A stretch of 64,000 bases of DNA from Cyanidioschyzon merolae (Eukaryota). The stretch is taken from NCBI GenBank assembly GCA_000091205.1, contig AP006486.2. One strand, given 5' to 3'. This document shows positions 1 to 64,000 of the stretch, one piece after another (positions within the stretch are counted from its first letter, which is position 1; every line of letters begins with the position of its first letter). Both the position numbers and the translations under genes were made by a program. A model generated the notes under the pieces. It did not search any database. It was not told the origin of the DNA and saw nothing but the letters and a program-made list of their open reading frames with translations.

Positions 1-1996
1 CGAGGGCCTTCAAGGCGAGAGAGGCTACTTGAGCGTTCCTCGAATACCAGGTTACGTTATCATTTATGGCGTGTTGCGCCGGACTTTTTAGAAGATTTTT
101 GCCGTTAATGTGTTTTCGTACAGATGCCTTTACGGCTGTTTCAGAATGGTCATTCTGTGTCTACAGTTTTTCCATGCTGGAACTCCTCGTCCTCTGCTCG
201 GAAGGATGTTTTTCTTTATGGTCTGTGGTTTTTCTACTTTTCTTTTTTATTTGGCGGGGTGATGCGCATGTGGTCGTTATACTCCATATCCGTTTTTCCA
301 CTTGGAATTTTGATGCATTGAGTGTACGGTGGTGCTGCAGCTCACCCAGTATGCCTGGATATGCATCACGTGCTCCTTAAAAACCTTTTCGCCGCCTGCT
401 TCGTCGCGGGCACGCATACGAACAAAAGCACGCCTTTTTGATCCCTTCTGCGAACGCGCCGAAGAGCAACAGATCGATGAAGGCATTGCTCAGGTAGAGA
501 ACAACTGCTCGAAAAGAGATTAGTCGAAGAAAGATGTCGTGGATGAGAATCATTGCCTACTGACCGACGAGTGTCTACGTTATGTTTGAGAACGAGGAAC
601 TCGATCTCGACTTGATTGAACTGAGGAGGCTAGGCTAGCACGAACAGCAGCTCAACGCGAATCTAAGCTGCGCACTGCTTGGCCGCCTTTTTTTTTGAAG
701 TGGATTATCGAAGCGTAGCACACTAGAATGTGTGCGAAGGAGAAGCCGCGGCGTGTCCACCGACGAAAGATGAAGTATTGAAAAATCGGGTTCATTTGGC
801 AATTCGTAGGCGACCACACGAATGAATCGCTGTTGCAGCTGATGACTTTGTAATAATCTGGCTTCTCTCTTCTTTAAGAACTGCGGTTTATGCTTCTTAG
901 AGTAATGATATAAAGTGATAGGGTTTCTCCCGAAGCTAGTCCCGTCGAGTGCGAAATTGATGGTTTACTGTTCAAGGCGCCACGTTCTCTCGTGTTCGTG
1001 AGCTTCTTACCATTGCCTATACGTATCGCTTCACCAGGATTCGTAGGAACAGTGCTAAAACTGCTCATCCTGCGCCATCTTTTGTGGTACCTTGTTGGAG
1101 AACGTTTGGAGCGGAATGGATTCGCAGCAATGGGACAGCAATGTCGACGGTGTTTGAAAATTTCTGTTTTTTAAGGTGCACAGCATCCAGAATATGCATT
1201 TCAAGAAGATTGGGTCATCGATCCGCTGCCCATAATGAGACTTATGTGTAGATGTAAGACCTTTTCTCGCTAGCTAGCAGAGCCAGCATATTGTCTCAAC
1301 GCGGCCGTTCTCTAATCCACGGGATGCATTTTCTCCTTGAACACCCACGGGAGAAACAAACAAAAATAAAAAGGACGCCAATGCATGCGTTCGGGAATTC
1401 ACCACTCTGAGTATAAAGCAGCGGCTTCGCCAAACGAGCTTGAAACCTGCTCCTGTTGGTAGTGTATTCGTTCGTTGCACGCGCTCCAGGTTCGTGGACT
1501 GATATTCATTTCGTCGAAAATGCATTCGAAGCATCTGCCGATGTCAGCTGGCTGCTTGCATTCCTTGGTCATTTAACTGGGATTACGAGCACGTTCGCTT
1601 TTTTCTGCTGGAGGCTTCTCTAGGAACTTTTGTATCGCCGGGCCGGCAACGCCGGAGCTGTCGCCGACAATTACTCTGTTCTGTCATCAGATCGTGTGGT
1701 CGAAGGAGTTGTCCAGTGACGAAGCTGCACGACAAAGCTTTTCAGCAGATGCATCACCGTGAACCGCTCCGACAAACAAGCTATACGAAGACGCAGCTGC
1801 ATCATCTGAAGAAACCGAGATACCGCTTCCACACTAGGGACGTCAACATAGCCCGAACAGTCTCATGACGCGAGGATTCATCCTGGCGACCTTCGTCGCG
1901 ATCACTCGACTCCTTGCTCTGGATACCACTGAGCTGGGCGCTGTTCGAGTCGTGCTGCCCAAACCGAGAACAGGCACACGTAAGCACACGTGCGAT

Positions 1997-4600
1997 TCAT
2001 GCGACAGTCGTCGGGCTTTCTTGAAGCAGATCATCTCCCTGCAGCAGATGCTCTGCAGCTTCCAGCACCTGTTCGTATCGGTAACGCCCCTGCAAACAGC
2101 CGAACAGCGGGTGCGCCTGTAGTTTCATGGATAGTATCTTTGGTGAGGTGGCGCCCCATGCGAAGCGAGCCAACAACCGCGAGCAAGTGCGTAGCACCGG
2201 CACTTGCACAATGAGCTGCTGCCATTTCTCGTCCGCGAGTACTGCATTCAGAGACTCCAGTTCGGTACTGCCGCCATTGAGGATGCGTTCACGAAGACGT
2301 TCCATTCCGGGCGTTTCACCCAGCGCACCCTCTGCGGCGAGACATAGCTCACAGCGACCGCACTTGTGCACCAGAATCTCATTGTAGTGGGCGCATAACG
2401 AGCGGGCAAAACAACGAGAGCCCCGGCTCGCAACCCATTTGTTCCCCGGCCTAGGTTCTGCTCCGAGGAAAAGCGCCGCAGTGGTGCGAATCCGAAAAAG
2501 CTCTTGCTGTTCACGTCGGAGCATGGAGCGGTAAAGATCGTCCGCAAGCTGCTGCATATCACTCGGCTTCGCCACAATACGAAATACGTGATACAGATGG
2601 CTGAACTTGATACTTCTAACGATACCCAAAGACTGGAGAAGCTCGAGAGCAGAGTAGACAAGTTCCCGGGTGGTCGCTCCAGACGGCACGGGATGCGCAA
2701 ATGCCGCCGTTCGTGCTCGCACGACATCGTGGATATCGATCCGCATGAATAGGTTGTTGTCGCTGGTGCGACGCCGGCCAACCTTCACAGACGGATTCAA
2801 GATGAGCCGGGCCGCTCGCCAAACCCCTTCGGGCACAGAGACATCCCTCCTCAGGAGGTGCAAGGTCTCCTCGACACTCGTATTCGGCAGGAGATCGACC
2901 TCGCAGTGAGCGTAGTAGGCAGTTTGTTCCTCAATAAATCCTCCTTTCAAATCCAAGAAAGCAAGCAAAACCCGAATAGTAGTTTCCTCAATATCCAGCG
3001 CTCTTCCGCAGTTAAAGAAAGAAAGCGCCACCTGATCTTCGCGCACAGCGATCTTCTCCATGTACCGAATGTTCGGGCTTTCGGGAGCGTTAGCGCTAGC
3101 CGTCATGTGCTCCTCCGCGAGACCTACAGTGCTGCCAAAAAGCGACTCTAGAAGCGTATGAACAGCTCGGCGAGATGGGGTGCTGCTCAGCACAAAACTC
3201 TCGAGGGCGGGCAGATCATCAGCGCAGAGGAAAAGTTCACAGATGGCGGGTTCTCCATCGCGCCCCGCGCGTCCAATACTCTGTGTGTAGGCCTCGATGC
3301 TCTTACTGATGTTAAAGAGGTAAACGTAACGGACCTCTTGCTTGTGAATGCCCATTCCAAACGCGATAGTGGCCACAATAATTGTATCTCGCCCGCTCAT
3401 GAAGATGTTTTGGGCCGAAGCTCGCTCCTCTGTCGTCATGCCGGCATGGTAGGCAACCGCAGGAAGGCTGTACATGGTGACCAGGAGCTCCGCCACTGCC
3501 GTCGCAGTCTTCTGCGTCGTGACGTACACGATGGTGCTTCCGCGCGGTCGGGACAGCAAGCGTTCCACGAGTAAGAATACCCGCCGCTCCAGGCGCCCAT
3601 CCTTGTCGGTATCGGGTGACCAGGTTCCGAAGAATTCGCCTACAGGCGTACAGCGTAGCGTCAAGTTCGGCCGGTGCACACTCGCACGGATCACGTTCTC
3701 AGAATGGATATGGAAATGACGACAGATGTCGTCTACAACGCGTGTGGTCGCGGTGGCGGTTAGCGCCAGACAGACTCTGGCACCCGCGCCCTGAGCGAAC
3801 TGCCGCAGGAGCAGATACTCGGGACGAAATGTGTGGCCCCATTCGGAAAGGCAGTGCGCCTCGTCGACGACGAAGAGTGAGACCTGCAGTCTTGCAATGA
3901 CTTGGCGGAATTTCTCATTCACAAAGCGCTCGGGTGCGACGAACAGAATGCGTATGGCACGTTCACTGAGCAGCCGATAGGTTTGCCGCACCTCTGGGGC
4001 CGACATCCCTGAATGAATATGCATCGCTGGGATACCCTGGTTCTGGAGCATCTCGACATGGTCACGCATGAGGGCGATAAGTGGAGAGACCACCAGCGTC
4101 AGTCCATCGAGCAACATTGCAGGGACCTGGAAACAGAGCGATTTACCGCCGCCAGTGGGAAATATCGCCAACGAAGAGTGTCCCTGTAAAACGCGCAGAA
4201 TCACTTCTAGTTGGCCCGGCCAAAACTCCGATAGACCAAAGTGCTCCTTCAGACACTTCATCGCGCGCAGTGCCTGAGCCTCCATATCTGATGAGCCGTC
4301 TCCAGCGCTCTGACTCGGAGGCGCTCGCGGAGGCGGTGGCTGCGGCCTCTGGTAGGGCGCACCTCTCGCCCCAGAAGCGGACTGCCAAGGCGTTCGTGTG
4401 CCGCGCTTTGAAGCGCCGGCACGACGGTACTCTTTCGGGAAGAACTTGTAGCGATCATAGTTTGTTGCATCCCGACAGACAAGGGGCTGTCGCTGAGCGT
4501 TCGATCCGCGGGCTCGTTGACGCTCACCAGCGGCGAGCTCCTGCCATTTATGTACCAGCGCGTTGTGGATAAAACCACCGCATTTGCACAACGCCCACAT
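1997..4600 (-). CDS. RecQ-family ATP-dependent DNA helicase. The helicase core begins at Met 4285; the ORF stays open upstream to 4600 as a Pro/Arg-rich N-terminal extension.
   Basis: Motif I FPTGGGKSLCFQVPA, DEAH box VVDEAHCLSEWGHTFRPEY, and motifs TATAT and YVYLFNISKSIEAYTQSIGRAGRDG in the 867-aa ORF. The C-terminal region carries a Cys cluster (CAHYNEILVHKCGRCELC) rather than a canonical HRDC domain. Confidence 0.8.
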   Translation of the reverse strand: MWALCKCGGFIHNALVHKWQELAAGERQRARGSNAQRQPLVCRDATNYDRYKFFPKEYRRAGASKRGTRTPWQSASGARGAPYQRPQPPPPRAPPSQSAGDGSSDMEAQALRAMKCLKEHFGLSEFWPGQLEVILRVLQGHSSLAIFPTGGGKSLCFQVPAMLLDGLTLVVSPLIALMRDHVEMLQNQGIPAMHIHSGMSAPEVRQTYRLLSERAIRILFVAPERFVNEKFRQVIARLQVSLFVVDEAHCLSEWGHTFRPEYLLLRQFAQGAGARVCLALTATATTRVVDDICRHFHIHSENVIRASVHRPNLTLRCTPVGEFFGTWSPDTDKDGRLERRVFLLVERLLSRPRGSTIVYVTTQKTATAVAELLVTMYSLPAVAYHAGMTTEERASAQNIFMSGRDTIIVATIAFGMGIHKQEVRYVYLFNISKSIEAYTQSIGRAGRDGEPAICELFLCADDLPALESFVLSSTPSRRAVHTLLESLFGSTVGLAEEHMTASANAPESPNIRYMEKIAVREDQVALSFFNCGRALDIEETTIRVLLAFLDLKGGFIEEQTAYYAHCEVDLLPNTSVEETLHLLRRDVSVPEGVWRAARLILNPSVKVGRRRTSDNNLFMRIDIHDVVRARTAAFAHPVPSGATTRELVYSALELLQSLGIVRSIKFSHLYHVFRIVAKPSDMQQLADDLYRSMLRREQQELFRIRTTAALFLGAEPRPGNKWVASRGSRCFARSLCAHYNEILVHKCGRCELCLAAEGALGETPGMERLRERILNGGSTELESLNAVLADEKWQQLIVQVPVLRTCSRLLARFAWGATSPKILSMKLQAHPLFGCLQGRYRYEQVLEAAEHLLQGDDLLQESPTTVA

Positions 4601-6283
4601 ATAAAGTCACACAGTAACGCCAGCTCAGTTCCAACTCGTCGATCCTACTGCGTTGCGGGCATTTTGCTATGTTCGGCCGTTTACGACACCGAAACTATGA
4701 TGAACGCGACCTGCGCCTAGCGCTGGAAGCGCGTCCCACGGCATCGTGGTACTGGTGAGGTGCATTCTCGACAGCGCGTTGAACAGCAGCACTTCTTTGA
4801 GTCGTTCAACTCAGGTTTGTTTCATCACTGCTGGAGCGTATAGCAGGAGATCGGCATTACGATGCAATGTAGTGTATATATTGTATACGATTTGAATGTA
4901 GGATATATGCTTTACGGAATTATGCACGGAGGACTACGTTCCTCCTTCAGGTCAGTCGTACCCCAGTACTCTGACAACTGGGGAACACTGAAAGGAGCAA
5001 TTATATGTGCACAGCGGTAAAAACCGATACTCTCACAACCTGCTTTGGTTCAGTGGTAGAAAACAACCCGTGGATCAACTTATAGGAAGCAAAAGCGACG
5101 ATTGTAGATAACACAAGCGTCACTGTGCCTCAATAGTTTGTTGGTATGGTACTGAAATCACTGGGATAACGTCACATTAAAAGTCCAATTTCATTCAGAG
5201 CCATCTTCCTCGGACGTCACTACGACAGAATTCCCCGAAAGACGCTATCGATATGAAGCACAGGGACATCGGTTTGTTCTGTCAGTCGATGAGACGTCTT
5301 TCCCACGAGACCGTCCCAGCATATATCGGTATTTGCCGAGAGGAAACCAATTGAATATAAGATCGAACTCGAATAGAAGGCTCATACCACAGCATTCCAT
5401 TTATCCAACCATTGATGACGCTTTCCACGTCTGACAACGTCCTTCTCTTGCACATCGTTGCCTTTCATCGTTCCCTTCGCATTCTTGTTTTTGCGAGTTC
5501 TATCTTCCGGAACTCCTTCTCCCTTGCTGAAAGGTCCTCACCTAAGTCCATTATGAGAGGCGTTCATTTTAAAGCAATAAAAAATCCGTGGGATAGAGAT
5601 GGACATGGAATTCGAGGATTCTGGAGGGCACCAATCGCCAGATTCGACAAAGAAACGAAAAAATTTTCTTCTCGCTGATCATCGAGTGAAGAGGAGCGAG
5701 TAACGAAGAAGAAGAGAGGAGATAGACGAGAATATTTGTTTGCCCGACGGAGCGACGACGAGACCATTGTGGCACAGAGGGCACGAGTTCTAGGAATTCT
5801 TGAATGCATGAATTCGACCAGCGGCAATATATGCAAGGAGTTCATGAACTGAGACTTCATGCCAGCCGACAAGATCAGGAGATGAGTGGGACTGAAGCCG
5901 CAACCCGAAAAGGTGACGCGACTGAATTCTATGGGACAGCCTCCCAGACTCCAATTGTACCTGGATAAACTGAAACCGATACCAGGTGGCCGCTCGAAAA
6001 AGGGAGACGTCTGCAGATCGATATTCGGTTACGCTACGAGATCGTGAAACGTTCTTCGGCTAACCGTACCCCTTGAAGGCTTTCTCTGAGCGTGTGTACA
6101 GTGCACTGTGACAGCCACCACGGTGCTGACGAGTGCACTAGGAAGCAGTTTACCAGCGAAGTTTTGGAGCAGAGCTTGACGTACGAGCTCACTCGAGAGC
6201 CAGCGTGCTCTGATTCGCTAGTGGCTCCTGGTGCACCTGGAGCGTAATATTGAATAGAGGCTTTTTAACGAAAGCGCCGGGTA

Positions 6284-7354
6284 ATGTTCACACAAGCGAA
6301 CTTGCCGCTTGTTCGTCGAGGGTTTGCGTTACGTAGCGAGATTCCGGAACAGTGTTGCCCAAAACGGAGGTTGATTGTTTCGAGACCCAGTCGGGCAGCT
6401 TGGAGTCGCAAGTCACTGTTAGTACAACAACGGTCTGGCGTTGGTACGCTGTCTGCGCGGAGTTCTGTCCAGTTTGATCCAACCGAAGACTATTACGCAG
6501 TTTTAGGAGTGGAAAGCGACGCAGACCTGGCAACCATCAAGCGAGCATATCGCCGACTAGCCTTGCAGAACCACCCTGACGCGAATAAGGATCCGCAGGC
6601 ACGCGAGAAGTTCATTCGCATTCTGCGTGCTTATGAAGTGCTATCGAATGAGGACGCCCGCAAGCAATATGACTTGCAACGTCGCTCGCCGGGTTCGGGG
6701 CCTTTCTGGGGCATCGGAGGTCCTGGCGCGCAGCGGCGACGTTCCAGCAGCACCGAGGAGTACCCCGAGGACTTGAATGATTCTTTTGGAGCTATTTTCT
6801 CGGATCTTATGGAGCAGCTCGGACGTCTTTGGCAGGAGGGCACAAAAGAGAATGGTATTTTTGCAGATTTTGTCGAATTTCTAGAGAGCCAGGGTGCCAA
6901 TTGGGGCTCCCTGCGGAATGAGGACCTCAATAGCGTTCTCACTTCGAGTGATGAAGACGTTCTCCAAGCAGAACTGGATGATGCTCGTTTCGTGCGTGAG
7001 CAATGTGAGCAGCGACTACGCTTGCTTCAAAATTCTCTAGAACTCACCGAGCGGCGACGCGCGGAGCAGGAGCAACGAGCGAAAGATGCACATCTAAGTG
7101 CAGGAACCCAGCAGGAGGCCCGGTCTAAGGTGCATGAGCTCTCGCTGGAGGCGCGGAGACTTCAGTCTCGTATTCGCCAGGTTCAGTCCCTGATTGCTCG
7201 CCAGCGCTCCCGCGAGGGGTTGCTGCAGTCCCGTTTGGATGCAATTCGTCGCGTACAGGAGGCCCGTGCTGCTTCTGAGGAGAAAGTTCGGAATCTGAGA
7301 AGCGAGGTGGAGGAGGAATTGGAGAAATTGAAAAGGGACTTGGGCAAGCTCTGA
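6284..7354 (+). CDS. J-domain (DnaJ/Hsp40) co-chaperone with a basic N-terminal presequence-like region and a C-terminal coiled coil
   Basis: J-domain DYYAVLGVESDADLATIKRAYRRLALQNHPDANKDPQAREKFIRILRAYEVLSNEDARKQYD with the HPD motif. The ATG at 6284 was verified in the sequence. The C-terminus is rich in E/R/Q/L heptad-like segments. Confidence 0.8.
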   Translation: MFTQANLPLVRRGFALRSEIPEQCCPKRRLIVSRPSRAAWSRKSLLVQQRSGVGTLSARSSVQFDPTEDYYAVLGVESDADLATIKRAYRRLALQNHPDANKDPQAREKFIRILRAYEVLSNEDARKQYDLQRRSPGSGPFWGIGGPGAQRRRSSSTEEYPEDLNDSFGAIFSDLMEQLGRLWQEGTKENGIFADFVEFLESQGANWGSLRNEDLNSVLTSSDEDVLQAELDDARFVREQCEQRLRLLQNSLELTERRRAEQEQRAKDAHLSAGTQQEARSKVHELSLEARRLQSRIRQVQSLIARQRSREGLLQSRLDAIRRVQEARAASEEKVRNLRSEVEEELEKLKRDLGKL

Positions 7355-8589
7355 GAGCAGAACGAACCGTCGCAGTGGTTATCGTTCCTTCTTGCAATCC
7401 GCAGCAGCGTACCATACGTGCTTGCTCGGCACGCCGGCGTCATAGATCTTGGCGCGAGGCATTGCAAGAGATGTAACTCGCTGCGTTGCTGGATGAGTAG
7501 AAGCATCACAAGCGACTCGCTTAGTCCACAAAGGGTATTGCGACAAGCGCGCAATCGATGAACGATCAAAGACGGTGCAAGCAGCGCATTTTCAGAAGCC
7601 AGCATTGTTTGCAACTGCGCATGTGGTGATCGAAATGCTGCTTTGTGCTCGTTGAGCATCGGGTTGCAGATAGGCCTGCTGAATACGAATGTACAGAGGG
7701 GTTATCAAAGTCGTGGAACTGGAAGCTCGGAAGCCAGCGATGCTGCTGCTGCTGCTGCTACGTATCTCTGGGTGCTGCAGACACACGCGGTGTCCAGCGA
7801 TCGATGAGGCGATCTGCATATCCTCCCCTCGTTTATAGAGTAGATTTGCGATGTGTGTAGCGCCAACGCAAATCTGTAAATTCGCTCTTACTGCAGATAC
7901 TCGGCAAAAGGGTCGCACACTCGCGCTAGAATGCAAGAGCTAAACCAACTCGAACAGGCGCGCCTCTGACCTGAAGTAACGAGGCATTACTACGGGAAGA
8001 CACTCATGAACAGCGAATTCGCATTCCGAAATGCGTGGCAAACGGATCGCTCTCGCCTAGCCCGTATCATGCACCGTACCTGCAAGCGACGTTCATGCTG
8101 GCTTTTCGTAAGGTGCTCTAACCGGCTACGAGCATAGCACTCTTCTCGTGCAGCAAAGCAGTGTAAGGTGTCCAGCGCGTTCGCTTCGAGTACCGATCGT
8201 GCGCATATGGACTATTCCTGACATGAAACTCCGAGCCCTAGGCCGCAGTTCCCAGATCAGCATTTGATATGCAAGACGCTCCGTGACAGCCGCCAGTATC
8301 ACTCTACGGATCACATATTGGATCAGAAGGGAACGCGCATGAGAGCGCGTGGTTCCCACGGCGCCGAAGCAGCATGCTCCGCCCGCACATCATGAGGTAT
8401 CTGTGCTGTGGAGCCGCCAGCACCCCGATGTCAGGGCAGCAGCGCGAACTCGCGGCTTTTGTGGAGTCTGCGCACTCCGGGACACACCTGCAGGGTCATG
8501 GACACGGCAACAACAGCCACCGTGTCTGGCGGAAAGCCACAACACCACTTTTTTGGTTTGTCGAGGAGAATTTCGTTTCCGGTTTACAG

Positions 8590-9110
8590 CAACTCGCAAT
8601 GAGCGTACAAGGAATGCGCACGATGTTTTGTCGCAATACCGATACTTGAGTTCCGAACGTCGTATACACACCATGAGTTGGGATGTACACTTCAGAGGGT
8701 CGAGATGGAAAAGTGCCAGAGGAGTCCTGAGGAAATAGCAAAGTACGGACCGCTGACGGAGGAGCAAATGGAAAGGAGGGCAAAAGTGCGAGGACTTCTT
8801 GCACTGGTGAGTACAACGAATGATCGCAAGAAATGGATGGAGTTTGTGAATTGAGATTTTAATGCCGCTATCAATATCCGGAGATGTGCGGTGCTGGAGA
8901 GAAGACCTCCAGAGTCGACAAGACAGAACTTTGTTGGACACCCTCTCAAAGTGGAACTGCATGAGAAAAAATTGGAACCAGTAGGAGGTGGCCGGTCGAA
9001 TAAGAGTGGGAGGCGTCTGCACGACAGTTGGTGGCTTCTTGCCTAGGGCGGGCTTCTCGCCACTACTGTGCACTGCCGGCAGCAACGTTTTTCTTTTGAA
9101 AGGCATTTGT
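8590..9110 (+). pseudogene. 3' fragment of the TnpB/Fanzor-like element family (copy b), frameshifted and stop-containing
   Basis: Nucleotide and translated homology to 12530-13060. It encodes RTSYTHHELGCTLQ..KYGPLTEEQMERRAKVRGLLALVSTTND..FNAAINIRR..LETRPP..GGRS, interrupted by stops. It ends with the family-conserved tail ctagggcggg...cagcaacgtttttcttttgaaaggcatttgtt. Confidence 0.5.
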
Positions 9111-9140
9111 TGCTCGTGGGTGTGAGCGCCCGCAAGTACC

Positions 9141-9803
9141 ATGCGGGATAAGCTTGGCTTTCTCACGCCGTTCGGAATGAGCAGCAGTACGGTGTATCGC
9201 CTGCGTCCACCAGCACCTCAGACGACTCGGTTGGTACTGAAACAAGCCGACATCACTCGCGAAGCAGTTGATGCGATCGTCAATGCTGCGAACGAGCGCA
9301 TGCTAGGAGGTGGTGGCGTTGACGGCGCCATCCACCGAGCTGCTGGTAAAGAGCTACTGGAGGCTTGTAAGCGGGTACCCGAAAAGCGTCCTGGTGTGCG
9401 GTGTCCTACTGGTGAAGCGGTTCCAATAAAGATCACATGGCCTGTTTCCGAGGGGAACTTGCCTCAGGTGCGCTATATCATAAACACGGTGGGACCGATT
9501 TACCAGAACGCGGAGAAGAGTGCGCCACTTTTGCGCTCGGCGTATCGTAACTCCCTTCTCACAGCAATCGAGCACAACTGTCGATCAATTGCTTTTCCGA
9601 CGATATCTTGCGGCGTGTATGGATATCCTCTTCGAGAGGCCGCTCGAGTTGCACTCGAGGCAGTACAAGACACGCTCGGGGAATCACCGCAGCAGTCGTT
9701 GCAAGAGGTGCGTTTCTGTCTATTCAGTGAGGACGCCTTGAAGACGTGGACACTGGCTGCTGAGCAGCTTCAACTGGAACGCGTGAAAGAAGGCGCTTCA
9801 TAG
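9141..9803 (+). CDS. Macro-domain protein (MacroD/YmdB-like ADP-ribose or O-acetyl-ADP-ribose hydrolase)
   Basis: VDAIVNAANERMLGGGGVDGAIHRAAG and CRSIAFPTISCGVYGYP motifs typical of macro domains. ATG at 9141, 220 aa. Confidence 0.8.
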   Translation: MRDKLGFLTPFGMSSSTVYRLRPPAPQTTRLVLKQADITREAVDAIVNAANERMLGGGGVDGAIHRAAGKELLEACKRVPEKRPGVRCPTGEAVPIKITWPVSEGNLPQVRYIINTVGPIYQNAEKSAPLLRSAYRNSLLTAIEHNCRSIAFPTISCGVYGYPLREAARVALEAVQDTLGESPQQSLQEVRFCLFSEDALKTWTLAAEQLQLERVKEGAS

Positions 9804-11716
9804 AAGTATGCTCCAGACATGCGTCTTTATGACAGCGCTATCGATATACCTTGAGTCGCTGCCTCAACCGATATGCGCCTGGCATGCTCAAGCACTTGCA
9901 TAGATGCCAAGTGCGGAACCTGGTGTTTTCGTTGCTCCAAGTCGACTTAGGGTTCCGGTGGAAGGTGCTCCTTCTGTTGAAAAGCGGACGTACACTAGTA
10001 GCAGAATTCAAATCAGTTCCTTATTCCAGCGTCCGTGCGGCATGCATAACAAGCAAAGGGAATAAACGTATATCCGTGCTTGGGAACACTACCGTACCTA
10101 GTTTGTCTACGATCAATAATACTAACGAAACACTTAATGACTAGTGTGACGCATACCTCATCCGCCCAAGCGTAAGCCGCAGCGAAAACTACGCGTGTGC
10201 TGGAGTCATCGAGGGGTTTCGTGCCGGGCCCCAGCGACCCGTTGTATTACAGGGCGGTACTGCTATGGGCAGTAGTGTCGGCACCAGCGACAGAGCCTAG
10301 CGCAGGGGATCACTCTATGTGAGTTTCCGATCTAGGACACCTGATTTCCGCTGCAGTGCGTCGGTGAGAACACGCATGTGCTAATGCGACGTCGGACACG
10401 TGTCCTTCATCGATCCGTGTAGCGTCTCGCGAGGTGCACGCATCGCGCTCAGTGAGTGCACCTGGCAGAACTGGCACTCAACTGACACGACGCGCATGCC
10501 GCCGCCGTTGAAGGGAAACGCAATCTTGATCTCTAGCGTGTAGCTCTAACGTAACAGTTGTATTTTCGTTAATTTCATAGCCAAGTATAGTTTTCAGTTC
10601 GATTGTGTTTCAACCCTCAAGTAAAAATATTCGATTGATTTGTTGCAGTATATAACAGAAGCGTTTAAAGAGGTTTCTTTTTCAAAAAAAAGACTGAAAA
10701 AGGAAAGTTATGGAAAAGCAAGTCGATGATCCTGGAGCTCAGTGTCGCTGGTTGCCAGAAAAACAAAAAAAAACAGTGCCGAGTCCAGAAGAAAAGGAAG
10801 AGAAAAAGAGGCAAAAGGGGGATGCCCTACGTCGAAGGCTGCAAGAAAGACGACTTTACGACGAGATGATGGTGGAAGCCTGCCTTCTTCATTATATCGG
10901 AGATCCGTAGCAGGCAAACTTGCGAGACGCTATCAGAAACCGTGTCGACTCATACTCCAAGAGTATTGTCAAGGCGTCTTCAGGACTGATGCATGTAGCA
11001 ATGGAGGTGTATCGCGAAGTAACGGACATCGACACAGTCAAGATTCCGGAAGATTTTTTCAACAAGACATTTATTCGCCACCTTATCTTTGGTACAGGGG
11101 AAACGTCGAAGAGAAATGAGCGAGTGCATGCCCTCCACTGAAATCACCCCGAATACCGCTTCGATCGTACTCGGTTCAGGGGAGACGGGCATATTTACAC
11201 CTCCGGTGCGATGAAGTACCTCACGATCGTGAAGAAGCACTTGACGATGAACCTGGAACGTTTCATGACACGCGCCGTGTTTGTGCTGTGCCCGGGCCTC
11301 TCTCGCAAAGGAATATGGGCGGTTATCAATGGCATCACGAACGATAGTAAGAGCGAAAGAGAGATCGAATTCATCGGCAAGAAGCCGTCACGCAGGAGCA
11401 CAAATGAGGATTCCGTCATCCGTGCGGTCATAGAAGAGCACCGTGCAGTCTTGGGGTTGGCGAATCAAACAGACAAGATATCAGAGTTGAAAAAAGGATA
11501 GGGAAAGATACTATCGCCTCATCCTGCGCTATTTCGTGTTTCTGGACCGAGGGCTATAACGCAAGGCAGAGGTGCAGCTGAGTGAGGGAAAAAAATGAAG
11601 AGTGGGAGAGACGGAAGGCTGTCCTAATGGAGAAGCGCTTCAACGTGGTTCCAATGTGGAAAGTCAAGTCACATTTTGTGACTATCGACTCCAGCGTCCT
11701 TTACGGCATCACCTAG

Positions 11717-12226
11717 GAGATCAGTCCGGAGTTCATTGTCAGCAGGGAGAACTTCACCCGCGAAAACCTGGAGACATACTGGAAGAATATCTTCAATTTC
11801 AAACGTCTGAGAGTGAGCAAGCAAAAGTTGTTCACTGGGATGGTCGAAACCGATGGAGTAGCCATGTGTGTACACTATCGGCGGTTGAAGAAAGACCGTC
11901 CAGTTCCGCCCTCGGCTGCGCCCGTGACGAAGGATGAAGAAAAGGAGGAGGCGGATCCTGCAACGCAGGAGGTAGAGAATAACGACCTTGTCGTTGATGC
12001 GGCGAAGCATGAAGATGAGAAGGAGGCGGGTCCTGAGACGCAGAAAGTGCAGAATAACGACCTTGTCGTTGACGCGGACCCTGGGAATACGAATATCATA
12101 ACCATCGCTGTACCCAAACGTGCGGAAGATAGCACTGACGGTAACTTACGTCAGAAAGACATGCGTCTGTTGAGACTCTCGAGAGCGAGATACTATCGCG
12201 AATCCGGTATAATGATTCTAAGGTAG
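11717..12226 (+). CDS. Fanzor/TnpB-like ORF segment carrying the RuvC-I motif and a 25-aa in-frame tandem duplication
   Basis: Frame-2 open stretch: ...[21 protein letters not shown]...[55 protein letters not shown]...[11 protein letters not shown]. The track ORF 11813..12226 starts at a GTG. Confidence 0.5.
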
Positions 12227-12250
12227 AAAATCGAGACGAAGAATGCAGGA

Positions 12251-12990
12251 ATGAAGGATCACTTTGAGGCTTTGAGCAAGGTGATGGGCCGCGGAGCGGA
12301 CTGTAAAGCTTTTCGGAAATTCATGAAAGTTCGCGTTGCTCATTGGGATGCCTTGTGGGAGGAGTATGCCAAGCCCCGGTGGGTTCGTTTGCGTGTGAAT
12401 CTGTATTGCGGGAAGCAGCGTGCATTCGCGAACTTTTTCAATCAGTTGAGTGCCCTGAAGGAGGATGAAAATCAGAGGCTCGTAGTAGCGTATGGAGCAG
12501 GGCGATGGAAGACCCAAAAAGGGACTACGCCAGCTCCAACGACAAGAACGTACAAGGAGTGCGCCGGGCGTTTCGTCACGATACCTGTAGATGAGCTCCG
12601 AACATCGTATACACACCATGAACTGGGGTGTACACTTCAGTGGGTCGAGATGGAAAAGCCTCAGCGGAGCCCCAAGGCTATAGCAAAGTACGGACCGCTG
12701 ACGGAAGAGCAAATGGAAAGTAGGGCGAAAGTTCGTGGATTGCTTGCACTAGTAAGTACAACGAATGACGGCAAGAAACGTATGGAGTTTGTGTACCGAG
12801 CTTTTAACGCCGCTATCAATACACGGAGATATGCGGTGCTGGAGACGAGACCTCCAGTGTTGACACGAGAGAACTTTGTGAGACAACCGTTTAAAGTGAA
12901 ACTATATGAGAAACAATTGGAAGCAGTAGTTGGTGGCCGATCCAAAAAACTGGGACGCGTCTGCACTTTAGTTGGAGAAGTTTTGTCTAC
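12251..12990 (+). CDS. Fanzor/TnpB-like ORF segment holding the RuvC-II/zinc-finger/RuvC-III region. The natural stop is mutated (TAC at 12988-12990 where the other copies have TAG), so the ORF reads through to 13201.
   Basis: KQRAFANFFNQLS, LVVAYGAGRWKTQKG, FVTIPVDELRTSYTHHELGCTL, GLLALVSTTNDGKKRMEFVYRAFNAAINTRRYAVLETRPP and GGRSKK motifs. Copies b and d terminate with TAG at the homologous position. Confidence 0.5.
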
Positions 12991-13152
12991 GGCGGGTCGC
13001 TCGCCATTACTGTACACTGGCGGCAGCGTTTTTCTTTTGAAAGGCGTTTGTTATCGCTGCCGTGGCCAAAAGAAACTTTTAAAAGCGATCACGAGGCTTG
13101 ACCAAGACCGCACAAAGGCGACGGCTTGTGAGCAACAACAGAGGTGCTCTTC

Positions 13153-16100
13153 ATGTCCAATGTCGAGCGGCACGAGGAGCCAAACGGAGCGCAGACGCTG
13201 AAGACCTGGCGAACGCTGGAGATCGCCGGGCTGGAGGTAAAGTTCCCCACAGAATTGGAACCGCACAAGCCGCAGTTGATCATTATGAACCAAGTGATAA
13301 GATGTTTGCAGCGGGCGCAAAACGCGTGCATAGAATCACCTACGGGAACGGGCAAGTCGTTGGCGTTACTCTGTTCGGCGCTGGCGTGGCTCGAAAAAGA
13401 GAAAGAGCGCTCAGAGCCCAGTCTATTAGCGGTTGCAAATCACGCTGATATGCACTCCGAATTTAAACCCGAAACTGAAGAACCCGCCGACGAGAAGCAA
13501 TCAATCCCGAAATTGCTGCCTGAGAGCCGCTCTGCGGCGGATGACTGCGGCGTTCAAGATGTCGACGACGACGACGATGATGATGACTTTACCAGCCGAC
13601 CGGCTCCGCGAGTATCGCAGTTGAAAAGCGCTTCACAGAGATGGCGTCAGCAAGGTGCTGTGGCTGGTACGCGGCATCGATATCCACTTTGTGGAAAGCA
13701 GGTCCCACTGAACCCGCTCTGCAGTGTCGCAGTGCACCTGGAGGGTACGAACCTTGCCGTACAGCAGAGGCACCCACGGATTTTCTTCTGTTCGCGTACG
13801 CACGCTCAACTCTCCCAGGTCATCGCAGAGATGCGCCGCACTCCATACGCTGGTAAGATGCGTTCCACACTGCTGGCGTCGCGGAAGCACTACTGCGTAC
13901 ATGAGGATATTCAGAGAGCGCCATCGACTCTGCAAGCGGAAGCTTGTCAGCGAGCCGTCCAGCTCAGCTTCATGGAGGAGGCCAAGTCTGCAGCTGATGC
14001 ATCCAGCACAGTAGCTGACCCTCTGGCAGGAATATCGCCCTGCTTCTATCATCACAGCGCCGCGGTGAGGCGAACAGCGTGTTCGGCCCCGCAGCCTTTT
14101 CAAATGGAAGATCTCGTGCAAGTCGGTCGCCACTGGCATGGTTGTCCGTATTTTGCATCTCGCTTTCTCGTCCATGGTGACATTCAAACGGAACCAAATC
14201 AAGACTCTGTTGAAGGATCAAGCGTCCCCGACGAACGCTCGCACACGGGAAGCGCTTCGTCTACGGATGGTGCCGTAAGCGCCCGGGCGACTTCATGTAC
14301 AACGCGGACACGAACGATCATAGAGCCTGCTGATATCATCTTTTCTCCATATTCATACCTTGTGGATCCGCTCATTCGTCGACGCATGGATATCGATATC
14401 ACCGGTGCCGTATTGATAATCGACGAAGCTCACAACATAGAAGAGGTGTGCTTAGAAGCGGCATCAGTAGACGTAAGTCTATCACAGGTGCAACGGGTTC
14501 TCCTGCAGCTAGATCACTATCTGGGGGTTCAGATGCCGGAAACAGAGCCCACCCTGGAGACACTGATGGTCCGGCGTCCGTCGTTGAATGGTACGGCGTT
14601 ACTTCGAGTGTTCCGCCACTGGTTGCAGGCCCTAGCGTCCTTCATTGAGACACGAATACCGCTGTTAGATGACATTCACGGCATTCCCGAAAGTCATCGT
14701 CCGACGTCTGGCCCATGCACTGCAGCGCAACGTCTTCATGCACAGGCCACGGTTTTCTGGCAAGACGGTGCTCTCTTGCATGAGTTAGAGGTAGGGTTTT
14801 TCCAAAATTTTGACTTTGAGCAGTGGAACTGGTCCATGGGCCAGTTAAACCGTTTTCTTGATCGCTGGCGTCAGAAACAGCAGCGCACGGTGCCGGCTTT
14901 GGCTTCAGGAATGGCGGCCTCGACGGGCTTTGGAACGGAAACAGCGACCGAAGAACATGCTGAACAGTCGGTGCAGGCGCGTCCCACGACGGGCGATGAG
15001 CGTGCAGAAACCGAGCCCCGCTTCGCGTCTCTGTGCGGTGAAGTGCTCCATCTGCTAGAACGCTTCCACATTGCGCTGCAGTTTATTTACGGCGGACAGA
15101 GCTCGAAGGGCGCAGCTGCACCTGCGGAGGCTTCCCTGCTGCACGCCACAGACTATAGACTTGTACTGAGACGCGAGATGCGCCAGGGCACCTACGGAGG
15201 AGTTGAATTCAAACTTGGACTTTGGTGCATGAATCCCGCAATTGCTTTTCGTCATCTGCGAGACAATGCGCGATCCATCGTGCTTACTTCGGGAACACTA
15301 TCGCCAATGGAATCTTTTCGAAGTGAACTTGCGACCGATTTTCTGTGTCAGACAGAATGCGACCACATTATCGATCCAGAGAAACACGTTCGAGTTTGCG
15401 TTGTGGGAACCAGCAGCTCCGGCGACCGTCTAGAGGGTTCCTACCGAACGAGCGCTACCTGGTCATATCAGGATGCCATCGGCGAAGCGCTTGCGCACTG
15501 CAGCGCACAGATTCCCGATGGTGTGCTCTGTTTCATGCCCTGCTATCGAGTCTTGGAGTCTATGTTGCAGCGCTGGAGCAGCACCGGCGCGATCGAGCGG
15601 ATTTGTGGTGCTAAGCGTCTCTTCATCGAGCGCTCTTCTGGACAAGTTATAACAGAATATGCGACCGAGACTGCTGGCGGATACAGACTTCAGCGTCGTG
15701 GTTGGCGCGACTCCTGCTTTACCCCTGCAAGGGAATATGGGACGGATGCATCTGTGGCGGCTCTCGGGGAACGGCCGAGCTCATTACGTGCTGCGTCTTC
15801 CAGTATCCTGTCTCGGGACCGGTCCAAGCGGAAACGACGCGGTGCTGGTCGAGCGTACACCTCCGCGTCAGCGTATGCAAACCGCGATGCTTTGCAGGTC
15901 TACTACGATGCGGTGGATGCAGCGCGGACTGAGACCACTGCGAGCGCACCGGTACCAGCTGCCAACGCGCGCTGTCGAATAACCGCTGATCACAAAAACG
16001 GGGCCATTATGCTGGCTGTTTGCCGGGGCAAGATCAGCGAAGGATTGAACTTTGCCGATCAGTACGGTCGCGCAGTCATTATGGTCGGTATTCCGTACCC

Positions 16101-16464
16101 CAATCTGACGGACACGTTTGTCCAGCTGAAGATGCGCTACAATGACGAGCGCAGCGGTGCAGTTTCTGGTGCTCCCATCAATGCTACGAGCACGAGTCGT
16201 CTGAGTGGCAAACAATGGTATGTTCTACAAGCGCATCGTACCGTGAACCAAGCTCTGGGAAGGTGCATTCGCAACCCTAAGGACTATGCGTCGATCATTC
16301 TTCTCGATGTTCGCTATCGCGATACGCGAACAGTGAACTGCATGTGTCGGTGGATCAGGGACCCGCTCCGCGATTATATTGCCAGGCACGGCCAGACGCT
16401 CACCCTAGAGGCAGCAGTCCGTGAAGTAGCAGAATTTTTCTTCCAGAAATATGACGCGAAATAG
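13153..16464 (+). CDS. Rad3/XPD-family Fe-S DEAH-box DNA helicase (DDX11/Chl1- or FANCJ/RTEL1-like)
   Basis: N-terminal VKFPTELEPHKPQLIIMNQV...ESPTGTGKSLALLCSALAW, an acidic D8 insertion after motif I, Fe-S Cys residues (HYCVHE ... GCPYFASR), DEAH box VLIIDEAHNIEE and C-terminal HD2 motifs GKISEGLNF...MVGIPYP...QALGRCIRNPKDYASIILLDVRY. The first ATG is at 13153 (the track start at 13144 is GTG). Confidence 0.8.
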   Translation: MSNVERHEEPNGAQTLKTWRTLEIAGLEVKFPTELEPHKPQLIIMNQVIRCLQRAQNACIESPTGTGKSLALLCSALAWLEKEKERSEPSLLAVANHADMHSEFKPETEEPADEKQSIPKLLPESRSAADDCGVQDVDDDDDDDDFTSRPAPRVSQLKSASQRWRQQGAVAGTRHRYPLCGKQVPLNPLCSVAVHLEGTNLAVQQRHPRIFFCSRTHAQLSQVIAEMRRTPYAGKMRSTLLASRKHYCVHEDIQRAPSTLQAEACQRAVQLSFMEEAKSAADASSTVADPLAGISPCFYHHSAAVRRTACSAPQPFQMEDLVQVGRHWHGCPYFASRFLVHGDIQTEPNQDSVEGSSVPDERSHTGSASSTDGAVSARATSCTTRTRTIIEPADIIFSPYSYLVDPLIRRRMDIDITGAVLIIDEAHNIEEVCLEAASVDVSLSQVQRVLLQLDHYLGVQMPETEPTLETLMVRRPSLNGTALLRVFRHWLQALASFIETRIPLLDDIHGIPESHRPTSGPCTAAQRLHAQATVFWQDGALLHELEVGFFQNFDFEQWNWSMGQLNRFLDRWRQKQQRTVPALASGMAASTGFGTETATEEHAEQSVQARPTTGDERAETEPRFASLCGEVLHLLERFHIALQFIYGGQSSKGAAAPAEASLLHATDYRLVLRREMRQGTYGGVEFKLGLWCMNPAIAFRHLRDNARSIVLTSGTLSPMESFRSELATDFLCQTECDHIIDPEKHVRVCVVGTSSSGDRLEGSYRTSATWSYQDAIGEALAHCSAQIPDGVLCFMPCYRVLESMLQRWSSTGAIERICGAKRLFIERSSGQVITEYATETAGGYRLQRRGWRDSCFTPAREYGTDASVAALGERPSSLRAASSSILSRDRSKRKRRGAGRAYTSASAYANRDALQVYYDAVDAARTETTASAPVPAANARCRITADHKNGAIMLAVCRGKISEGLNFADQYGRAVIMVGIPYPNLTDTFVQLKMRYNDERSGAVSGAPINATSTSRLSGKQWYVLQAHRTVNQALGRCIRNPKDYASIILLDVRYRDTRTVNCMCRWIRDPLRDYIARHGQTLTLEAAVREVAEFFFQKYDAK

Positions 16465-18046
16465 CACGTGCGCGAAATCGAAAAACGCTCTTTTGGCGGG
16501 AAAGAAAAACGCAGCGCACGCATACGTCGCGTGAGTACACGGCATGGGCTGAGTTTTGTTTTCGTACAGTTCAGGTATCCAAGATTGCGTGCTTGGTATC
16601 AGCGTTCGGAAAAGCATTCGTCGTTCCACGTATCCATCTAGTGCCACAATCCGTAATTGCCCGCAGAGTTGCTGGTCATTACGCACGTTCTGTGGAGAGC
16701 GCGAGTCTGTGATGCGTGTGCACGATAGCACCTGTAACACAGGTGCGGATGCAGCACCAAAGCAGAACCTCCTTGACATACCACTGGGGGCGTCGGCTTG
16801 AGCATGGCGTCCAATAAGGTATACGCATCTGCTCTCCAGAGTGATGCTATTATACACAAAAACGCTGGATACGACTTTAAGCGCCAGCCGTGAAGCACGT
16901 CGATGACTGAACGCAGATCGCATGGCGCTGGGGCCCTGCCACGTATTCCTCTGGTGCGGCGCGGTATGGTGCCCTGGTGCGCGTCTCTGCACGCGCCCGC
17001 CAATACGGCCATGACACCCGCTTCGTGCTGCTGAAGCAAGCTGCATCGACGACGGGAGAGTCCTGGTTCGCTGCCGTCAAAGGAGCAGCGTACATGCATC
17101 ACGATATGCTCTCGTTGCAAGGCTACTCCGCATGTCGTGCAGGAACGCACGGTAGCGCGAGCACGGTACGAAATATCGCTTATTTATTATAAACAGATTC
17201 TCTGCTGTCGGGGAAGTTGTGCAGAGGCGATATGGACCACGCTCCTTGATCGCTAAGAAAAGGCGGTCAAGGCGAATACGCATGCTGCCGGCACTCAGAA
17301 CGCGATTGAGAGAAAAGCAGCGGAAGCGCCTCATATCGACAAGCAGCAGCAGCCGCGGCAGCAGCTGCTGAAGCATCATCGCTTGGCTGCTGGGTCTAGC
17401 TGCCGCTCTTTTTCTCTATTTACTGTAAACGTTAATCACAACACCGGTATACAGCTGAATCGTCCGTGTATGGCTTTGGTCCTTGCGATGAACGATGCGC
17501 AGCATCCTCGCGACGACGCCGGCGACATGCAGGCCAAGCTCTGCGAAAACGACAAAGCACCTTGAGGACCGCGTTATTTGCTGCATCGAAAACCAGTCAA
17601 GGCATCGCAGGCTACATATTTTGGTTTTCGGCCGGTCAACTTCGTGCTAGCGTTGCAGCTATCCAGATACCAGATAGGCTGCGGTGACCAGAACGGATTC
17701 GCAATCCAGATTGGTTTCTAGGTTTCATTAACCAAGCGCAGTCTGAGCACGAACGAGAACGTCAATCGACTCCAGAATCTCCAAAATATTATTTCGAATT
17801 CGTACAGCGACTGCAGGCAGTTGCATTGCCTCTCGTGACAGACTCCGGGCAGCATTGGCTAACGAGAGTCGCGGTTCTGGAGAGCATGCAGCGGGATCCA
17901 GCGTTCCACGGCGTAGCTATGGGAAGCGTTGCGTATCCGAAAGAGGCAAATCGAGGCATCAGGAGGTCCTGTCAACCAGTTAGATTCATCGATCGCATTA
18001 TACAAGAGAAAACGGAGAGTCACCCGCGCGGTCCTCCGGATATTTA

Positions 18047-19930
18047 ATGGAAGCGTTGCGTATCACATTCTGGTATCTCAGATACTGGAACACAATAATC
18101 ACCGATAAAGGTCACCAGCTTTGCTTTGGGGAAAAGCATCGCCCGCGTAGGCTCGGGATAGCGCAATCGCTCGTCCAGGGCATCGGCGCTCATTGTCGCA
18201 CGGATCTATGCCATTATTTTTGGCGCGAAACGGTGAGCATCGCGTCGGTTGGAATTTCGATTCTCCACTGGGTGTATCTTTTGTTTGGCGCGTGCACTGG
18301 AGCAGCTGAAACGCTGCTGTGCACAGATCGCGTTCTCGCTCCTGGTGTGGACGCTCTTGGTACCATGCCGCGGGGAACAGATGCAACGGCTTCAGATGAG
18401 CGCGAGCAAGAAGAGCAGGCTCGAGCAACGAGACCACGGCGACGGGCAGCCGCGCGGTATGGCTCACAGAAGCGCTCGGTTGCGGTGGATCCCGCGTACT
18501 ACCTCGGGTACGCCGACGATGATGAGACTCCAGAGATGATCATGCGTAAGTTTGAGGCACTTGAGCGGTTGCAGGCTCAGAAAGCCGCAAATACCCAGCA
18601 GTCTTCGGGTGATGCGAACGACTCCCAGACGGCGAAAGAAGAAGTCACACTGACCGCTGCAGAGCAGGCGGAGCTCTTCCGCCAGACCTCTTTTTTCTCC
18701 GTGGACATGTTGGCAGGCTCCACGACACAGAGTCTACCGGGTGGTGTAGGTGAATCAACTGACCTAATCGCGGTGGGTGCGCTAGATGATTCCTCTTTTG
18801 AACGCGTGCTTGCAGAGTACGGCCTCGACGCTGTTCTATTTGGTGCGGAGCTCTCCGACTCTGAACCAGGATCTGAGTACGACGACGGCGAAGACCTTCT
18901 CTGGGAGGAGGCGCTTGAAAGCGATCGTAGTGCTCGGTTTCCAGGTCGGCTAACCCGCTCTCGCCCGGACCGCAGCGAGTCGAGCCGCGTTGCGCTCGAG
19001 TTATGGAGAGCGCGGGCAGCACTGCTCATGCGCCTCAGCGCTGGAGGGGATGCTCTGGCAGCAGCTCAGGCGGCTGCGATGATCCCCGCGGCCTTACGGG
19101 CCCGCAGACGGCGGCTAGCGGCAGAGGGTGTTCTGCGCGAGACGATTCCCACAGAGTATCCTCTACCAGTAAGCTGGGCCAGGACGATCAGGCCTCTGCG
19201 TGAAGCCGTCCAAGAGGGTCAAAAGCTGGAGCGGAATTACGAATGTGGCCGCCTGCTGCGATTCGCGAACGTGTTCCAGGCCGCCAAGACACTGCATGAA
19301 CGTATCAAAGGGCGCCATTTTCGTTGCGTCGTGCTGGATCCGCCCTGCTGGAATCAACCGGACTTTCGTGTTGAACAGTTGCGAAGCCTCCGAATCGCTG
19401 AAATCGTACCCTTCGGTTTCGTCTTTATTTGGGTCCCGAAAACACGTATCGCTGAGACCCTGCGCTGGTTTGGCGAGGAGATGCACCAAGGTGGGGGCGG
19501 TGGTTTCCATTTTGTCGAGAGCTTCTGCGTCGTCCTTAAATGGACCAATAATCGCGTGGCTACGCTCCTGTCAGAGCCGAGCGATCTGCTATGCCTGGAC
19601 CAGCCCGTAGCGGTGGCAGAGCATGCGCCCTCGGGCGTATACGCGTGCAGTCATGAGACTTGCCTTGTCCTGCGTCGACCAGGCCCCCATATTGAGCTGG
19701 CCCATCAACGCAATCCCGATCTCTGCTTTGATTACGTGCGTCTGCACCAGAAGAGGTATCAACGGCGTCGTCCGGAGCTATTCTATCACATGATCGAGAC
19801 CATGCTACCCGAAGTCGCACGCGATGGCGATATGCTCTGCGTCTGGGCGGACCAGAGTGTTTGCAAACGAACCTGCTGGGTGTCGGTTGTAGAGGACCAG
19901 TCTCTGGAAGCAGGCGAATCTTCCTCGTAG
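18047..19930 (+). CDS. MT-A70 family (N6-adenine) methyltransferase-like protein with an acidic N-terminal region. An alternative start ATG lies at 18365.
   Basis: C-terminal region CVVLDPPCWNQPD...LRIAEIVPFGFVFIWVPKTRIAETLRWFGEEM...FHFVESFCVVLKWTNNRV matches the MT-A70 motif IV (DPPW-like) and downstream conserved blocks. Confidence 0.7.
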   Translation: MEALRITFWYLRYWNTIITDKGHQLCFGEKHRPRRLGIAQSLVQGIGAHCRTDLCHYFWRETVSIASVGISILHWVYLLFGACTGAAETLLCTDRVLAPGVDALGTMPRGTDATASDEREQEEQARATRPRRRAAARYGSQKRSVAVDPAYYLGYADDDETPEMIMRKFEALERLQAQKAANTQQSSGDANDSQTAKEEVTLTAAEQAELFRQTSFFSVDMLAGSTTQSLPGGVGESTDLIAVGALDDSSFERVLAEYGLDAVLFGAELSDSEPGSEYDDGEDLLWEEALESDRSARFPGRLTRSRPDRSESSRVALELWRARAALLMRLSAGGDALAAAQAAAMIPAALRARRRRLAAEGVLRETIPTEYPLPVSWARTIRPLREAVQEGQKLERNYECGRLLRFANVFQAAKTLHERIKGRHFRCVVLDPPCWNQPDFRVEQLRSLRIAEIVPFGFVFIWVPKTRIAETLRWFGEEMHQGGGGGFHFVESFCVVLKWTNNRVATLLSEPSDLLCLDQPVAVAEHAPSGVYACSHETCLVLRRPGPHIELAHQRNPDLCFDYVRLHQKRYQRRRPELFYHMIETMLPEVARDGDMLCVWADQSVCKRTCWVSVVEDQSLEAGESSS

Positions 19931-20496
19931 CGATACGAACTGGTACCCTGCCGGACGTGCTAGCCGTTTGCAAAGCGTCGCCCATCGCTGGTGATATCAG
20001 CGCGAACCTGAATCCGCTGCATCATGTGCGTTTCAAGATGATCGAGTAGCAAGCACTGGTGCTCATGACACGTCATGAAAAGCATCGCCTATTATTATGA
20101 TCGCTTTCGCGACCGAAACGAGGTGCACGATATGCGATCCATGCATGAGCAGCCTTTTTCAGCAAGTTGCTCGCATGAACGCCATGCGTGCTCCGCCTGC
20201 TCCCCGAATGCACTTCATCTCGATAGCAGATACCTGATGCAGGCGGAGAATTTTAACGAATCCATGCCTCTTGGCTGCAGGCATAGAAAGAATCCATTGA
20301 GACGCTCGATTCGCGTGCGAAACGAATCATGCAACACGATTGTCTCGAGCGAGTTGCCTCAGCAGCCACGTCCATGAAATGCAGCGACTGTGCGTCATCT
20401 GAGGAACGCAAATCGCCAACAGCTGTCTGGAACGCGGGCGACGCGACATTGGTGCGAGCGCTGGCTGCGCATTCTAATCACGGGTGCAGGCATTCA

Positions 20497-20753
20497 ACAT
20501 TGTGCGTGCACTGCTAGAGGATATTATATGCGTGTCCAGCATTGTGCATGCACTGCTAGAGGATATTATATGCGTGTCCAGCTTTCTGCGTGCACTTCTA
20601 GAAGGATCATACATGCGTGTCCAGCTTTCTGCGTACAAATCTAGAAGGATCATACATGCGTGTCCAGCTTTCTGCGTACAAATCTAGAAGGATCATACAT
20701 GCGTGCTCAGCATTGTGCGTGCACTTCTAGAAGGATATTACATGCGTGTTCAG
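20497..20753. repeat. Minisatellite: about 6 tandem units of 42-43 bp in two subtypes
   Basis: Units cattgtgcgtgcactgctagaggatattatatgcgtgtccag (subtype A) and ctttctgcgtacaaatctagaaggatcatacatgcgtgtccag (subtype B), arranged A-A-B'-B-B-A'. Each unit contains two TGCGTG motifs. Confidence 0.8.
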
Positions 20754-21835
20754 GAGACCACGAGGTCGCGCGTTACTTGGGTATACAGAAGGCTAGATTA
20801 CGCGCCCGTAAGGGCTGCAACATATGGAAATGCAACAACAGCACCACAAGCTTGATGTACCCTACGGGAGGCGATACTCAGAGCGCGTGCGATTGATGAC
20901 AAGAATGTATGGTGCTTCACCTGCTCTGAACTAGATGCTATCCAAATTGGCATTTAGTGCTCTGTGGAGCGGCGGATCTATGCTCTGCCTACAGACTGGC
21001 TAGTTGGCACTGTACCGAAACAGGAATCATACAGTATTTCGCATCGAAAAATAACCTACCATCTACCATCAAGAGTGGATGCGAGGCTGCACAGCAACAG
21101 GCCCTGTTGCCGCGCACCAAGCGCGGACTTTTTGCGGCTGCGCCATGTTATTTGGAAACTCCAAGACCTTGCGCCTTTTCCTGCATATTTACTTAGAGCA
21201 TGGACGTACTCTTGGACGCTGGTGCAAGTTGTACAGGTGGCGTGAGCGCGCCGCGGGGGCCAGCATTGTCGTCGACCTAACCGCCTATCCTCTGTAACAT
21301 GAGACACTTTCAGCGGAGCCCGGTCAAGACGCTGTTGCCAGCCTGCGCTTCGCCCTAGAGCACGTTCTCAGTTGGAGATTCGGAAAACTGCTTCGAAGAC
21401 CAGCCGCTTCGATTTCGTTTGAGCCACGCCCAACACCATTGAACTGAAAGCGCTCGTCCCGGCATTCGTCAAACGCTGTAGAAAAACGAGAAGAGCAGAC
21501 CAGCTCACGGACTCGTGTGTTTGCTTGGGTACCAGAACACCTCCGTATGAGGGCATGATGCGAGCTGGGTCAGGTGACGTCAAGCGGCGGCTGCAGCGCC
21601 CTTTAACAGCGCCCTCCCAAACGAACGCGTAGCCAATGTCCAGGGGTCGCGCCTCCATCCATTCCTAAGCCTTGACCTCTAGTCTCCGTGCACGCAGCCT
21701 CGATGCTGAAGGCTTTTTTCTTCAAATTCTCTACAGGGAACCAAGTATAGGAAAGGTTCAGTCCTACTCGTTTCGTTTTGATCTGTCCAAGCAAGTATCG
21801 CTCGTGCGGACCAGCCGAGGCACCGCCGAGCCCGG

Positions 21836-24800
21836 CTACGACAACGTACCCGAAGTGATCTGCTCGAGAACACCTTGTTCCCAAGCCAGTTGGTAGAAAA
21901 GCGAGTCTCGACGCTGTAGCAACGACGCAGGTGACCCGCATTCGACAACACGCCCTGCGGCGAGACCGATGATGAGATCACAATCCAATATCGTATCCAT
22001 ACGATGTGCGATAATGAGGAGTGTCGAGCCCTGTAGGCAAGCTCGAATCGTCCGCTGGATCGCTCGATCTGTACGGTAATCAAGGTTCGCGGTACTCTCG
22101 TCCAGGACGAGGACACGAGGTCGCCGCAGAAGCACTCGTGCTAAACACAACAACTGCCGTTGGCCTGCGGACAAGTTAGAGCCACCCTCCGCAATGTGGG
22201 TATCTAACGACGGAAACCGGTTACTCGACTTCAACGCAGGCATACTCCGCGCCTGCTCTTCCTGCTGCTTGAGAGCGGCAGTGCTTGCACCATGCGCTGC
22301 GAGCGTTCCGTGCTCAGCAACTGCATCGGCGGCGTTCACGGCTGCATCGGTGCCGGTCTTCGTGTGGGCGCTCGTGTCGCCGTGGCGACAACCAGCCACA
22401 GCAGTTTTCGTCGCAGTTCGGTCCACAGCCGCCCACGCGGAATGCGTATCGTTTTCCGCCAGGCTAACGTACCGCAGCGCCTGCCACAACTCCGCGTCAG
22501 TATGGCGATGAAACGGATCCAGGTTTTCTCGGAGCGTTCCGCGGAAAAGAATGGTATCCTGGGTGACCATCGCAAGGCGTTCACGCAACTGCGCCACCCC
22601 GACTCGGCTGATATCGATCCCGTCCACGATGACGGCTCCGGCTTGTAGCGGATCGCCCACAGTGCGAAATAGCACCTGTGCAATGGAAGACTTGCCGGCA
22701 CCGGTGCGACCTATGAGACCAACCCGTTGTCCAGGAAGGATCGTAAACGACACCCCACGCAACGCTGGCGGCAACTCTGGTCGATAACGCATCCAGACGT
22801 CGCGAAACTCGACCCGTCCTTCGCTTGGCCAGTGCGCTGGAAGGGAGCCTTCGATGTACGCAGGCGCCTCACTGGGAATCTCCCAGAGGATGCGCTCCAC
22901 AGCGCTCATACCGTTCTCGACTTCGGTGGTCATCCGAACCAGCCATGAGAGTGTCTGCGTCACCAGGAGGCTATAGGTTATCGAAAGACCTGCCGCCGCC
23001 GGACTAAGGCTCCGGCGAAAGAGAAACACAGCGAGTGCAGTGGCGAACACCGTCATTGCACTGAGCATCTCCAGTCGGAAAGACAGCCAACGATTACAGG
23101 CAACGGAGTAGAGGTACGGCCGCATATGATCCGCCACTGCCTCGAGGAAGACCTGAACATGTTCTCGAACGAGTCCAAAAGCTCGAATGACTGGTATTCC
23201 GGCAGCTGTTTCTCCCATTCGTGCAAGGATTGGCGACTTGCTGAGCGCCTCGAGTCGTTTTAACTCGCGCGACGTACACAGATAGTAGCGCGAGAGGCGG
23301 TAATAGAGAATCCCAGTGGGTATCAGCACCAGGAGCATGACAGGCGTCACCGTGCTGGTCACCCAGACCACCCCCAAAACCTGAAGAATGCAGTTCAGGA
23401 AAGACAGCAGCGCATAGGGGAGGTCTTCATCGAGGGCGTCCTGATCTTTGCTGAAACGATTCAGGATCCGGCCCACGGGAGTTGTATCGAAGAACATCGT
23501 CGGTGCCCGCAGCACGACCTGCAGCAAGCGCGTGTGAAGACCAATTGCAGCAGACAGCGTACTCAAAGCTGCCAGAATGGACCGTGCTAACAACATCAGC
23601 AAGGTGGATAAATTCAGCAGGGCGTAAATCCCCAGATAGAAAGATGTCGCGTGGAGTACGCGCTGCGAATCCGACCGAGACGTCTCAGCTGCGCGTTCAC
23701 GACTCGGACGGTTCGGGAACCCCCAGAATATGCTTTGCTTCCACGAGCGTCCTTGCTGGTAGCGTGATGTAAGCGCATCTGCACAAGAGCGATGTTGTTG
23801 GTACTGTTGCCACCCTCTGTGCTCCTGATCCGGAGTTAGCACAGAGACAACTTGATGCTCTTCGGCAGCGAGATGTGATCCAGAAGGCGTCATAAGATTT
23901 TGGATACGGGTTCGCACCCCTGGAGACATTTTCGGGACATGCCCAAGCCCTGGGGCACCCGTAGGCAACCCAGAGGGCGTAGAGGGGTTTCGCTTATCGG
24001 CACCAGTTCGTTGCGCAGCGCTGGTGGCAGCTCGCGAGCCCGCCTCAGACCAGATACCAAGCCATGAATCTGTTCCGATGCGGAAAACCTGTGCCAACAC
24101 TGACGCCAAAATCGTTACTGCTAACAGGAACCGACCTGCTGCTGCAAAGTACGCGAGGTAAACAGTCCTTTTCACGGATCCGGTTTCTCGATTCTCTGCT
24201 GTAACCAGTTGATGGGAGGTAGTGCCTGGGGCTTCGGGCATCGACTCGGGATCCGCAGACGGGGCTGCACCATCTGCAGGACTCTCGTGGTTGCTCGCCA
24301 CCGCGTACGTCGCCCTAGACCGCAACGCATACTTGTCGTTGTCATTGTTGTCAGCGAACTGGTCGAACGCATTGCCTTTCGCGTGCGGCGTCGCCCCTTG
24401 CTCTATGCCAGGTCGCGACGACTGCGCTATCGACACTTCGCTCAGGGGCAGGTCTCCGACAGCGTGTTCCGCAGCGAGTGCATCTTCAGGGGCGCCACGC
24501 CCAGCACCAGCAGTAGCATCAATAGTGCCCAGCGGGAAAGAGCCTGATACCTCCAGCTCATTGCTGTGTTCCATGACGAGTGGCTCCGCTGCCCGCGACG
24601 TTGGCACTCGAAAAGCACCCGCTTTGTCGCCGGAAGCTAACAGCTGTTTCTCATCGTTCTCGGCATCCGACAAAAGCGATACCTGTATGGGGGACGCTTG
24701 CTGATCCCGGGGCTTCCCCCTGGGGATCCTCAGCGGTTGCGGACGAACGCTGTGCCGCTGAATGCGTCCGCCCGCAAGTTCGATCACCAGGTCGGCACGA

Positions 24801-27800
24801 GAAAGCCACTGGCGGTGGTGTGTTACCAGGATTCGGGTGCGACCTCGAGCCAGCGGGCCGCACAGCGCTCGCTCAAACAGAACACGACCCACAGTGGCAT
24901 CTACTGCAGACAGCGGGTCATCCAGCAGCAAGAGTGAGGCGCATGAGTAGAGTGCTCGCGCCAAGGCAACTCGCGCTTTCTGACCACCGCTCAAGTTGAT
25001 GCCTTTGCTCCCAATCTCTGTGCGGTCTCCGGCGGGCATCTGGGCAAGGTCGTCGACCAGCGCTGTGGCCTCGAGCACTTCCCGGTACCTTTGTTCGTCC
25101 AGAGGTGTGTAGAAGAGGATATTCTCGCGGAGCGAGGCGTTCATGAGATACGCCTCCTGTGGACAATAGCCGATCGTCGTTGGTCGAACGAGGTGATGGG
25201 CGCCCTGGTACGACGAAGCAAACGACCGGGTTGTTTTGGCTTCGAAAGTGGTGCTCATCGCAGCCTCCACAGTCGCTGGATAGCCATACAGCTCACCGAG
25301 AATGGCCAGTAACAGAGAGGATTTTCCACTTCCGACCTCACCACAAATGAGCACAAGTTGTCCGCGCTGAATCTGCAACGTGATATCGTGGAGCACCCAC
25401 GATAAAGTTCCCTGACCTGGAGACGCTTCAGTCATCTCCGGGGTATTTTTCAGCGCATTTTTCCGAGACGGAACGGTGCCTGCCTGATTTGTAGCGAAAG
25501 GCCCGGCGCCCGTATTCGTGTCCGTATCCATATCCATAATCGTATCCATATCCGGATCACATGCGGCTGCGTTGCGGAACGTTTGCCCCAGATGCACAGA
25601 TGCCGTCGTCTGGTCAACGGCCTTGTCGTCGGGCACTAGGCCGCCATGGACACCCTGAACGACACTGCCCTCATAGGTCGAACGGTCTACGTCATTGTGC
25701 TTGGCTCCGAATGAACACGATACTGCATCGAGATTCTGAATTGACGCTGCCAGTTCATGGCGGGGCACCAATAGTGATGATCCACCCATAGACGACTGCC
25801 CAGATGCGCTACTGTGTACACTAGGTACTCCCAGAAGCAGCGATGCATCAAGCTGCATCGGCAGAGGCTCAAAAGCGTACGACATGTGGCGTAGCGAAAT
25901 CACCACGTCGTCGCCTGGAGCTTCCATTCCAGGCGTCGCTTCGTTCCAGTGCCCTGCGCGGAAACTCGTACCATACGGAGGAAGCAATCGACTTGCAGTT
26001 GTCTGCCGCTGATGCAGACGAGACTCTTGGTGTTCTTGCAGCGATGTGGATCGCGCTGCGGATGTATCCGATAAAAAGGGCAGTGAAGGCACTCGCAACA
26101 ACTCAGAACCCGGTGTCTCGCGGGTTGCAGCTGACCCTGCGTCAATAAACAATGAAGCCTCTGCCGGTGCATCAGTGGATCGCATCGTTTCGGTACCTGC
26201 AACAGGAAAATGTGTCACGTCTGCTGCTGCTGCTTTGGATGCGCTCTGCGAGTTTGCCACACGATCAAGTCCGTTCGCTGGTCCACCCCCGAGGAAACTA
26301 CTGGTCGCCTTTCGAGCAACGGATGGCCGTCCAGCGAGCGTCTCGGATACCTCAGTGCCGCTCGAAGCAGAATCCGTTTCCACTGCATCCAACGCGAACC
26401 GCTCCGGTACCTCATAGTGACAGAGAAAGGCCTGGATCCGCCGTAGACTCACAGCGGCGTCCATAAGGGAACTGAGCACGTCCGGAAAAACACTCAGCGG
26501 GAAACGCAAGATATTGAAGAGCGTCAGCGCTCCAAAGGCAGTTGCGGGCGTCAAACGCTGCGCGCTGGGGCCCACACCCATGCAGCCAAAAGTTACCAGC
26601 GCCGTTGCGACAGGCGCAGCAGCCCAAGAAAAGTTCGAGAACGCTTCTAAAAGTTGTTTGCGACGCAAAACTTGCGTCTCCCGCAGCCTCGCTTCCTGAA
26701 CGCGTTCAAAAAAGGCCTGCTCCCAGCCCATGATCTTGATCTGTCGAATACCCGACAAGATTTCATGGAGCAGTCGAATCCGTTCATCTTTGCGTTCCAT
26801 CAGCGCTCGACTTTGTTGCCCAATTAAGCGAGCTACCCAGCCATTTAGCGGAATAAGCGCCGCCATGAACAGGAAGCCCGCAAAGGCCGCCATACCTACC
26901 ACTCGATACAAGCACACCATGGCGATGATGATCTGCAACGGACCAGACCAAATGATGTGCAGGTACGGGGTCAGGTCCACGGTTGCGCGTTGGGTATCCA
27001 CTGCCAACAGATTCACAATGTCTCCAGCTCCGTAATGGTTGCGGGCGCAAACACTCAACCGAAGTGTCTTGCGATAAATGGCATCCATGAGTGCAGCCCG
27101 TGCCTGCATCCCAACGCGGTAATTCATATGGAAATACTGGTGTAGGCAGATCGATTGCAACATTGGAGCAGTGAAAAGTGCTAGCACGCAGAGCATGCCT
27201 TCAAGAGAGCTTTCTTCGTGTGCACCACGCGACAAGAACTGCAGCATGCGTTCCAGCGCTAGTGGCCCTACAAAGTTCAGCAGATCATAGCACAGCTTGA
27301 GTGGTGCAGAACCCAGACAGCGCCCTCCGAACGCGTCTAACAGGGCCAGCACGACCGCTCCGAGACCTTGTTCCGGTCGCTTCGGTACGACATCTTCGCG
27401 GCATTCAGTAGATACGCTCAGAGGACGCGGTGACTTCGCAACGGTATGCGGTGAAGCCAGAAACGCTTCGTGGTTTGTTTGCTCCTCCTCGGGATCTGTG
27501 GGCGACATCGCTACTCCAGACCTGTGCAGTATCCAAAGGCGAAGCTGTGAAAAGAGCCCGCAAATGCCACGCGGATGAGGTACGTGCGGCGCTTCACGCG
27601 TGGCTCGACCCTGGCTATGGTCACGAGCACGGGGCCGGTACTGGTGGCGTTCACAGCGGCGTTTCCAGGTTTCCTGGAACCGAGCACTAATCCTAGTAGG
27701 ATCATCGATGCTGGGCAAGGACCACAAGTCGTCCAGTTCCAAAGGTTTGATTTTTCCCAGTTCTAGAAGTGCATTCAGCCAGCGGAACGTGATTCGCGTC

Positions 27801-28003
27801 CACAGTCCAGCGTCCTGCTCAGGACAGCGCAGGGCGGCACAGACGAGCCGCTCCTGTGGGAACTGCCAACTGGATGGCGCTCTACCTGGACCATTTTCTG
27901 TCCACAAAAAAGTCTCTTTCTCTTCGACGAGTCGAAACGTCTCCTCGTCGTCGATAGAAGCAGGCAACTGCGCAGGAGACGTCGCCGCTGCTCCCGTGGG
28001 CAT
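21836..28003 (-). CDS. ABCC/MRP-type full-size ABC transporter (TMD1-NBD1-TMD2-NBD2, no TMD0) with very large low-complexity insertions
   Basis: ITFRWLNALLELGKIKPLELDDLW start; NBD1 Walker A GEVGSGKSS and signature LSGGQKARVALARALY; NBD2 Walker A GRTGAGKSS, signature LSAGQRQLLCLARVLL, Walker B VLVLDESTANLD and H-loop IIAHR. Continuous 2055-aa ORF. Confidence 0.85.
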   Translation of the reverse strand: MPTGAAATSPAQLPASIDDEETFRLVEEKETFLWTENGPGRAPSSWQFPQERLVCAALRCPEQDAGLWTRITFRWLNALLELGKIKPLELDDLWSLPSIDDPTRISARFQETWKRRCERHQYRPRARDHSQGRATREAPHVPHPRGICGLFSQLRLWILHRSGVAMSPTDPEEEQTNHEAFLASPHTVAKSPRPLSVSTECREDVVPKRPEQGLGAVVLALLDAFGGRCLGSAPLKLCYDLLNFVGPLALERMLQFLSRGAHEESSLEGMLCVLALFTAPMLQSICLHQYFHMNYRVGMQARAALMDAIYRKTLRLSVCARNHYGAGDIVNLLAVDTQRATVDLTPYLHIIWSGPLQIIIAMVCLYRVVGMAAFAGFLFMAALIPLNGWVARLIGQQSRALMERKDERIRLLHEILSGIRQIKIMGWEQAFFERVQEARLRETQVLRRKQLLEAFSNFSWAAAPVATALVTFGCMGVGPSAQRLTPATAFGALTLFNILRFPLSVFPDVLSSLMDAAVSLRRIQAFLCHYEVPERFALDAVETDSASSGTEVSETLAGRPSVARKATSSFLGGGPANGLDRVANSQSASKAAAADVTHFPVAGTETMRSTDAPAEASLFIDAGSAATRETPGSELLRVPSLPFLSDTSAARSTSLQEHQESRLHQRQTTASRLLPPYGTSFRAGHWNEATPGMEAPGDDVVISLRHMSYAFEPLPMQLDASLLLGVPSVHSSASGQSSMGGSSLLVPRHELAASIQNLDAVSCSFGAKHNDVDRSTYEGSVVQGVHGGLVPDDKAVDQTTASVHLGQTFRNAAACDPDMDTIMDMDTDTNTGAGPFATNQAGTVPSRKNALKNTPEMTEASPGQGTLSWVLHDITLQIQRGQLVLICGEVGSGKSSLLLAILGELYGYPATVEAAMSTTFEAKTTRSFASSYQGAHHLVRPTTIGYCPQEAYLMNASLRENILFYTPLDEQRYREVLEATALVDDLAQMPAGDRTEIGSKGINLSGGQKARVALARALYSCASLLLLDDPLSAVDATVGRVLFERALCGPLARGRTRILVTHHRQWLSRADLVIELAGGRIQRHSVRPQPLRIPRGKPRDQQASPIQVSLLSDAENDEKQLLASGDKAGAFRVPTSRAAEPLVMEHSNELEVSGSFPLGTIDATAGAGRGAPEDALAAEHAVGDLPLSEVSIAQSSRPGIEQGATPHAKGNAFDQFADNNDNDKYALRSRATYAVASNHESPADGAAPSADPESMPEAPGTTSHQLVTAENRETGSVKRTVYLAYFAAAGRFLLAVTILASVLAQVFRIGTDSWLGIWSEAGSRAATSAAQRTGADKRNPSTPSGLPTGAPGLGHVPKMSPGVRTRIQNLMTPSGSHLAAEEHQVVSVLTPDQEHRGWQQYQQHRSCADALTSRYQQGRSWKQSIFWGFPNRPSRERAAETSRSDSQRVLHATSFYLGIYALLNLSTLLMLLARSILAALSTLSAAIGLHTRLLQVVLRAPTMFFDTTPVGRILNRFSKDQDALDEDLPYALLSFLNCILQVLGVVWVTSTVTPVMLLVLIPTGILYYRLSRYYLCTSRELKRLEALSKSPILARMGETAAGIPVIRAFGLVREHVQVFLEAVADHMRPYLYSVACNRWLSFRLEMLSAMTVFATALAVFLFRRSLSPAAAGLSITYSLLVTQTLSWLVRMTTEVENGMSAVERILWEIPSEAPAYIEGSLPAHWPSEGRVEFRDVWMRYRPELPPALRGVSFTILPGQRVGLIGRTGAGKSSIAQVLFRTVGDPLQAGAVIVDGIDISRVGVAQLRERLAMVTQDTILFRGTLRENLDPFHRHTDAELWQALRYVSLAENDTHSAWAAVDRTATKTAVAGCRHGDTSAHTKTGTDAAVNAADAVAEHGTLAAHGASTAALKQQEEQARSMPALKSSNRFPSLDTHIAEGGSNLSAGQRQLLCLARVLLRRPRVLVLDESTANLDYRTDRAIQRTIRACLQGSTLLIIAHRMDTILDCDLIIGLAAGRVVECGSPASLLQRRDSLFYQLAWEQGVLEQITSGTLS

Positions 28004-28326
28004 CTTCCGGCGCTGATGGTGTCGTGTTCCCAGTAAGCAAGGTGAAAGGCAATGCAGTTCAGAGTTGAAACTTTTTCTCTACAATTCCGTCAGTGCAAAG
28101 CGAATGCTGTCCAGTGTTCAGCCTTGATGTTAGATATCCACACGCGTGACGCCTAGTCCTGATGGAGAGTCCACAGACAGTCAGAGCAGCGAACAATGTT
28201 TGCGATTTGCGAGGGTTCATGAGTACCCATGCCCAGACGCCTCCTAGTCATTTTTGACCGGTCGCCTGTTATCGGTTCCTGTGCTTATCCAGGTACGCTT
28301 CGGGCTTGAGAGGCTGTACCATAATG

Positions 28327-28551
28327 TTAGGTCGTCTTCAGCACCACACATCGTCTAATGTTGATAGCAGCGTTGAAGACTCGGTGGACAAAGTCCGTGC
28401 GTTTATTGCCGCGGCTTGGACTCATCCATTTAAGGATTGTTAGAACTCGTTCCTTCAGTGCGACTACAGTCTCGTCATCGTGCTGTCGGACAGGCGCCAA
28501 TTCCCGTGTATCTCCCCTTTTCTTGGTCCTCTTCGCGCGATGGTAGGCCAC
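28327..28551 (-). pseudogene. Short fragment of the TnpB/Fanzor-like family (copy c), holding the RuvC-III-like region and truncated by a stop
   Basis: Translates to ...ERVLTILKWMSPSRGNKRTDFVHRVFNAAINIRRCVVLKTT*, homologous to GLLALVSTTNDGKKRMEFVYRAFNAAINTRRYAVLETR of copy 1. Confidence 0.45.
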
Positions 28552-28843
28552 GAGAGGATTTTTTCATTTTTTGTCGAAACCGGGGATGACGGCTCTCCTG
28601 CATCCAGACGTCCATGTCTATACATTTCGCTTGGATTTTTAATTTCTCCAAATGAACGCACTTCGAAAACGTCTGCTATAAACTGCGACAAAGCATTTGA
28701 TGACATGCACCTGGATGCGGCGTAAAATTGAGGTGAAAGACAACAAGCAAAGTGTCCATAAAAGAAGGACAGCGTGTTTATCGTGCTGAACAGCTACGTT
28801 GCCTTTCCCAACCAGGATGATGAAACGTCTTCCACACGATCGC

Positions 28844-31132
28844 TTATCGATTCAGATGTCGAATATAGAGTAGCGCCAGCGTGTTCGCGATACGGAAAAG
28901 CGCATAGAATCCAGCCACCGCTCCGATATCGATCCATTTCCAGTTCGCATGGAGTCCAAATTCTTCAATAATCTGGCGCCCATTGGTCACGGGGCAATAG
29001 CGGCAACACGCCACCGAGCCGTTTGCTACTGTAACGCCCGCAGCCGCACATACCGAAGCACTGGTTTCGTTGTAATAGTTCAGCGTGCCACCGTCGCTGC
29101 AGTCGCCGTTGAAACTCGGTGGTAACGGGAAGAACCGAAACTCACCAGGGTCGCAGTGAAAGGCCACGTTATCCACACAGGCGACGACGACTCCTTCGAG
29201 CGCCCATCGGTAGGGGTCAGCGTAGTAGGCCCACCAGAGCCAATGAGGAATATCCGGATACGGCTGCAAGAAGCCAGAGAACACGTTCATTAGCGGGATC
29301 AACATACCCACGATCATGACACCAACGACCTGAGAGCTCAACAACGCGGCCAAGAGTTGACCGAGACTCGTCGTGAACAAACTAAACAGGATATTCATCA
29401 GCAAAAAGTAGCCATACTGCGCAGCAGGGTAGCCTACCATGAAGAAAACTAAAAGCGTGAAAATGACGGAACCTACAATCGTGTAGGGGATTTCCGCAAT
29501 GCCAATAGCAAACGCATAGGCGATGGGTTTGTAGGTGCCAGAAGCGATCTCTCGATAGAAAGCTGCTCTTTCCTGAAAAGTCGGCCCCAGCACGTTCTGG
29601 ATTAGAAATACGCCATACAGTAGAGATAAATAGACTACAGAGACGTAAGAGTCCAGCGCGGTATTATTTCGTGGCAACTTGAGGAAGAAGAGTCCGATCA
29701 TGAGACCCAGAGCGACTGCGAGCACCATGCGCGAGAAGTTGTACGTTGGGGTGCGCCAGTAGGAGATGAGCTGTCGAATGGTCACGTAGTACGCACGTCG
29801 CCACTGCTGTCGTCGAGTCGGCGGCTTGTATGTTAACGTGTACCTTCCTCGAGATGTCTTTTTCAGCTCTTCAAGCTTTTCAAGAGCAGCTTTGCACTCC
29901 TGCGAGTCTTGCCAGATGTCCGCCCAGTCTCGCATTTGCGCTTTGCGTTTCGAATCAATTCCACCACCAATAACGCGCAGCATATAGTCCGCGGGGTTGG
30001 TCATGTCGTCGATTGGCTCTGCACCATTGCGTGCAAAGTAGGAAGTCATGGAAGTACACGCATCACCGAGTTCTCCAAAGTAGACAGTTCGGCCACCGGA
30101 CCTCATCAGGAGCAGGTCGTCGAATGCACCAAACACTTCAAAAGATGGTTGATGGATAACCGAAACAACGGCGCAGTCGTTGTCCGCGAGTGCTCGGATG
30201 GCTCTCATCACTCGCAGTGCCGATCGGGCGTCAAGTCCAGAAGTCGGCTCGTCGAGGAAGTACAACGATGCGTTTGCCGCATACTCCACGGCAATGGAGA
30301 GGCGCTTCCTCGCATCACTACTGATCACGCCAGATGCTTCCGAATCGGCCTCGCTCCCGACTAGTCGATTTCGATCAACACTCAAGTTCATTATTTCAAG
30401 AATATACTCCGTAAACTGTTTGGCAACACTATCTGGAGTGCCTGGAGGTAAACGAGTACGTGCAGCGAAGAGCACCGCCTCGTGGACCGTTTGTTTGCTT
30501 ATATGCAGGTCGCGCTGCTCGACGTATCCCATAAAATGCGTCAGAAAACTGTAATCGACAGGTTCCCCATTAACACATATCTCGCCTGCGATACGCCCTT
30601 TGGTTTTGCGGTTCGCGAGCACATCGAGCAAGGTTGACTTTCCTGCGCCCGACGCACCACAGAGCGCAAGCAGACGGCGCGGCTGCGCGAACCCGAAAAC
30701 ATCGTACAGTAGTTGCAGTTCGCCGTCCTCTGCGTCGGAATGCGCGTCTACATGAGCCACTTGTTCGGTTTGTGGTGGCGGTTGAGGTGCTTCGGTTGAT
30801 GAGCCCGACTCAAGGTCCCGTTCTGCTTCAACCTCCTTCACTGTGGCCGCTTTGCTTTCTTTAACTTTTTTACGACGAACCAACTTCTGCAGTGAACGTT
30901 TTTCTTTGAGTTTAGGAACCGGAACCCAGTACGAAATTCCCTTCCATGTGAATATAAGAGGTTGCGGTTCCAAGACAGCACGCTCAACGTGCAGCGCAGC
31001 CGGGTCTATGGAAAAGCTCGAAGCCTGGCCAAAACTCGTGACCTGCTCTTGTGAGATGCTGTACTCACTGATAGAACGTGGATTTACAGAGTCGTCACCG
31101 TGGCGTCGCGGGTACTCCCTTGACGTCGCCAT
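28844..31132 (-). CDS. ABCG/PDR-type half transporter (NBD-TMD) matching the C-terminal half (NBD2-TMD2) of a full-size PDR pump
   Basis: LIFTWKGISYWVPVP start-of-NBD2 motif, canonical Walker A GASGAGKST, degenerate signature ISSDARKRLSIAVE, intact Walker B LYFLDEPTSGLDA, H-loop VIHQPS, then 6 TM helices. ATG at 31132 was verified. Confidence 0.85.
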   Translation of the reverse strand: MATSREYPRRHGDDSVNPRSISEYSISQEQVTSFGQASSFSIDPAALHVERAVLEPQPLIFTWKGISYWVPVPKLKEKRSLQKLVRRKKVKESKAATVKEVEAERDLESGSSTEAPQPPPQTEQVAHVDAHSDAEDGELQLLYDVFGFAQPRRLLALCGASGAGKSTLLDVLANRKTKGRIAGEICVNGEPVDYSFLTHFMGYVEQRDLHISKQTVHEAVLFAARTRLPPGTPDSVAKQFTEYILEIMNLSVDRNRLVGSEADSEASGVISSDARKRLSIAVEYAANASLYFLDEPTSGLDARSALRVMRAIRALADNDCAVVSVIHQPSFEVFGAFDDLLLMRSGGRTVYFGELGDACTSMTSYFARNGAEPIDDMTNPADYMLRVIGGGIDSKRKAQMRDWADIWQDSQECKAALEKLEELKKTSRGRYTLTYKPPTRRQQWRRAYYVTIRQLISYWRTPTYNFSRMVLAVALGLMIGLFFLKLPRNNTALDSYVSVVYLSLLYGVFLIQNVLGPTFQERAAFYREIASGTYKPIAYAFAIGIAEIPYTIVGSVIFTLLVFFMVGYPAAQYGYFLLMNILFSLFTTSLGQLLAALLSSQVVGVMIVGMLIPLMNVFSGFLQPYPDIPHWLWWAYYADPYRWALEGVVVACVDNVAFHCDPGEFRFFPLPPSFNGDCSDGGTLNYYNETSASVCAAAGVTVANGSVACCRYCPVTNGRQIIEEFGLHANWKWIDIGAVAGFYALFRIANTLALLYIRHLNR

Positions 31133-31342
31133 GAGGTCTTTCAGGACTCGAACGAAAGTCGGCGTTGCAAACGCGCCGTCAAGTCACGCACCCTGGCCAC
31201 AAAGTGGAAAACCTACCCACGCCTTGAGTTCAGTGGAGAACACCGTCTTCGACTTTGCAAAGTCAAAAATCAAACACTACGCACCCAGTCTATCACAGGG
31301 AAACTGCACGGTTACTATGCAGGGCGGCAAACAGCCACAGTG

Positions 31343-31386
31343 CACATACACACACAGAGAGAGGGAGAGAGAGAGAAAGAAAGACG
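31343..31386. repeat. (CA)n/(GA)n purine-rich tract
   Basis: cacatacacacacagagagagggagagagagagaaagaaaga, lying in the intergenic region between the two divergent ABCG half genes. Confidence 0.8.
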
Positions 31387-31420
31387 TTGCGCACTGGTGA
31401 TGCGTGCTCCACAGCTGTAT

Positions 31421-31463
<43 letters not shown>

Positions 31464-31466
31464 CGT
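31421..31466. repeat. (GCAC)n tetranucleotide microsatellite, about 11 units
   Basis: gcacgcacgcacgc... runs uninterrupted for about 45 nt in the divergent promoter region. Confidence 0.9.
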
Positions 31467-31706
31467 GCGACACACCAACGTCGAATTGCGTGCGGCTCCA
31501 GAAGGCGTCGCTGCGACTCTAGATCACATCTCTCCCTTCGTCACCGCGCACGAATTACGGTTTCGTGGCGACTGGCGTACGCGAATAACGCACCGCGCTT
31601 TGGAGGGCGGTTCCTTCGATTATTATATGCTTTTCCTCGTTTAGTTTTTGAGAAAGGAACGTTCGCCTGGCCTTACACGTGCGGAGCAATACGATAGCGA
31701 GTCGCA

Positions 31707-34184
31707 ATGTCGGGCAACGAACTTGAGAAACACGTCGCGAACTTGGCGCACCTACATAGTTATCGTAGCGAGGTTCTCAAAAAGAGCAAGCTTCCACAGC
31801 CAGCGAAGGGAATTGCACGGCGAGCGGCGTCTCACTTTGTTAACTGGCGCCAGCTGCATAACTACCGCAAGGAGCTCGAGGAGCAATATGCGGAGTTTGC
31901 AACCGATCCCCGTTACCAAGTCGACTCGGACGAATTCGACCCGCAAGCCTACACAGAAGTTGTAAGTGCACTCCAGAGCGCGCTTCTTCTCAAACCGCCT
32001 CAAATTGCTATTGCCTGGAAGAACCTGACGGTGAAAGTTCCGGTTGTGTACGGGCGCACGGGGATCGAGACTGTCGGTTCGAAAACACAGGAAGCCGTGC
32101 TCGCACTGCCACGCGTAGCGATCGATATTGGGAAATGGATCTGGACGGACGTTTTCCGACAAGGGCTCAACAAAGACGCACATCTAGAACCGATAGTCGA
32201 CGACGCTACTGGTGTCCTGCTTCCCGGAGAGACGCTGCTGGTGCTGGGCCCGCCGGGCTCCGGCACCAGCACGTTTCTGAATGTGCTCGCGCAACGCAGT
32301 CTGAAAGACTACGCTGCCATCACCGGAACAGTTGAGTACAATGGGTGCGATTTACACACGGCAGAGAAGCGAACGGTGCGCCCACTGCAGCATATCGTGC
32401 AGTTTGTCGAAGAGGCAGATACACACATCGCCTCGTTGACGGTACGCGATACGTTCCGGTTTGCAGCCGAGTGTCTGATACCAGACTTTTTCCCGTTCGC
32501 GGAGAAGGTGCGTCAAGATCGCGTGGAGCTTCTTATTAAGAATCTGGGATTAGAGCATTGTGCGGACACTGTAGTGGGTAATGAACTCTTACGGGGAGTC
32601 AGCGGTGGAGAAAAGAAGCGAGTGACGATCGGAGAGATGGCGGTGCGGCTTTCGTCGCAAATTTGGCTGCTCGATCAATGGACTCGCGGTCTTGATGCGG
32701 CAACCGCAATGGATTTGCAATATCGAGTTGCCGCTGTAGCCAAGCAGCGCAATATTACTGTCATTTCTGTGATGCAACAGCCAAGTCAAGAGATTTACGA
32801 TGCGTACGACAAGGTCTTGTTGATGGAGGCAGGCAAAGTGCTCTACTTTGGGCCGACCAATGAGGCAGAGCGATACTTCTTCAAGCTTGGTTATCGGCGG
32901 CCACGCAAACGGCTCATTCCTGAGTTCTTAGCGACCCTTGGCGACCCATTCGAGTCGAAACTTTGCATTCGGCCTGGATATGAGGATCGCGTGCCGCGGA
33001 CACCAGCGGAGTTCGCCGAGCGCTACCGCAATTCCTCGATCGCCAGGCGCTATCGAGAGATGGTGGAATCGCATTCCTATCTAACCGACGAGCAGCGCGA
33101 AGCATTCAACCAGGAACGTTATGTCGAGATAAGCAAGTTGTACGTTCGCAACTCGCTCCAACCTCGCTTGCGCCAGATGTTCATATGTTTGAATCGCGAA
33201 ATTCGAATGATCATCACGGCACCGTTCTCTTTCATCGTACGCTTCGCTCGTTATATCATTCTGGGTATCGTGGTCGGTGCGCTCTTCTTCGGGATCAATC
33301 ATGATCAACTGAGCGTTCGCGTTCGTGGCGGTCTTCTTTTCCTTGTCCTCCTAACCGTCGGTGTCGCTGGCTTTTCTTCTATTCAGCAAAACGCGGCTAC
33401 TCTGCAAATCATACGAAAACAGCGACGAGCAGGCTTCTATGAAATGCCACCATACTTTTTTGCGCTCTGGTTGATGGATATTCCGATTCAGTTCATCGAA
33501 GTGCTCATTTACTTGACGCTTGTCACGTACATGACGAAATTGCAGGGAGGTCCTCGATACGGTTTTGCGATCTTGATGGTGTGGTTAACCGGTATGGCAA
33601 CCAATACCTTGCTCAAATCGATTGGCTACGCAGCACCCTACACGGATATTGCGCTCGTGCTGGCGAGTTTGGTGATCATGCTCATGGTTCTGAGTGTGGG
33701 TTTCTTGGCTACCCCACCGAACATACCCGTGTATCTTCGTTGGATCTACTGGATCAATCCGTTTCACTATGCTTATGAGGCCATCATGCTGAATGAATTC
33801 GATGGCCTGTATTTCCACTGTACACCGAGCGAACTGCAGCCTGCGGGTGTACCGTCGGCCTATCAGGTGTGCCCGATCACGAACGGCATCAAGTATTTAC
33901 ACAGTCACTACAACTTTGCGTCTAACCCGTCATACAAATGGATTGACTTTGTCATCATCGTGGCGTACTATGTTGGATTCACCATCATAGCAGCTATTCT
34001 TCTGGTGCTCGTGCGTTGGCCACCGCGCCCCATGTACAAGAACGCCCGAGAAGTCGCCTGCGAGACGGATGTTCAGACATTTGTGGAAAGTCTCGAGCGG
34101 GAGGCCTCGTTATCGGATCGTCGGTCGCGAGAAGTATCGAATCCGTTCACAGATCGAAAAATATCGACGAATTCCAGACCGTAA
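31707..34184 (+). CDS. ABCG/PDR-type half transporter (NBD-TMD) matching the N-terminal half (NBD1-TMD1) of a full-size PDR pump
   Basis: Degenerate Walker A GPPGSGTST (Lys to Thr), canonical signature VSGGEKKRVTIGEMA and Pdr5-like degenerate Walker B LLDQWTRGLDAATA (Glu to Gln), then 6 TM helices. ATG at 31707 was verified. Confidence 0.85.
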   Translation: MSGNELEKHVANLAHLHSYRSEVLKKSKLPQPAKGIARRAASHFVNWRQLHNYRKELEEQYAEFATDPRYQVDSDEFDPQAYTEVVSALQSALLLKPPQIAIAWKNLTVKVPVVYGRTGIETVGSKTQEAVLALPRVAIDIGKWIWTDVFRQGLNKDAHLEPIVDDATGVLLPGETLLVLGPPGSGTSTFLNVLAQRSLKDYAAITGTVEYNGCDLHTAEKRTVRPLQHIVQFVEEADTHIASLTVRDTFRFAAECLIPDFFPFAEKVRQDRVELLIKNLGLEHCADTVVGNELLRGVSGGEKKRVTIGEMAVRLSSQIWLLDQWTRGLDAATAMDLQYRVAAVAKQRNITVISVMQQPSQEIYDAYDKVLLMEAGKVLYFGPTNEAERYFFKLGYRRPRKRLIPEFLATLGDPFESKLCIRPGYEDRVPRTPAEFAERYRNSSIARRYREMVESHSYLTDEQREAFNQERYVEISKLYVRNSLQPRLRQMFICLNREIRMIITAPFSFIVRFARYIILGIVVGALFFGINHDQLSVRVRGGLLFLVLLTVGVAGFSSIQQNAATLQIIRKQRRAGFYEMPPYFFALWLMDIPIQFIEVLIYLTLVTYMTKLQGGPRYGFAILMVWLTGMATNTLLKSIGYAAPYTDIALVLASLVIMLMVLSVGFLATPPNIPVYLRWIYWINPFHYAYEAIMLNEFDGLYFHCTPSELQPAGVPSAYQVCPITNGIKYLHSHYNFASNPSYKWIDFVIIVAYYVGFTIIAAILLVLVRWPPRPMYKNAREVACETDVQTFVESLEREASLSDRRSREVSNPFTDRKISTNSRP

Positions 34185-34715
34185 GTGCAGTGACATGGAC
34201 TCGGTGCCGATGCGCGAACCGCAGCGGATGACAGCAGCGTCGCTCTATGACATGGCATTGTGCTTCGTCTCTGGGTCCAGCGTTGGCGAAGTCAAGTCGG
34301 CGACGATTTCGTCGAGAACGTGACGGATGTTGTGCTTGTGTGCAAGCTTCAGATGTACTGGGCCTCGTGGTTACCAGCAGAACGCAGAGAGCGCTTGTAT
34401 GTTGGCGCTCCACAGCGCCGAGTGGATGAATCCGAAGGCTTTCGGGTGACGCAGCGGCGCCACTGGCGGCCGCCTTGAGCGTCATCGGCAGTAGGTACAC
34501 AACGCGGTGGGTGTCGTTGCAGCGCGCGAGGTTTTCTGATGGTAAACGCAGCACATAGTATGCGCCCTGGAGACTTGCTGGTGACCTGAAGCACCGCGTT
34601 GGCGATGTGGATGATCAAGAGTGGATAGACCATGCTTCAGCCGCGAGCAGCTGGTCCGTGTTTGATCCGCTCTGTATCGTTCAAACTCCATTGTTCTAGA
34701 CCGGTGGATGGCGAA

Positions 34716-35718
34716 TATTCTCTCTGAATTAGCGAATAACGGAAGACTACACTCGTTCACAAATTCCCTAGGAAAATACTTGCCAGTGTACATATATGCG
34801 GTGCTCTGGTTGTTCAGGTTCGCCGCACTGAACCGCTTCAGGGCGCTGAGCTAGGCGGGGATCCATTCCCGCTGCCCCTGGCATATGAGTCGCTATCGTC
34901 GACAGTTCCCCAGTGTTTAGGTGTCATGCCTATCTGGCGTACGAAGCGATGTTCGTGGTAGCTCGCTCCACAGAGCCTCTCGCGACGCTCTGGATGCACG
35001 ACACTTTGTCGGTTGTCGATCGAGACGTTCAAGCGTCGGTGCAGAGAACGCCTAGCGCCGTGCGCTACCAAGTCCACGACCCGACGTGTCGTTCATTTCC
35101 GTTCCCAAACCGGTGCAGAAGCTTTCTCTCGATTGCACGCTTCCTGGCTCCGGATGACCGAGACCGGGGCGACTCCAGCGCCGTCGTCATGGACGTCTGC
35201 CACGGGATGCTCGTGTGACCTCTCTGGAAGCTCCTGTACGGACTGCATGGAGCGTGCAAGGCATCCCGCGCTGCTCAGCCCGGTGCGTAGCGTGTCGGGT
35301 GAGCACCCGGCGCCTGCATGTTGCTTCTTTGTATGCCACGTGGCGTCCACAGCGCTCGACTTTCGAAGATTCCGGGCACAGGTCGAGCTGAGCAGCTCCG
35401 TCTGGTTTGCTGGTCAGGCGTTCGGCTCCGTGCTTTTGGTTGCTCCGTGTGCGGCGACAGCCGTGAAGCGCCTTACCCGCGGATAAACGCTGAAACCAGA
35501 ATCTTTTTCCTGGTCTACCTGGATCGGTTGAGAAAGAGTCTCGTTGCGCACCGCTGGGCGAGGCCTCACCAAGTGCATCCAGACTGATGGTTTGTCGCTC
35601 TGCATGCTCCCGCAGACCGTTCTTCATTTCCTGGGAGTAAACGAGAAACATGGAATGAGCGCAACAGACGCTGTTTGCGAATCTGTTCCAATGCATCGTC
35701 GTTTCTTGCCAAGACCAG
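34716..35718. repeat. Copy 1 of a dispersed/direct repeat about 1.0 kb long
   Basis: About 99% identical to 40064-41068 (about 8 mismatches per kb in the segments compared). It begins atattctctctgaattagcg and ends ttcttgccaagacca, with no recognisable coding domain. Confidence 0.8.
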
Positions 35719-38136
35719 CTGCAGCTCACAGAGAAGGCCGTACAGGCCGCTGCGCCAGTGTGTGGAGTACGCGAACAGGCATTTATGTAGGACAGGGGCA
35801 CCACATCGAATAGAAGCCCGCTGAGCATGTTATGCTGGCATACTATGAGCGCGTCCGCTTTAAGCTTGAGTGCTCTATTCATGAAAGCATATTCGCACAA
35901 ACTGTTGCGAAGCCGCGGCAGCCATGTCAGCTACCCTGCGGGTAAGGAGTCGAAAGATCCGTCATCCTGAGCAGCGCAATGAACTTGGAGAATTCGCTGC
36001 GAGTCTCGCTCTCATTGCGAGTTCTCTGTGGAACTCGGTACCTCCTCGATGTGTCGCGTTACCAGCGCGTCATTGACCCCCCATGGACACGCTCAGGAAT
36101 CCTTGCCATCAGTTCCCATTGTTCACGGTCAGCAGCGTATGCATATAATGCCCAGTGGGTGCGCCTCATAAAGCGCTTCGACACTGACCTGCTTATGCTT
36201 TTGGTCAGTGAAGCTGGATGGATACTTTTGGCAGCTGCCCTGTACCGCTTTTTTCGATCACCGACAAGACGCAGCGATGTGTCAAGGTATGCTCAGAGGC
36301 GTTTGCATGAGAATCTGATCCTCCGATCAGGCCGTCTTGTATCCCCTGTAACGAGAATCAGCTGTGCTGCTTCACAGAGGTCTGATCGAAGAATTCCAGG
36401 CGAATATGACCGGTTGGCAGCGCAGTGTCCAGAACTCCTCCGAAGACCTGCTCGGCGACATATGTGAAGACGAAAGCACCGAGGCGTTCATTCGTTGAAT
36501 TAGAAGCTGTACGATCTCGAATGTTTTTCCTGCATTGTTTCGTGTCATTGGTGCGAACAGCTCATCTACGGATCCGGAAGCGGAAAATTTGCATTCGACA
36601 TCATCGAATCAGAGAGAATATACGAGAACAATGTGCAGTTGAGCGCCAGTCCTAAACGTGTACTCCATTACTGCCATTCTATGACGTAACGCAATGTTTT
36701 CCATGAGCAGGACAGAATAATGTTCGAATGAGAAGCCACGAAGAATGGTTCAACGATAATGCGTTGGTATTGAAAGGGCCCGGGCTTTGGCCTTCTGAAC
36801 GCGACTCCATGAATAAATCGCCACTGGCGCCTATGTCGTGGTAAAACGCGCTTGTCTCTTCTCTTCGAAACAGCGCTCGATCGCCCTTCGAATATCTCTA
36901 CACAGGTGCGCAATTCTTCCCCAAAGAAACCTCATAGACAGAGACGAATACCCGTCGCTCCTGTACTTATCGCTCGCGTTTCAGTTCGAAATCGCTGGAG
37001 TGTTGTTCACAGCGTGACGAATTCGTGTAGCAGTGCGCTTTTTTACTCCATCCTTCCGTGTCTCTTCAACACCATTCATATCACTGATACGCCAAAATCA
37101 CATTTTATGGCCTCGTCGTCAGCATTCTTAGAGAATGTATGGAGTGGGACCGATTGACGGGGACACGGTTGTCTAGATACTGTTTGGTTTGGTGAGTTTC
37201 CGGCGCTCTACGTTCAGAGCGGGGATTTCGACGAGACTTGTGGTTCATCCACCAGCGAACCGTAGCATACGTGACTTGGAGAGACGAAAAAGTCTTTTCT
37301 CGCACGCTTGCAGTGACTGCATTCGCGCTTTTCGTGACCGTTCTTCAGTCTACGGGAAATCATTTCACTGACTACCCGCGAGAAAAGCAACCAAGAACAA
37401 AAGTGATCTGCTCGTATATCCAGTCTAAAAAGTACTTTTCTGTGTATAAAGCGGCCTGATTCGCTGGTACGATCATCCGCTCAAGTTTCTGCATGAAGCT
37501 TCCACAACGCAGTTTCGATACATGCATGGATGCTAGCCGCGGATGTGGGCACTGTAGACTCGGACAACTAACTGGCAGAGAGCGATCGAAAATCCTCTTT
37601 AAAGCAAGTGGGTGTATGGTGATGGTGCTTTCGATAAACTGCGCTGCAGGTTCAGCGAGGACGCCACAGGTACCGGTGACCGCTGACGCACCTCTTACCG
37701 AGCGGCAACATCTTGTGCCGCGTGCAGATACTTTGCTGGTGACGCTGGAGATTTCGCTCTGGTTCCTATTGAGTGAACGATACAACGCTTGCTTTTCAAT
37801 CCAAAAAGCAGGTCTATGGGAAATTCCAGCAGGTCTGGTTTTGAACCGTCATCCTAGTCCACTGCAGCATCGAGTTCCGCAATGTAATGGAGTATATCCT
37901 ATGCTTTCGCGTACGCAGATCGTGCCCTAGTCCAGAGACACTGGCCTGCTTCAACGGCCGTCCGTGGTGCGTCACAACCACAGCGGGAATATCGTTGCCG
38001 ACTATGTCCAGAACATAGCGTCCAGGGCTGGCCCGGGCACCCGTGCAAATCTGCTCCATTGCCATGATGCCACGCGCAACAACACTAGTGATGTAGAGCT
38101 CATAAAACGGTAGTGTATCGCCAGCGCATCCCTCTG

Positions 38137-38174
38137 ACACACACACTCTGTGTGTGTGTGTGTTTGTTTGTTTG
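38137..38174. repeat. Palindromic (CA)5-TC-(TG)7 microsatellite followed by (TTTG)3
   Basis: gacacacacactctgtgtgtgtgtgtgtttgtttgtttg; the CA and TG arms are reverse complements of each other, giving cruciform potential. Confidence 0.8.
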
Positions 38175-38351
38175 AAAAAGCTCCCTGTTCGGGCTACCAG
38201 AAACGAAACACGGTATGCTGCAGCCCCTGTGCTCACTGTGCATGGTTTCCTGGTCTCGAAACACGATTGTCTTCACTCGTATCGGGAGGCACGTGCAATG
38301 TGCATCGCAGTGCGTCTAGCCAAAGACCGTTCATGATGTCGCAGACGCTGG

Positions 38352-39737
38352 CTACTGGTGACCGCGACCAGGCCGGAACGTGGATCCAAAGTACATGAAC
38401 ATGTTGGCAAACGACTCGAGAATAGGATTATAGCCGCTTGGATTGGTAGCAGCATGTTTTCGCCACCATTCCTGTTGCGGGAGTAGCTCCTGGAGTCCAA
38501 TCCGCCGTTCTAATCGACGGTGTGCCCGCAACAGACGCGGAAACGACACAGAAAACATGATATCGTGCTCACCAGGCCTTACTGCTGGCCAGTCAACGGT
38601 CTGATCTTGGCCAAAAGTCTGAATAACGGGTGCAATTGTGGTACCACTAGCGGTCGGTAAACTGTCAGTGAAACAGGCAAAGTCGGCGATGAGCAAACTG
38701 TGACCTTGTGGGAAGGAGCGCGCTATGTTTCGCAGCAAGAGCGTAGCGTCAGTCGGTACATACGTCGGCCAGGATACATCCTCTGCGTCAAACGCTTCCG
38801 CTGGACCCGCATTCGTATTCATAGATGTACCTGCACGAACAGACGAGGGGATGACCCAGTCGTTCATCCGCCGAAACAAGCTGCGGATTTGTTCGATGGA
38901 GCGAACAATGCCACTGCCACGTCCTGCATACATCGAGGGTTCCGGCGGATCGCCCATCTTCGATGGAGTCTCTTCGGCCTCAAAATGAGGACCGAAGCCC
39001 CAGACCCGACACGCCTCAAGAATCAAATCGTCACGCAAAGGCTCGTACAGGAAGCGGCCTCTGCCGTCCACCAGGAGCTGATACCACTCACCGGTACGTC
39101 GATTTTGTACGATAGCATCGTGAGCTAAATTGTCCAGAACTTCTAGCGCTAGAACTGCAACCCGTGGCGGTTGCCCCGACTCGTATCGCTCGTGTGCTCT
39201 AGCTGCTGCTGCTGCTGCTGCTGCCGCCGCCTCGGGGTGCTCCAGCGGGATCGGCTCCTCCAGCGCTGATCGGTGATGGACGACACACCGCCCCGCATCA
39301 ATGTGCTCATAGAGTTGCTCGTGTTGGCGCATCACGAAGGGAGCGGAGATATCAACCGTGTGGTATGTCAACTTGGCATACTTTTCGGGAAACGAGTCCC
39401 GGAGATAGTTCAGAGCGTCAAGCGCGACGGTACCGTTCCCTGCGCCGACCTCCACAATCGTATCGTGGTCGTGCGTTACTGCCAGAAAGTGCGCTATCGT
39501 TCTCCCATAGTGAGGTGAGAAGAGCTCTGAGGGTGTCAGCCATGTTCGCGGTGCAGTAGCGTAAAGGTCGCGAACGTGTGCGTCCCACTCGGCGCGAGAC
39601 GCGAACTTGAGCTCTACGTTCTGCCCGCCGCGCGAAGATCGCCGAAGCGGCAGATCTGCCTCTTTTACCGGGTTAAAGTAACCACGTTTAGGACTGTAAA
39701 GGCATTCATAGATGAAGTTTCGTAGCAGAACCGACAT
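38352..39737 (-). CDS. DUF185/MidA (NDUFAF7-like) SAM-dependent methyltransferase
   Basis: YSPKRGYFNP, TPSELFSPHYGRTIAHFL and IVEVGAGNGTVALDAL motifs resemble the MidA/NDUFAF7 family. It contains a poly-Ala run (AAAAAAAAA) encoded by a (GCT/GCC)n repeat at 39202-39231. ATG was verified. Confidence 0.6.
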   Translation of the reverse strand: MSVLLRNFIYECLYSPKRGYFNPVKEADLPLRRSSRGGQNVELKFASRAEWDAHVRDLYATAPRTWLTPSELFSPHYGRTIAHFLAVTHDHDTIVEVGAGNGTVALDALNYLRDSFPEKYAKLTYHTVDISAPFVMRQHEQLYEHIDAGRCVVHHRSALEEPIPLEHPEAAAAAAAAAARAHERYESGQPPRVAVLALEVLDNLAHDAIVQNRRTGEWYQLLVDGRGRFLYEPLRDDLILEACRVWGFGPHFEAEETPSKMGDPPEPSMYAGRGSGIVRSIEQIRSLFRRMNDWVIPSSVRAGTSMNTNAGPAEAFDAEDVSWPTYVPTDATLLLRNIARSFPQGHSLLIADFACFTDSLPTASGTTIAPVIQTFGQDQTVDWPAVRPGEHDIMFSVSFPRLLRAHRRLERRIGLQELLPQQEWWRKHAATNPSGYNPILESFANMFMYFGSTFRPGRGHQ

Positions 39738-40063
39738 GCGGCGGAAAGCGCGGGCTTTGCCTTCCGACCTCTACCAGGTACGTCGAGAGCCTGGTACCAG
39801 GTTACAGCGTTAACGCGACCAGTTGCAACCTTTTGGCAAAGAAGGTGACTTGGATGAAAAGCTACAGACTAATTTCTTTCACCAAATAATACGTCCTAGA
39901 TACTGGGGTATCCTCTACGGATACCCAAGGGGAAGCAACAAGCGAGCGTCCCGGGCTATCTCTAGCACGAGCCGGTGACGTAGACGTGCCGCCGGGGCGC
40001 GCACCTTGCCCCCAGATACGTTGTTGGCGCTGTGGATCCCGATGCACGGCTCCATACGGAGAT

Positions 40064-41068
40064 ATTCTCTCTGAATTAGCGAATAACGGAAGACTACACT
40101 CGTTCACAAATTCCCTAGGAAAATACTTGCCAGTGTACATATATGCGGTGCTCTGGTTGTTCAGGTTCGCCGCACTGAACCGCTTCAGGGCGCTGAGCTA
40201 GGCGGGGATCCATTCCCGCTGCCCCTGGCATACGAGTCGCTATCGTCGACAGTTCCCCAGTGTTTAGGTGTCATGCCTATCTGGCGTACGAAGCGATGTT
40301 CGTGGTAGCTCGCTCCACAGAGCCTCTCGCGACGCTCTGGATGCACGACACTTTGTCGGTTGTCGATCGAGACGTTCAAGCGTCGGTGCAGAGAACGCCT
40401 AGCGCCGTGCGCTACCAAGTCCACGACCCGACGTGTCGTTCATTTCCGTTCCCAAACCGGTGCAGAGGCTTTCTCTTGATTGCACGCTTCCTGGCTCCGG
40501 ATGGCCGAGACCGGGGCGACTCCAGCGCCGTCGTCATGGACGTCTGCCACGGGATGCTCGTGTGACCTCTCTGGAAGCTCCTGTACGGACTGCATGGAGC
40601 GTGCAAGGCATCCCGCGCTGCTCGGCCCGGTGCGTAGCGTGTCGGGTGAGCACCCGGCGCCTGCATGTTGCTTCTTTGTATGCCACGTGGCGTCCACAGC
40701 GCTCGACTTTCGAAGATTCCGGGCACAGGTCGAGCTGAGCAGCTCCGTCTGGTTTGCTGGTCAGGCGTTCGGCTCCGTGCTTTTGGTTGCTCCGTGTGCG
40801 GCGACAGCCGTGAAGCGCCTTACCCGCGGATAAACGCTGAAACTAGAATCTTTTTCCTGGTCTACCTGGATCGGTTGAGAAAGAGTCTCGTTGCGCACCG
40901 CTGGGCGAGGCCTCACCAAGTGCATCCAGACTGATGGTTTGTCGCTCTGCATGCTCCCGCAGACCGTTCTTCATTTCCTGGGAGCAAACGAGAAACATGG
41001 AATGAGCGCCACAGACGCTGTTTGCGAATCTGTTCCAATGCATCGTCGTTTCTTGCCAAGACCAACCG
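40064..41068. repeat. Copy 2 of the 1.0-kb direct repeat
   Basis: About 99% identical to 34716-35718 and in the same orientation. The two copies are separated by 4.3 kb containing the NDUFAF7-like gene. Confidence 0.8.
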
Positions 41069-42136
41069 CTAAAAGAGCGGACGATATCCACTGGCAAGCA
41101 ATTCGATACCAGTGTCGTTCGGCCTTCATGATAACCGTTGGAAAGGAGGATACGATTTCCGTATCTTCCAACGTTTGCCTTCTATGCCGAAGTGCCCGTG
41201 TGCCGGACGAGTATGCTGGGCCAGTGCTGCATGCTGCCCCCAGGGGTGGGTGCAGTTGCGCCACCTGAACAACTCGCCCGCAATGCAGTTGATTCTCGGA
41301 TTCAGGGCAGTTCGGGTGTGTCTCGAAGTCGCCCAGGTTGCAGTTATCTCCTAGTACACCGCATCGCGCTGCCGCATGCAGTAGGTCTGTCTGCGCAGTT
41401 TGCAGGCGCCCAGAATGATGTAGAGTGCCGACCCCGTGTCGGATGAACGACGCCTCGAGCCGACATGCCCATTGGTATGGCAACGCTGCTCTGTCTTTGT
41501 ATTGCATCCGCACTTGCGGTATAAGCGCTACAACGGGTGCAGCACTGCATGCACTCGGCGCGAGAGATACCATAACAAACGACCAGTGTATCCTAAAGAA
41601 AGTATGGGCCATGGAACCTGAAGGTACAGTGCGTCATGATGAATACGTTCCCGAATGCCTATATCCCTCATTTGATCTTGGGTATACGTTCAATGTAAAC
41701 CTTTAGTCGAACAAAAAATGGAAACGCTGCATAGGTGAATGAATAACGCAACATCCGCTCAAACCGTGCTACTGGCCGGCCAGTCTCCTCCGGAACGCTC
41801 ACATCATTCTATCAAGAGAATAACGATTGTGAACACACACTCGCCATCGACGGGCTTCCAGTCTGGCTCAGCATGGTCCCGTTACCATAACCCAATCGTT
41901 GCGTCTGTGCTAGTTTTCAACTTTCACTTGTTCAGCGCGGTAGTTTTCTCAAAAAAGTGCGCCGTTTCCGCTACGCCGAGCAGTTGCGTCACTCTCAGAG
42001 AAAAACGGTCGCAAGTGTAGGCGAGGCGTTTGTAACTGGACCACGTGTCCGGGGAGTGTCTGGCACCTGGTCTGTGGGGCGACTCCCTCAAAAGCTACAG
42101 CGGAGTCAGCATCAAGACTGGTTGCGTGTCTCGAGG

Positions 42137-42967
42137 ATGCGACTTCGCAAACGTCCGCTGACCAGGGCATTGACTTGTATCAAGTCCGAAGACGCGCGAA
42201 ATGAGCGCTTAGGAAAGGCTGCAGGTGAGATAAATGAAAAACCTGCGCCAGAAGACAGCGATGCTAGCCCCAGCGTGAGGCAGGTTTACCAAGCACTCGT
42301 ACAGACGTACGGCGAACGCAACCGACGTCCAACCGGGCGAAGCGTTCTTGAGGCTCTCGTTCGTACGATCCTCTCCCAGAATACCACGGATAAGTTGTCA
42401 GGAGCTGCGTATCGGGCGCTTCGGTCTCGTTATAAGGACTGGGCGGACGTGCTGCATGCACCTGTCGGGGAGATTGAGGAAACCATTCGGATCGGAGGCC
42501 TTGCACGAACGAAGGCTCAACACATACAAGATATTCTGCGCGAACTTGAGCACAATGCAGCAACGACAGGCACCGACACTGACTGGACACAGGGTCTGGA
42601 GTTTCTCCGCAATGTACCCACCGCGCAAGTCATGGAATACTTGACCCGCTACCCAGGTGTCGGTCCAAAAACTGCCGCATGCGTGGCGATGTTCACCCTC
42701 GAACGCGATGATAGTTTTCCTGTGGATACGCATATCTTTAGACTGGCGAAGCGGCTCGGATGGGTACCGAATGGGCATACCCGGGAACAGGCTCAAGTAG
42801 ATTTAGAGAATCTGATACCAAGCACTCTCCACTACCCGATGCATATTCTGATGATTGAGCATGGGCGCAAGGTTTGCACTGCTCGGGGACCGCGATGCCA
42901 GCACTGTAAACTAGCAGGTCTGGGCTGCCCGAGTGCCACGCAAGATACAGAATCGACGCCCGTCTGA
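42137..42967 (+). CDS. Endonuclease III (Nth) family HhH-GPD DNA glycosylase with a 4Fe-4S cluster. The ORF is open from 41957; the first ATG is at 42137.
   Basis: LVRTILSQNTTDK, the HhH motif LTRYPGVGPKTAACV, a catalytic-region Asp (VDTHIFRLAKRLGW) and the C-terminal Cys cluster CTARGPRCQHCKLAGLGC. The N-terminus is Arg-rich. Confidence 0.8.
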   Translation: MRLRKRPLTRALTCIKSEDARNERLGKAAGEINEKPAPEDSDASPSVRQVYQALVQTYGERNRRPTGRSVLEALVRTILSQNTTDKLSGAAYRALRSRYKDWADVLHAPVGEIEETIRIGGLARTKAQHIQDILRELEHNAATTGTDTDWTQGLEFLRNVPTAQVMEYLTRYPGVGPKTAACVAMFTLERDDSFPVDTHIFRLAKRLGWVPNGHTREQAQVDLENLIPSTLHYPMHILMIEHGRKVCTARGPRCQHCKLAGLGCPSATQDTESTPV

Positions 42968-45723
42968 TCTGAAGCGAGAGTCTCGTATCAAATGGAGCCC
43001 GAATTCTGGAGCGTAGAACGATGTAGAGGTATTGGAGCGTTCGGACCTCGCAACTGCTTTTTAAAGTTTTACCGAGTTCTGGTGGCAACGCGTATTCAAG
43101 CATGCATGCATGCATGCCCGCCTTTTCTATTCGACTTCGTTTGTTGCCGATGACTCTTTTCTGAAAGAGCGTTCGACGTGCTCGTCGTTCCCGCTGCTGA
43201 ATACATTCCGAGGTTGCGTATCGAGGTCATCGTCGGCTGTGCTGCATGTAGATGAGCGTTCAAGCGCGTACACACCTGGAGCACCGGATCCGGTGGTTGC
43301 GTACCCCGGGTCGATGACGTGGCTTGGGGCGGTCACTTTTCGCGTGCAAGGCCACTGAGAAACCAAAGCGATCTGCACATGCATCGCGCACTGGGAACAG
43401 ATGTGCGACTCCTAATCGCGCCCAGAAGGTTCAAACGCGTACGAATGTGTGCGAGCAAGTGCATCGCAGTGTACATGCGGCAACGTGCTTTCAGAGTCTT
43501 AACTGTGGTTGACTCCTGCCGATGATCCTTCGACTCTGGCCATGCTCTCTCTATTCACGGCGCATTCCCCTGAGGAATGCAGGCTGGTCTCTGGAACGCG
43601 ACACTGTAGAAAGGTCCCGTCTGAACGAATACAGCTTTCATTCAATAACTGTTTCTTAAAATACATATAAAGGATGTCGACGCGCCCGGTTGAGCAGGGT
43701 TCCGCGGATTCCCAGCGGACCCTCGGGTGACACTTGAAGTTCGAGTCTTCTTCCGAGGAGCGTTTTTAAGCGATCTGCGCCATAGGCGGTTCTGGTGTCG
43801 TGCACACCAAGAAAGCGCTCATCGCATTCCCGAATGGACTGCGGTATCGCGCCAAACCCCAAAAGAAAGTTGTGCGAGCGTCTGAGGAGACGCCCCTAGA
43901 CTAGGCGATGAGCGTGCGGGTTTATTTCGGTCTACCGCGGGGAGTCGATTTTTTGCTTTCGTAGGATTTTCACGATTCCGAATACCCGAGAGATTGCTCG
44001 GTAGCGCTCACGCTCAAACCTGGATGAAAGCCGGCATCTCTGGCGTGTCGATACAGGTGCACGCTCGCTGGCGAGGCATGGTGCGGTTCGGCTGCGAGAC
44101 GTCCGCGGCAGCACGATCGCGACACCGGTACCAGATCAGGAGAGAACACAGAGCTGCTTGCTTTGTTTCCGCCTCTCGACTTTACCAAATTTTTTTGAGA
44201 TGCGCTGCCTCGAACGTCGACGTGAAGCGTAAAGGCCTTACAGATTCATGCATAGCTTTAGGATTCTCGGTCGTGTGGTCTCGGAGAGGCTCCTCGGACT
44301 CTGAGGCGCCGGAATTCCTTATGTCGAAAGGATGATTCGCGATGCACATGGCCGGGGTTTGTCAAAGAAGTGTCATCATCCTCCAACAAGTACGTGCGAA
44401 TCTCTACGATTCTCCTTTCCGTCCGAGTAGTCCACTCAAATCGCGCATTCATCACGATTTCAATGATGCTGTTCAGAGGCAACTCATGGGGCCGGCAATT
44501 CGTGCCGCCCGATTAACGAGAAACATGACTAGGTGTCGTCTCTTGACGACTTTTTTCCAGCACTTGTGGGAAATTCACTGAACTTGTAACAAAAATGATC
44601 TTTTTTCTTCGTAATCCATACCATCCTGTCTTGACGGTCATCGACGAGACCGCATTCTAAACCAGCACGATGGCTGTCACGAGATATGGTGCGAAAAGTA
44701 TCCGTCTTTTCTTTTTGCATGGAGCAATGGTCTTTGACCCGCACTTGTGTCATCGCGAAGCTTGCTTCGAATGGAACGTTTGTGTTCCCGCTCTGCAAGT
44801 CCAAAGCGTTGACGGATTGATATTTCTTGAACTGCTATCCTGCATGGATCTTGCTTGCGGTACTCGTTTCATCATGGACGGCATCGCTTTCCACAAATCC
44901 TCTATCGAATGGAACGGCGTCCGCTTTTGCATGCGGCAGACAGCGCAGTCGGCGACGGGATCGCGGAAACCAGGTCCGCCGTCACAGATATGACGCGGGG
45001 CGTCAACAAGCTGGAGTGCATCGAGGCGGCCTGATGCTCCTGCGAGGACCTCCACCGAACGATGATGGAAGTGGTCACGCCCAACAGGACACCGCTCGGA
45101 AGAAGAGGTGTGGTGGACATATGCGAACACCTGGCCACAGTCAAGTGCCCGCTGCTGCAAAGAACGCACTGATACTGAATGCAAAGGTGAAGAAGATAGC
45201 GAGCGAAGCGTTGATAAGAGGAACCGGTTGGGCTTGAGGTGCGTAAACAACACCTGAATGCTGCGAAAGCGCGATTTCAAGGCTGCCATCAACACCGTCG
45301 GACTGCAGACGAGAAATCTCGAGGGAAAGGAGGAACCAGCGTATTTGTAGCCAGACACGAGAGAGAGAGAAAGAGTTGAACTGCGGAAAAGGCTCGCAAA
45401 GGCTGCTCTGAAGAGATTTGGGAGGAGGCATGAGATTTCGTCTGCGCACCCTTGGTACAACGTTGTCCATTTTATGCTATTAGGATCAAGCCCACCCGCA
45501 AACGTCTGCACACCATCATTGAATCAGTATAGAATATAACATTACAGTACAATATTGCAACTCGCACGCCGCGGCCGTCGCTCGGCCATCGTCGTTGACC
45601 CAGTCGTACGCTCAAGCACGCTTTCTTGGGAGGGTTAGCCTTCTTGTAGCTGGGTCCTTGTTCTGGGCCAGCGTTCCGGTGTGTGACTAGTCCTGCCGAG
45701 TGTCCAAGAACTTCGATCGAGCT

Positions 45724-46179
45724 ATGGCAACTAGATTCAAGAAAAATAGGAAGAAGCGCGGTCACGTAAGTGCTGGGCACGGGCGCATCGGTAAACACCG
45801 AAAAGGTGGTGCTCGGGGAGGTCGCGGCATGGCGGGCGGCATGCACCACCACCGAACGCTTCTGGATAAATACCATCCAGGTTACTTTGGTAAGGTAGGC
45901 ATGCGGTACTTTAACGCCGGAGCGGATAAAAATGCGAAATACACGCCATGCATCAACATCGATAAGCTATGGACGCTCATTCCGCCTGCGGAGAAAGAAA
46001 AGTACGCCTCGAACAAGGAGGCGGCTCCTGTCTTGGACGTGACGCGAGCAGGTTTCTTCAAAGTGCTTGGACGGGGTCACCTTCCGAAGCAGCCACTTAT
46101 TGTGAAAGCAAAGTATTTTTCCAAGACGGCGGAGAAGAGGATCAAGGCTGCTGGCGGTGTTTGCGTGCTCACAGCTTGA
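45724..46179 (+). CDS. RPL27A: 60S ribosomal protein L27a (uL15)
   Basis: [63 protein letters not shown] is near-identical to the eukaryotic uL15 consensus. ATG at 45724. Confidence 0.9.
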
Positions 46180-47937
46180 GCCGTGGCGAAGGCCTTGGCG
46201 ACATCACCATCTCCACCTCATTGAGACAGTGCAGCAGGCGGTGAAGCGTGCCTCTGCAAGCTGAGAGAGACGTTGGTATTCGGCAAGGTTATGCTCGGCT
46301 TCAGCGCTCCAAGGTATCCAACGAGTTTGGTATTCTGAGGGCTTGGCACACCCTGCGCACGCGTTCTGAAGATAGATGGGTGTCGCCTTGCCGAGATGAA
46401 CAATTCACGGCCGCAAACTGCACTTGCTGTGAGGTGCTGGCTCTCAGGAACGTCTGATTTTCAGTTCTGATGGATGCGTTGGTGACCACCTCGTGGCCTG
46501 CTACGCGGGTACGATGTGTGTAACGCGGTGCGGGAATAGGCGGGCATGTCTCTCCGTTCGTGCTCGCAACGATTCATTATGGGTGTGTGGCGCCGCCAGT
46601 GCAGCCACAGAACGCACGCTGGTGTGGACAGGTCTCGGAGTGCCCGCAGACGAGCCACTCGTGCTTGCGCTGGTGTTGCGCGCTGCACTTGCTGGAAACA
46701 CTTTCATGCTATCAGTGGCAACCCGCGAAGAGCAAATGAGCCTATTTTCCGAAACAGTAAAGGTATCGTCAGGCTCAGCCTGACCCGCCATTTCCCCAGT
46801 CATCCCAGTTGTAGCGACGAGTACCGCAGGGGTCGTCCCTAACGCCGGCCACATGCACGGCTTCATCGCATTGCAGGTGCCAGCAGCAACTCGCGAGCGT
46901 ACGAATCCTCGCCATGACGGCAATGATTGCTTCGGGCACTACCAGCACTCTATAGTCGGCGTGCTCGGAGATATATCCGTTGCCGGCATGCATGGGTGCA
47001 GTGCCAGCGTATGTGCACCCATCATATGGTATACACTCAACGCCAAGCTGAACTCAGCGCGTACGCGAATTGCCAGTGCTTCATGGGCGTGCGGGACGGG
47101 CGCTCGCCCAGTGTCGTAGCGACGCTTCGAGCCGTCTCCCAGCAGCACGATAGTATGCGTCAAGAGCCGTCGAGCTGGACTGTGCTGCTCTTGGTGAGGT
47201 AGAGCGTTTTCCTTGAACGTTCCCTGGTGGATATACAGGTGTGGGGCTTCCCGGAGAATCCTCAACGACAAGCTCATGGTCGCTCGCAAGAACTGTTATG
47301 CGCTGGTACCGCAAACCACGGATCCGGGGCAGTCCATCACATGAGACAGACGCCTGCCGTACGACACGAACTGCATCGATGAGACGAGGCTGGGGCTCGC
47401 TGTCGACGGCTGCTGTCGGCAGGTAACGCACAAACCACAAACATGGTCAGTTACACGAGGGTTCTACCTCTTCTCATCGTGAACCTCGTCCATCGAGGTA
47501 TTCACGTGCTCCGACACCATCACAGCAACACTCGTGCCAACACTTCTGTGCACTACGCACGATGTGTTTTCCGAACAGAGGCGCCATCCCCGTCTGTACC
47601 TGTATATGCGGTAGCCAGTTGCGAATATCCGACCCTGGATCAGCACTGATGCCGCTACGTGCCGCTCCGAATATTTTTGCAGCCAGCTCCATGATGCAGC
47701 GACAGGCGTTCCTGGTACGTCGAACTTAGAACGCCTTTGGAATGCTGGTAAGCTCCCTGACGATGCGGATCCAGACTTGCCGACTTGGAGGAAGCGTCCG
47801 TTACGCGGGTTCGCGGCAGCAGCAGCAGCAGCAGTAACGCCATGCCTCAGTGCATGGTCGTTGCGGCGCTTGTGGTTTGCAGAGGCCGCAGTGCACCCTA
47901 GCGGTTGTCGAAGAGGGTTGCATGGTTGGCTTTATGA

Positions 47938-48498
47938 ATGCCGCTCATAGAGACTGCCCTTCATGCTCGTCAATCCGTGTCGGAATGCTTATCAAGCGCT
48001 GAGTCACTTTTTCAACAAGTACTAGCTGCTCGAGACGAGGCAGAGCGGCGGTGTCAAGTCCAAACTACCTGGCTACGAGTGCTGGTACGCGATGTGTGTG
48101 CGCTCGTCGACGAGAGGCTTGGCGACTTTGCCGACTGGAACTGCGAAGAAAATACGCTAGATGCTGCGGAACTCCGGAAACTTCTCGAAGAAGATGCTGG
48201 CCCGGAGGCACTTGCGGAAAAAGCACACGCTCTCATCCAAGCGCAACGCTCGCGAAAACGGGAGCGACTCGCAGAACAGGACGAGGTGGCAGGCAGCGTA
48301 GGCGGCCTCGGAAACTACAAAGCCGAGTTGGAAATGATTCACTGTCAACTAGAGAAGCGCTTAAAGGAACCGAAGAGTGAGCGCGCGTACCTGGCACGTT
48401 CAATAGCGTCCGTAGCGACTGAGCTCGATCGCTGTGCAGCGCTGTTGAAACATGCCCGACAACTTGCTTGCAGCGCGTTGCAGGACACGCACCAGTGA
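47938..48498 (+). CDS. Hypothetical coiled-coil protein (186 aa)
   Basis: ATG-initiated ORF with heptad-like charged and Leu-rich segments; no recognisable domain. Confidence 0.3.
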   Translation: MPLIETALHARQSVSECLSSAESLFQQVLAARDEAERRCQVQTTWLRVLVRDVCALVDERLGDFADWNCEENTLDAAELRKLLEEDAGPEALAEKAHALIQAQRSRKRERLAEQDEVAGSVGGLGNYKAELEMIHCQLEKRLKEPKSERAYLARSIASVATELDRCAALLKHARQLACSALQDTHQ

Positions 48499-49116
48499 CA
48501 CGCTAAGGTAGCGGGATAATCAACTGAAACGCCTCGAGAGCGGAACGTCTCGTGCGCGAGCGGGAAGCACGTCATGTTACCGACGCTTGACTTTGGACGA
48601 GCATCACCGGCTACCGACTTTCTTTGCATCCGCGGTCGGTGCAACCATGCGGTCATCGATTCAGGAACCGGAGTCGTAAGCGCGTTCAGTGCTGTGGCCT
48701 TTGATCCGGTACTATCCCTCGTGGTAGAAGCAGTTTTAGCAGGCGATTTGTAGAGGAATGCAAGACGCCGTGCGTCAGCCGTTACTAGACAAAATGAGTC
48801 GCAGGTGTGCACACCCGCTCCGTCCCGATTCGCTGGACGGTGCTCCTCTGACCGTCTGCGAATGAAGCATGGCTGCTGGACGGATACACAGGGGAATGGA
48901 GGCACCATATGCGTACCAGATTTCGCGTGCTTCGCGAGAAACAAGGCTCCAGCCCTGTGATGCAAGATCGCGTAGGGAAAGCGCTGCGCTCCGACGCTGG
49001 ATAACGCTGGGCACTGTTCATGTCGCTTGATCAACAAGGCAATGTGAAATGCATCCCAAAGTAGTACTCGAAAGCAAATGGAATCTTCCGCCGACTTATG
49101 CAGCAAGAAGCCGAAC

Positions 49117-50607
49117 TCAGCGGGAAAATTTGCCAAGGGATGTGCTGAGCTTCGCTGCATGGCCCCCTGTGGTGAATGGCGCAAGCTCACTACGATGCAA
49201 GTAAAATGCCGAAAGGAATCCAATTGCAAACCAGCTGCAGCTGCTAAGAAGCACGAGCATCACTAGGTTTGCGGGAAAGTTGTCGCCGAACGAGTGCAAC
49301 ATTGCAAAGCATAACACATAGATTGGAAGCACAACGCATAGCAAAATACGATGCTCGGACGTCATAGGTCCATCTTGTTGAAAAAAGAAAATCAGCAAAA
49401 GCGCTGTTGAGAAAATAAATGCATACATGATCATATAGACACGGCGCATTAACCGACGCATCTCCTGCGGCTCCTTGGAATGCCAAAAAGAATCACTCTG
49501 CATGGAGACTGGCGATTTGCCGCTCTCTTGCTGGGTCTGACGGAGCGCCTCCAGAACCGCTTCGCGAATCGAGCTCGACGTCAAGCCAGCATCGGCACCA
49601 GAGGGTCCAGCGGACTCTGGTGCGCCCCCCTTGCTCTGGTTGTCTGCCTCCGTGAGGATCGTCGCCCCACTTGCGGATGGAGCGCCACCCATCACGCTCG
49701 TTCCTGGCTCATGCTCTTCAGGAAACTGGCGGAGCCGCTGCGGTGCAGTGGTCCATCGAGCGTCGTTCCGCGCGAGATACCGCACCGATGTATGCGCTGC
49801 TGGATACATGACGCCACCATTGCCCGTATAGTATTCATCCAATAGCTCGTCGGACGCTTGTTCGGTCCAACGCGGCCCAGCGCTAGGCATAAGCTCGTGC
49901 TCTCCGAGGCGGACTAACCGCTGGTGCTGTTCTTCGTAAACGTCGGCGGCCGCACTGCTCGAAACACGCTCACCACCGACTGCCGGATACAGGTTATCCC
50001 CGTGGGGTGTGCCAGCTCGATATCGACCATTTTTAGAATGGTACTCAGCACCGGACATAAGTTCAGCACTCGTAGAAGCCGCGAGCGGCCGATTGCGAGC
50101 GTTCCCAGAACGACCGTCTGCGAGCGGCAACGAGAGCACTGCCGACTCGGTCTCTGGGGCGAAGGGGCTAGCGCGGTCAGCTGGGCTCCCAGAACGCCCT
50201 CCGAAAGCAGCACCTTGAGCATCTTCACGTTCTCTTTCCCAGACTGTAGAACGTGGCCTCTTTCCGTGAAAACCCTCCGCAAGGGTTGCCGGTGCCCGGA
50301 CACCTACGAGCCACGTGCCGAGGCGCCAAACCAGACCTACAGCGTACCACAACAGACGATAGAGTCGCGTCACCAAGAACATGGCATATTCGTGTTTAAC
50401 GGAAGCTTTTATGCAAACAGCACCCACGGGAAGCAGCAGAAAATACCTCTGAAGCGTAAACGTTGGACCGTTGCTGCTCCAGCGGTGCGCCTGGAGTGCC
50501 TCGGCACCAGCAGCAGCAGCAGCAATCTGCACGCGAAGACGCGCTCTCCGTGGAGCGAGTCTACCGTGAATGCCACTGCTGGACGTATTCAGGCAGCTGT
50601 GGTGCAA
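49117..50607 (-). CDS. Hypothetical membrane protein: a long disordered N-terminal region followed by 3 C-terminal TM helices
   Basis: C-terminal hydrophobic segments RVYMIMYAFIFSTALLLIFFF, ILLCVVLPIYVLCFAMLHSF and LVMLVLLSSCSWFAIGFLSAFYL; no recognisable family. Confidence 0.35.
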   Translation of the reverse strand: MHHSCLNTSSSGIHGRLAPRRARLRVQIAAAAAGAEALQAHRWSSNGPTFTLQRYFLLLPVGAVCIKASVKHEYAMFLVTRLYRLLWYAVGLVWRLGTWLVGVRAPATLAEGFHGKRPRSTVWEREREDAQGAAFGGRSGSPADRASPFAPETESAVLSLPLADGRSGNARNRPLAASTSAELMSGAEYHSKNGRYRAGTPHGDNLYPAVGGERVSSSAAADVYEEQHQRLVRLGEHELMPSAGPRWTEQASDELLDEYYTGNGGVMYPAAHTSVRYLARNDARWTTAPQRLRQFPEEHEPGTSVMGGAPSASGATILTEADNQSKGGAPESAGPSGADAGLTSSSIREAVLEALRQTQQESGKSPVSMQSDSFWHSKEPQEMRRLMRRVYMIMYAFIFSTALLLIFFFQQDGPMTSEHRILLCVVLPIYVLCFAMLHSFGDNFPANLVMLVLLSSCSWFAIGFLSAFYLHRSELAPFTTGGHAAKLSTSLGKFSR

Positions 50608-53600
50608 CTTGAGGGCGTCGAATCCCCAATCACATCATGCAGTTAGGTATTTGGCTGTTTTGTGCGTCGGTATTCTCGGTTCACGCATCATGGAGCATGC
50701 GGGTGACTGGAGGCTCGTGATACATTCGCATGTGTGCGCATGAAGACGTGTGGGCATTCGGACTTGCAGGATCGACGCAGACTCGCGTGCGTTGGTGGTA
50801 GCGGCTTTCATGGGATGCAGCATCATCGTATGGTGCCAAGCGAGCCATCTTCGTTTACATGAAGCGATCGTTGCATGGATGGATCGACAGGTGTCTGATA
50901 TTGGAAGCGGGCGACGAGCGGGCGCTCAATGTCCCGCAGGACTCCCGCTCGATGTCGATCTGTAGCTGGTGGATATCTCGCAGCCGCTAGCGTCCTGGGA
51001 GCTACAGACAGCGAGTATGGAGCTCGTGATCGGCTCGAGGGCAGGCGCGCCTGCCTCCGGTCGTGTCTAGCGGTCGCTGGGCGTATTCCATTCAAGTTCA
51101 GCGGAAACAGTGCCTCGGGGGTTGTTCTCCAAAGCTCTCTGAGTAAAAAAATCATCCATGGTCGTGCGTTCTTGATCGAATGGAATGGTGTTTGCACTGA
51201 TTCGTGATCTATGAAAGGCGTGTCCAGAAAACAGGACACGTCACAGGGCTGTGAACGGTTCCCACGTGAAAATACACAAGTTTCCGGGTATTGGAAAGTG
51301 CTGCGCAGACAGTCACCGTGATTCGTGAACGTCTCCAGAGAAGCATCTCGTTCGTGTGTCCGGGGCGAGAAGCTGCTTGGGCGCGCGACAGCATTTACGC
51401 TGACGCATGCGTGGCCAGAAGCGTCGATGTTCTTGGCTGAAATGCTCGGCACGAGTCGGGCTCAAGTCTGGCTCCCTCGATGCCAGGTCGAACGTTATGC
51501 GCAGAACGGGAAAATCTGGAACACCTGGACCAGCACGCCACGTTTGCCTTTCTTGAGGGTATTCAACGAAGGCGTGCATCCTGTAACTTAGAGAATGCCT
51601 GACGGCTTTCTTTACGATGCCATTGCTAGCTTGCGAATATCTGATCGAACTTGTACAAGTAAGGCATTCCATCGTCGGCAAATGGATGACCCATCGTTTG
51701 CGGCGTCCGCATACTCCATATCGTTCGCTCAGAACGGAACCAGTATAAATCTATTCACAGGATTGTGTGCTCGTCCATCGGAGCCAATCCATTGCTTTTC
51801 TAAGAACTACCACGGAATAAGCCATATGATGTGAAGTTTCCATATAGTAGAGACGACCAGTGATGCAGATACGAATGGACAAGTTAAGAAACACGCTAGT
51901 AGTCGCACTGGTCGCACGTTGAGCAACACACGATCGATTCCGTACTGAAACGCGAACAGTTTGGGCACGACAGACGGGTATTCATCTCGCTCGATGAGAT
52001 TCTATTCCGCAGAAATCGTACATCTGCGTGTGGATACTCAACGAGCGGCAATGCAATGTTTGCAAAGAAGACACAGGCGAGCTTCGCGACTCTACCAGGC
52101 CAAGCGGCGATGTCGACGGGTGTTCGCATACAAACCTTCAAACAAGAGGAGCGTTTCGCACTCGATGCGTCACCTAAGCAGTCTTCGTGCATTCGCCTTC
52201 CCACATTCTTCCGTCCTGCTCTGAGATAACGTCGCTTTCCATCAATCTACACGGTAACGGAGATCGTAGCTGAGACTGTTGGTAAGCGAAACTTGATGCC
52301 AGCCTATGCTCAGTGGTTTCATCCATCCGGGCGCGTCTTCTCTATCGTCAAACGCCATTTTTATGTTCGACGATCAATAGACGAGTCATTCGAATCTGGG
52401 ACCCCAAACTTCTTCGACAAGTCGTTCTCTAGCTCCACCAGCCCGCAACTGCGCAGTTGCTTCTCTGCTCGTGCGTGCTTGGGGGTGAAAGGCCAGCTCT
52501 GGTCCACGGGCGTGCTCCCGATGGAGGAAATGACGAAAAAATGCGAGGAGCTGTAGATATACACCCAGAAGAGGCGAGTCTCGGTGGCAAAGTCCACCCA
52601 GTGCGCACGGGCCGTGGCAAAAACGAACGGATATACCGTATACCGACCGCGTTCCTGCCAAACCGCCAAGTAAACGAGAAGAAGAAGAAACCTCCGCATC
52701 ATGAAGAGAAAGATCCTCCTAAAGACAGTACGAGCATTGAGAGAGGGCAAAAAGTGTGAGGCCAGAGGGATTCGTCAAATACCTCTGTCGAGGACGCTCT
52801 ACGAAAATCCATCGACGGGGAACGTTTCCCGGAAATGTGATACAGCAAGGCACCAGTGATCGTAGAGTCTTGTCCTGGAGGAATGCTCACGCAGCGCCTC
52901 TCGACTTGAAGCACCTGGTAATGCCATTGTCCATGCGCGTTCTGAACGCCGGGCTTCTAGCTGCCTGCGCTCCTCTGGATTTTTTCAATCAAACCGTTGT
53001 GCAATTTCTGATGCTGGGGATAGATATTGTGAGACGGACTGAGACGCTCAGGGCTCGATATGATCCCGAGTTGGACGTGGCAGACGCCACGGGACAAACC
53101 AGCGAATAGTAGGTCGGCACCAGGACCCGTGCCAATGCCCCGAACCCTGTCCTGGACAGAGGCGATGCTGCATACGCTTCATTCAGAGAGTACATGCGGG
53201 TCCAGATTTTTCGACCAGACGATCTTTGCTACAAGGACCGGAGAGCATGCTGGCGTCCTCAACAACCGATTCCGTTGCTCCATATCACGAGGCGGTCACT
53301 CGCCAACCTCTTCATTGAGATGAAGAACAACAGCACCGATGCGTCGCGTCGTTTGCTCGAGACCTCTGACGCGGCACGTTTCGGAGAGCGCAACAGCTTC
53401 ACGTTTGTCCCTTTGATGGACGGGTACAACGCGTGCAGGGATCGGTGCTGCACGATGCCCATTGATGGCTTCGGAGCGAGATTCACACATCTCGAGCGCA
53501 AACTGGCGCTGAAGCGGGCATCCAGGGAGAGCGTAAAGCAGCGACACATCCACGATGTGGTGTCCGGAAGCATGACCGAGCGTCAGCCTGCCACGAAATC

Positions 53601-54841
53601 GAAAGCGAGTAACTTGCCGAGCTGGGACTCTACCAGAAACCATGTGCACAAGTCCTTTTTTCTGCGCAGAGACTTGAACGCCTCAGTGAACGCCAGAAAC
53701 TATTTTGTGCTTCCGGATTGATCATCGAGTTTGCATTTTTGGCGGTCATCATGTCATTCACCAGGGTGGTACTTGGATGAAACGCCGAACCCCTTCGATG
53801 AACTCATCGGTCGCCACGAGCGACAGACTTCCATCCCGGCCTGGAACGAGGTACGCGTACATGATGGAACGGCACGGCGAACGCTGGAAATCCAGCACAC
53901 CCGGATCTCCGTCTCTGGACACTGGAAAAGGCCCCGCATGCCAATGGGTGCACTTTCATGGCGCTCCACGATTCACCATTACCGAGTACGTAAGTAAAGT
54001 ACTGACATCCCACTTTACTTTTTTCGAAATCCTCCGCTGCACGAAAAACATTGCTTGTCATATGAAACCTCCAACGGCTTCTGCCTCTGATGCCCATATG
54101 CCAGGAGTTTCTCTGCTTGCTCGATGATTTTCCTCTAGCTTGCCGACATCATACCTCCATAGATGCAATCCTGTGTCGAAATCAACACAGTCGCCGCATC
54201 CCATGTCATCAAGCGGGTGCGTCTTGTCGCTGCACGACGCTGTGCTGGCGGTACGCCTCGAACACATACGACCCGACTCTGGTTTGCAAGGCGCTGGCGG
54301 CCGTCGCCAGGTCCACTCGTGCATTGCCAGTCGCCAACAGAGACAGCAAGTTCTCGTTCGGAGCGCAAAGCTCGATCGGCGACCTCTGCTGGCTATCATA
54401 TCAGATGCTGAGGACACAAAGTCTAGTGCGCATGCCCTTCATCGGAAGTATTCCGCACGCTATAATGACCGGCATGCTCCCAGCATCTGCCATGGACCTC
54501 GCAAGCATCGAGAGCGCTCCGGGAGCCGTTATCGGGTTTTTGACTTTTCCGAAGCGCACTTCGCGCTTGTATCATTCCAACGATGTACCTGCGTGTGTCC
54601 TACCTGTAGGTAGCACAGCCTATGTTTCGCAGCTGCAGTTCCTTACCGAGCAGCACCCAAGTTCCAGGAGACGTTGCAGGCAAAACAAAGGGTGAGATCG
54701 CGGGCGCTCCAGGGGCAGCGCGTCTGCGATCGAGTCGACAATCGTCAGGGAGCGGCTCGGTGTCGGCATACGCCCTGATGCAAACACGCTTTTCGTTTGC
54801 TTTCGGGAACTGTGGACGTTTTCATCTACACTGTGTCGACG

Positions 54842-55687
54842 ATGCAGGCGGGAGGCGCTGAAATTTGGCCAGGTGCGGGTGCTGGTACCGCTGCAGGCAC
54901 TGGTGGTTCAGATGCGACTCCAGTCGCGGCGGCAGCGACCACGACAACGGGAGCTAGCCGCTCCTTCAGCGTACGCGACTGGGAGGCACGCCTTAGACAG
55001 GTTCGGGTCGACAAACGCGATATCAATCGCCTCGTGATGAACTATTTCGTGGTGGAAGGATATGCGGATGCAGCGGCTGCGTTTGCCAGCGAGTCGGGTA
55101 TGGAGCCGGGGGTGGACCTCAGTGCAACCCAGCAGCGGCTGGAAGCTCGAGCGCTCGTCGAGGAAGGTCGCATCCTGGAGGCCATCCAAAGAGTGAACGC
55201 GCTTAACCCTGAAGTTCTGGACTCGAACCCGACGTTGCACTTTCGTTTGCAAAAACAGCGCCTTATCGAGTTGATTCGACAGGGTTGTATCGAAGAAGCG
55301 ATCACCTTCGCACAGGCGGAGCTGGCGCCTCTCGGACAGACCGATGAAAGTTATCTGGAGGAGCTGGAGAGAGCGATGGCGCTCCTTATCTACGATACGG
55401 CAACGCAACACCCCGACACTTCCATGGTTCAAGAACTCCTCGACGAACGACAGCGGACCCGGTTGGCGAGTGAGTTGAATGCTGCCATTCTGGCGAATCA
55501 GAATCAAGAGATTTCGCACAAGCTGCCTCGCCTTATTCGACTCATGCGGTATGCTGAGCGGGACCTGCGCAGTCGCGGTGTCGTGTTTCCTGAACTAGAC
55601 CTGGAGACGGGCGTGCTACGCGAGTCGTCGGTGTCGGCGACTTCGACTCAGGCAGAGCCAGAGCCCATGGCGGATCCATCGGCATGA
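54842..55687 (+). CDS. LisH-CTLH domain protein, GID8/TWA1-like (CTLH E3 ligase complex subunit)
   Basis: LisH INRLVMNYFVVEGYADAAAAF followed by a CTLH region (EARALVEEGRILEAIQRVNALNPEVLDSNPTLHFRLQKQRLIELIRQGCIEEAITFAQAELAP). First ATG at 54842 (the track start is TTG at 54797). Confidence 0.7.
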   Translation: MQAGGAEIWPGAGAGTAAGTGGSDATPVAAAATTTTGASRSFSVRDWEARLRQVRVDKRDINRLVMNYFVVEGYADAAAAFASESGMEPGVDLSATQQRLEARALVEEGRILEAIQRVNALNPEVLDSNPTLHFRLQKQRLIELIRQGCIEEAITFAQAELAPLGQTDESYLEELERAMALLIYDTATQHPDTSMVQELLDERQRTRLASELNAAILANQNQEISHKLPRLIRLMRYAERDLRSRGVVFPELDLETGVLRESSVSATSTQAEPEPMADPSA

Positions 55688-56197
55688 CAAGGCCCAGTGA
55701 TGCAGCATGACTCACGAGTACGATCAAACCCCGAAGACGCAGATCGCATCCGCTGCTGTTTTCGCGGTGCTCTGGGTTACCTGATAAAGGGAGCGATTGC
55801 GAGTACACACCAGAAGCCAGGGACTCCAAGGTGATCACCTGCGGCACACGCTGTCCCGAAAGTGAATGAGCCGCGGGGTCATGCGCGAAGAGTATCTCTG
55901 GGCATTCTCCGGTTCACGGTGTTCAGCATTGATCCCATCGATGCTGGTGATAACTGATTCCGGGAAGTCGCTCGTGTGGTTTATAGCTTGCTCGATGTGA
56001 CGAATTAAGAGCAGTCCACGCGATGAGGCATATCGACTTTTAGCACTCGCGTGGCGGGTCGTAGGCATCAATTCAGACTCCCTGTTACGATTCGGGTCCA
56101 TAGGAAAAGGCCGTGATTTAGCTGGATGTCTGCACCAAGGCTGCGATTTTTGCAAGCATCAAATCCATATGTGGACGTGGTCGAACACTGAACATTG

Positions 56198-56250
56198 CCG
56201 TCGCCGCCGCCGCCGCCGCCGCCACTACCACCACTACCACTACCACTCCC
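56198..56250. repeat. (GCC)n/(ACC)n trinucleotide repeat
   Basis: gccgtcgccgccgccgccgccgccgccactaccaccactaccactaccact. Confidence 0.85.
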
Positions 56251-56617
56251 TGCCGCAGTGCCCCGCGACAGAAAAGTTCCCCATCGCGATACCACATCGA
56301 AGCCGTGCGACGCTAGGCATGTCCATGGACGCTGGTGACGCCATCCAATGACCCAAGGAGCGATCCGCTCTCTTTCTAACGACGCCGAGTCACGCCGTGA
56401 TCAGGCGCTTGTGATCGAGCTAGCGTCAAACAGCGAATGATCATGGCAATCTTGCTGCATGCTTCGCGCAAGAAGTTTCCGGCCTGTACGATCGCAAACG
56501 TGATGCTACAACGTGACTGCTAATCCACGATTCTATCGTGCATCGGTTGTACGCTTGTGTGCACGTTGCCGTCTATGCCAGATGGAGCTAGGCAAGCGCA
56601 CTTTCCCCAAGATTGCT

Positions 56618-57523
56618 CTAGCGGGCCAAAATCCCCTCTAATGGACCTTGCTGCGCATTCGATTGCGCAACGGCAACCATGAATGCCAGAACAACATCTA
56701 CTTGCACATCCAATGGAGCAACGGTTTCCATTGGACAGTGCAGGAAAAAAGTCTGCCACAGATGATGCCCGTTCTCCGCAAGACCCTCAAATGCGGAGAG
56801 ATAAAATAAGTAATTACATAAGAAACGACCCGCGTCGTCATTGACACGCACTGTCCAGTTCGTTCGACCCCACTCGTTCAGCAGGGACTCGGTGCGTTCA
56901 CAGAGAGAGGCCAACGCTTCCCCGTCAAGTTCGTAGCGTGCACCGAGCTGAGCACCACGGACGATTGGAATCGGCGTTGTCGGTTGCCAGCCTCTTTCAT
57001 CGGGGAATCGAAAAAGCGCCTCATTCACAGCACTGCGCTCGACGAGGAAACCATCCGCGGATGCGTCAACTCCGAGATGCAAGAAACAGACCGTCCTGTT
57101 TCTGCCATCTGACGAGATATTTGGTTTTTGTCGCATTTGGAGGCACTGGGTTTTCATTTCCGCAAGCGTCTCGTGAGCCGCTGCTGCCGACACCTCGAGG
57201 ATCCGCAGATCGACGATTCGCACAAGCCGCTCGTGCAACATCTGAACGCGACCTGGATCCTGCAGGATTTCTCGTAGTCGCAGCACGACACGCTCCGTCG
57301 GGTTGTCTTCCATAAGCGCAAACCGGCCAAATCCAGTGATGTAAAAGTATGTGACTGCTTTCGATAGCGATGGAGGCGCTCTTGGCAGGTCAACCACCTG
57401 CAGTTCGTTTTCATGCTCAGCGTTCGTCACTTGAGCTGACGAAACATACGTTGAATGAGCACCGCCCAGGTGGCCTGTTTCTTCGTGCGCTCCCACAGGT
57501 TTCGAAGTGCTCGCTGCGCGCAT
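56618..57523 (-). CDS. Pyroglutamyl peptidase I (peptidase C15)-like protein. The ORF stays open to a GTG at 57550.
   Basis: YITGFGRF (cf. the vTGFepF motif), HLGVDASADGFLVERSAVNEALFRFPDERGWQP, a catalytic-Cys context DDAGRFLCNY and His context FFLHCP. ATG at 57521-57523 on the minus strand. Confidence 0.7.
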   Translation of the reverse strand: MRAASTSKPVGAHEETGHLGGAHSTYVSSAQVTNAEHENELQVVDLPRAPPSLSKAVTYFYITGFGRFALMEDNPTERVVLRLREILQDPGRVQMLHERLVRIVDLRILEVSAAAAHETLAEMKTQCLQMRQKPNISSDGRNRTVCFLHLGVDASADGFLVERSAVNEALFRFPDERGWQPTTPIPIVRGAQLGARYELDGEALASLCERTESLLNEWGRTNWTVRVNDDAGRFLCNYLFYLSAFEGLAENGHHLWQTFFLHCPMETVAPLDVQVDVVLAFMVAVAQSNAQQGPLEGILAR

Positions 57524-57560
57524 CCCAGTGAGCCACGCTCTCCCCTGCACCGCACACCAA

Positions 57561-58350
57561 CAACGAACGCCTCAAAAGACAAAAGTTGCTGCAGGCAGTG
57601 TACAGTAGTGCGGAGAAACCCGCCCTAGACAACTCGTCGCCAACTGACTTGCAGACGCCTCCTGGTCTTTTCGGACCGGCCACCTACAACTGATTCCATC
57701 TTTTTCTCATATAATTCAACTTTTAGAAGTTGTCCCACAAAGTTCGCTCGTGTCGACGCTGGAGGTCTCGTCTCCAGCATCGCACTTTTCCTTATATGGA
57801 TTGCTGCGTTACAGCCTCGGTTCATAAACTCCATTCGTTTATTGCCGCTGGTGGAAGTCACCATTTTAAGGAGTCCTTGAAGTCGTGCCTTCCGTTCCAT
57901 TTCATTTGCTGTCACCTCACCGTACTTTTCTATATCTTCTAGGATTTGCTGGCTCTTCCCCGTCTCGGCCGTCTGAATTGTACGCCCCAGTTCATCCCAT
58001 AATATTTTAAAATCAAGGCACTGCTTTATGCATTTAGCTGAGGACATTCCCGGAGGAGATAGCACTTGCGCAGAAAGGACGACAGGTGCCCCGGTAGTGT
58101 TGTATGCTGAGCGCTTCAGCGATTCGCTCCATGCATCGATCGATACGTTTCACGATACAAAACACTCCCTCAATGGGGTAGACCAACGGAAACCACTAAA
58201 GAATGAAAACCAGCTCTATCCAGACAGAATCGGCAAGATCTCGAACGCAACAGGAATGATGAAATGCCAGTTTGTCCCGTAGAAGGACGTCGTTAGACGT
58301 CAGGGAAAAGGGACCCTTAATTCGACAACGTGGTTGAACCTGTTGTACGA
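57561..58350 (-). pseudogene. Diverged, stop-interrupted 3' portion of the TnpB/Fanzor-like family (copy d)
   Basis: Minus-strand translation ...FYGTN..PVAFEILPILSG*..FSGFRWSTPLRECF..*..SSAKCIKQC..KYGEVTANEMERKARLQGLLKMVTSTSGNKRMEFMNRGCNAAIHIRK..LETRPP..GGRSEKTRRRLQVSWRRVV*. A conserved tail follows the TAG (57561-57624). Confidence 0.5.
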
Positions 58351-59575
58351 GGCTGCTCTTCAAGTTCGATCTTATACACAACGGACTCTGATTGCTCGTG
58401 TACGCTCAGAGCGTTTCGTACGAGGCAAGTCGCATCGACTAAAAAAACAAACCGACGTCCTTGTGCTTCATATCCATAGTGACTTTCCAGGAGCTTTGTT
58501 GTAGTTGCTGTTTCTGTCGAAGATGGCCGTGTTTGGACTAGGACTTTTTTGCGACGATATGTCTCAGTGTTTTTGGGACCGCACGAACAGACTTCTGCGA
58601 AACAGAGACGCCGTTTGCGGCTACGATCATCGCTTTTCTTTGCTTCCCGTAAGGTGATCGACGAGTAGTTTTAAACCATGGACCGCAACCAGTCTCTAAG
58701 AAGATCGATTTTCGGTACGTAACTCAAATCCTGCTTCCTTCCCGTGCTCCTCGACCATCAGAGTACTGTGATATAACTGACGTGAAGGATGGATGCAGAC
58801 CTCGTTGCACTTTTCAGCAAAGAATATATCTTGTAGGCCATTCGTCTACGATATATGCGGCACGTTTCATCGATATTTCGATCCCTTACTATACACTGCG
58901 ACAAAGCATTCGAATACTCTCTCCGCGGGGACGAAACAGCATGTAGTAGAATGGCGATCCATCCAGCGGTGCGAATCGCACCGTCCACGAGTTGCGTTTA
59001 ACGTCCAGAGATCGAAAACTTGAAGAGTGTCTCTTTTGAGCATGCACCATAGAGGCAATGGAGAAGAATGTGTGCTTGCACGTATGCACTACCTCATGAT
59101 ATGGGTTCTATGTCGAACGCTTATTCGGATGCGTTGTGAATCACCATGATTTCGATGATGTACCGAGTTCCAGCGCAAAATATTCGATAGAATCGCTCTG
59201 GGAATCCGACCGAAAACCCTGACACTACACATGAACTCGTATGCCCCGGTCGCTGCACTTCGAATCCAGATGCTGTACACCAAAAAATAAAAGTGAAAAG
59301 AAATAGAAAGGTAGGCGCAGAACGAACACTTCAACAGACCACCTCCAGTTCGATACGACTACTGGTTTGCACCGACGCGCCTGTACGTCGCGTCACAGGT
59401 CGCAACGGATGACGCTTTGGGGTGGGCGTTCGCGCGTACCGCTCCCTAGAGCAAGAACGCGAATAAAACAGCTCCGAGTGTGAGGAGCTTCGGCTCTACC
59501 CGATAGACGCTGTGGTGCGAGATACGACTGCGCGATAGGGAACCTCCGGCGCCGGTGGAACGACGACGCTCGGGA

Positions 59576-60352
59576 ATGAGCGCGGACTCTGGAAAATGTG
59601 CAGCGTGTTGCGTTGAGCACTGCCTCTGTAAGCGCGAAGCCGTTTTCCGAGCTCACCAAGTTCACTGCGTTGAGGTCGAGAACGAGCCAACGCACCCCGA
59701 GCTATTCCGGAACGAGTGGGTGCGAGTCTACGCAGGCATCCTCGCAATAGGGAACTGTACCTTGTTCCATAGGCACACGAGAGATACCCTATACGTGACG
59801 CTTCGAGACGCAAGCCTACTGAATGAATACTTTGTGGACCCGTCGCTTCGAGATGCGCACACAAAGACCTACCGACACGATGCGAGGCGTTTCGAGGTCT
59901 TTGGGCGGTGGCACGCTACCGACCAGAACCCACTTGTCCACCGGGTGTGTTATCCGTCGGACTGGGCGAAATCGCTTGCCGACCGCAGCGCTTCTCCTAC
60001 AACACTCTTTATTGGAATCGAGTTTCTGGCGTATCCTGAAGTGAGTCCAGCACTTATCGTCGCAGACGCTGTCCGCATCGAGAGCGTCGCGGAGTACCTG
60101 CAGGAGCCGAGTAGTCCACGTATGCGTCTCTGGCGTCTTCGCGAAAACCTTGAAGCGATTCGATTGCCTTTTCACTGTGTTGTGATCGAGTGGAGCTCGC
60201 CTCTGGATGAGCACTGGGATACAACTGATCTCGCAACATTAATGAAGCTCACTGCTAGTCGAGTGCGATTCGTTCCGGCTGGTGTGCAGCAGCTGCGCGT
60301 GTTGGCTAATACGCTCGTGGTAGAGCTGAGGTCAAGAACCGATCCATCTTGA
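59576..60352 (+). CDS. Hypothetical protein; weak resemblance to a cupin-fold thiol dioxygenase (ADO/PCO-like), very uncertain
   Basis: 259-aa ORF from the first ATG (the track start is GTG at 59555). Segments VRVYAGILAIGNCTLFHRHTRDTLYVTL and FEVFGRWHATDQNPLVHRV are His-containing beta-strand-like; there is no confident motif match. Confidence 0.3.
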   Translation: MSADSGKCAACCVEHCLCKREAVFRAHQVHCVEVENEPTHPELFRNEWVRVYAGILAIGNCTLFHRHTRDTLYVTLRDASLLNEYFVDPSLRDAHTKTYRHDARRFEVFGRWHATDQNPLVHRVCYPSDWAKSLADRSASPTTLFIGIEFLAYPEVSPALIVADAVRIESVAEYLQEPSSPRMRLWRLRENLEAIRLPFHCVVIEWSSPLDEHWDTTDLATLMKLTASRVRFVPAGVQQLRVLANTLVVELRSRTDPS

Positions 60353-60752
60353 CTGGCGCTATCAAACGATCGGTAACGGAAGCTGAAGGCTTCGGCTGGC
60401 ACCAGGTGCTCTGGTGACGGCATGCTGGTCGTGAACAGTGCGTCACCAAGCCGTATGGCGCACCACGGTTTCCCAGTACGTATGTAAAACAAGCGCGTAC
60501 CCTACACGTTCGTATTCAGGGTGATGACGAGTCGCCGCCACGGTATGCCGGGAAAATCATCCGAGTGCGCTTTCGCTGCTCGAATACTGAGCATCATCAC
60601 GAGTCTGGGTGCGTTTCACTGCACGAGTTGCAACGATCATAGAATCCGCCATCATCCAAGAGTGACGAAACGTCACATACGCACCGGCCTCGCACCTCCA
60701 AGTCAGGACGTGCCCATCAGCACGCAAACAGGTTCTGCGACCTGCTGTGCTT

Positions 60753-61688
60753 TCACCAAATGAAAGGAAACATGCGTTTCCTCGACCGGGGATAGAGGGT
60801 TCCGAATTCCTTCAGATACTGGCGATGCTTCGCCTGGGCCCAGATCATCATCTGCAGTGTACCCACGAGCATAAACAGGATGCCTGCGATTGTTTGCGTC
60901 ATCAAGTTAAATCCCACCCACGCCAGTACCTCAAATGTGTAGTTCGGACACGACACAAGCTCGAAAAGGAAGCCGTACGGGATCTGCCGCAGGCGCGTTC
61001 CCGCGGGTCTCAACTGCCGCAGGCGCCAGTGGCACACCAGGTTGCCCAGCTCACCGATGCCAAAGCACAACACGCCTATCCAAAACTGGATATGAGACGC
61101 GACCGGCGTATAGCGCGGATGACAAACGAAGTACGCAACATAGGTCGCAAAGCCCCAGTAATACGCGCAGTTCTTGACGAGATTGCGCCATGGCATTGTC
61201 GCGTTTGAAAAGCGATGAACGAAAAGCGTCTCTAGTTCCCTTTTCGCAAAGTGCAGCGTCCACGCCACTAGAGCCGCCCTCTGTTGGGGAAGCGCCCGAT
61301 GCCACGCGTAGCTAAAGTCCAGACCCCCTAGTTGCAGAGTGAAGACAATCGGAAACAGGACCAGGGGTCCTAAGTATTCAGCGAGGAAGACACCCCGCCA
61401 AGAGACCTGCGGCCCCAGATCTTTGAAGTGCACCACAAAGTCCTGCGCCCCAGCATCAACTCGAATTCCATACTCCTCCAGTTTGTGACCTGCTTCGAGC
61501 AGGCTACGAGCTTTGGGTGCTGAGGCAACCCCCGTGGGCAGCGTCAAGCGCTGACGCAACGGCTTCACCCGAGGTCCCTGGAGCCACAGCAGTTGCTGGA
61601 GGTCGTCCACAGTCTGTGGAGCGCCTGGCTCTCTTAGCGACAAACGCAAGAGCTCCCTGCCGGATCTCGATTGAATCGACAGGCTCAT
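60753..61688 (-). CDS. Very-long-chain trans-2-enoyl-CoA reductase (TECR/Tsc13-like; steroid 5-alpha-reductase family) with an N-terminal ubiquitin-like domain
   Basis: HFAKRELETLFVHRFSNATMPWRNLVKNCAYYWGF, LRQIPYGFLFELVSCPNYTFEVLAWVGF, MMIWAQAKHRQYLKEFGTLYPRSRKRMFPFIW. 311 aa, ATG verified. Confidence 0.85.
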   Translation of the reverse strand: MSLSIQSRSGRELLRLSLREPGAPQTVDDLQQLLWLQGPRVKPLRQRLTLPTGVASAPKARSLLEAGHKLEEYGIRVDAGAQDFVVHFKDLGPQVSWRGVFLAEYLGPLVLFPIVFTLQLGGLDFSYAWHRALPQQRAALVAWTLHFAKRELETLFVHRFSNATMPWRNLVKNCAYYWGFATYVAYFVCHPRYTPVASHIQFWIGVLCFGIGELGNLVCHWRLRQLRPAGTRLRQIPYGFLFELVSCPNYTFEVLAWVGFNLMTQTIAGILFMLVGTLQMMIWAQAKHRQYLKEFGTLYPRSRKRMFPFIW

Positions 61689-64000
61689 TTCCAGTCAAAA
61701 CTTCAACGGTGATAGCGCAGGCTAAAAGCGCTCGTTCCCTTTGCAGAGGCCTCGCTGAGCGTCCGAACGCCAAGGTCAAGCGCTCGAGCGGGGATGGGGT
61801 ACGCTTCAAGCGCCGCGTCTGCGCTGCTCGTTTCATAAAAGGGTCAGTTGGATACCGGCAGGTTTCTGCTGCCACAGCCGAATACGTCACGATGTGCCTG
61901 AAACCTGTACGGACTCCAGGAAGGAAACGAGTGCTTTTTAGGATTAGAAATTAACTGCGGAGCTTTTGAATTGCGACAAAAACAGCACGACCAGGAAAAG
62001 CAGTTGACGTTGGGTTGCACGCTCGAACGTGTACAACCCGCGGACGATTCTGCTGAAGATGCGAACTGGGAACCGAATATCGAAGAATTATCTTTATTAT
62101 TAGGAAATGTTCAGGTTTCGCGAGATCAAGGCTAAGACAGCGTACCAGATTTACGCGTTGAGTTGATCTCACGAGTTGCCGGCAGCAGAGGTGTCTGAAT
62201 GAAGCAGCAACCTAGCGGTACGTTGGCCCGCGCTCCAGTGGGAACCCGGGACCCTGCAGCAGGCTGCGGACGCTTCCTCATGGTCATCGTGAACGTTTCT
62301 ACACGCTGAACGCTTTGAACAAGTGCATCGACGGTTGGTCGGAACACTTTGCGTCACGTCTGGTGGACGGCACCTCGCTATGCGCACAACGCTGCAACAG
62401 CGCAGTGTGTGCCAGCGTGTCGCTCACCAAAGATGCCTGGTAGTTGACGGCAGTGCTGCGTTTTGGCAGTGTCGTGCATCCTCGAAAGAAGAAGCGAAAG
62501 CGACAAACGTCCCTGATTCATGGCAGATGCTGTGGTATGGAATGGAGCCGGATGCAAGTTGCGACTGAACCGGCGATTCTATGCTCCTTTGACGTAAAGC
62601 AGAGCGTGTTGGAACACCTTTGCCAGAACGGACTTTCGGTTTGTGTTTTGTTTCACACAGGTATTCAAGAAATGGGTTGTATCCTGTAGATTGGAGAAAG
62701 GTCGCGCAAAGAGATTGTATGAAGTCATTGCGAGCTTGTGAAAAGAAACAGTTTTTCTCATACGAGTCAGTCGGTCCACGGTCAGCCGGCAGATGCGCTG
62801 CCCGGCCTCGTTGTCCTGGTTCTAAGCGCCGCGTACTCAAAACAGAAGTTATTCAACCCCATTTGCTTCGCTGTTTGGTCGACAATCCATTACAATCTGT
62901 CCGTTCCTTGAGGATTACTACTACTGGAGAATCAACAGAATAGGCCGTGTTCGCACCGCTGAAGCAAATGTTAATAAAAGAGCACCGATGGGCAAAGGAA
63001 GTGAAAGCATGCTTCACTGGGAGGTCATCGCGTGCTGACCAACATGCCGTTGATTTCGTACGAGGACACGAACGCTTCTGCTTTCAGGTACCAGGGGCGC
63101 GCTTCTCAATCGATCATGCTTGATCCGGGGAGAAATTGCGGACGTGCACATGGGTCATTAAAATGAGGTACAGCGCTGTACGTAAACAGAACACGAGCGG
63201 ATTCGACGATTCCATCAGACCGAGTGGCAATCGAATGTCGTGGTCGTGTACAAACTGACAAGCAGACACGATAGGTTCACACTTGATCCTTCATCGATGG
63301 AGGCTTCGTGAGCTCGCCTCCCTGAATTCTCTCCCCTGCTCGCAGACAATGTCACTTTACATCATTCAAAAGTGGTCACGGATTATGCATCCGGTATTTA
63401 CGAGGATCACCTCTTCATGCCATTGTATTTATCCTGTTCCATTCAGTCGGAGGTGTTATTTCTGTCGTTCAACGCCATTTTTACGCTCAAGGATCAATGA
63501 ACGAGTCGTTCGCACCAGAAACACTGAGGGATGTAGGACGCCATTACGCATAGCAAAGCCTATGATTCGAAGAAGGCTCGCCTTGCTTTCATCTTTTCAA
63601 CGCACCTCGTCAGGCAAATATTTCTCGTAGTTCCGCATACAGGGCTATCTACCGCCCGTATTCCTCAGGAATCTTTCGATCTAGCTTTCGTGCGACAGCA
63701 CAACTGATGCTCAGGAGAGAAGATGCAGTACAGGATGATCGCGTGATCAGAGATTTGCGCGCTTGCTTTTCAGAATACCTGGACTAGTTGCCGCACCACC
63801 TAGGCGGTCGGAGCATTTACCGCGCAGGTGCCGAGAAGCACCAAATCATCCGCCTATACCAAAAGCATACGCGGGTCATTCACCGGAGCTTCATGAAGCG
63901 CGCCTTGAGCGCGTTGTCGCTTCTCTCTACTGACCGAGAAAAGCGGGGTCGCATGAAAGGGATTCTCGGGATGTACGTGGAGGCAACAAAAACTGATTCT

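Follow-up and report, generated by a model that had tools for sequence, protein, structure and literature searches.

Right ends of the Fanzor1 element CMe-1A lie preferentially upstream of co-oriented genes in Cyanidioschyzon merolae

A 64,000-nt stretch of Cyanidioschyzon merolae DNA (here, the window), from chromosome 4 of strain 10D, carries Fanzor-like repeats that lie upstream of host genes and point the same way as those genes. Why should a mobile element end just short of a start codon? The original prediction counted four such copies out of four and offered two causes, insertion targeted to promoters or adoption of the element's 3' end as promoter or 5'UTR of the gene behind it. The bias holds, with a count that rises to six 3'-end-bearing copies out of six in the window (0.5^6 = 0.016) and with 3' ends about 25, 30, 91, 186, 225 and about 1,100 nt from the co-oriented ATG.

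These repeats belong, as copies or relics, to CMe-1A, a Fanzor1 family described by Bao and Jurka (2013, PMC3627910) as lacking terminal inverted repeats and target-site duplications. It is also known as the WSV repeat, a WSV486-like interspersed repeat of 3.2 kb and 253 copies that Nozaki et al. (2007) called "distributed randomly" and that is reported to be transcribed (PMC1955436). The earlier label, Fanzor-like, was right: the profile of the family can be aligned over its whole length with a relative bearing the Cas12f1-like TNB domain (hhalign, 99.7% probability for P0032, which carries PF07282). Intact relatives retain the motifs DPGNTN, VDEFRTS and NRDFNAAINI, and the zinc-finger cysteines of CMe-1A are degenerate. 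Element copies measure about 3 kb and share 74-88% identity; with at most 88% between sites, all are old. Their 3' end is sharply defined, whereas the 5' ends form a graded truncation series with several variants, and a 5' module of about 635-650 nt heads about a third of full-length elements. Besides its six 3'-end-bearing copies, checked like all window coordinates by self-BLAST and direct reading of the sequence, the window holds one solo 5' module missing from the original prediction (41072-41719, minus strand, about 650 nt, no Fanzor tail), which corresponds to TE-N2_CMe of Bao and Jurka (PMC3627910). This module and the 3-kb copies match the published description of CMe-1A; what is newly seen here is the placement bias, the element itself being already known.

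Copy 1 (9997..13061, plus strand) is a full-length, 3.06-kb but dead CMe-1A element, comprising a 5' module (9997-10483), ORF remnants (about 10710-12990) and a structured non-coding right end (12991-13061). It is a pseudogene with at least six in-frame stops, one frameshift and a RuvC-III motif changed from NRD to YRA. Its tail had been predicted to end at about 13060 and to have lost its stop codon, and both points proved accurate: the terminal hairpin with its outer stem extends to 13061, 91 nt before the helicase ATG at 13153, and the native TAG reads TAC at 12988-12990, with a 1-nt deletion 5' of this position shifting the frame and the ORF continuing to 13201. Copy 1 takes up almost the entire region between the macro-domain gene and a Rad3/XPD-family helicase gene (13153..16464, plus strand; Pfam DEAD_2 and Helicase_C_2), whose start codon position is shared with two related species, as alignment offsets show. 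In the DEAD-DnaJ-macro-Rad3 syntenic block of Cyanidiococcus yangmingshanensis and a third species we saw no Fanzor homology, and by synteny the insertions, absent from these loci in two related species, are lineage-specific.

The remaining copies are reduced. Copy b (8601 to about 9117, plus strand) is a tail comprising only the last 510 nt or so of the element, 82% identical to 12546-13052, with its native TAG at 9044-9046 and hairpins at 9047-9061 and 9084-9107; its end, earlier put at about 9110, lies about 25 nt from the ATG of the macro-domain gene (9141..9803, plus strand; Pfam Macro), as had been described. The protein encoded by this macro gene and C. merolae 10D XP_005535483.1 are 100% identical. 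Copy d (57553-58911, minus strand) occupies a divergent intergenic region and fuses a Fanzor 3' region (57553-57995; native TAG 57627-57625) to a segment that we call module X (58222-58897). It does precede the co-oriented ATG at 57523 of a pyroglutamyl-peptidase-like gene (56618..57523, minus strand; codon-usage score and a weak Pfam Peptidase_C15 match, 24.2 bits against a cutoff of 22.7), but it ends at 57553 rather than 57561, about 30 nt from that ATG. Fragment c was likewise correctly placed upstream of the co-oriented ABCC transporter gene (ATG 28003, minus strand; Pfam families listed for its syntenic ABCC orthologues), but it is larger than had been thought (28190-28714, minus strand) and its gap is 186 nt, not 320. 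It belongs to the same diverged, ORF-less subfamily as copy A (4835-6058, plus strand), to which it is 66% identical over 505 nt (E=5e-56). Copy A, absent from the original prediction and supported by tblastx and blastn against copy 1 and reference elements and by repeat depth among loci, joins the non-Fanzor module X (about 700 nt, 4835-5505) to a diverged Fanzor 3' region (about 5560-6058); it sits in the divergent DEAD-DnaJ intergenic region, 225 nt from the ATG of a DnaJ gene (6284..7354, plus strand; Pfam DnaJ) that is syntenic in relatives. Also overlooked was a distant relic of the RuvC half (53050-53712, plus strand), 28% identical to P0001 residues 519-738 (tblastn E=6e-17, seen also by tblastx), for which the next co-oriented gene, at 54842, is about 1,100 nt off.

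The conserved tail finishes in a structured right end. In copy 1 it consists of a first hairpin (GGCGGG..CTCGCC, 12991-13005), a conserved linker ATTACTGTACAC (consensus CCACTACTGTACAC) and a terminal hairpin (13027-13046) with the outer stem GGCAGCG/CGCTGCC (13022-13028 / 13055-13061). In an alignment drawn from 45-51 independent copies, the stop codon, hairpins and linker are conserved over 45 copies, the linker joining the two hairpins is invariant, and the terminal hairpin occurs in two sequence variants, each of which pairs at 10-12 positions when folded. The conserved tail is better explained as two parts of the element itself, C-terminal coding sequence up to the TAG and then a non-coding right end of about 75 nt that forms hairpins, than as a conserved promoter. 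By analogy with SpuFz1 (PMC10432273), we presume that the right end serves as ωRNA scaffold and transposon end. Neither this right end nor the ORF-less derivatives made of module X and a tail are described in the CMe-1A literature cited here.

Is the window typical of the genome? We sampled metagenome contigs that share 98-99% identity with the reference, covering about 40 of roughly 250 sites: 51 unique 3' ends, 44 with a downstream gene, 41 of these independent sites outside the window. We called genes by codon usage, with a home-made program that overlooks small ones, and the null permuted position and orientation inside the same loci. At the non-window sites a co-oriented ATG lay within 100 nt of the 3' end in 11/41 cases (null 3.6%, p=1.4e-7) and within 500 nt in 25/41 (null 15%, p=2e-11), so that the claimed enrichment within 500 bp stands; the downstream gene was co-oriented at 27/37 (null 0.44, p=4e-4), whereas gene 3' ends, from opposite-strand genes facing the element 3' end, showed no excess over the null. 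The downstream genes at sampled sites are all distinct. Proximity is a property of one end: gene starts fall within 100 nt of 14/44 3' ends and 2/28 5' ends (Fisher p=0.019), enrichment near the 5' end is weak, and the 3' gap is the shorter in 22/26 sites (medians 103 vs 530 nt), although several 5' variants blur the 5' boundary, so that 5' gaps may be overestimated. Much of the co-orientation arises because divergent regions are enriched (13 sites with an element) and convergent ones depleted (2 sites); in tandem regions the two orientations are about equally common (6 co-oriented, 5 anti-oriented). The placement of the element is thus non-random: copies occupy intergenic regions that contain promoters, with right ends directed towards co-oriented start codons and often less than 100 nt from them, in contrast to the random distribution reported by Nozaki et al. 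(2007).

The likeliest cause, to which we give a probability of roughly 55%, is insertion into open 5' intergenic DNA combined with long-term filtering for co-oriented arrangements. Elements would enter open DNA 5' of genes, and filtering would keep arrangements in which sense transcripts leaving the right end enter a co-oriented gene, not those in which antisense transcription runs into a convergent one; outward transcription would be needed for the ωRNA plus its flanking guide. Where an ATG follows the element end within a few tens of nucleotides, as in KTI12 (14 nt past the terminal hairpin), it is a geometric necessity that element sequence forms the 5' flank. With such gaps either the host 5'UTR, and probably the core promoter, must by now be located in the right end, or the gene is reached by read-through transcription. 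We infer outward transcription, use as promoter or 5'UTR, and selection as the filter. Open-ORF and degraded copies (8/12 against 22/28) differ in the direction that filtering would give, but not significantly (p=0.45).

A possible but less probable account is orientation-specific integration in trans, by single-stranded DNA (HUH or rolling-circle) or other machinery, near transcription start regions, so that placement would record insertion preference, not later filtering. CMe-1A has an HUH-like look: it lacks both terminal inverted repeats and target-site duplications (PMC3627910), and it has 3' hairpins in subterminal and terminal position, a sharp 3' end opposite graded 5' truncations and variants, and three independent head-to-tail junctions at which the next element starts 15-22 nt past the hairpin. 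All known Rep-mobilised transposons insert into their targets in a single, fixed orientation (PMC10288648), and the enrichment concerns 3' ends and gene starts specifically. However, there is no conserved target motif more than about 12 nt past the hairpin, we saw no Rep/HUH gene in the 5' parts examined, and the termini differ from the Helitron 5'-TC...CTRR-3'. Tandem regions are unbiased, both fully open copies face convergent genes, and in copies this old insertion preference is not directly readable.

We regard as unlikely that the right end was domesticated, that is, recruited and kept by selection as promoter or 5'UTR, with tail-only relics persisting for that reason. In the window every tail-only or ORF-less copy (b, d, A and c) has a co-oriented gene beginning 25-225 nt beyond it, at the shortest gaps the core promoter region is bound to overlap element sequence, and non-element intergenic DNA around copy 1 amounts to about 290 nt where the syntenic place in relatives has 1.4-2.1 kb. 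Yet a comparison of the window with strain contig L076 revealed no sequence constraint on the tails: divergence is 2.13% in copy b and 1.44% in the copy 1 tail, whereas the dead ORF stands at 2.47% and other intergenic DNA at 0.6-0.7%; copy b significantly exceeds the latter rate (p=7e-4). Tails that diverge like a dead ORF, and faster than intergenic DNA, argue against strong selection. Moreover, the hairpins of copies b and d have lost part of their pairing, partial or truncated copies elsewhere (L063:14198 and L084:3344) face convergent genes, and proximity would by itself keep even a functionless tail from being deleted. The original alternatives, promoter targeting and promoter or 5'UTR adoption, are thus supported in part; sequence alone cannot separate the two, and both are qualified by the divergent-region origin of much of the co-orientation with no bias in tandem regions, by a tail better read as the element's own sequence, and by the fast divergence of that tail.

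Chance in a compact genome, where any intergenic repeat adjoins a gene and half are co-oriented, is very improbable. Four of four alone gives p=0.06, and in a divergent region, the setting of 13/19 co-oriented cases with both flanks known, either orientation is upstream of and co-oriented with one neighbour; but the permutation null contradicts this account (co-oriented ATG within 100 nt in 27-32% observed vs 3.6% permuted, p=1e-7 to 2e-10), gene 3' ends are not in excess, and intergenic regions of 0.5-2 kb do not make a tightly packed genome. Least probable of all is an artefact of gene models (over-extended or spurious ORFs, or element cargo), which could draw on our use of the first ATG throughout, on L086 with a second in-frame ATG 39 nt further downstream and on a Cyanidiococcus macro model that begins 11 codons later, but which is contradicted by Pfam domains in 9/10 of the nearest co-oriented genes scanned (gaps 6-86 nt; KTI12 from residue 1, TPT 15, COPI_assoc 16, Tim17 20), by the helicase ATG conserved in two species and the macro start shared with the 10D annotation, and, as regards cargo, by the same genes in the same order occurring without the element in relatives.

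How does this family compare with known systems? The published CMe-1A or WSV486-like repeat, from the same organism (3-3.2 kb, about 80% identity among copies), agrees with the copies seen here in lacking terminal inverted repeats, in a 5' module that also occurs solo (TE-N2_CMe) and in a single Fanzor1/TnpB-like ORF. Spu-1 of Spizellomyces punctatus, encoding SpuFz1 (Saito et al. 2023), likewise has a single Fanzor1 ORF and, in its "ghost" ωRNA loci, many ORF-less derivatives, but also 30-nt inverted repeats and a TA/CA target, neither of which CMe-1A has, and CMe-1A differs further in its degenerate zinc-finger cysteines; the accessible part of that report mentions no link to host gene starts.

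The bacterial TnpB (IS200/IS605 OMEGA) systems resemble CMe-1A in a right-end hairpin and in the presumed position of its ωRNA, which in those systems overlaps the 3' end of the nuclease gene and the transposon right end; their guide is transcribed from flanking DNA, so that transcription must leave the element. They differ in being mobilised by the Y1 HUH transposase TnpA, CMe-1A having no known transposase, and in an insertion bias that follows the replication strand and a target of four or five nucleotides rather than gene starts. TldR proteins are bacterial, nuclease-dead RNA-guided repressors derived from TnpB that have lost their catalytic residues; they adjoin the genes they serve, and their guide RNAs match the 5' regions of host genes. 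The open ORFs of CMe-1A, by contrast, retain the D/E/D motifs. In placement, CMe-1A resembles Tf1 of S. pombe, P elements at heat-shock promoters, Mutator and MITEs, and bat Helitrons, which share its 5'-flank enrichment and 3'-3' depletion and may, as it may, supply promoter or 5'UTR sequence. The biases of those transposons have been documented in new insertions and hold mostly regardless of orientation, whereas CMe-1A stands out by its ancient copies, a bias specific to one end, and unusually short gaps of tens of nucleotides.

The right ends of CMe-1A, the Fanzor1 element also described as the WSV repeat of Cyanidioschyzon merolae, lie just upstream of co-oriented host start codons far more often than permuted placement would give. 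We located every 3' end by tail homology in 80 metagenome loci carrying near-full-length relatives. Genes were predicted from codon usage, with a model built on 131 long ORFs; applied to the window, it picked up 15 of the long ORFs that have Pfam support or are plausible on other grounds, but not the uL15 gene. Sites with a common downstream flank were collapsed to 51 unique 3' ends, whose downstream genes are all different. For the null, position and orientation were permuted inside these same loci, repeats being collapsed. Where a clean downstream gene lies within 1.5 kb, it is co-oriented at 30 of 40 sites against a null of 0.44 (p=8e-5), and at 27 of 37 outside the window (null 0.44, p=4e-4). 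Counting all sites with any downstream gene (n=44; non-window n=41), a co-oriented start codon falls within 50 nt of the 3' end at 8/44 sites (non-window 6/41, null 1.8%), within 100 nt at 14/44 (11/41, null 3.6%, non-window p=1.4e-7), and within 500 nt at 28/44 (25/41, null 15%, non-window p=2e-11). Opposite-strand genes, with the stop codon facing the element, are at expectation (1/44 within 100 nt and 7/44 within 500 nt). Because co-oriented starts are in excess and opposite-strand genes are not, the original prediction that element 3' ends crowd within 500 nt upstream of co-oriented genes carries over to sites outside the window. We regard the association of the right end with co-oriented start codons as established, at a probability of roughly 90%.

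Two explanations fall away: chance, by the permutation result, the opposite-strand genes and the distinct downstream genes, and gene-model artefact, by Pfam domains in the nearest genes and by start positions and synteny in relatives. Of the ten closest co-oriented downstream genes that were scanned (6-86 nt away), nine carry Pfam domains (WD40, KTI12, Tim17, COPI_assoc, TPT, SF1 helicase, eIF5B and two methyltransferases), several of them starting within the first 20 residues and KTI12 from residue 1, its ATG 14 nt past the terminal hairpin of the element. At one metagenome locus (L001/L054, 12101-15529) a Rad3-family helicase 27-41% identical to that of the window has a Fanzor copy 454 nt upstream on the same strand. 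It is a different paralogue, and a conserved Fanzor-helicase unit was therefore rejected; the second pairing may be coincidence, some 100 genes being so placed.

Within the window, four of four copies had been placed in same-strand 5' flanks; the orientation stands and the count becomes six of six (0.5^6 = 0.016). The two additions are copy A (4835-6058, +), 225 nt upstream of the DnaJ gene, and a distant relic (53050-53712, +), whose next co-oriented gene is at 54842. The relic matches P0001, an intact relative, over its RuvC half at 28% identity (E=6e-17), which suggests a second, older and much more divergent Fanzor-like family in the same genome. Coordinates assigned earlier, including those of copy b (8601 to ~9117, +) before the macro-domain gene and copy d (57553-58911, -) before the pyroglutamyl-peptidase gene, are all correct save two. 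Fragment c (28190-28714, -) does lie upstream of the ABCC gene, but it extends to 28190 and is 186 nt, not 320 nt, from the ATG; and copy 1 (9997-13061, +) starts at 9997, filling all but ~290 nt of the macro-helicase intergenic region. Copy 1 has lost its stop, as had been noticed (TAG to TAC at 12988-12990, with a 1-nt deletion upstream), and this is simply decay of a dead copy.

Copies A (4835-5505) and d (58222-58897) have in common a ~700-nt non-Fanzor module fused to the tail (66% identity), and A (5560-6058) and c (28190-28659) a further 500 nt (66%, E=5e-56); the three are ORF-less derivatives of the element. The motif AGCGCCGGNNNATG stands directly before the start codons of DnaJ and ABCC, the genes downstream of A and c, and an identical AGCGCCGG occurs at 6273-6286 and 28001-28014 (-), with the ATG 3 nt on. 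The motif had suggested that A and c run up to the ATG, a possibility rejected on the dissimilarity of the last 200 nt before the two start codons (z=0.24). Given that dissimilarity, and the absence of the motif from the other 88 loci except the orthologous DnaJ site in a strain contig (L076), it is probably chance.

The element and its Fanzor nature are already known. Bao and Jurka list the family as Fanzor1, with CMe-1A present in C. merolae as ~150 copies of ~3 kb, ~80% identical to the consensus, lacking terminal inverted repeats and having a 5' 635 bp that is also a separate repeat (PMC3627910); Nozaki et al. described a transcribed 3.2-kb repeat that carries a WSV486-like ORF, occupies 5% of the genome in 253 copies and is "distributed randomly" (PMC1955436). 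The window repeat fits both descriptions in host, size, identity and solo 5' module: copy 1 is 3.06 kb long, tails at different sites are 74-88% identical, and a ~650-nt 5' module is found on about a third of the full-length elements. This module also occurs alone at 41072-41719 (-), where it corresponds to the TE-N2_CMe repeat of Bao and Jurka. The 5' ends of the elements come in several variants and in a graded series of truncations; copy 1 has a different variant (9997-10483), which recurs in roughly 8-11 of the 44 other upstream regions used for comparison.

Conceptual translation of 10400-13260 in copy 1 yields a 755-residue protein with at least six stops and one frameshift, and a database search returned 31 closely related clusters (49-78% identity), every one of them from JGI metagenomes, together with a further relative, P0032, at 27%. 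The split RuvC motifs DPGNTN, VDEFRTS and NRDFNAAINI are kept in the intact relatives P0001, P0002 and P0005; copy 1, a pseudogene, keeps the RuvC D and E and reads YRAFNAAIN at the third motif. A 75-nt tandem duplication inside the ORF (11928-12077) encodes an acidic repeat, with two units in copy 1, four in P0001 and more in P0005. Direct routes to the superfamily failed: PF07282 (OrfB_Zn_ribbon/TNB) gave an E-value of 0.23, a PDB profile search (query A1) found no match, and AlphaFold, given a shallow alignment of 16 sequences, produced an unusable model of P0001 (pLDDT 32). A phmmer search with P0032 returned nothing meaningful. The assignment of the repeat to the TnpB/Fanzor superfamily therefore rests on the literature and on a transitive match, in which P0032 carries the Cas12f1-like TNB domain (PF07282, 34.4 bits against a cutoff of 26.3) and aligns end to end with the CMe family profile (hhalign probability 99.7%, E=3e-26). 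The C4 zinc-finger region of P0032, CNGCGC...CRSTGC, aligns with HHELGCTL...EKC...ALVSTT in the CMe family, where two cysteines are left; on this alignment the finger, which lies between the RuvC E and the final D, is degenerate.

Alignment of 45-51 independent tails gives the anatomy of the right end. C-terminal coding sequence and a conserved TAG stop are followed by a GC hairpin (GGCG..CGCC) whose interior varies, a nearly invariant linker CCACTACTGTACAC, a palindromic GC stretch, a terminal 10-12-bp hairpin and ~12 more semi-conserved nucleotides (TGTTGnnGGnG), at which similarity ends. The non-coding right end spans ~75 nt, and pairing in the terminal hairpin is kept in two sequence variants, GGCGUCGUUC...GAACGGCGUU and AACGUUUUUC-UUUU-GAAAGGCGUU, both of which pair fully and which differ by a double change (G-C to U-A) and by several single changes compatible with wobble pairing; shuffled controls reached 9 of 10 pairs in 1.7% of trials. 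These results come from single-sequence folds and register-aware pair counts, the two variants being out of register in the MAFFT alignment; RNAalifold on the MAFFT alignment of 45 tails predicted almost nothing, and Rfam had no match in window 8300-13300. The conserved tail most plausibly represents the right end and putative ωRNA region of the element itself rather than host regulatory sequence. The ATG lies 14-45 nt past the terminal hairpin for the KTI12, macro-domain and peptidase genes and for genes at two metagenome loci (L027 and L086); with an ATG only a few tens of nucleotides from the right end, this geometry would put the 5'UTR, and probably the core promoter, within the element, unless the gene is read through.

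What does the bias consist of? At the 26 sites where both neighbors are known, 13 intergenic regions are divergent, 6 tandem with the element co-oriented, 5 tandem with it anti-oriented and 2 convergent, a departure from the 1:2:1 expectation for intergenic classes (chi-square p 0.007). With 13 divergent against 2 convergent, much of the co-orientation thus comes down to elements favoring intergenic regions that contain promoters and avoiding 3'-3' ones, and the tandem regions, at six against five, show no orientation bias. The right end is nevertheless the nearer one: the 3' gap is smaller than the 5' gap at 22 of 26 sites (medians 103 vs 530 nt, with 5' gaps possibly overestimated because several variants and graded truncations make the 5' boundary fuzzy), and of the 13 divergent sites, 11 have the co-oriented gene as the closer neighbor (p=0.02). 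A start codon within 100 nt is found for 14/44 3' ends and 2/28 5' ends (Fisher p=0.019); the 5' end has a weak enrichment within 500 nt (9/28 vs 15%, p=0.03). Fully open copies number only two in the sample, at L002 (9715-12416) and L032 (element ending at 3088), with ORFs of 780 and 759 codons; in both, unlike most degraded copies, the gene ahead is convergent, 481 and 705 nt away. The bias in degraded copies is slightly stronger (22/28 vs 8/12), a difference that is not significant.

The window is ~54% G+C, intron-poor eukaryotic DNA with genes on both strands and no tRNA genes; its macro-domain protein (9141-9803) is identical (100%) to XP_005535483.1 of C. merolae strain 10D, and the window matches hot-spring metagenome contigs at 98.7-99.2% identity. 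The block DEAD-DnaJ-macro-Rad3 helicase-unknown-ABCC is syntenic in Cyanidiococcus yangmingshanensis (GCA_026122185.1) and a third species, with 65-73% coding identity to the window. Neither relative has Fanzor homology in this block, by blastn with the window sequence or tblastn with an intact Fanzor protein, and three insertions are therefore specific to the C. merolae lineage. Empty pre-insertion sites were sought in the related species; gene order is kept, but between genes the three species have no alignable sequence at all. With 0.5-2 kb between genes in the relatives, the genome is not so tight as to make gaps of 25-90 nt trivial. Without the element, macro-helicase intergenic DNA in C. 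merolae amounts to ~290 nt (9804-9996 and 13062-13152), against 1.4-2.1 kb in the relatives (L087 10631-12076, L088 10664-12736). Two further repeats lie elsewhere in the window: a direct repeat of at least 535 nt (34715-35250+ and 40062-40597+, ~99% identity, 5,347 nt apart) bracketing a gene at 38352-39737, and four to five 43-nt tandem units at 20560-20774, in the convergent intergenic region before the ABCC gene, in an array whose length differs in L076.

We favor insertion into open 5' DNA followed by filtering as the cause of the association. Elements would insert into open 5' intergenic DNA, and long-term filtering would then remove copies whose right-end sense transcription runs antisense into a convergent gene, as well as inverted elements that separate a gene from its promoter. 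Outward transcription from the right end would be required for an ωRNA with a flanking guide; transcription of the repeats has been reported. The copies are never more than 88% identical between sites, and hence look like an old, filtered population.

A serious rival is orientation-specific targeting by a single-strand-DNA type of mobilization (background in PMC10288648). The element has general features of those so mobilized, namely hairpins at the 3' end, truncated 5' ends, neither inverted repeats nor target duplications, and head-to-tail junctions, the last seen at three sites (L013:1025; L071:5386, equal to L026; L081:4459, equal to L065), where the tail is followed by the 5' terminus GGGCTCGATGTA... 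of the next element 15-22 nt past the hairpin. Visual inspection of the ORF translations from the longer 5' regions examined turned up nothing resembling a transposase. Copies in the same orientation are also found on either side of one host gene, at a spacing of 3-4 kb, at L033, L063 and L084 and as b-macro-copy 1 in the window.

True domestication of the tail as a host promoter or 5'UTR, to which the proximity of the ATGs might lend itself, is less likely, because the divergence of the tails between strains counts against it. Between window 779-22788 and the orthologous contig L076 (~1.1% overall divergence), host coding sequence differs by 0.3-1.1% and other intergenic DNA by 0.6-0.7%, against 2.47% for the dead ORF of copy 1, 2.13% for tail-only copy b, which exceeds the intergenic rate (p=7e-4), and 1.44% for the tail of copy 1. 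No purifying selection on tails was detected in this comparison, whose power is low at ~1% divergence; together with the degraded hairpin pairing of b and d, this speaks against strong constraint on the tails. That element DNA diverges by 1.4-2.5% means either that ordinary intergenic DNA is constrained or that the repeats mutate or convert faster. A bolder proposal is that the right ends are portable, outward-firing transcription units, producing an ωRNA guided by the 5'UTR or first codons of the adjacent gene while also serving as that gene's promoter or leader, which would leave some 100 host genes under the RNA guidance of a transposon-encoded nuclease system or coupled to it in their transcription; we consider this improbable. 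If true, it would explain why a highly streamlined genome retains a 3-kb repeat over 5% of its length, with some ORFs open.

Transposon enrichment in 5' flanks and transposon-derived promoters are phenomena of a known kind. In the literature that we searched, neither the position of Fanzor elements with respect to genes nor an end-specific association with start codons is reported, and the association contradicts the 2007 statement that the repeats are "distributed randomly". To our knowledge, almost nothing is known of Fanzor function in native hosts, and the association offers a testable handle on natural Fanzor guide targets, on transcription leaving the element and on a transposon end replacing a promoter; if it proves to be survivorship only, it is a clean example of selection shaping the landscape of an old repeat family. 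Ease of testing adds to its attraction: C. merolae has ~250 copies in a fully finished, essentially intron-free 16.5-Mb genome, can be engineered by homologous recombination, and has RNA-seq and ChIP data, with published H3K27me3 profiles among the latter (PMC5405695).

Among known systems, CMe-1A differs from Helitrons in its termini, which are not the 5'-TC ... CTRR-3' of that group, its 3' end reading ...GGCGTTTGTTGnnGGnG. It is nonetheless like non-autonomous Helitron/HUH elements in having a 3' hairpin, a defined 3' end with a variable 5' end and head-to-tail arrays, and in lacking TIR and TSD (PMC3627910). The ORF-less derivatives A, c and d, for their part, resemble the "ghost" ωRNA loci of Spizellomyces (PMC10432273).

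Follow-up and report, generated by a model that had tools for sequence, protein, structure and literature searches.

Our results very probably identify the four segments flagged in the window (the whole 64,000-nucleotide stretch of DNA analysed here) as CMe-1A, with one near-full-length copy (copy 1) and three fragments (copies 2 to 4), all inactivated; we put the probability of this reading at about 0.93. CMe-1A, a transposable element known from Cyanidioschyzon merolae, lacks TIRs, has a single ORF, which codes for a Fanzor1 protein, and is apparently non-autonomous. The preliminary description of this DNA had recognized a TnpB/Fanzor-like family. It was correct, and the match to CMe-1A, the profile search of the PDB and Foldseek all specify Fanzor1, but the finding is not new, since the family was described and deposited in 2013. 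In the sections consulted, Bao & Jurka (2013, Mobile DNA 4:12; PMC3627910) report about 150 copies per genome, a 3169-bp consensus whose first 635 bp (5') are TE-N2_CMe, a single-exon protein of 734 aa, and neither TIRs nor TSDs, and they file the family as Fanzor1 themselves. We found no mention of alternative 5' modules, missing cysteines or start-codon adjacency in those sections (PMC3627910). Beyond the 2013 paper, our analysis adds a clade that lacks the zinc ribbon, at least four 5' modules, five further relics, and 3' ends at host starts.

Copy 1 aligns to positions 662-3169 of the CMe-1A consensus with 85-88% nucleotide identity, or 87% over 2.5 kb (10458-13046; blastn), and the fragments reach 80-87%, so that all attain the threshold of this Repbase family (about 80% nucleotide identity or more). 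The conceptual protein of copy 1 is 71-79% identical to CMe-1, and chance similarity is excluded because the BLAST E-values of the window segments range from 1e-107 to 0. When the six reading frames were scanned with an HMM of the family, the check first proposed, all four places matched, with E-values of 9e-117 and 4.5e-54 for copy 1 and of 4e-27, 2.4e-6 and 1.2e-8 for the remaining places. The three related fragments first proposed are real (Table 1). The macro-domain and DnaJ proteins encoded in the window match XP_005535483.1 and XP_005535482.1 exactly, which places the window on a chromosome of C. merolae 10D and rejects a trypanosomatid origin, to which the long intronless ORFs had pointed at first. 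The genome of this species is about 16.5 Mb, where 150 copies would leave about 0.6 CMe-1A pieces in the window against the four observed, which bears out the high local density. The count of four holds for CMe-1A itself and not for all Fanzor-derived sequence, of which there are further pieces.

Table 1. Features of the CMe-1A copies, related elements and neighbouring host genes, in window coordinates
Feature	Position	Strand	Remarks
Fanzor1-like N-terminal fragment, divergent, at window edge	5..220	-	HMM E 1.2e-10
Fanzor1-like relic, divergent	5020..6005	+	C-terminal region 44% to CMe-1 residues 640-721
Copy 2, 3'-terminal fragment	8601..9122	+	consensus 2665-3168; 86.5% identity at 8601-9104
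Host macro-domain gene, ATG downstream of copy 2	9141	+	
Copy 1, whole element	~9996 to ~13063	+	alignments to class C copies and consensus
Copy 1, class C non-coding 5' module	9996..10457	+	77% to 5' module of locus L062, positions 220-665
Copy 1, 5' untranslated core common to all CMe-1 copies	10458..10709	+	consensus 662-905, blastn
Copy 1, Fanzor1 pseudogene	10710..12990	+	consensus ORF 906-3110
Copy 1, in-frame stops (relative to consensus frame)	TAG 10908, TGA 11139, TAG 11714, TAG 12224	+	
Copy 1, frameshifts (five 1-bp indels)	10737, 10764, 11496, 11586, 12949	+	11496 and 11586, +1 insertions; 12949, 1-bp deletion
Copy 1, two tandem 75-bp units (25-aa repeat), directly before RuvC-I	11928..12077	+	
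Copy 1, RuvC-I DPG	12077-12085	+	
Copy 1, alternative RuvC-II Glu	12593-12595	+	
Copy 1, RuvC-III Asp -> Ala	12800-12802	+	YRAFNAA
Copy 1, 3' tail and right end	12991..13063	+	hairpin-capable terminal GCGTTTTTCTTTTGAAAGGCGT, then G/T-rich stretch (~13 nt, semi-conserved)
Host helicase gene, ATG downstream of copy 1	13153	+	
TE-N2_CMe fragment	16577-16802	+	
Copy 3, old internally deleted relic	28234..28700	-	consensus ~832-969 joined to C-terminal region; aligned blocks 28700-28560 and 28416-28234
Weaker relative	36095-36552	-	
Solo TE-N2_CMe element	41072..41708	-	74% to consensus 5-636
Fanzor1-like relic, divergent, internally deleted	52741..53733	+	27-30% aa identity to CMe-1
Co-oriented host ORF start beside copy 4	~57523-57550	-	
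Copy 4, 3'-terminal fragment	57551..57995	-	consensus 2737-3163, 80% (57995-57572)
Fanzor1-like N-terminal fragment, divergent, runs off window end	63510..63982	+	HMM E 1.4e-7

An element does lie in the range first given for copy 1 (10710-13060), but it is longer, because about 700 bp of non-coding 5' region precede the ATG. Copy 1 and the published CMe-1A belong to the same family, and both lack TIRs and TSDs and are single-exon. They differ in that copy 1 has a 'class C' module in place of the TE-N2_CMe module of the consensus, carries its 75-bp unit in duplicate, and is a pseudogene. Since its match begins at consensus position 662 and is preceded by another 5' module, copy 1 represents a sister subfamily that shares the core. 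The class C module is also found in other CMe-1 copies, the longest of which extend about 220 bp further 5', and the number of 75-bp units varies from 1 to 6 in CMe-1 copies elsewhere.

The ORFs of 10710-13201 contain every peptide motif noted earlier, including FNAAINTRR. The three in-frame stops already reported are confirmed against the consensus frame, with TAG 11714 as an additional one, and the frame change seen between 11501 and 11717 is explained by two of the single-base insertions. The choice left between decay and short introns is settled in favour of decay: the four stops face sense codons of a single-exon consensus, and by this alignment they are best read as point mutations, not introns. 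The other copies have fared no better. The RuvC-III motif of the family is NRDFNAAINIR, with RD present; its Asp is lesioned in copies 1 and 4 (in the latter replaced by Gly, NRGCNAA), and in copy 2 a TGA at 8852 adjoins it. All CMe-1A copies in the window are dead.

By predicted fold and by sequence homology across WED/REC/RuvC, the CMe-1A family belongs to the Fanzor1 group of eukaryotic TnpB homologues. A profile of 43 relatives searched against the PDB matched PpFz1 (2.3e-19), SpuFz1 (2.5e-13) and GtFz1 (4e-5) and nothing else significantly, and a shallower profile gave E 4e-6. An AF2 model of the relative P0188 (43% identical to CMe-1), built from a 43-sequence alignment, reached a pLDDT of 87 and a pTM of 0.84; it superseded a first model from a 10-sequence alignment, which was unusable (pLDDT 48). 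When compared with the PDB by Foldseek, the P0188 model had Fanzor1 structures as its top seven matches (E 3e-17 to 3e-14, TM 0.53-0.70), followed by Cas12o and Cas12f at E 1e-4 or weaker. Hence, the fold of the clade resembles those of SpuFz1 (8GKH, 9CEU-9CEZ), PpFz1 (9CF0-9CF3) and GtFz1 (9CER-9CET), despite a sequence identity of only 12-15%. A phmmer search of the PDB with the 316-aa ORF of copy 1 gave no match. Pfam, by which the Fanzor reading was to be judged, gave no TnpB or other relevant match for the ORFs of the window or their close homologues; such a test would wrongly refute the reading, because Pfam is blank even for these homologues.

The catalytic motifs agree with this placement. 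Fanzors have a RuvC-I with DPG (Yoon et al. 2023, PMC10711439), which in CMe-1 reads GADPGNTN in the consensus and DADPGNTN in copy 1. Both Jiang et al. (2023, PMC10530073) and Yoon et al. (2023, PMC10711439) further describe that the canonical RuvC-II Glu is lost in Fanzors and that an alternative Glu lies downstream of it. In CMe-1, the canonical site is VVAYGAG, with the Glu replaced, and the alternative Glu lies 34 residues further on in DEFRTS, nearly invariant across the family and kept in copy 1. The solved Fanzor1 proteins have the same RuvC elements, with DPG, NRD and the alternative Glu (within DE[FY][KR]TS), whereas only CMe-1 has the variable 25-aa tandem repeat before RuvC-I. Bacterial TnpB (IS200/IS605, IS607; e.g., ISDra2) is a homologous RuvC nuclease whose element, like CMe-1, has its right end near the stop codon. 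Yet, D-hydrophobic-G together with the canonical RuvC-II Glu is typical of TnpB (Yoon et al. 2023, PMC10711439), while CMe-1 is eukaryotic, with DPG, the alternative Glu, an NLS-like N-terminus and no TnpA partner. These two motifs, and a 3.1-kb element with no ORF other than that at 906-3110 of the consensus (734 aa), led us to reject a prokaryotic TnpB. The N-terminal K/R-rich stretches are KKRK...KTKKQKR in the consensus and KKRQK in copy 1, and are NLS-like by their residues only.

The clade departs from the solved structures in its TNB domain, where these have a CxxC...CxxC zinc ribbon and CMe-1 has non-cysteine residues. In the sections consulted, the 2013 motif definition of Fanzor included a C4 zinc ribbon (CxxC...CxxC) between RuvC-II and RuvC-III (PMC3627910), but it is present in only 'many' Fanzors (Yoon et al. 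2023, PMC10711439). All four cysteine positions are occupied by other residues in CMe-1 and in 42 of the 43 aligned relatives. To judge from this alignment, the whole Fanzor1 clade of CMe-1 is without the ribbon, and what had been taken as a zinc-finger remnant, decayed in one copy, is a trait of the clade. The TNB domain is nevertheless homologous, because five of the 43 relatives match PF07282 (Cas12f1-like TNB) in Pfam. With the ribbon absent and the domain homologous, membership in Fanzor1 therefore rests on homology.

The right ends of CMe-1 copies tend to lie next to host genes. Among 30 independent copies, 16 have a co-oriented host ORF that starts at most 120 bp past the right end, whereas intergenic positions taken at random would give 6.6% (P about 1e-10), as counted with crude gene models (ORFs of at least 150 aa, from the first ATG); in six of the 30 the distance is just 2-19 bp. 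All four copies of the window show this adjacency. The downstream flanks are mutually unrelated, and the downstream genes are housekeeping genes, such as KTI12, whose Pfam match begins at residue 1. It is possible, and we say so tentatively, that CMe-1 right ends are placed, or selectively kept, 2-120 bp from co-oriented housekeeping start codons, which would be an undescribed mode of Fanzor targeting or spreading. This proposal also leans on the zinc-ribbon-less clade, the interchangeable 5' modules and the 5'-truncated copies; the host is a thermoacidophilic alga. If true, the 5' leader of the host gene, and probably its transcription start, would lie inside the element, and a guide RNA across the right end would bear the host 5' UTR as guide. 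Should this placement hold genome-wide, it would bear on how Fanzor elements choose their sites or survive at them.

The excess of adjacent copies, the unrelated flanks and the housekeeping neighbours could also mean that the retained 3' end serves as promoter or 5' leader of the downstream host gene, and that 3' fragments persist for this reason. We find this doubtful. An insertion preference would yield the same pattern without exaptation, the gene models are crude, the 3' tail is no more conserved than the rest of the element, and copy 2 diverges by 2.2% between strains.

A further explanation concerns mobility. Transposition might be one-ended and replicative from a fixed 3' end (Helitron-like rolling-circle, or retroposition with a reverse transcriptase acting in trans), which would exclude both cut-and-paste and Fanzor-driven transposition. 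The lack of TIRs and TSDs fits this idea, and we found no target-site duplications around the window copies. At least four alternative 5' modules are joined to one common core, fragments start at consensus positions 1847, 2239, 2665, 2737, 2833, 3078 and 3086 and nearly always keep the 3' end, and class C modules break at 99, 211, 220, 427, 460 and 610. The hairpin-capable 3' terminus precedes a G/T-rich, microsatellite-like stretch. Finally, Helitron2 elements of Chlamydomonas reinhardtii (CRe-1, 2 and 3) carry Fanzor1, and like CMe-1 they are multi-copy carriers of a single gene that lack classical TIRs, have a 3' hairpin and show signs of transposing from one end. The Chlamydomonas Fanzor1 genes have 5-10 exons and CMe-1 a single one. 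Against one-ended mobility, no RepHel partner or reverse-transcriptase gene was seen for CMe-1 in the loci examined, and neither were Helitron termini (5' T with ATIR, 3' CTRR) or a poly(A) tail, which leaves the hairpin-capable terminus as the one Helitron2 trait observed. The fragment sample is also small, because loci were chosen for long protein matches. Deletion bias in a compact genome, together with selection keeping the gene-proximal 3' end, could produce the same pattern. One-ended mobility seems unlikely to us.

We show that the CMe-1 protein was formerly under purifying selection: mismatches to the consensus at codon positions 1, 2 and 3 are 0.118, 0.094 and 0.189, with the strongest skew in the RuvC half. 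Copy 1 now diverges at the intergenic rate, as relics differ by 1.6-2.2% between two strains, compared with 1.4% for intergenic DNA and 0.3-0.9% for host genes. The same broken copy occupies all ten orthologous loci fetched, with no empty site among them (one locus, L089, has recombined inside the copy). Only one or two of 80 metagenome copies of CMe-1 retain an ORF of more than 700 aa. It is very improbable that the copy 1 locus still functions, either as a spliced full-length Fanzor or through its 316-aa ORF (12251-13201) as a domesticated truncated protein. This ORF is uninterrupted and shares 97% identity with its counterpart in a related strain (P0001), but it lacks RuvC-I, has Ala at the RuvC-III Asp, and differs between strains by 6, 1 and 5 changes at the three codon positions, a divergence (1.6%) equal to or above the intergenic rate. 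It overruns the family stop only because of the 1-bp deletion at 12949. As for splicing, the consensus gene is single-exon and introns are very few in C. merolae. The notion that the repeats are a normal multigene family of the host with no relation to TnpB/Fanzor, suggested by the blank Pfam results and by a protein filed in part only as DUF8286, has practically no chance and was rejected, as the PDB profile search and Foldseek match only Fanzor1 and the copies are dispersed, truncated, stop-ridden and published as a transposable element.

An intact copy might act as do other Fanzor1 proteins, on which experiments have been made (Jiang et al. 2023, PMC10530073; guide-RNA complexes of SpuFz1, PpFz1 and GtFz1). 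A guide (omega/f) RNA would form when a transcript spanning the right end and the 3' part of the ORF folds, and its final ~20 nt would be drawn from host DNA past the right end. Once brought into the nucleus by its K/R-rich N-terminus, the protein would associate with the guide, and its single RuvC site would then cut matching, TAM-flanked DNA. As bacterial TnpB has been shown to do, this cutting might bias whether the element is retained or spreads. The window copies are incapable of any of these steps. Because the 3' UTR is just ~60-75 nt, any guide RNA must overlap the ORF. Tests for such an RNA have low power at the ~12% divergence of CMe-1 copies, and none supported one: RNAalifold on 32 independent 3' ends yielded -4 kcal/mol and next to no covariation, the fold of the 3'-most 203 nt is no more stable than that of shuffled sequences (z = -1.2), the codon-position profile has no clear drop in synonymous divergence toward the 3' end of the ORF, and an Rfam search gave no match.

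As found, the re-identification of a family known since 2013 from dead copies matters little. Its interest lies elsewhere. Pfam scanning misses the CMe-1 Fanzor1 clade, and DUF8286 is the sole filing for part of the protein, so pipelines will label such genes hypothetical. C. merolae grows at about 40-55 °C and low pH. Given this hot, acidic host, the missing zinc ribbon and the purifying selection on the RuvC half, an intact member is therefore a reasonable candidate for testing, as a putative compact, heat-tolerant RNA-guided nuclease.

Five additional, divergent Fanzor1-like relics are present in the window, besides TE-N2_CMe sequences (Table 1). The relic at 52741..53733 retains the RuvC-III RD.NA..N motif (FFLRRDLNASVNARN) and has lost the alternative Glu (PIDGFGARF). 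Copy 4 is part of an older relic that reaches ~58712, and the stretch 58712-57813 (-) is homologous to the relic at 5020-6005 (+).

The genome of Cyanidioschyzon merolae, a thermoacidophilic unicellular red alga, is compact and almost without introns. The DnaJ and macro-domain proteins encoded beside the flagged elements match annotated proteins of strain 10D exactly (table), which makes the window nuclear DNA of this alga. Our study showed that the elements flagged in the window belong to CMe-1A (hereafter CMe-1), the one Fanzor1 family listed for C. merolae by Bao & Jurka 2013 (PMC3627910). That work described ~150 copies, each ~80% identical to a 3169-bp consensus, without TIRs and with TSDs that were not determinable; the single-exon protein has 734 aa, and the first 635 bp of the consensus are a separate element, TE-N2_CMe, with ~70 copies (PMC3627910). 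We aligned the consensus DNA and protein from its supplement to the window (table). The peptide motifs quoted for copy 1 in the preliminary description all lie in ORFs between 10710 and 13201, and the fragments it held to be related are indeed joined by DNA repeats: 12546-12845 matches 8601-8900, 12769-13027 and 8826-9099 match 57572-57847 on the opposite strand, and 28332-28468 matches 57768-57904. The extent it gave for copy 1, 10710-13060, was too short: because this copy carries a 5' module (module C) from ~9996, the element spans about 9996 to about 13063. A protein search with the 316-aa ORF of copy 1 retrieved 183 relatives, nearly all unnamed hot-spring metagenome proteins, some of which carry Pfam DUF8286.

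Features placed in the window, with the evidence for each
Feature	Coordinates	Strand	Evidence or remarks
DnaJ protein	6284-7354		XP_005535482.1; identical letter for letter to C. merolae 10D annotation
Macro-domain protein	9141-9803		XP_005535483.1; identical letter for letter to C. merolae 10D annotation
Copy 1	10458-13046	+	consensus 662-3169, 85-88%
Module C of copy 1	9996-10457	+	alignment with other copies
Copy 1 right end	~13063 (interval 13048-13153)		host helicase ATG 13153
Copy 2	8601-9104	+	consensus 2665-3168, 86.5%
Copy 2 right end	~9122 (interval 9107-9141)		host macro-domain ATG 9141
Copy 3	28700-28560	-	consensus 832-969, 71%; C-terminal region next at 28416-28234
Copy 3 end	28234 (interval 28003-28234)		ORF start 28003
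Copy 4	57995-57572	-	consensus 2737-3163, 80%
Copy 4 right end	~57551 (interval 57523-57572)		ORF start ~57523-57550
Solo TE-N2_CMe	41708-41072	-	match to CMe-1A consensus
TE-N2_CMe fragment	16577-16802		match to CMe-1A consensus
Fanzor1-like relic	5-220	-	six-frame protein/HMM scan
Fanzor1-like relic	5020-6005	+	six-frame scan; homologous to 58712-57813 (-)
Fanzor1-like relic, weak	36095-36552	-	six-frame scan
Fanzor1-like relic	52741-53733	+	27-30% identical to CMe-1; still reads FFLRRDLNASVNARN
Fanzor1-like relic	57813-58712	-	homologous to 5020-6005 (+)
Fanzor1-like relic	63510-63982	+	six-frame protein/HMM scan

The elements, initially called TnpB/Fanzor-like, are Fanzor1 by published family, profile and fold. 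Pfam gave no match in the window ORFs, nor in eight close homologues, and the HMM check proposed earlier, taken as a Pfam scan, would therefore mislead. A search with the consensus protein, followed by a profile, retrieved full-length relatives at 25-57% identity. Against the whole PDB, the profile of 43 relatives matched significantly only Fanzor1 chains, from Parasitella parasitica (2.3e-19), Spizellomyces punctatus (2.5e-13) and Guillardia theta (4e-5), the next match being at E about 1; Pfam PF07282 (Cas12f1-like TNB domain) was reached by 5/43 relatives. AlphaFold was unusable with a 10-sequence alignment (pLDDT 48), and with 43 sequences gave pLDDT 87 and pTM 0.84 for P0188, a relative 43% identical to CMe-1. 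The best seven Foldseek matches of this model in the PDB were all Fanzor1 (E 3e-17 to 3e-14, TM 0.53-0.70), followed by Cas12o and Cas12f at E 1e-4 or weaker. The family has DPG in RuvC-I, has lost the canonical RuvC-II Glu (VVAYGAG) and has an alternative Glu downstream (DEFRTS), a combination that marks Fanzors relative to most TnpBs (PMC10530073, PMC10711439). In profile alignments, its DPG, DEFRTS and NRD pair with the equivalent motifs of solved Fanzor1 proteins. The only Pfam label on the family is DUF8286 (PF26935), found at locus L001 of a related strain (5323-5976, window ~11571-12226) and in P0017, P0023, P0052 and others, and together with PF07282 in P0211; the label apparently covers a conserved stretch of Fanzor1 around the FTGxIETDG and DPG motifs.

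In the Fanzor motif of 2013, a C4 zinc finger separates the TS pair from the RD motif (PMC3627910). CMe-1 has THHELGC at the first CxxC position and GLLALVSTT at the second, and the CxxC...CxxC ribbon is missing in CMe-1 and in 42/43 relatives at 25-57% identity (DEFRTS to NRD; window 12596-12800); the same alignment retains the catalytic D/E/D positions. Since the four cysteines are absent across 42/43 relatives, the "zinc-finger remnant" first noted in copy 1 is a property of the clade and not decay of that copy. Yoon et al. report the finger in "many", not all, TnpBs and Fanzors, and Bao & Jurka file CMe-1 as Fanzor1, so we kept this membership on homology. A TNB domain devoid of these cysteines throughout a clade is a new point, modest and only partly tested.

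The window copies are confirmed as ordinary, decayed representatives of the transposon family that Bao & Jurka described in 2013. Alignment of copy 1 to the consensus recovered the stops already reported at 10908 (TAG), 11139 (TGA) and 12224 (TAG) and added a TAG at 11714; the reported frame change corresponds to 1-bp indels at 11496 and 11586, and three more were found (10737, 10764, 12949). Ala replaces the RuvC-III Asp in copy 1 (YRAFNAAIN, 12794-12820) and Gly occupies this position in copy 4, while copy 2 has a TGA at 8852 immediately 5' of the Asp. The preliminary description considered the copies decayed unless short introns intervened; decay stands, and introns are ruled out because the consensus is single-exon and has sense codons where the stops lie. 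The same broken copy occurs in the related strain (L001, 99% identical over 13 kb) and in nine further orthologous loci. Divergence from L001 is 0.3-0.9% in host genes, 1.4% in intergenic DNA and 1.6-2.2% in the Fanzor relics, which therefore evolve without constraint. Mismatches to the consensus over all copies are skewed (0.118, 0.094 and 0.189 at codon positions 1, 2 and 3), most strongly in the RuvC half; thus, the family diversified under protein selection before single copies died, fitting a remark in Bao & Jurka 2013 (PMC3627910). Only one or two of 80 long metagenome copies keep an ORF >700 aa. Differences between the window and L001 are clustered (window 8000-9250 and 10750-11500): the stretch 10750-11000 has 14, against only 2 for 10000-10750, a pattern that gene conversion between copies may explain.

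Upstream of the ATG, alignment of 41 copies (loci L002-L081) showed a common core starting near consensus position 645, with at least four unrelated modules on its 5' side: TE-N2_CMe in direct orientation, as in the published consensus, and modules B, C and D. Module C is cut at positions varying by copy (99, 211, 220, 427, 460, 610, 620), and the 3' end is nearly always retained in family fragments. Such modular 5' ends go beyond the published description, as a modest and partly tested addition. Similarity at the 3' end extends through GAAAGGCGTT, then fades over ~13 G/T-rich bases (TGTTGTYGSTG..); we saw no TSDs around the window copies. A unit of 75 bp (25 aa) immediately preceding RuvC-I (consensus 2117-2196) occurs in 1 to 6 tandem units by copy across L002-L081, and is duplicated in copy 1 at 11928-12077. 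In one metagenome strain, locus L089 (6475-7671, window 11923-13050) is a 95% identical orthologue up to these repeats and then a copy at only 82%, with different downstream genes after the switch (His_Phos_2, Metallophos), a pattern suggestive of two Fanzor copies having recombined ectopically.

Each of the four CMe-1 pieces in the window is co-oriented with the next host gene and ends just before its start. We sampled 30 independent 3' ends (<96% mutual identity, 900-nt downstream flanks without shared similarity), using crude gene models (co-oriented ORF ≥150 aa, first ATG, distance from the GGCGTT anchor); with these, 16/30 copies had an ATG 2-120 bp 3' of the right end, 2-19 bp in six, against 6.6% expected from intergenic positions drawn at random within these loci (binomial P about 1e-10). 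The genes downstream (loci L005, L017, L018, L027, L028, L031, L036, L038, L044, L048, L062, L067, L073) are unrelated housekeeping genes, including an RsmB-type methyltransferase, KTI12, glycerol-3-phosphate dehydrogenase, phosphoglucomutase, a bicarbonate transporter and a WD40 protein; the start codon of KTI12 is validated because its Pfam match begins at residue 1. This positioning against host start codons is also new, albeit modest and tested in part. If true, it implies either a strong insertion preference or the retention of copies that supply a host promoter or leader from their 3' end.

Active Fanzors use a 3'-end RNA reading across the right end (PMC10530073). In CMe-1 the stop codon lies only about 60-75 nt from that end, so any guide RNA would have to extend into the ORF, like that of bacterial TnpB. 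Our tests, weak since copies are only ~12% apart, gave no support for one. RNAalifold, run on 32 independent 3' ends, gave -4 kcal/mol with almost no compensatory change, and divergence at third positions was barely lower at the 3' end of the ORF. The 3'-terminal 203 nt of copy 1 showed no excess folding stability over shuffled sequence (z = -1.2), and Rfam had no match in the window. A guide-RNA mechanism would be assigned to CMe-1 by analogy to Fanzor1 proteins already tested.

Scanning all six frames of the window at the protein level and with HMMs revealed further relics (table). They come from at least one far more divergent Fanzor1-like family (27-44% aa identity to CMe-1) and are new in that they fall outside the single C. 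merolae Fanzor family of 2013, a modest point that is only partly tested. Other repeats include a 1,003-bp direct repeat (34715-35717 and 40062-41064, 99.2% identical, 5,347 bp apart) flanking a Methyltransf_28 gene (38352-39737, minus strand), the second repeat adjoining the solo TE-N2_CMe, and a 43-bp tandem repeat of about five units at 20560-20774 (AGGATCATACATGCGTGTCCAGCTTTCTGCGTACAAATCTAGA).

Follow-up and report, generated by a model that had tools for sequence, protein, structure and literature searches.

A non-coding tail at the right end of CMe-1-type Fanzor1 elements in Cyanidioschyzon merolae: a probable relic omega-RNA scaffold

Introduction

What is the short non-coding sequence that follows a decayed gene family at three places in a 64,000-nucleotide stretch of DNA (here, the window) from the red alga Cyanidioschyzon merolae? 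A first inspection of the letters by themselves, referred to below as the sequence-only reading, placed this tail directly behind the family's stop codon, likened the genes to TnpB/Fanzor elements, and proposed that the tail is an omega-RNA scaffold or a transposon end that is more constrained than the coding region it follows.

Fanzor1 genes of this organism have a published history. Bao and Jurka described CMe-1/CMe-1A as a Fanzor1 element of C. merolae in 2013 (PMC3627910), and list CMe-1A as a 3169-bp unit of about 150 copies with both ends defined, no terminal inverted repeat (TIR) and a 734-aa protein (PMC3627910). Their paper predates the discovery of omega-RNA and gives the tail no role (PMC3627910). 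Every Fanzor1 locus characterised since uses the region past the gene for omega-RNA (PMC10432273). SpuFz1, for example, is a single-ORF element of 2.1 kb whose transcripts take in 14-15 nt of flanking sequence (Saito et al. 2023, PMC10432273). The first stem-loop of the RNA (SL1) has 7 bp and is conserved in the three solved Fz1 complexes, and the stretch that separates SL1 from the guide varies and is regarded as unconstrained (PMC11423790).

In this study, we examine the protein family, the element boundaries, and the conservation and predicted folding of the tail. The family was followed into JGI metagenome contigs, where 464 loci were found and 80 were fetched. Tails were taken from all loci and orthologous copies were collapsed by their flanks into 47 flank groups, 46 of which were aligned; the remaining one, L075, has lost its tail and was dropped. 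Family-wide identity is given as the mean pairwise value per column over these 46 independent insertions, and positions with a plus sign are counted from the first base of the stop codon.

Results

Three tails, three dead elements

A tail profile run with nhmmer against the 64-kb window gave exactly three matches (E = 1e-20 to 4e-14), at 9044-9117 (+), 12989-13058 (+) and 57627-57556 (-). The shared sequence is thus present at the three places where it had been noticed, in each case after the family-wide stop codon, which is indeed TAG in copies b and d and TAC in copy 1. The original location was correct and the extent was slightly short, as similarity continues a few bases further; because identity reaches background (0.27) only past about +76 among the 46 insertions, the best tail ends are 13063, 9119 and 57550. 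The tails accordingly occupy 12988-13063 (+) in copy 1, 9044-9119 (+) in copy b and 57550-57627 (-) in copy d, each forming the right end of a dead CMe-1-type element. Their resemblance, put earlier at 85-90%, was measured slightly below that, at 0.81-0.87 pairwise over the first 62 nt and 0.78-0.84 over 76 nt.

On the plus strand of copy 1, the former stop codon TAC (12988-12990) is followed by stem-loop 1 (GGCGGG at 12991-12996, loop TCG at 12997-12999, CTCGCC at 13000-13005), a linker that starts ATTACTGTACAC (13006-13026), the apex of stem-loop 2 (SL2; CGTTTTT at 13027-13033, loop CTTTTG at 13034-13039, AAAGGCG at 13040-13046) and a G/T-rich terminal segment (13047-13063). Copy b, on the same strand, has TAG at 9044-9046, stem-loop 1 at 9047-9061, a stem-loop 2 apex at 9086-9105 in which one G-to-A change breaks one pair, and its terminal segment at 9106-9119. 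Copy d is on the minus strand; its tail begins with TAG at 57627-57625, carries a mutated 3' arm in stem-loop 1 (CTCCGC) and a 2-nt deletion in stem-loop 2, and its terminal segment, ...GTTGTTGGTGTGCGG, ends at 57550.

All three copies in front of these tails are dead, their ORFs being truncated or frameshifted and the RuvC-III Asp being lost or preceded by a stop codon. Copy 1 is nearly full-length (9996-13063, +). Its body, 9996-12987, consists of a subfamily-specific 5' head (9996-10441) and, from 10442, the core common to all subfamilies. The ORF (ATG at 10711) is degenerate and split across three frames, and with TAC in place of the stop it continues to 13201; it keeps the RuvC-I motif ADPGNTNI but has another residue in place of the RuvC-III Asp (YRAFNAAIN). 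Copy b (body 8601-9043, +) is 5'-truncated to the last ~112 codons of the Fanzor ORF and has an in-frame TGA two codons ahead of the RuvC-III Asp-Phe-Asn. Copy d (body 57628-57995, -) is likewise 5'-truncated, to the last ~88-120 codons, with the RuvC-III Asp replaced (NRGCNAAIH). The Asp of the RD motif has become A in copy 1 and G in copy d, and in copy b a stop codon precedes it. The figure of about 50% protein identity once given for copies 1 and d does not stand, being inflated by pseudogene decay and drawn from a fragment, the last 88 aa, in copy d.

Since all three copies are dead, the tails in the window are relics. At most they could serve as 'ghost' guide-RNA genes whose product an intact copy elsewhere might use in trans; a fully intact ORF was found in none of the 80 fetched loci.

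Several other traces of the gene family were seen. Just upstream of the RuvC-I motif, copy 1 contains two units of a 75-nt (25-aa) coding tandem repeat (11928-12077), which also occurs in P0030, P0114 and L080 and reaches up to ~5 units in other copies. A C-terminal Fanzor coding fragment of 29 aa (59% identity) lies without a tail at 28336-28422 (-). A divergent Fanzor-like relic at 52945-53712 (+), 27% identical to residues 513-764 of the CMe-1-type protein, ends ...RRDLNASVNARNYF. Directly upstream of it on the same strand is a relic of a DDE_3 (Tc1/mariner-type) transposase gene (51918-52448, +), and this gene order, DDE_3 followed by the Fanzor-like relic (51918-53712), is that of the distant relatives L084-L086.

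The elements belong to the Fanzor1 family CMe-1

Single ORFs from the window had no Pfam or PDB match, and the family was linked to Fanzor1 only through a profile of its distant full-length relatives. The family is large, with 223 close homologues and 1382 representatives at E <= 0.001. A profile built from 25 full-length relatives matched the solved structures of PpFz1 (9cf0, Parasitella; E = 4.6e-17), SpuFz1 (8gkh, Spizellomyces; 5.3e-11) and GtFz1 (9cer, Guillardia; 3.8e-5), with the DE[FY][RK]TS and RD.NAA motifs aligned in these matches, and three of the 25 relatives matched the Pfam family Cas12f1-like_TNB. The Fanzor family suggested by the sequence-only reading is thereby identified as Fanzor1. 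Against the Fanzor1 motif, D-X(125,275)-[TS][TS]-X-X-[C4 zinc finger]-X(5,50)-RD (Bao and Jurka 2013, PMC3627910), the family consensus has ...EKC and NRDFNAAINIRR, and only H, H, C, C at the position of the zinc finger. The host is eukaryotic, as the window holds long intron-less genes of eukaryotic type (ABCC, ABCG, FANCJ, steroid 5-alpha-reductase), the FANCJ helicase having its best named matches in Cyanidiococcus (52%) and Cyanidium (38%).

Judged by sequence comparison, the window elements belong to the published CMe-1 family. Copies from the window and from the metagenomes align collinearly with the CMe-1 protein (734 aa, MEKEVEDPGGPVSPAAGKKRKTVPSPEE...). Over its first 980 nt the CMe-1A consensus is 74-83% identical to more than 30 of the fetched loci, beginning from consensus position 1-6, whereas copy 1 aligns with it from consensus position 662 onwards (81% over window 10458-10783). 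As its first ~450 nt, the 5' head at 9996-10441, differ from the CMe-1A head, copy 1 was placed in another subfamily. At the other extremity the consensus carries the tail. It ends ...TAGGGCGCGTTTGCCGCCACTACTGTACACCGCTGGCGGCAGCGTTTTTCTTTTGAAAGGCG, which means that the first 62 nt of the tail are already part of the published sequence; the consensus stops at +62, whereas the pairing and residual similarity described here reach about +76.

The left side of the element is heterogeneous, the common core (window 10442 on) being preceded by at least five alternative heads, of which the CMe-1A head is one. Parts of the CMe-1A head occur separately and in either orientation beside many Fanzor cores in the metagenome loci. 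In the window, a solo CMe-1A head lies at 41072-41708 (-), where the first ~640 nt of the consensus (74% identity), preceded by a T-rich run, stand without a Fanzor ORF or tail.

The tail is the right terminus and is conserved as a mosaic

The similarity of the 46 independent insertions stops at about +76. Over +0..+61 the tail has an identity of 0.68, rising to 0.80 in the linker (+18..+30); the segment +62..+75 is the least conserved part, at 0.40, and beyond it the value is 0.27, which is background. From this drop it follows that the repeated unit ends about 76 nt past the first base of the stop codon, and that the tail is its true terminus, a non-coding right end. Its position at a transposon end, as first proposed, is thus confirmed.

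The accompanying argument, that the tail is under stronger constraint than the coding sequence, fails across the family. Codon positions 1, 2 and 3 have identities of 0.83, 0.85 and 0.72 and fourfold-degenerate sites 0.69, as against 0.68 for the tail, so that with more copies aligned the tail is equal to or below the rest of the element, an outcome which the sequence-only reading had itself counted against its proposal. Inside the window the claim holds weakly: compared with the 300 nt upstream, only the b-d pair is nominally significant (0.867 vs 0.734, Fisher p = 0.018), the values being 0.807 vs 0.747 (p = 0.21) for 1-d and 0.847 vs 0.819 (p = 0.38) for 1-b.

Within the tail, conservation is a mosaic in which the outer SL1 arms (GGCG/CGCC) and the linker are near-invariant and the loops and terminal segment drift. 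The best-kept blocks sit 45-75 nt inside the element end.

Just ahead of the point where similarity ends, the final 12-17 nt exist in a small number of versions among independent insertions: TTTGTTTCCAGGGGT in five, TTG[AT]TGGTG[CT]GG in eight, TTTGTTGTCGCTGCCGT in three and TTTGNTGNTCGTGG in three. Each version is common to independent insertions that diverge immediately after it, and its length is about that of a Fanzor guide. The ordinary reading is a fast-evolving element terminus that differs between subfamilies. There is a slim chance that these nucleotides are a guide carried with the element, or that copies land at guide-matching sites; the guide would then be heritable and not just any sequence that happens to lie beyond the right end.

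A solo tail, with 22 nt of coding sequence attached, was seen at 2028-2126 of locus L040 (the same as 2029-2121 of L036). About 15 nt downstream of it is a sequence block which, in five independent loci, is found ahead of a complete element, an arrangement which suggests nested or tandem insertion beside an older right end.

The tail is predicted to fold into two hairpins on the sense strand

Single-sequence predictions gave a recurrent fold, in which an SL1 hairpin (GGCGGG-NNN-CTCGCC) one base past the stop codon is followed by a conserved linker, CCACTACTGTACAC, then by SL2 and the G/T-rich end; the hairpin ggcggg-tcg-ctcgcc singled out by the sequence-only reading is this SL1. SL2 exists in two types. 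Type I is CGTTTTT-CTTTTG-AAAGGCG, extended by GCAGCAA/TTGTTGC, and type II is GCGTCGTTCGA-CTT-TCGAACGGCGT, shifted in register by 3 nt, so that two subfamilies form SL2 from different sequences in different registers.

Among seven 76-nt windows, the tail was the most structured (mean z = -1.48, mean MFE -26.6 kcal/mol, z below -2 in 35% of copies), the coding windows having z = +0.6 to -0.8 and MFE -14 to -20 kcal/mol. The predicted fold is biased towards the sense strand (-29.8 vs -24.6 kcal/mol for antisense, Wilcoxon p = 1.4e-6). In the proposed structures, 81% of type I cells pair, versus 47-56% with partners slid, and 71% of type II cells, with slid controls of both types at 38-56%; the inner hairpins pair in ~89% of cells (type II inner hairpin 89%).

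SL1 generally has 6 bp and a 3-nt loop, with 7 bp in L064 and in the relative L084. Its outer 4 bp pair in ~90% of copies and its inner 2 bp in ~50%, and in the variant GCG...GCC, found in ~40% of copies, the inner two pairs are unformed. In L084, the closest distant relative with flanking sequence (46% protein identity), a perfect GC hairpin of 7 bp, capped by a triloop, lies 7 nt past the stop codon.

When 80 nt of upstream coding sequence are included, about half of the MFE folds exchange SL1 for a long-range helix. This helix, between coding -68..-60 and linker +16..+24, appears in 25 of 46 MFE folds (-80..+76) and was rejected as a conserved element, as substitutions in the linker are never compensated. 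In copy 1 the corresponding sequence CAGTAGT(G)G (window 12920-12928) is complementary over 7-9 nt to linker CCACTACTG (13004-13012) and competes with SL1. In the last codons, GGCGTCT...AGACGTT forms a candidate hairpin whose arms pair in 80% of cells, with no notable double-sided changes. Searches of Rfam gave no gathering-score match in the window, and around the tail only two matches at chance level (E = 0.38 and 0.49).

Covariation does not exceed that of shuffled alignments

The sequence-only reading had counted a lack of covariation-supported structure against its proposal, and for SL1 as for both structure types covariation did not exceed that of shuffles. The observed score was reached by 33 of 500 shuffles for SL1 plus the candidate coding hairpin (46 sequences), by 313 of 500 for the whole type I structure and by 139 of 500 for type II. 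RNAalifold on unrefined MAFFT alignments returned 0 pairs for the 46 sequences and 7 for the type II subset. Double-sided changes are few (SL1 GG/CT to CG/CG, GC/GT or AG/CT; AAGCGTG/CACGCTT in L064), and many pair changes are toggles from G-U to A-U or G-C. An outer extension of SL2 to the very end of the element, at first taken as co-varying, was rejected because cognate and non-cognate arm energies gave p = 0.11 and type II pairing was at background (53%).

Discussion

We consider the tail to be, probably, a relic omega-RNA scaffold that overlaps the right end of the transposon. This interpretation draws on homologous architecture, on thermodynamic structure and on strand bias, and not on extra conservation or covariation; of the reasons offered for it by the sequence-only reading, the family (now Fanzor1), the terminus and the hairpin have stood and the constraint argument has fallen away. 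The position is that of an omega-RNA, on the sense strand from the stop codon to the right end (about +76 in 46 insertions). As the right end of a known Fanzor family, and most likely its former scaffold, the tail is an expected feature and no surprise.

In an active element, the sense transcript of the ~76-nt stretch would, once processed, constitute the scaffold, with a 6-7-bp SL1 right after the stop codon, a single-stranded linker, a longer and plastic SL2 and a short G/T-rich 3' segment in that order. The transcript would continue for ~15 nt into the flanking DNA, and this extension would act as the guide. The Fanzor nuclease is predicted to bind SL1 and the scaffold-guide junction, and to cut DNA that matches the guide.

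This predicted layout, a stem-loop directly past the stop codon, a linker and a variable second hairpin, resembles that of characterised Fanzor1 omega-RNAs. Much as in the Fz1 structures, a conserved SL1 (here with GGCG/CGCC arms) is combined with a plastic part before the guide (here SL2). SpuFz1/Spu-1 and the CMe-1-type elements are both single-ORF units of 2-3 kb with a variable flank beyond the element end, and in both the tail is kept in copies that are 5'-deleted or lack the ORF, namely the 'ghost' loci of Spu-1 and, here, copies b and d and the solo tail of L040. The systems differ in that the published SpuFz1, PpFz1 and GtFz1 RNAs have no detectable sequence similarity to the tail, and that SL1 in these three has 7 bp and longer loops of 6-7 nt (7 bp and 6 nt in SpuFz1) than the 6 bp and 3-nt loop of the CMe-1 type. 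Spu-1 has 30-nt inverted repeats, whereas the CMe-1-type family has none. For SpuFz1, experiments have established expression, binding by the protein and a CATA TAM, whereas the CMe-1 type is known here from its sequence. The likeness extends to the omega-RNA (reRNA) of TnpB in IS200/IS605 elements, where the scaffold also lies at the 3' end of the nuclease gene and at the transposon right end, the guide is drawn from the flank and the protein has a RuvC fold. The TnpB system differs in being bacterial and in having a longer scaffold that overlaps the ORF by 100 nt or more. IS200/IS605 elements move by the TnpA Y1 transposase, which uses hairpins at both ends, and no TnpA was found here.

Could the tail instead act purely as DNA, recognised by a transposase as the right end and with no role as RNA? 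The enzyme would be of the Tc1/mariner DDE_3 type, or a single-strand (IS200/IS605- or Helitron-like) one that reads a top-strand DNA hairpin. The tail is after all the terminus of the repeated unit, a strand-biased hairpin near the terminus also fits single-strand transposition, and Mariner, Helitron and other transposons are known to carry Fanzor1 genes (PMC3627910). A DDE_3 gene lies directly upstream of the Fanzor gene in L084-L086, though in these distant relatives only, and tblastn with their transposases found degenerate DDE_3 relics scattered in the window at 4888-5495 (+), 36582-37359 (-) and 58091-58850 (-) (E = 1e-13 to 1e-16) and a short fragment at 63336-63535 (+) (E ~5e-4); the relic at 58850-58091 (-) adjoins copy d, directly upstream on the same strand. 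However, the terminal inverted repeats and TA duplication of Tc1/mariner elements were not found in the Fanzor element: the tail has no inverted-repeat partner at either candidate left boundary, where local alignment scores did not exceed shuffles, the published description of CMe-1A lists no TIR, and neither a TA nor any other target-site duplication was seen in the flanks. No transposase was found inside the variable 5' heads. Moreover, conservation is lowest (0.40) in the last ~14 nt, the very stretch in which a site for a transposase would be expected to be best preserved. We therefore think a role as DNA only unlikely, and the two functions need not exclude each other, the right inverted repeat of SpuFz1 lying inside its omega-RNA scaffold.

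Equally improbable, in our estimate, is that the tail has no function of its own, its similarity reflecting recent shared ancestry and its hairpins being inherited accidents of one ancestral sequence. Such an account would explain why tail identity equals that of fourfold sites (0.68 vs 0.69) and why covariation does not rise above shuffles, and an edge over slid controls is to be expected when the structure is derived from the consensus itself. It fits poorly with the mosaic of near-invariant SL1 outer pairs and linker beside drifting loops and terminal segment, with folding z-scores distinctly lower than in any neighbouring window, with the sense-strand bias and with two different sequence solutions for SL2; the use of this region for omega-RNA in all characterised Fanzor1 loci (PMC10432273) argues against it as well.

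An ordinary 3' UTR element of the Fanzor mRNA, with hairpins that serve in stability, 3'-end formation or translation control, would suit a sense-strand structure immediately past the stop codon, the U-rich runs of SL2 and the 7-9-nt complementarity of coding -68..-60 with the linker in 25 of 46 MFE folds, but it is very unlikely given that the element ends ~76 nt past the stop codon without a recognisable polyadenylation signal, that the long-range helix shows no compensatory change and that homologous systems process exactly this region into omega-RNA.

If the tail is indeed a former omega-RNA scaffold, the eukaryotic RNA-guided nucleases gain a lineage of Fanzor1 from the Cyanidiophyceae (red algae) whose scaffold is compact (~76 nt), and a specific RNA becomes available for use with a reconstructed CMe-1 protein. 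As the host is thermo-acidophilic, such a pair could interest those who seek heat-tolerant editors. For annotation, three conserved non-coding blocks are explained as relics of a known transposon family; the finding neither opens nor closes a long-standing question.

Other features of the window

Three observations concern other parts of the window. A direct duplication of at least 790 nt, at least 99% identical, occupies 34715-35500 and 40062-40847, with starts 5347 nt apart, and may reflect either recent segmental duplication or an artefact of the assembly. At 20495-20774 there is a tandem array of about six copies of a 42-43-nt unit, 67-95% identical. Finally, the RecQ-type helicase gene at 1997-4600 (-) has bacterial and not eukaryotic proteins as its nearest named homologues (38-40%; Planctomycetes, Gammaproteobacteria) and was possibly acquired horizontally.

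Follow-up and report, generated by a model that had tools for sequence, protein, structure and literature searches.

A 627-aa open reading frame on the plus strand of Cyanidioschyzon merolae contig AP006486.2 (18047–19930) encodes a protein whose C-terminal domain resembles the MT-A70 N6-adenine methyltransferases and whose motif IV reads, atypically, DPPCW. Positions are those of the window, the whole 64,000-nt stretch of DNA analyzed here. An earlier note, made from the sequence, had singled out the cysteine and left two readings side by side: the altered motif might tune base flipping in an active enzyme, or it might mark a non-catalytic paralog. We asked which of these readings the locus supports, and what the protein may do if it is not an enzyme.

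Gene identity and translation start

The ORF is present as first described, and its translation from the window is identical to CMD131C of C. merolae 10D (BAM79199.1 / XP_005535485.1), a gene annotated as 'hypothetical protein' on which we found nothing specific in the literature. This identity places the source in a red alga, and the stramenopile setting implied by the earlier note does not apply. Orthologs are found in Cyanidiococcus, Cyanidium and Galdieria, with the helicase–gene–ABC transporter synteny retained.

The first 106 codons of the annotated ORF (318 nt, 18047–18364) are probably non-coding, most plausibly an untranslated leader, and the true start is probably Met107 (18365), because strain differences, ortholog starts, Cyanidiococcus stops and GC content all agree. 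Ten of the 11 nucleotide differences between CMD131C and a JGI strain lie inside these 318 nt (five synonymous, five non-synonymous), compared to a single difference across the 1566 nt of 18365–19930. As judged from the two strains, purifying selection acts strongly on the CDS relative to its 5′ leader. In the ortholog alignment, every ortholog begins at the equivalent of Met107 and lacks the 5′ extension, and Cyanidiococcus has in-frame stops immediately upstream of its ATG. The extension has an intergenic-like GC content of 53%, as compared to 59% in the CDS. Between CMD131C and Cyanidiococcus, dN is 0.26 and dS is saturated, so that no dN/dS value can be given. The probable true CDS (18365–19930) thus encodes 521 aa plus a stop, and residue numbers below refer to this form.

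The C-terminal domain has an MT-A70 fold of the MTA9 type

An MT-A70-fold (pseudo)methyltransferase domain spans approximately residues 295–511 (19247–19897, plus strand). The AlphaFold2 (AF2) model has pLDDT values of mostly 90–96 over this domain, its insertion loop excepted, and a Foldseek search with the model returned MTA1c chains as best matches, followed by METTL3/METTL14, with a probability of 1.0. The Pfam MT-A70 model (PF05063) scores the 627-aa ORF below threshold (E = 0.15; 12.4 bits versus a gathering cutoff of 23.9) and gives no match to the 521-aa form at E ≤ 0.01; it matches 39 of 49 relatives at that value. CMD131C by itself falls below the Pfam cutoff, and we base the MT-A70 assignment on phmmer searches of the Protein Data Bank (PDB), family profiles and AF2/Foldseek, which together bear out the MT-A70-like C-terminal domain first noticed in the sequence.

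These data also bear on whether the locus is a decaying pseudogene or a misannotated ORF. Such a reading could draw on the bare 'hypothetical protein' label, the absence of an above-threshold Pfam match and the probably wrong 5′ end, but we consider it scarcely credible for a full-length ORF that is conserved in four genera with synteny, that shows 1 substitution per 1566 nt of CDS as against 10 per 318 nt of leader, and whose methyltransferase-like domain is predicted by AF2 to fold with high confidence.

Because Foldseek cannot tell MTA1 and MTA9 apart as the best match to the model, the clade assignment rests on sequence profiles and is a ranking of profile E-values against PDB chains rather than a six-clade phylogeny. 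The MTA9-type structures compared were Tetrahymena thermophila MTA9/AMT7 (7yi8_A, 9o6k_A and 9u92_B) and Paramecium MTA9 (7f4s_D). With the single sequence, phmmer retrieved MTA9-type chains only (7f4s_D, 6e-6; 8xyl_B, 1.6e-4). A red-algal profile had Tetrahymena MTA9-B/AMT6 (8xyl_B) as its best match at 1.9e-22, followed by MTA9/AMT7 at about 1e-21 and MTA1 at 2.4e-6; METTL3 and METTL14 were unmatched at E ≤ 1, and METTL4 was likewise unmatched. The ranking from a broader, 49-sequence profile was MTA9-type chains (7e-49 to 2e-43), MTA1 (2e-28), METTL3 (1.6e-15), METTL14 (5e-15) and METTL4-type 7cv6_B (4.5e-4). The comparison with METTL4 and oomycete DAMT proteins that had been suggested therefore leads away from the protein's relatives: the only METTL4-type match is the weakest MT-A70 match of the broad profile and disappears with the red-algal one, and we rejected this affinity.

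AMT2/5 has no solved structure, and the PDB ranking cannot directly exclude it. We set aside an AMT2/5 identity on other grounds, namely the absence of extra Pfam domains such as ZZ, the presence of the MTA9 signature loop, and two other genes, CME116C and CMH026C, that already fill the AMT1 and AMT2/5 slots of C. merolae. Word-indexed homology searches (one with the protein and two with alignments) recovered only five or six Cyanidiophyceae-type proteins, and the wider family was recovered solely by exhaustive HMMER search; censuses based on Pfam and BLAST under-count the AMT6/7 clade. The nearest relatives belong to green algae, Rhodelphis, fungi and ichthyosporeans, lineages known for AMT1-dependent N6-methyladenine (6mA). 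Taken together, the profiles indicate that CMD131C is most likely an AMT6/7-type pseudo-methyltransferase, a further and previously unrecognized member of a known clade.

Motif IV and the SAM pocket are eroded

The segment VVLDPPCWNQPD (19328–19363) contains the DPPCW motif at 19337–19351, as had been reported for this ORF. The motif reads D325-P-P-C328 followed by W329, with the cysteine at the aromatic position. Whether the cysteine replaces the aromatic residue or is inserted before it had been left undecided. Ungapped alignment to NALW of MTA9 and DPPW of METTL3 favors replacement; insertion is less favored, although MAFFT can treat the C/L as one extra residue when aligning it to DPPW of Galdieria. 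The motif reads DPPL, DPPL, DAPF, DPPW and NKPT in five orthologs, so that position 4 is C, L, L, F, W or T across six close relatives, and position 5 is likewise variable among sister species (W/W/W/E/C). Among 136 family representatives we counted 40 tetrapeptide variants, of which DPPC is unique to CMD131C. The canonical [DNSH]PP[YFW] is kept in 49 of the 136 (36%); a non-canonical motif IV is thus not a clade-wide trait, and CMD131C itself departs from the canonical form at residues 325–328.

The erosion extends to the SAM pocket. Using the human METTL3 catalytic-domain sequence, validated against the PDB, we found that the equivalents of E532, D377, R536, H538/N539 and N549/Q550 are C, R, D, S/V and E/D, respectively. 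The first of these is Cys492 (19838–19840), at the position of METTL3 Glu532, which contacts the SAM ribose in METTL3 structures. This column holds Glu in 110 of 142 family sequences and Cys in three, and the Glu is lost in the lineage of Cyanidioschyzon, Cyanidiococcus and Cyanidium. The combination of DPPW and the METTL3 SAM-binding residues that marks catalytic subunits is therefore absent from CMD131C. Published work describes the DPPW signature as conserved in the catalytic subunit (PMC9852454, PMC11761967) and reports NALW and NIKW at motif IV of the Tetrahymena pseudo-enzymes AMT7 and AMT6 (PMC11761967, PMC9852454); MTA9 and MTA9-B do not bind SAM (PMC9852454, PMC12485025).

The closest comparison within the same algal class is with the orthologs of Galdieria sulphuraria (XP_005707952.1, labeled 'methyltransferase') and G. 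phlegrea (Galph1/2787), which are about 40% identical to CMD131C and match it in their N-terminal blocks and in the order of domains. Unlike CMD131C, they keep DPPW, the Glu of the LLELW block and a METTL3-like 'KDIRQFD' segment, pass the Pfam MT-A70 model and lack an Ala/Arg-rich insert found in CMD131C.

These observations weigh on the reading of CMD131C as an active adenine methyltransferase with an unusual DPP-C-W motif, in which Trp329 would stack on the flipped adenine. The retained Asp325-Pro-Pro with a Trp directly after it, the insertion alignment permitted by MAFFT and the canonical motif in 36% of the family are all compatible with activity. We nevertheless regard it as quite improbable, since positions 4 and 5 vary in sister species (C/L/L/F/W and W/W/W/E/C) as catalytic-subunit DPPW does not, every METTL3 pocket residue examined is replaced and the closest characterized proteins, MTA9 and MTA9-B, are SAM-free pseudo-enzymes (PMC9852454, PMC12485025). 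The same losses speak against a functioning enzyme whose base flipping is adjusted by the altered motif. The alternative of a non-catalytic paralog fits a clade of known pseudo-enzymes with 40 motif variants among 136 relatives. The earlier note held that clean alignment of the Cys-Trp pair with a known active subfamily would make the motif ordinary; the pair does align cleanly, but the subfamily is inactive, and the motif is ordinary in that sense. DPPCW most likely reflects an active site that fell out of use and decayed, as is usual for its subfamily: the cysteine is explained by a motif IV and SAM pocket that appear to be unused and drifting. The answer to the original question is a deflating one, in that the odd residue points to a decayed site rather than to new catalytic chemistry. 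One observation counts against complete decay, namely that Asp325-Pro-Pro is intact and adjoined by Trp, and residual binding of SAM or adenine is conceivable.

The partner- and DNA-facing surface is conserved

A clade-signature loop, ELAHQRNPD in CMD131C and ELRHQRNPD in the family (residues 444–452; 19694–19720), is the equivalent of the MTA9 β5/β6 loop E376-L-R378-H379, numbered by alignment to 7yi8_A. H447, Q448, R449 and D452 are kept in 145–148 of about 150 family sequences, and in the alignment to CMD131C the HQRNPD loop is absent from METTL3. In MTA9, E376, R378 and H379 contact the p1 subunit and R366 contacts DNA, and mutating the corresponding contact residues abolished or strongly reduced activity (PMC12485025). 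CMD131C keeps the equivalents of E376 and H379 as well as that of R366; the latter, R437, is kept in at least 90% of the 49 aligned sequences. Upstream of the domain, IPTEYPLPVSWARTIRP (19145–19195) aligns by profile to PDNQLSLLLKWRNDKIPLKS, the N-terminal loop (NL) of MTA9, with P262 invariant and W271 at least 90% conserved in the 49 sequences. The MTA9 NL crosses to the catalytic partner (PMC9852454). At the level of sequence, the surface that would face partner and DNA is conserved while the catalytic positions are eroded.

CMD131C thus resembles Tetrahymena and Paramecium MTA9 in its MT-A70 fold, its eroded motif IV (NALW there, DPPC here), its ELRHQR(N/T)xD-type β5/β6 loop with the Arg equivalent to R366, its pre-domain N-terminal loop with a conserved Trp and its C-terminal IETLLP...ELW...GW blocks. 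The ciliate proteins differ in carrying a long insertion region and, by alignment, in lacking the HYVGYVEDDETPEMIM/KKFEELE and LTxEQLxEVFKQTSxF blocks. CMD131C, for its part, carries two inserts, one Ala/Arg-rich and helical and one of Gly5, and has Cys where the LLELW block has its conserved Glu and Ala where MTA9 has R378. This last change, Ala446, is specific to the CMD131C lineage and removes one member of the p1-contact triad, a point against the partner role proposed below.

A candidate AMT6/7 partner for AMT1 in C. merolae

A 2025 survey scores C. merolae as AMT1 = 1, AMT2/5 = 1 and AMT6/7-negative, with METTL3, METTL14 and METTL4 absent in the same row (PMC12695648, supplementary table), and the only C. 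merolae taxa in its tree are CME116C and CMH026C. By that published table, AMT1 is present in this alga; in the 64-kb window, no MT-A70 domain other than that of CMD131C was found among scanned ORFs of at least 250 aa. By its sequence, CMD131C was overlooked by the survey and fills the AMT6/7 gap. AMT6/7 co-occurs with AMT1 across eukaryotes (PMC12695648), and in Tetrahymena the AMT1 subcomplex shows no activity unless AMT6 or AMT7 is present (PMC11761967). AMT6, a pseudo-enzyme with NIKW at motif IV, has the same heterodimer role as the one we propose and binds PCNA through a PIP box that lies in an internal loop (PMC11761967).

We propose, with a probability of roughly 78%, that CMD131C is an AMT6/7 (MTA9/MTA9-B) ortholog that acts as a catalytically dead structural partner of AMT1 in a DNA 6mA complex. 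By analogy to the Tetrahymena MTA1 complex (MTA1c), the pseudo-methyltransferase domain would pair side by side with an AMT1/MTA1-type subunit, CME116C or CMH026C, and position the substrate-binding loop of this catalytic partner. Arg437 may add backbone contacts to double-stranded DNA, a DNA-binding subunit resembling p1 could dock on the HQRNPD loop, and the assembled complex would deposit 6mA at ApT sites. We found nothing specific on 6mA in Cyanidioschyzon in the literature.

A different partner is implied if CMD131C resembles METTL14 in supporting an RNA m6A writer. Both are degenerate MT-A70 paralogs of similar fold, human METTL14 supports a catalytic twin, and its motif IV, EPPL, resembles DPPL of Cyanidiococcus. 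In addition, an earlier plant-focused census detected two MT-A70 genes in C. merolae and labeled them 'MTA/MTB' (PMC6576107). The sequence relationship is nonetheless far weaker, at 5e-15 with the broad profile and without a METTL14 or METTL3 match at E ≤ 1 for the red-algal profile, which reaches MTA9-type chains at 1e-22. METTL14 acts on RNA and lacks the HQRNPD loop, whose ELRHQRNPD form is common to MTA9 and missing in METTL3. With METTL3 and METTL14 both scored 0 in C. merolae (PMC12695648), no METTL3 partner is available, and the census lists no FIP37, VIR, HAKAI or YTH protein for this alga (PMC6576107). We consider an RNA-directed role highly improbable.

The case has been made for AMT1-dependent 6mA at ApT as a chromatin mark ancestral to eukaryotes, and the co-occurrence of AMT1 with AMT6/7 forms part of it. 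As the missing partner, CMD131C would remove one apparent exception to this co-occurrence and predict 6mApT in red algae of its class. C. merolae, a red alga with a minimal genome, is open to genetic work, and knockouts are made in it by homologous recombination. With one AMT6/7 gene, it offers a simple system for testing the roles of the pseudo-enzyme and its N-terminal module.

A conserved N-terminal module

The earlier note described the N-terminal half as acidic and of low complexity. It is indeed acidic and Ala-rich (D+E 17.7%, Ala 16.9%), but it is not merely low-complexity, as several of its blocks are conserved across eukaryotic supergroups. A basic patch, RPRRR (residues 23–27; 18431–18445), corresponds to an RP[KR]RR motif near family N-termini; R23, P24, R26 and R27 are invariant in six orthologs, and similar patches occur in green-algal, fungal and ichthyosporean members. 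Block 1, DPAYYLGYADDDETPEMIMRKFEALERLQ (18488–18574; family consensus HYVGYVEDDETPEMIMKKFEELE), has G48, Y49, E54, I59, K62 and F63 invariant in 49 sequences and a helix predicted by AF2 at residues 56–80 (pLDDT 81–88); it is unaligned in Tetrahymena MTA9. Block 2, LTAAEQAELFRQTSFFSVDML (18650–18712; family consensus LTxEQLxEVFKQTSxF), is common to diverse lineages, with T108 invariant, F105, S109 and F111 at least 90% conserved and predicted helices at residues 98–108 and 113–123.

Two further segments follow. An acidic stretch with a conserved Trp, ELSDSEPGSEYDDGEDLLWEEALESD (18848–18925), has low pLDDT and has D165, D173, D177 and W180 invariant in six orthologs; it aligns to the N-terminal KLEDFFDDLEED region of Tetrahymena MTA9, from about MTA9 residues 31–36 on. 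The Ala/Arg-rich insert (18980–19129), with predicted helices at residues 205–226 and 230–254, occurs in Cyanidioschyzon, Cyanidiococcus and Cyanidium; in Galdieria the alignment shows mostly gaps there. Scanned against Pfam at E ≤ 10, the N-terminal module gave noise only, and we dismissed a similarity to huntingtin N17 (E about 0.3) as a chance amphipathic-helix match. Our alignments indicate an N-terminal module (HYVGYVEDDETPEMIMKKFEELE) that is unannotated yet strongly conserved in the family, to a greater degree than much of the methyltransferase-like domain.

That degree of conservation would also suit an AMT6/7-type pseudo-enzyme that works with the AMT2/5 paralog, or alone, scaffolding chromatin by means of its N-terminal module. 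C. merolae has one AMT2/5-type gene (PMC12695648), and the lineage-specific Arg-to-Ala change in the p1-contact loop points the same way. Against this stand the co-occurrence of AMT6/7 with AMT1 across eukaryotes (PMC12695648) and the requirement of the Tetrahymena AMT1 subcomplex for AMT6 or AMT7 (PMC11761967), and we found no evidence for AMT2/5–AMT6/7 pairing; we therefore think this arrangement unlikely, and partnership with AMT1 remains our preferred reading.

A broader and more tentative extension of the AMT1 partnership, which we hold to be doubtful as a whole, is that the Cyanidiophyceae possess an overlooked complete AMT1-type 6mA pathway, in which the N-terminal module would be an ancestral chromatin-recruitment handle. 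This handle would comprise RPRRR, HYVGYVEDDETPEMIMKKFEELE and LTxEQLxEVFKQTSxF, as found in red and green algae, Rhodelphis, fungi and ichthyosporeans and undetected in Tetrahymena MTA9. The module might dock histones/H2A.Z or a BET-type reader, for which ciliates use IBD2 or PCNA. On the same extended reading, the step from Galdieria (DPPW, Glu) to Cyanidioschyzon (DPPC, Cys) would record the loss of an active site within one algal class.

Gene identity and start codon

CMD131C is most likely an uncounted red-algal member of the AMT6/7 (MTA9-type) pseudo-enzyme clade, new to the census of that clade. The 627-residue open reading frame at 18047–19930 (+) translates identically to CMD131C of C. 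merolae 10D (BAM79199.1/XP_005535485.1), annotated as a hypothetical protein; the window thus comes from the nuclear genome of a red alga, not of a stramenopile. Ordinary eukaryotic housekeeping genes surround CMD131C. A DEAD_2/Helicase_C_2 (XPD/RTEL-like) helicase lies upstream (13144–16464, +) and a 2,055-residue ABCC-type transporter follows downstream in the reverse orientation (21836–28003, −), an order kept in the Cyanidiococcus locus (L007). Other neighbors in the window are a DnaJ protein, a HhH-GPD glycosylase and additional ABC transporters, among them a divergent pair of the ABCG type (28844–31132, − and 31707–34184, +).

The annotation probably places the start 106 codons upstream of the true one. 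Of the 11 nucleotide differences that separate the gene from that of a closely related JGI strain, 10 (five synonymous and five non-synonymous) fall within the first 318 nucleotides of the reading frame (18047–18364, +), against a single difference in the remaining 1,566. The equivalent of Met107 is the start in Cyanidiococcus, Cyanidium, Galdieria and one further relative, all of which lack the extension, and the Cyanidiococcus frame has in-frame stops directly 5′ of its ATG. The extension also has the GC content of intergenic DNA; it evolves like non-coding DNA and is probably untranslated. We therefore take the coding sequence as 18365–19930 (+; 521 residues, numbered accordingly below). 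The contrast in substitution rate between the two segments shows that this coding sequence is strongly constrained, and thus a working gene.

Family placement

The MT-A70-like character of the C-terminal domain, first read from sequence alone, is borne out by family profiles, phmmer and the AF2 fold, although the Pfam MT-A70 model alone fell below threshold (E = 0.15). Searching the PDB with phmmer returned MTA9-type chains only (Paramecium MTA9, 6e-6; Tetrahymena MTA9-B, 1.6e-4). An exhaustive profile search recovered a large eukaryotic family (947 matches at E ≤ 1e-3, many full-length at 420–540 residues), with named relatives in green algae (Chloropicon, Myrmecia, Cymbomonas, Auxenochlorella, Edaphochlamys, Ostreobium and Pycnococcus), Rhodelphis, a jakobid, a kickxellomycete fungus and Ichthyophonus. 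A 49-member profile of this family matched MTA9/AMT7/MTA9-B at 7e-49 to 2e-43, versus 2e-28 for the catalytic partner MTA1 (AMT1), 1.6e-15 for METTL3, 5e-15 for METTL14 and 4.5e-4 for a METTL4-type chain. The Cyanidiophyceae-only profile matched MTA9-B (1.9e-22), MTA9 (~1e-21) and MTA1 (2.4e-6), and gave no match to METTL3 or METTL14. The AF2 model adopts an MT-A70 fold with a confident domain (pLDDT mostly 90–96), for which Foldseek ranked chains of the MTA1 complex (MTA1c) best and METTL3–METTL14 next. On these profiles, CMD131C most likely belongs to the AMT6/7 (MTA9) clade.

Eroded catalytic positions

The earlier note had singled out an atypical DPPCW motif IV with a Cys inserted before, or replacing, the aromatic residue. 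The motif is present (19337–19351, +, within VVLDPPCWNQPD at 19328–19363, +). In alignments to Tetrahymena MTA9 (NALW) and METTL3 (DPPW), Asp325-Pro-Pro-Cys328 fills all four motif positions and Trp329 follows, so the Cys stands in for the aromatic residue and is probably not an insertion. In the set of close relatives, motif IV is DPPC, DPPL, DPPL, DAPF, DPPW and NKPT, followed in the same order by W, W, W, E, C and W. Forty different tetrapeptides occur among 136 family representatives, most commonly DPPL (29) and DPPW (26); DPPC is found in C. merolae only. The canonical [DNSH]PP[YFW] is still carried by 49 of the 136 (~36%; P0021–P0167), and describing the whole AMT6/7 clade as devoid of a catalytic motif may be wrong beyond ciliates.

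Catalytic-pocket positions were mapped through a METTL3 sequence checked against the PDB, using the SAM contacts known from METTL3 structures, whose numbering agrees with that sequence. METTL3 E532 corresponds to Cys492 (codon 19838–19840), D377 to Arg, R536 to Asp, H538/N539 to Ser/Val and N549/Q550 to Glu/Asp. Galdieria orthologs (P0005 and P0021) retain DPPW and the LLELW Glu, along with a KDIRQFD segment resembling that of METTL3, all of which are gone in Cyanidioschyzon, Cyanidiococcus and Cyanidium; erosion has therefore gone furthest in the latter branch, and is graded within one algal class. Tetrahymena MTA9 (NALW) and MTA9-B (NIKW) are pseudo-enzymes that do not bind SAM (PMC9852454, PMC11761967, PMC12485025). 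The earlier note's observation is genuine but wrongly framed; within this known clade of pseudo-enzymes, the 'atypical' motif most likely reflects ordinary decay.

Conserved partner and DNA surfaces

Conservation across the family is highest at (E)L(R)HQRNPD, in which H447, Q448, R449 and D452 each occur in 145–148 of ~150 sequences. Alignment to 7yi8_A equates this loop with MTA9 E376-L-R378-H379-Q-R, although R378 is Ala446 in the CMD131C lineage. In the MTA9 β5/β6 loop, E376, R378 and H379 touch p1 (AMTP1), and mutating their MTA9-B counterparts abolishes activity (PMC12485025). The DNA-backbone contact R366 of MTA9 is the conserved Arg437, K374 is His442, and the loop preceding the domain, IPTEYPLPVSWARTIRP, lines up with the N-terminal loop by which MTA9 crosses to MTA1 (PMC9852454). 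Because the HQRNPD loop and Arg437 are conserved and the catalytic positions lost, the alignments indicate that selection acts on the partner and DNA surfaces, not the active site.

By analogy with Tetrahymena MTA1c, CMD131C would pair with an AMT1-type catalytic subunit, shape its substrate loop, help to hold double-stranded DNA and dock a p1-like subunit, and the complex would deposit 6mA at ApT sites. The Tetrahymena AMT1–AMTP1–AMTP2 subcomplex shows no activity unless AMT6 or AMT7 is present (PMC11761967).

Census of MT-A70 genes

A 2025 survey of 231 eukaryotes scored C. merolae as AMT1 = 1, AMT6/7 = 0, AMT2/5 = 1 and METTL4, METTL3 and METTL14 = 0, with only CME116C and CMH026C in its tree; it searched with the Pfam MT-A70 model at E ≤ 1e-4 and BLASTP with Tetrahymena AMT6/7 (PMC12695648). 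CMD131C fails that Pfam model and did not match Tetrahymena MTA9 in the single-sequence PDB search, so the survey very likely missed it. An earlier census likewise counted two C. merolae MT-A70 genes and did not find FIP37, VIR, HAKAI or YTH proteins (PMC6576107); our literature search found no paper naming CMD131C. This makes CMD131C a third MT-A70-fold gene, so far unrecognized, that most likely fills the AMT6/7 slot. Its interest is modest and lies mainly in the corrected census, in the prediction that a tractable red alga has the whole AMT1 pathway, and in the conserved N-terminal module. The 2025 survey also scores Ostreococcus and Micromonas as AMT1-positive and AMT6/7-negative (PMC12695648, supplementary table). 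The family is abundant in marine metagenomes (P0025 and P0031 clusters; contigs up to 318 kb) and other prasinophytes, and the survey may therefore under-count AMT6/7 in those genera as well.

N-terminal module and inserts

The N-terminal half, described from sequence as acidic and low-complexity, is indeed acidic, and also Ala-rich, yet it contains conserved blocks and is not merely low-complexity. Residues 23–116 (18431–18712) comprise a basic RP[KR]RR block (RPRRR here), HYVGYVEDDETPEMIMKKFEELE, in which G48, Y49, E54, I59, K62 and F63 are invariant in 49 sequences, and LTxEQLxEVFKQTSxF; a further conserved block is acidic and includes a conserved Trp. The first blocks are predicted to be helical with moderate to good confidence (AF2). 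AMT6/7-type proteins from algae, both red and green, as well as from fungi and ichthyosporeans (including P0022–P0036) share this strongly conserved module; a Pfam scan of it gave no match, and its blocks find no aligned counterpart in Tetrahymena MTA9. Ciliate AMT7 and AMT6 are recruited via IBD2 and PCNA through divergent tails or loops (PMC11761967), which prompts the speculation that these blocks might serve recruitment. Two inserts, an Ala/Arg-rich helix pair ahead of the domain (18980–19129) and a Gly5 run within it (HQGGGGGF, 19490–19504), are lineage-specific, being common to Cyanidioschyzon, Cyanidiococcus and Cyanidium and not found in Galdieria.

Follow-up and report, generated by a model that had tools for sequence, protein, structure and literature searches.

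Two nearly identical 1-kb sequences lie in the same orientation on either side of a single methyltransferase gene in the nuclear genome of Cyanidioschyzon merolae, which is, to our knowledge, among the most repeat-poor eukaryotic genomes. Our literature searches found no description of this pair. This raises the question of what the two sequences are, how they came to flank the gene, and whether they still recombine with each other. We addressed it in a 64-kb window, which is the whole 64,000-nucleotide stretch of DNA that was analysed, together with metagenome contigs from related strains and species.

The repeat pair and its surroundings

In a BLASTN self-comparison of the window, the left copy, R1 (34715-35717), aligned with the right copy, R2 (40062-41064), over 1003 bp at 99.2% identity, with eight mismatches, no gaps and the same orientation, and the pair was the single hit at such identity. 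This bears out an earlier note that had described 1.0-kb direct repeats of about 99% identity with about eight differences per kb; the coordinates given there (34716-35718 and 40064-41068) located the pair correctly, with exact ends that were one to four bases off. Base-by-base alignment placed the differences at 34886/40233, 35120/40467, 35130/40477, 35157/40504, 35277/40624, 35497/40844, 35638/40985 and 35663/41010, and seven of the eight are transitions. The edges are sharp, as identity drops at once to about 25% outside both ends. The repeat begins with ATATTC and finishes with GACCA; R1 is preceded by GGCGA and followed by GCTGC, and R2 by CGGAG and ACCGC. Its GC content is 57%, compared with 50-53% in the adjacent non-coding DNA. 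Neither the repeats nor the other non-coding features are assigned a strand.

The segment between the copies (35718-40061) measures 4344 bp, in agreement with the 4.3 kb reported earlier, and it carries, as reported, the MidA/NDUFAF7-like methyltransferase gene, a 461-aa open reading frame on the minus strand (38352-39737). The gene is identified by a match to Pfam PF02636 (Methyltransf_28, E=5e-28), by the identity of its protein to BAM79203.1 / XP_005535489.1 of C. merolae 10D, and by synteny in two related species. On the left, an ABCG half-transporter gene (31707-34184, plus strand; BAM79202.1) ends with its stop codon 531 bp before the start of R1; on the right lies a gene for an endonuclease III-like protein, Nth (42137-42967, plus strand; BAM79204.1). 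Both flanking genes were assigned by Pfam and exact look-up. The window belongs to the finished genome of strain 10D, as the three proteins match exactly the consecutive 10D accessions BAM79202, BAM79203 and BAM79204; the repeats and the spacers therefore contain no annotated gene. R2 sits in the divergent spacer between MidA and Nth, upstream of MidA, with its left edge 325 bp from the ATG; base-by-base and strain comparisons delimit a unique spacer of 324 bp (39738-40061) that separates R2 from the MidA start codon. The left part of the enclosed segment (35718-38351) comprises 2.6 kb of non-coding DNA with about 50% GC, no coding signal and no Pfam domain, and indels between strains are most numerous here. 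It includes a (TG)n microsatellite found by Tandem Repeats Finder (38149-38174) and a diverged dispersed-repeat fragment (36928-37166) with weak similarity (67%) to 51765-52001 in the window.

The related species indicate which parts of this arrangement are ancestral. MidA adjoins the ABCG gene both in a sister species with 78% MidA identity (contigs L006-L008) and in a more distant one with 64% MidA identity (L009), in each case with no flanking repeat and with much shorter spacers. This order, kept without the repeat, means that MidA is ancestral at this position and that the repeat was added around it. When the non-coding segments were compared with the syntenic loci of the two species by BLASTN at word size 7 and by TBLASTN, only the coding genes aligned. 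The spacer between MidA and Nth, after subtraction of R2, is about 1.4 kb long, compared with 1.48 kb in the sister species. From this comparison of lengths there is a weak hint that R2 may be the inserted copy, weak because spacer lengths are not conserved.

The earlier note had named two findings that would overturn its interpretation, namely that the unit belongs to a high-copy dispersed repeat or that the pair is an assembly artefact, and both are now excluded. First, two copies occur in the window, in which all other repeats are 66-89% identical. A 24-mer derived from the repeat matched at this locus only among 241 million metagenome records; the relatives of an open reading frame taken from the repeat, searched for among 5.8 billion proteins, were the same element only; and exact 24-27-mers had no match in viral contigs or prokaryotic genomes. 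Judged from these sequence searches, the repeat is a low-copy one, with two known copies and no dispersed high-copy family, and a third copy in 10D that is diverged or has lost its left end is possible. Second, short-read assemblies frequently break at the repeat edges (contigs L001, L002 and L012-L029), as might be expected if the pair were produced by duplication or collapse during assembly. However, the finished 10D genome (PMC1955436) holds the pair, with copies differing at eight positions, and the same order with identical junction sequences is repeated in six independent long metagenome contigs that are about 99% identical to the window (L003, L005, L010, L011, L020 and L021). The chance that the pair is an artefact is negligible.

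Coding capacity, function and mobile-element features

The repeat does not look like a gene. The codon-usage score is at most 0.05 per codon over 34185-38351 and 39738-41956, compared with 0.10-0.26 in the training genes. Pfam searches of the individual open reading frames and, at E<=0.1, of all six frames of 34185-38351 found no domain, in keeping with the earlier observation that the repeats contain none that is recognisable. No exact-protein record was found for open reading frames within or across the repeat, which are thus unannotated as genes. Rfam gave no match at E<=1, and ARAGORN found no tRNA. Divergence between strains is 0.7-1.1% in the repeat, like that of other non-coding DNA, compared with 0.1-0.36% in coding sequence.

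Considering that the sequence is non-coding, one may ask whether it is a functional element, such as a structured long RNA, a promoter or terminator module, or a chromatin boundary, of which both copies around MidA are kept by selection. The GC content of the repeat is coding-like and higher than that of its non-coding neighbours, no indel occurs in 16 sampled repeat copies compared with many in the adjoining non-coding DNA, and the folding z-score of the plus-strand RNA is -3.2 to -3.7, with scores of about 0 in five non-coding 1-kb windows nearby. In addition, R2 lies in a divergent promoter region. However, a control window in the ABCG coding sequence also scores z=-3.1, thus the folding signal is not distinctive; the repeat accumulates substitutions between strains at the non-coding rate given above; Rfam offers no family for it; and the syntenic locus in the sister species yielded no homologue. 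The GC content, the absence of indels and the folding score leave room for an unrecognised function, and there is no indication of a function of the repeat itself. We regard selection for such an element as quite unlikely.

The two copies could also be insertions of a non-autonomous mobile element, one to each side of MidA; candidates include a pair of solo LTRs, a TRIM- or LARD-like element, a Helitron fragment and a composite transposon. Direct orientation, an LTR-like length and sharp boundaries all suit such an origin. LTR retrotransposons have 5'-TG...CA-3' termini, a target-site duplication of 4-6 bp, and internal gag/pol or remnants of these; Helitrons have 5'-TC...CTRR-3' ends and a 3' hairpin and insert between A and T; and DNA transposons, MITEs and composite transposons have terminal inverted repeats together with a target-site duplication. 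The locus fits none of these descriptions. The repeat lacks TG..CA ends, and its termini do not fit the Helitron pattern on either strand. Both the inner and the outer flank pairs of R1 and R2 mismatch, and neither copy, nor the pair as a whole, is flanked by a target-site duplication. The unit is free of internal and terminal repeats, terminal inverted repeats included. The six-frame Pfam scan of 34185-38351 revealed no gag, pol or transposase remnant, and the sole gene in the interior is the syntenic host gene MidA. Sensitive BLASTN and TBLASTN comparisons of the repeat with the rest of the window, where several copies of dispersed repeats are present, produced no match inside the repeat, and neither the metagenome scan nor the protein search yielded extra copies. 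The absence of LTR hallmarks noted earlier (TG..CA, target-site duplication, gag/pol) is thereby confirmed by alignment and Pfam throughout. The non-autonomous element pair that had been offered as an alternative finds no terminal inverted repeats, no target-site duplication and no further copies in its favour, and it encloses an ancestral gene; we consider it very improbable.

Proposed origin of the pair and probable exchange between the copies

A segmental duplication is defined by a length of at least 1 kb and an identity of at least 90% between the copies. R1 and R2 are 1003 bp long and 99.2% identical, low in copy number in the window and in the metagenome scan, and devoid of transposable-element structure and coding capacity. 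With two copies that are neither dispersed nor artefactual and that bear no element features, the segmental duplication suggested by the earlier note gains support. We therefore propose that R1 and R2 are probably a two-copy, locus-specific segmental duplication of 1003 bp of nuclear non-coding DNA, which is lineage-specific, evolves in concert, and is a possible substrate for deletion or excision.

In the proposed sequence of events, one copy would have been pasted about 5.3 kb from the other, across the resident NDUFAF7/MidA gene, at a time when the lineage had already separated from the nearest sister species sampled and the present strains, which are about 1% apart, had yet to diversify. 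The copying was presumably achieved by repair or replication, that is, by templated double-strand-break repair or template switching, and not by transposition, because the edges are sharp and there is no target-site duplication and no terminal structure. We infer this mechanism from the missing hallmarks only, and no junction microhomology is evident in the base-by-base alignment. Later exchange by intrachromosomal or unequal homologous recombination, in the form of gene conversion, would then keep the copies about 99% identical.

The strain data bear on this last step. Haplotypes at the repeat edges, anchored in the unique flanks, occur as ATC/AGG at the left edge and GCACA/GTACG at the right edge, and each is found in both the R1 and the R2 context; the right-edge haplotypes for the most part vary together within a strain. 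The two 10D copies share, at offsets 423 and 494, an allele that nearly all metagenome contigs lack in both copies, the exception being the partial R1 of contig L002, which has the 10D allele at offset 494. Because edge haplotypes are common to R1 and R2 and co-vary within strains, these patterns point to concerted evolution of the two copies by gene conversion, by which their high identity is probably maintained at least in part. All differences between R1 and R2 in the metagenome contigs lie at most 127 bp from an edge, and inside the repeat these contigs are probably a collapsed consensus; with a collapsed interior, the case for gene conversion rests on a few edge sites and two interior sites. 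The 0-4 differences per contig had been considered as strong evidence of homogenisation. They were dropped, as differences confined to the edges are the signature of a collapsed repeat, and only the flank-anchored edge haplotypes were used once the collapse was recognised. The earlier description of the segmental duplication as recent therefore needs a qualification: all sampled strains, at about 1% divergence, have the pair with identical boundaries, and its high identity is at least in part due to gene conversion.

Recombination between the direct repeats would be predicted to delete 35718-41064 or to release a 5.35-kb circle with MidA and one repeat. Three contigs from two samples (L004, L030 and L031) show the repeat joined in a circle-like or tandem-like order. 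It is conceivable that the 5.35-kb unit, one repeat plus the MidA segment, also exists as an extrachromosomal circle or a tandem amplification arising by recombination between R1 and R2, or that the chromosome itself represents a Campbell-type integrated circle. Contig L004 (5342 bp) is a full circular permutation with a single repeat copy, in which window positions 38151-41064 are joined to 34715-38163, and no contig that links the ABCG-side flank to the repeat was found in its metagenome. L030 and L031, probably one sample processed by two pipelines, run from the final 52 bp to the left of R2 into the repeat, and from there into the first 85 bp after R1. However, both ends of L004 fall in the (TG)n microsatellite, and the assembled copies of its nearest strain, L003, match from offset 56 on, thus a short-read assembler could join the wrong exits. 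L030 opens with an Illumina adapter tail (CTTCCGATCT), and its reach of just 52 and 85 bp past the repeat is what a low-coverage contig sampling two of the four junctions by chance would show. Moreover, seven assemblies have the linear arrangement, and the synteny of MidA in the sister species speaks against an imported circle. The three contigs were accordingly downgraded as evidence for a circle, with the microsatellite ends of L004 and the adapter tail and very short flanks of L030 as the grounds; collapse of the repeat or low coverage accounts for them just as well. A circular or amplified unit is, in our view, unlikely, and it is similarly doubtful that in natural C. merolae populations recombination between R1 and R2 yields a 5.35-kb circle or a tandem array with MidA and one repeat, that the copy number of the locus varies, and that L004, L030 and L031 are real molecules. 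The earlier expectation that the configuration is prone to recombination gains indirect support, since the copies bear signs of exchange and pop-out between direct repeats has been published for C. merolae; an allele with the deletion did not come to light, and the contigs with a circle-like order can be read either way.

Comparison with known systems

As a model organism, C. merolae 10D is prized for its almost repeat-free finished genome and its very efficient homologous recombination. In this setting, the segmental duplication proposed here provides a small built-in test case in a red alga, in which gene conversion and the spontaneous recombination of direct repeats could be measured. There are practical consequences as well: short-read assemblies break at the locus, and variant calls or gene-targeting constructs in this region could be confounded. 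Beyond these uses, the pair is an ordinary structural feature.

The closest counterparts are the segmental duplications or low-copy repeats of human, yeast and other organisms, which undergo interlocus gene conversion and non-allelic homologous recombination. R1 and R2 resemble them in a length of at least 1 kb, more than 90% identity and the absence of transposable-element features, and likewise form two direct copies that lie a few kb from each other with a single-copy gene between them and that show signs of evolving in concert. Recombination would be predicted to have the same outcome, either a deletion together with a circle or a duplication. In contrast, R1 and R2 are very short (1 kb), wholly non-coding, located in a repeat-poor genome, and known without a rearranged allele.

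LTR retrotransposons, solo LTRs and TRIMs share with our pair the direct repeats of LTR-like size around a few kb. They differ in having TG..CA termini, a target-site duplication, a primer-binding site, a polypurine tract and gag/pol, all lacking here, where an ancestral host gene occupies the interior and no other copies were found.

The same geometry has been engineered in 10D itself. Experiments in this strain have demonstrated that short direct repeats recombine (PMC8504449; PMC13353863), and there are pop-out cassettes in which URA5.3 or CAT-HSVtk is placed between duplicated terminators (Takemura et al. 2018, via PMC8504449; PMC13353863). In these cassettes, two direct repeats likewise surround a gene on a C. 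merolae chromosome, and intrachromosomal homologous recombination removes it. R1 and R2, unlike the cassettes, are natural, and no pop-out was observed; they enclose a gene for a conserved assembly factor of mitochondrial complex I, and loss of MidA/NDUFAF7 is probably selected against.

Finally, C. merolae has an interspersed repetitive element of its own, with 253 copies averaging about 3.2 kb and a truncated WSV486-like open reading frame (Nozaki et al. 2007, PMC1955436). It is, like R1 and R2, non-genic repeated intergenic DNA, and the enclosed segment itself contains the diverged dispersed-repeat fragment described above. The two are nevertheless distinct: R1 and R2 are dissimilar to the dispersed repeats in the window, and they stand at 99% identity compared with 66-82%, and at two copies compared with hundreds.

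Structure and coding content of the repeat pair

When the window is compared with itself by BLASTN, its single near-perfect internal match is a pair of 1003-bp copies in direct orientation, R1 (34715-35717) and R2 (40062-41064), with 99.2% identity, 8 mismatches (7 of them transitions) and no gaps. A dedicated repeat finder also seeds this match. An earlier note had described these repeats accurately, apart from coordinates that were 1-4 bases off. Base by base, the 100% identity gives way at either end, over a single base, to the random level, and the other repeats in the window are far more diverged (66-89% identity). The two copies are separated by 4344 bp (35718-40061).

The ORFs of the window are long and without introns, at a GC content of about 54%. 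The enclosed segment holds an ORF of 461 aa on the minus strand (38352-39737), which matches PF02636 (MidA/NDUFAF7-type methyltransferase; MidA below) and is identical to BAM79203.1 / XP_005535489.1 of C. merolae strain 10D. The ABCG half-transporter ORF to the left (31707-34184) and the endonuclease III (Nth) ORF to the right (42137-42967) are identical to BAM79202.1 and BAM79204.1. All three proteins belong to one 513,455-bp record and their accessions are consecutive; thus, the reference annotation has no gene in R1, R2 or the spacers. The window is thus part of the 10D nuclear genome, which has been finished end to end (PMC1955436). Within MidA, a (GCT)n tract (39202-39224) encodes a poly-alanine run whose length differs between strains: it is one alanine shorter in a 460-aa variant (P0009), and L001, a metagenome contig, carries the 10D protein unchanged.

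In a codon-usage log-odds model whose training set was the clear genes of the window, the score does not exceed 0.05 per codon anywhere in 34185-38351 or 39738-41956, compared with 0.10-0.26 inside genes. No Pfam domain was found in ORFs touching the repeats or in six frames of 34185-38351, and among 5.8 billion proteins the only relative of the longest ORF running through the repeat was the same element (98% identity). Searches of the repeat with Rfam (E<=1) and for tRNAs returned no known RNA, and no internal direct repeats, terminal inverted repeats or tandem repeats were found within it. Its termini are 5'-ATATTC...GACCA-3', and the flanks read GGCGA|R1|GCTGC and CGGAG|R2|ACCGC; therefore, there is no target-site duplication at either copy or around the pair. 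We also considered an LTR element, a DNA transposon or MITE, a Helitron and the 253-copy C. merolae interspersed element (Nozaki et al., PMC1955436), and the pair resembled none of them in any feature tested.

The remainder of the window, several diverged dispersed-repeat copies included, gave no match within the repeat in sensitive BLASTN and TBLASTN searches, which did locate an old dispersed-repeat fragment in the enclosed segment (36928-37166). The dispersed repeats form two sets with 66-82% identity, are intergenic, lie in both orientations and are unrelated to the 1-kb pair (4835-6013, 8601-9118, 12546-13052, 28234-28659, 51765-52392, 57555-58897 and 63240-63512, besides the fragment just named). 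They may be copies of the interspersed element, which is roughly 3.2 kb long and present in 253 copies (PMC1955436). Tandem repeats comprise a 43-bp unit in 5.9 copies with 89% matches, intergenic and downstream of an ABCC gene (20503-20753), a tandem pair of a 75-bp unit with 84% identity (11928-12077) and a perfect (GCAC)11 microsatellite (31421-31465) in the spacer that separates two divergent ABCG genes and differs more between strains (3.3%) than any other segment.

Relatives and age of the duplication

In a sister species with 78% MidA identity (contigs L006-L008, including NCBI assembly GCA_041825655.1), the gene order is that of the window (RPL27a, Nth, MidA, ABCG, ABCG, ABCC) and no repeat flanks MidA. 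The ABCG-MidA spacer measures 1135 bp in the sister species compared with 4168 bp in the window, and the MidA-Nth spacer about 1480 bp compared with about 2400 bp. About 2 kb of the ABCG-MidA excess (34185-38351 against L006 11338-12473) is neither repeat nor recognisable gene. In a more distant relative (L009, 64% identity), from a Rio Tinto metagenome (PMC11052175), MidA likewise adjoins ABCG without repeats. MidA is therefore ancestral at this position, and it was in the C. merolae lineage that the repeat copies came to surround it, which argues against a composite element that imported MidA. Only coding sequence aligns between the species, and thus either copy may be the older. The duplication postdates the split from the sister species and predates that of the sampled strains.

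Metagenome strains and exchange between the copies

Four metagenome contigs, all of which map to the MidA locus, contained a 24-mer taken from the repeat's left end, and look-ups of MidA protein variants yielded 20 further contigs. Different assemblies supplied six long contigs that have both copies (L003, from a 96-kb contig; L005, 62 kb; L010, 65 kb; L011, 11.6 kb; L020, 73 kb; L021, 82 kb), and in all of them the order, spacing (5325-5350 bp) and junctions are those of the window, with an overall identity of about 99%. One or more of these six metagenomes came from Yellowstone (PMC8986864), a site of abundant C. merolae (PMC13353863). Numerous short contigs stop 123-164 bp inside the repeat, as expected of a repeat that breaks short-read assembly. 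Together, the long contigs and this break pattern rule out an assembly artefact, one of two findings that would have refuted the earlier note; the other, a dispersed high-copy family, is ruled out within the limits of an exact 24-mer search. The boundaries of the repeat are identical in all strains sampled.

The metagenome strains (L002 and the six above) are about 99% identical over tens of kilobases to 10D, an Italian isolate. In the short metagenome contig L016, an unrelated, coding-like 692 bp (1-692), found at no other locus, replaces all sequence upstream of a junction at 39946, 115 bp before R2; this may reflect either chimeric assembly or a rearrangement beside the repeat that is specific to one strain. 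Local duplications or jumps of 56-64 bp relative to the window in L024 (3474-3529; ~37582/37828-37883) and L015 (1-64; ~40880-40968) are probably assembly artefacts at contig ends.

Divergence between 10D and L003 is 0.11-0.36% in coding and 0.57-3.3% in non-coding sequence; R1 (1.1%) and R2 (0.7%) fall within the latter range, and the repeat therefore drifts like non-coding DNA. Within metagenome contigs, R1 and R2 differ at only 0-4 sites, none of them farther than 127 bp from a repeat edge; the repeat interiors in these contigs are therefore probably collapsed consensus and were left out as evidence. Edge haplotypes are anchored in unique flanks, and hence informative. Haplotypes are common to both copies: at the left edge (offsets 37/55/107 within the repeat), ATC occurs in R1 of 10D and in R2 of 10D, L010, L015 and L017, and AGG in R1 of five strains and R2 of most; at the right edge (offsets 880-950), GCACA and GTACG each occur in R1 and in R2, mostly co-varying within strains. 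Offsets 423 and 494 are A and T in both 10D copies, and G and C in both copies of nearly every metagenome contig, the single exception being a T at 494 in the partial R1 of L002. Without exchange, such sharing would need repeated parallel mutations, and we conclude that R1 and R2 evolve in concert via gene conversion or unequal exchange. Their 99% identity therefore gives no date for the duplication.

Recombination, function and class

No deletion allele (ABCG-side flank, one repeat, Nth-side flank) was present among the contigs fetched. This would be explained if, as is plausible, selection acts against losing the complex I assembly factor NDUFAF7. The reciprocal order is shown by three contigs. 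First, L004 (5342 bp) is a full circular permutation, with 38151-41064 joined to 34715-38163 and both ends in a (TG)n microsatellite (38149-38174); the closest strain to it is L003, in which the two assembled copies have the same sequence from offset 56 to the end. Second, L030 and L031 (1.15 kb), probably one sample processed by two assembly pipelines, run from 52 bp of pre-R2 sequence through the repeat into 85 bp of the sequence that follows R1. L030 starts with an Illumina adapter tail and is therefore a low-coverage contig, in which two of the four junctions were perhaps sampled by chance. A circle or a tandem array of the unit would fit all three contigs; however, a collapsed repeat accounts for them equally well, and we consider the circle or array improbable.

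It is also conceivable that the repeat is a functional element. Its GC content is 57%, compared with 50-53% in adjoining non-coding DNA; the 16 sampled copies contain no indels; and on folding, its plus strand outscores shuffled controls (z=-3.2 to -3.7), with z near 0 in five neighbouring non-coding windows. However, an ABCG coding window also reaches a folding z of -3.1, substitution proceeds at the neutral rate and there is no conserved counterpart, making function, in our judgement, improbable.

R1 and R2 are a direct repeat that is non-coding, specific to the lineage, present in two copies and placed around an ancestral gene. We propose that the pair was created by copying during repair or replication, for example by templated break repair or template switching, because the hallmarks of transposition are absent, and that gene conversion has since maintained its identity. 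Of the origins suggested by the earlier note, segmental duplication stands and an element pair does not; the duplication is not necessarily recent, as its identity would be maintained by exchange. A literature search found no published description of the pair. The pair is chiefly of use as a natural reporter, in a model red alga, for gene conversion and for recombination between direct repeats, and the locus calls for caution in assembly and gene targeting.

The two copies are probably able to undergo direct-repeat recombination. Indeed, two papers describe 10D markers flanked by duplicated terminators that were lost by intrachromosomal homologous recombination (PMC8504449, PMC13353863), and these engineered constructs give experimental backing for such a capacity. 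The pair has the usual characteristics of a segmental duplication, or low-copy repeat, and is a further example of this well-known kind of feature rather than a new kind.
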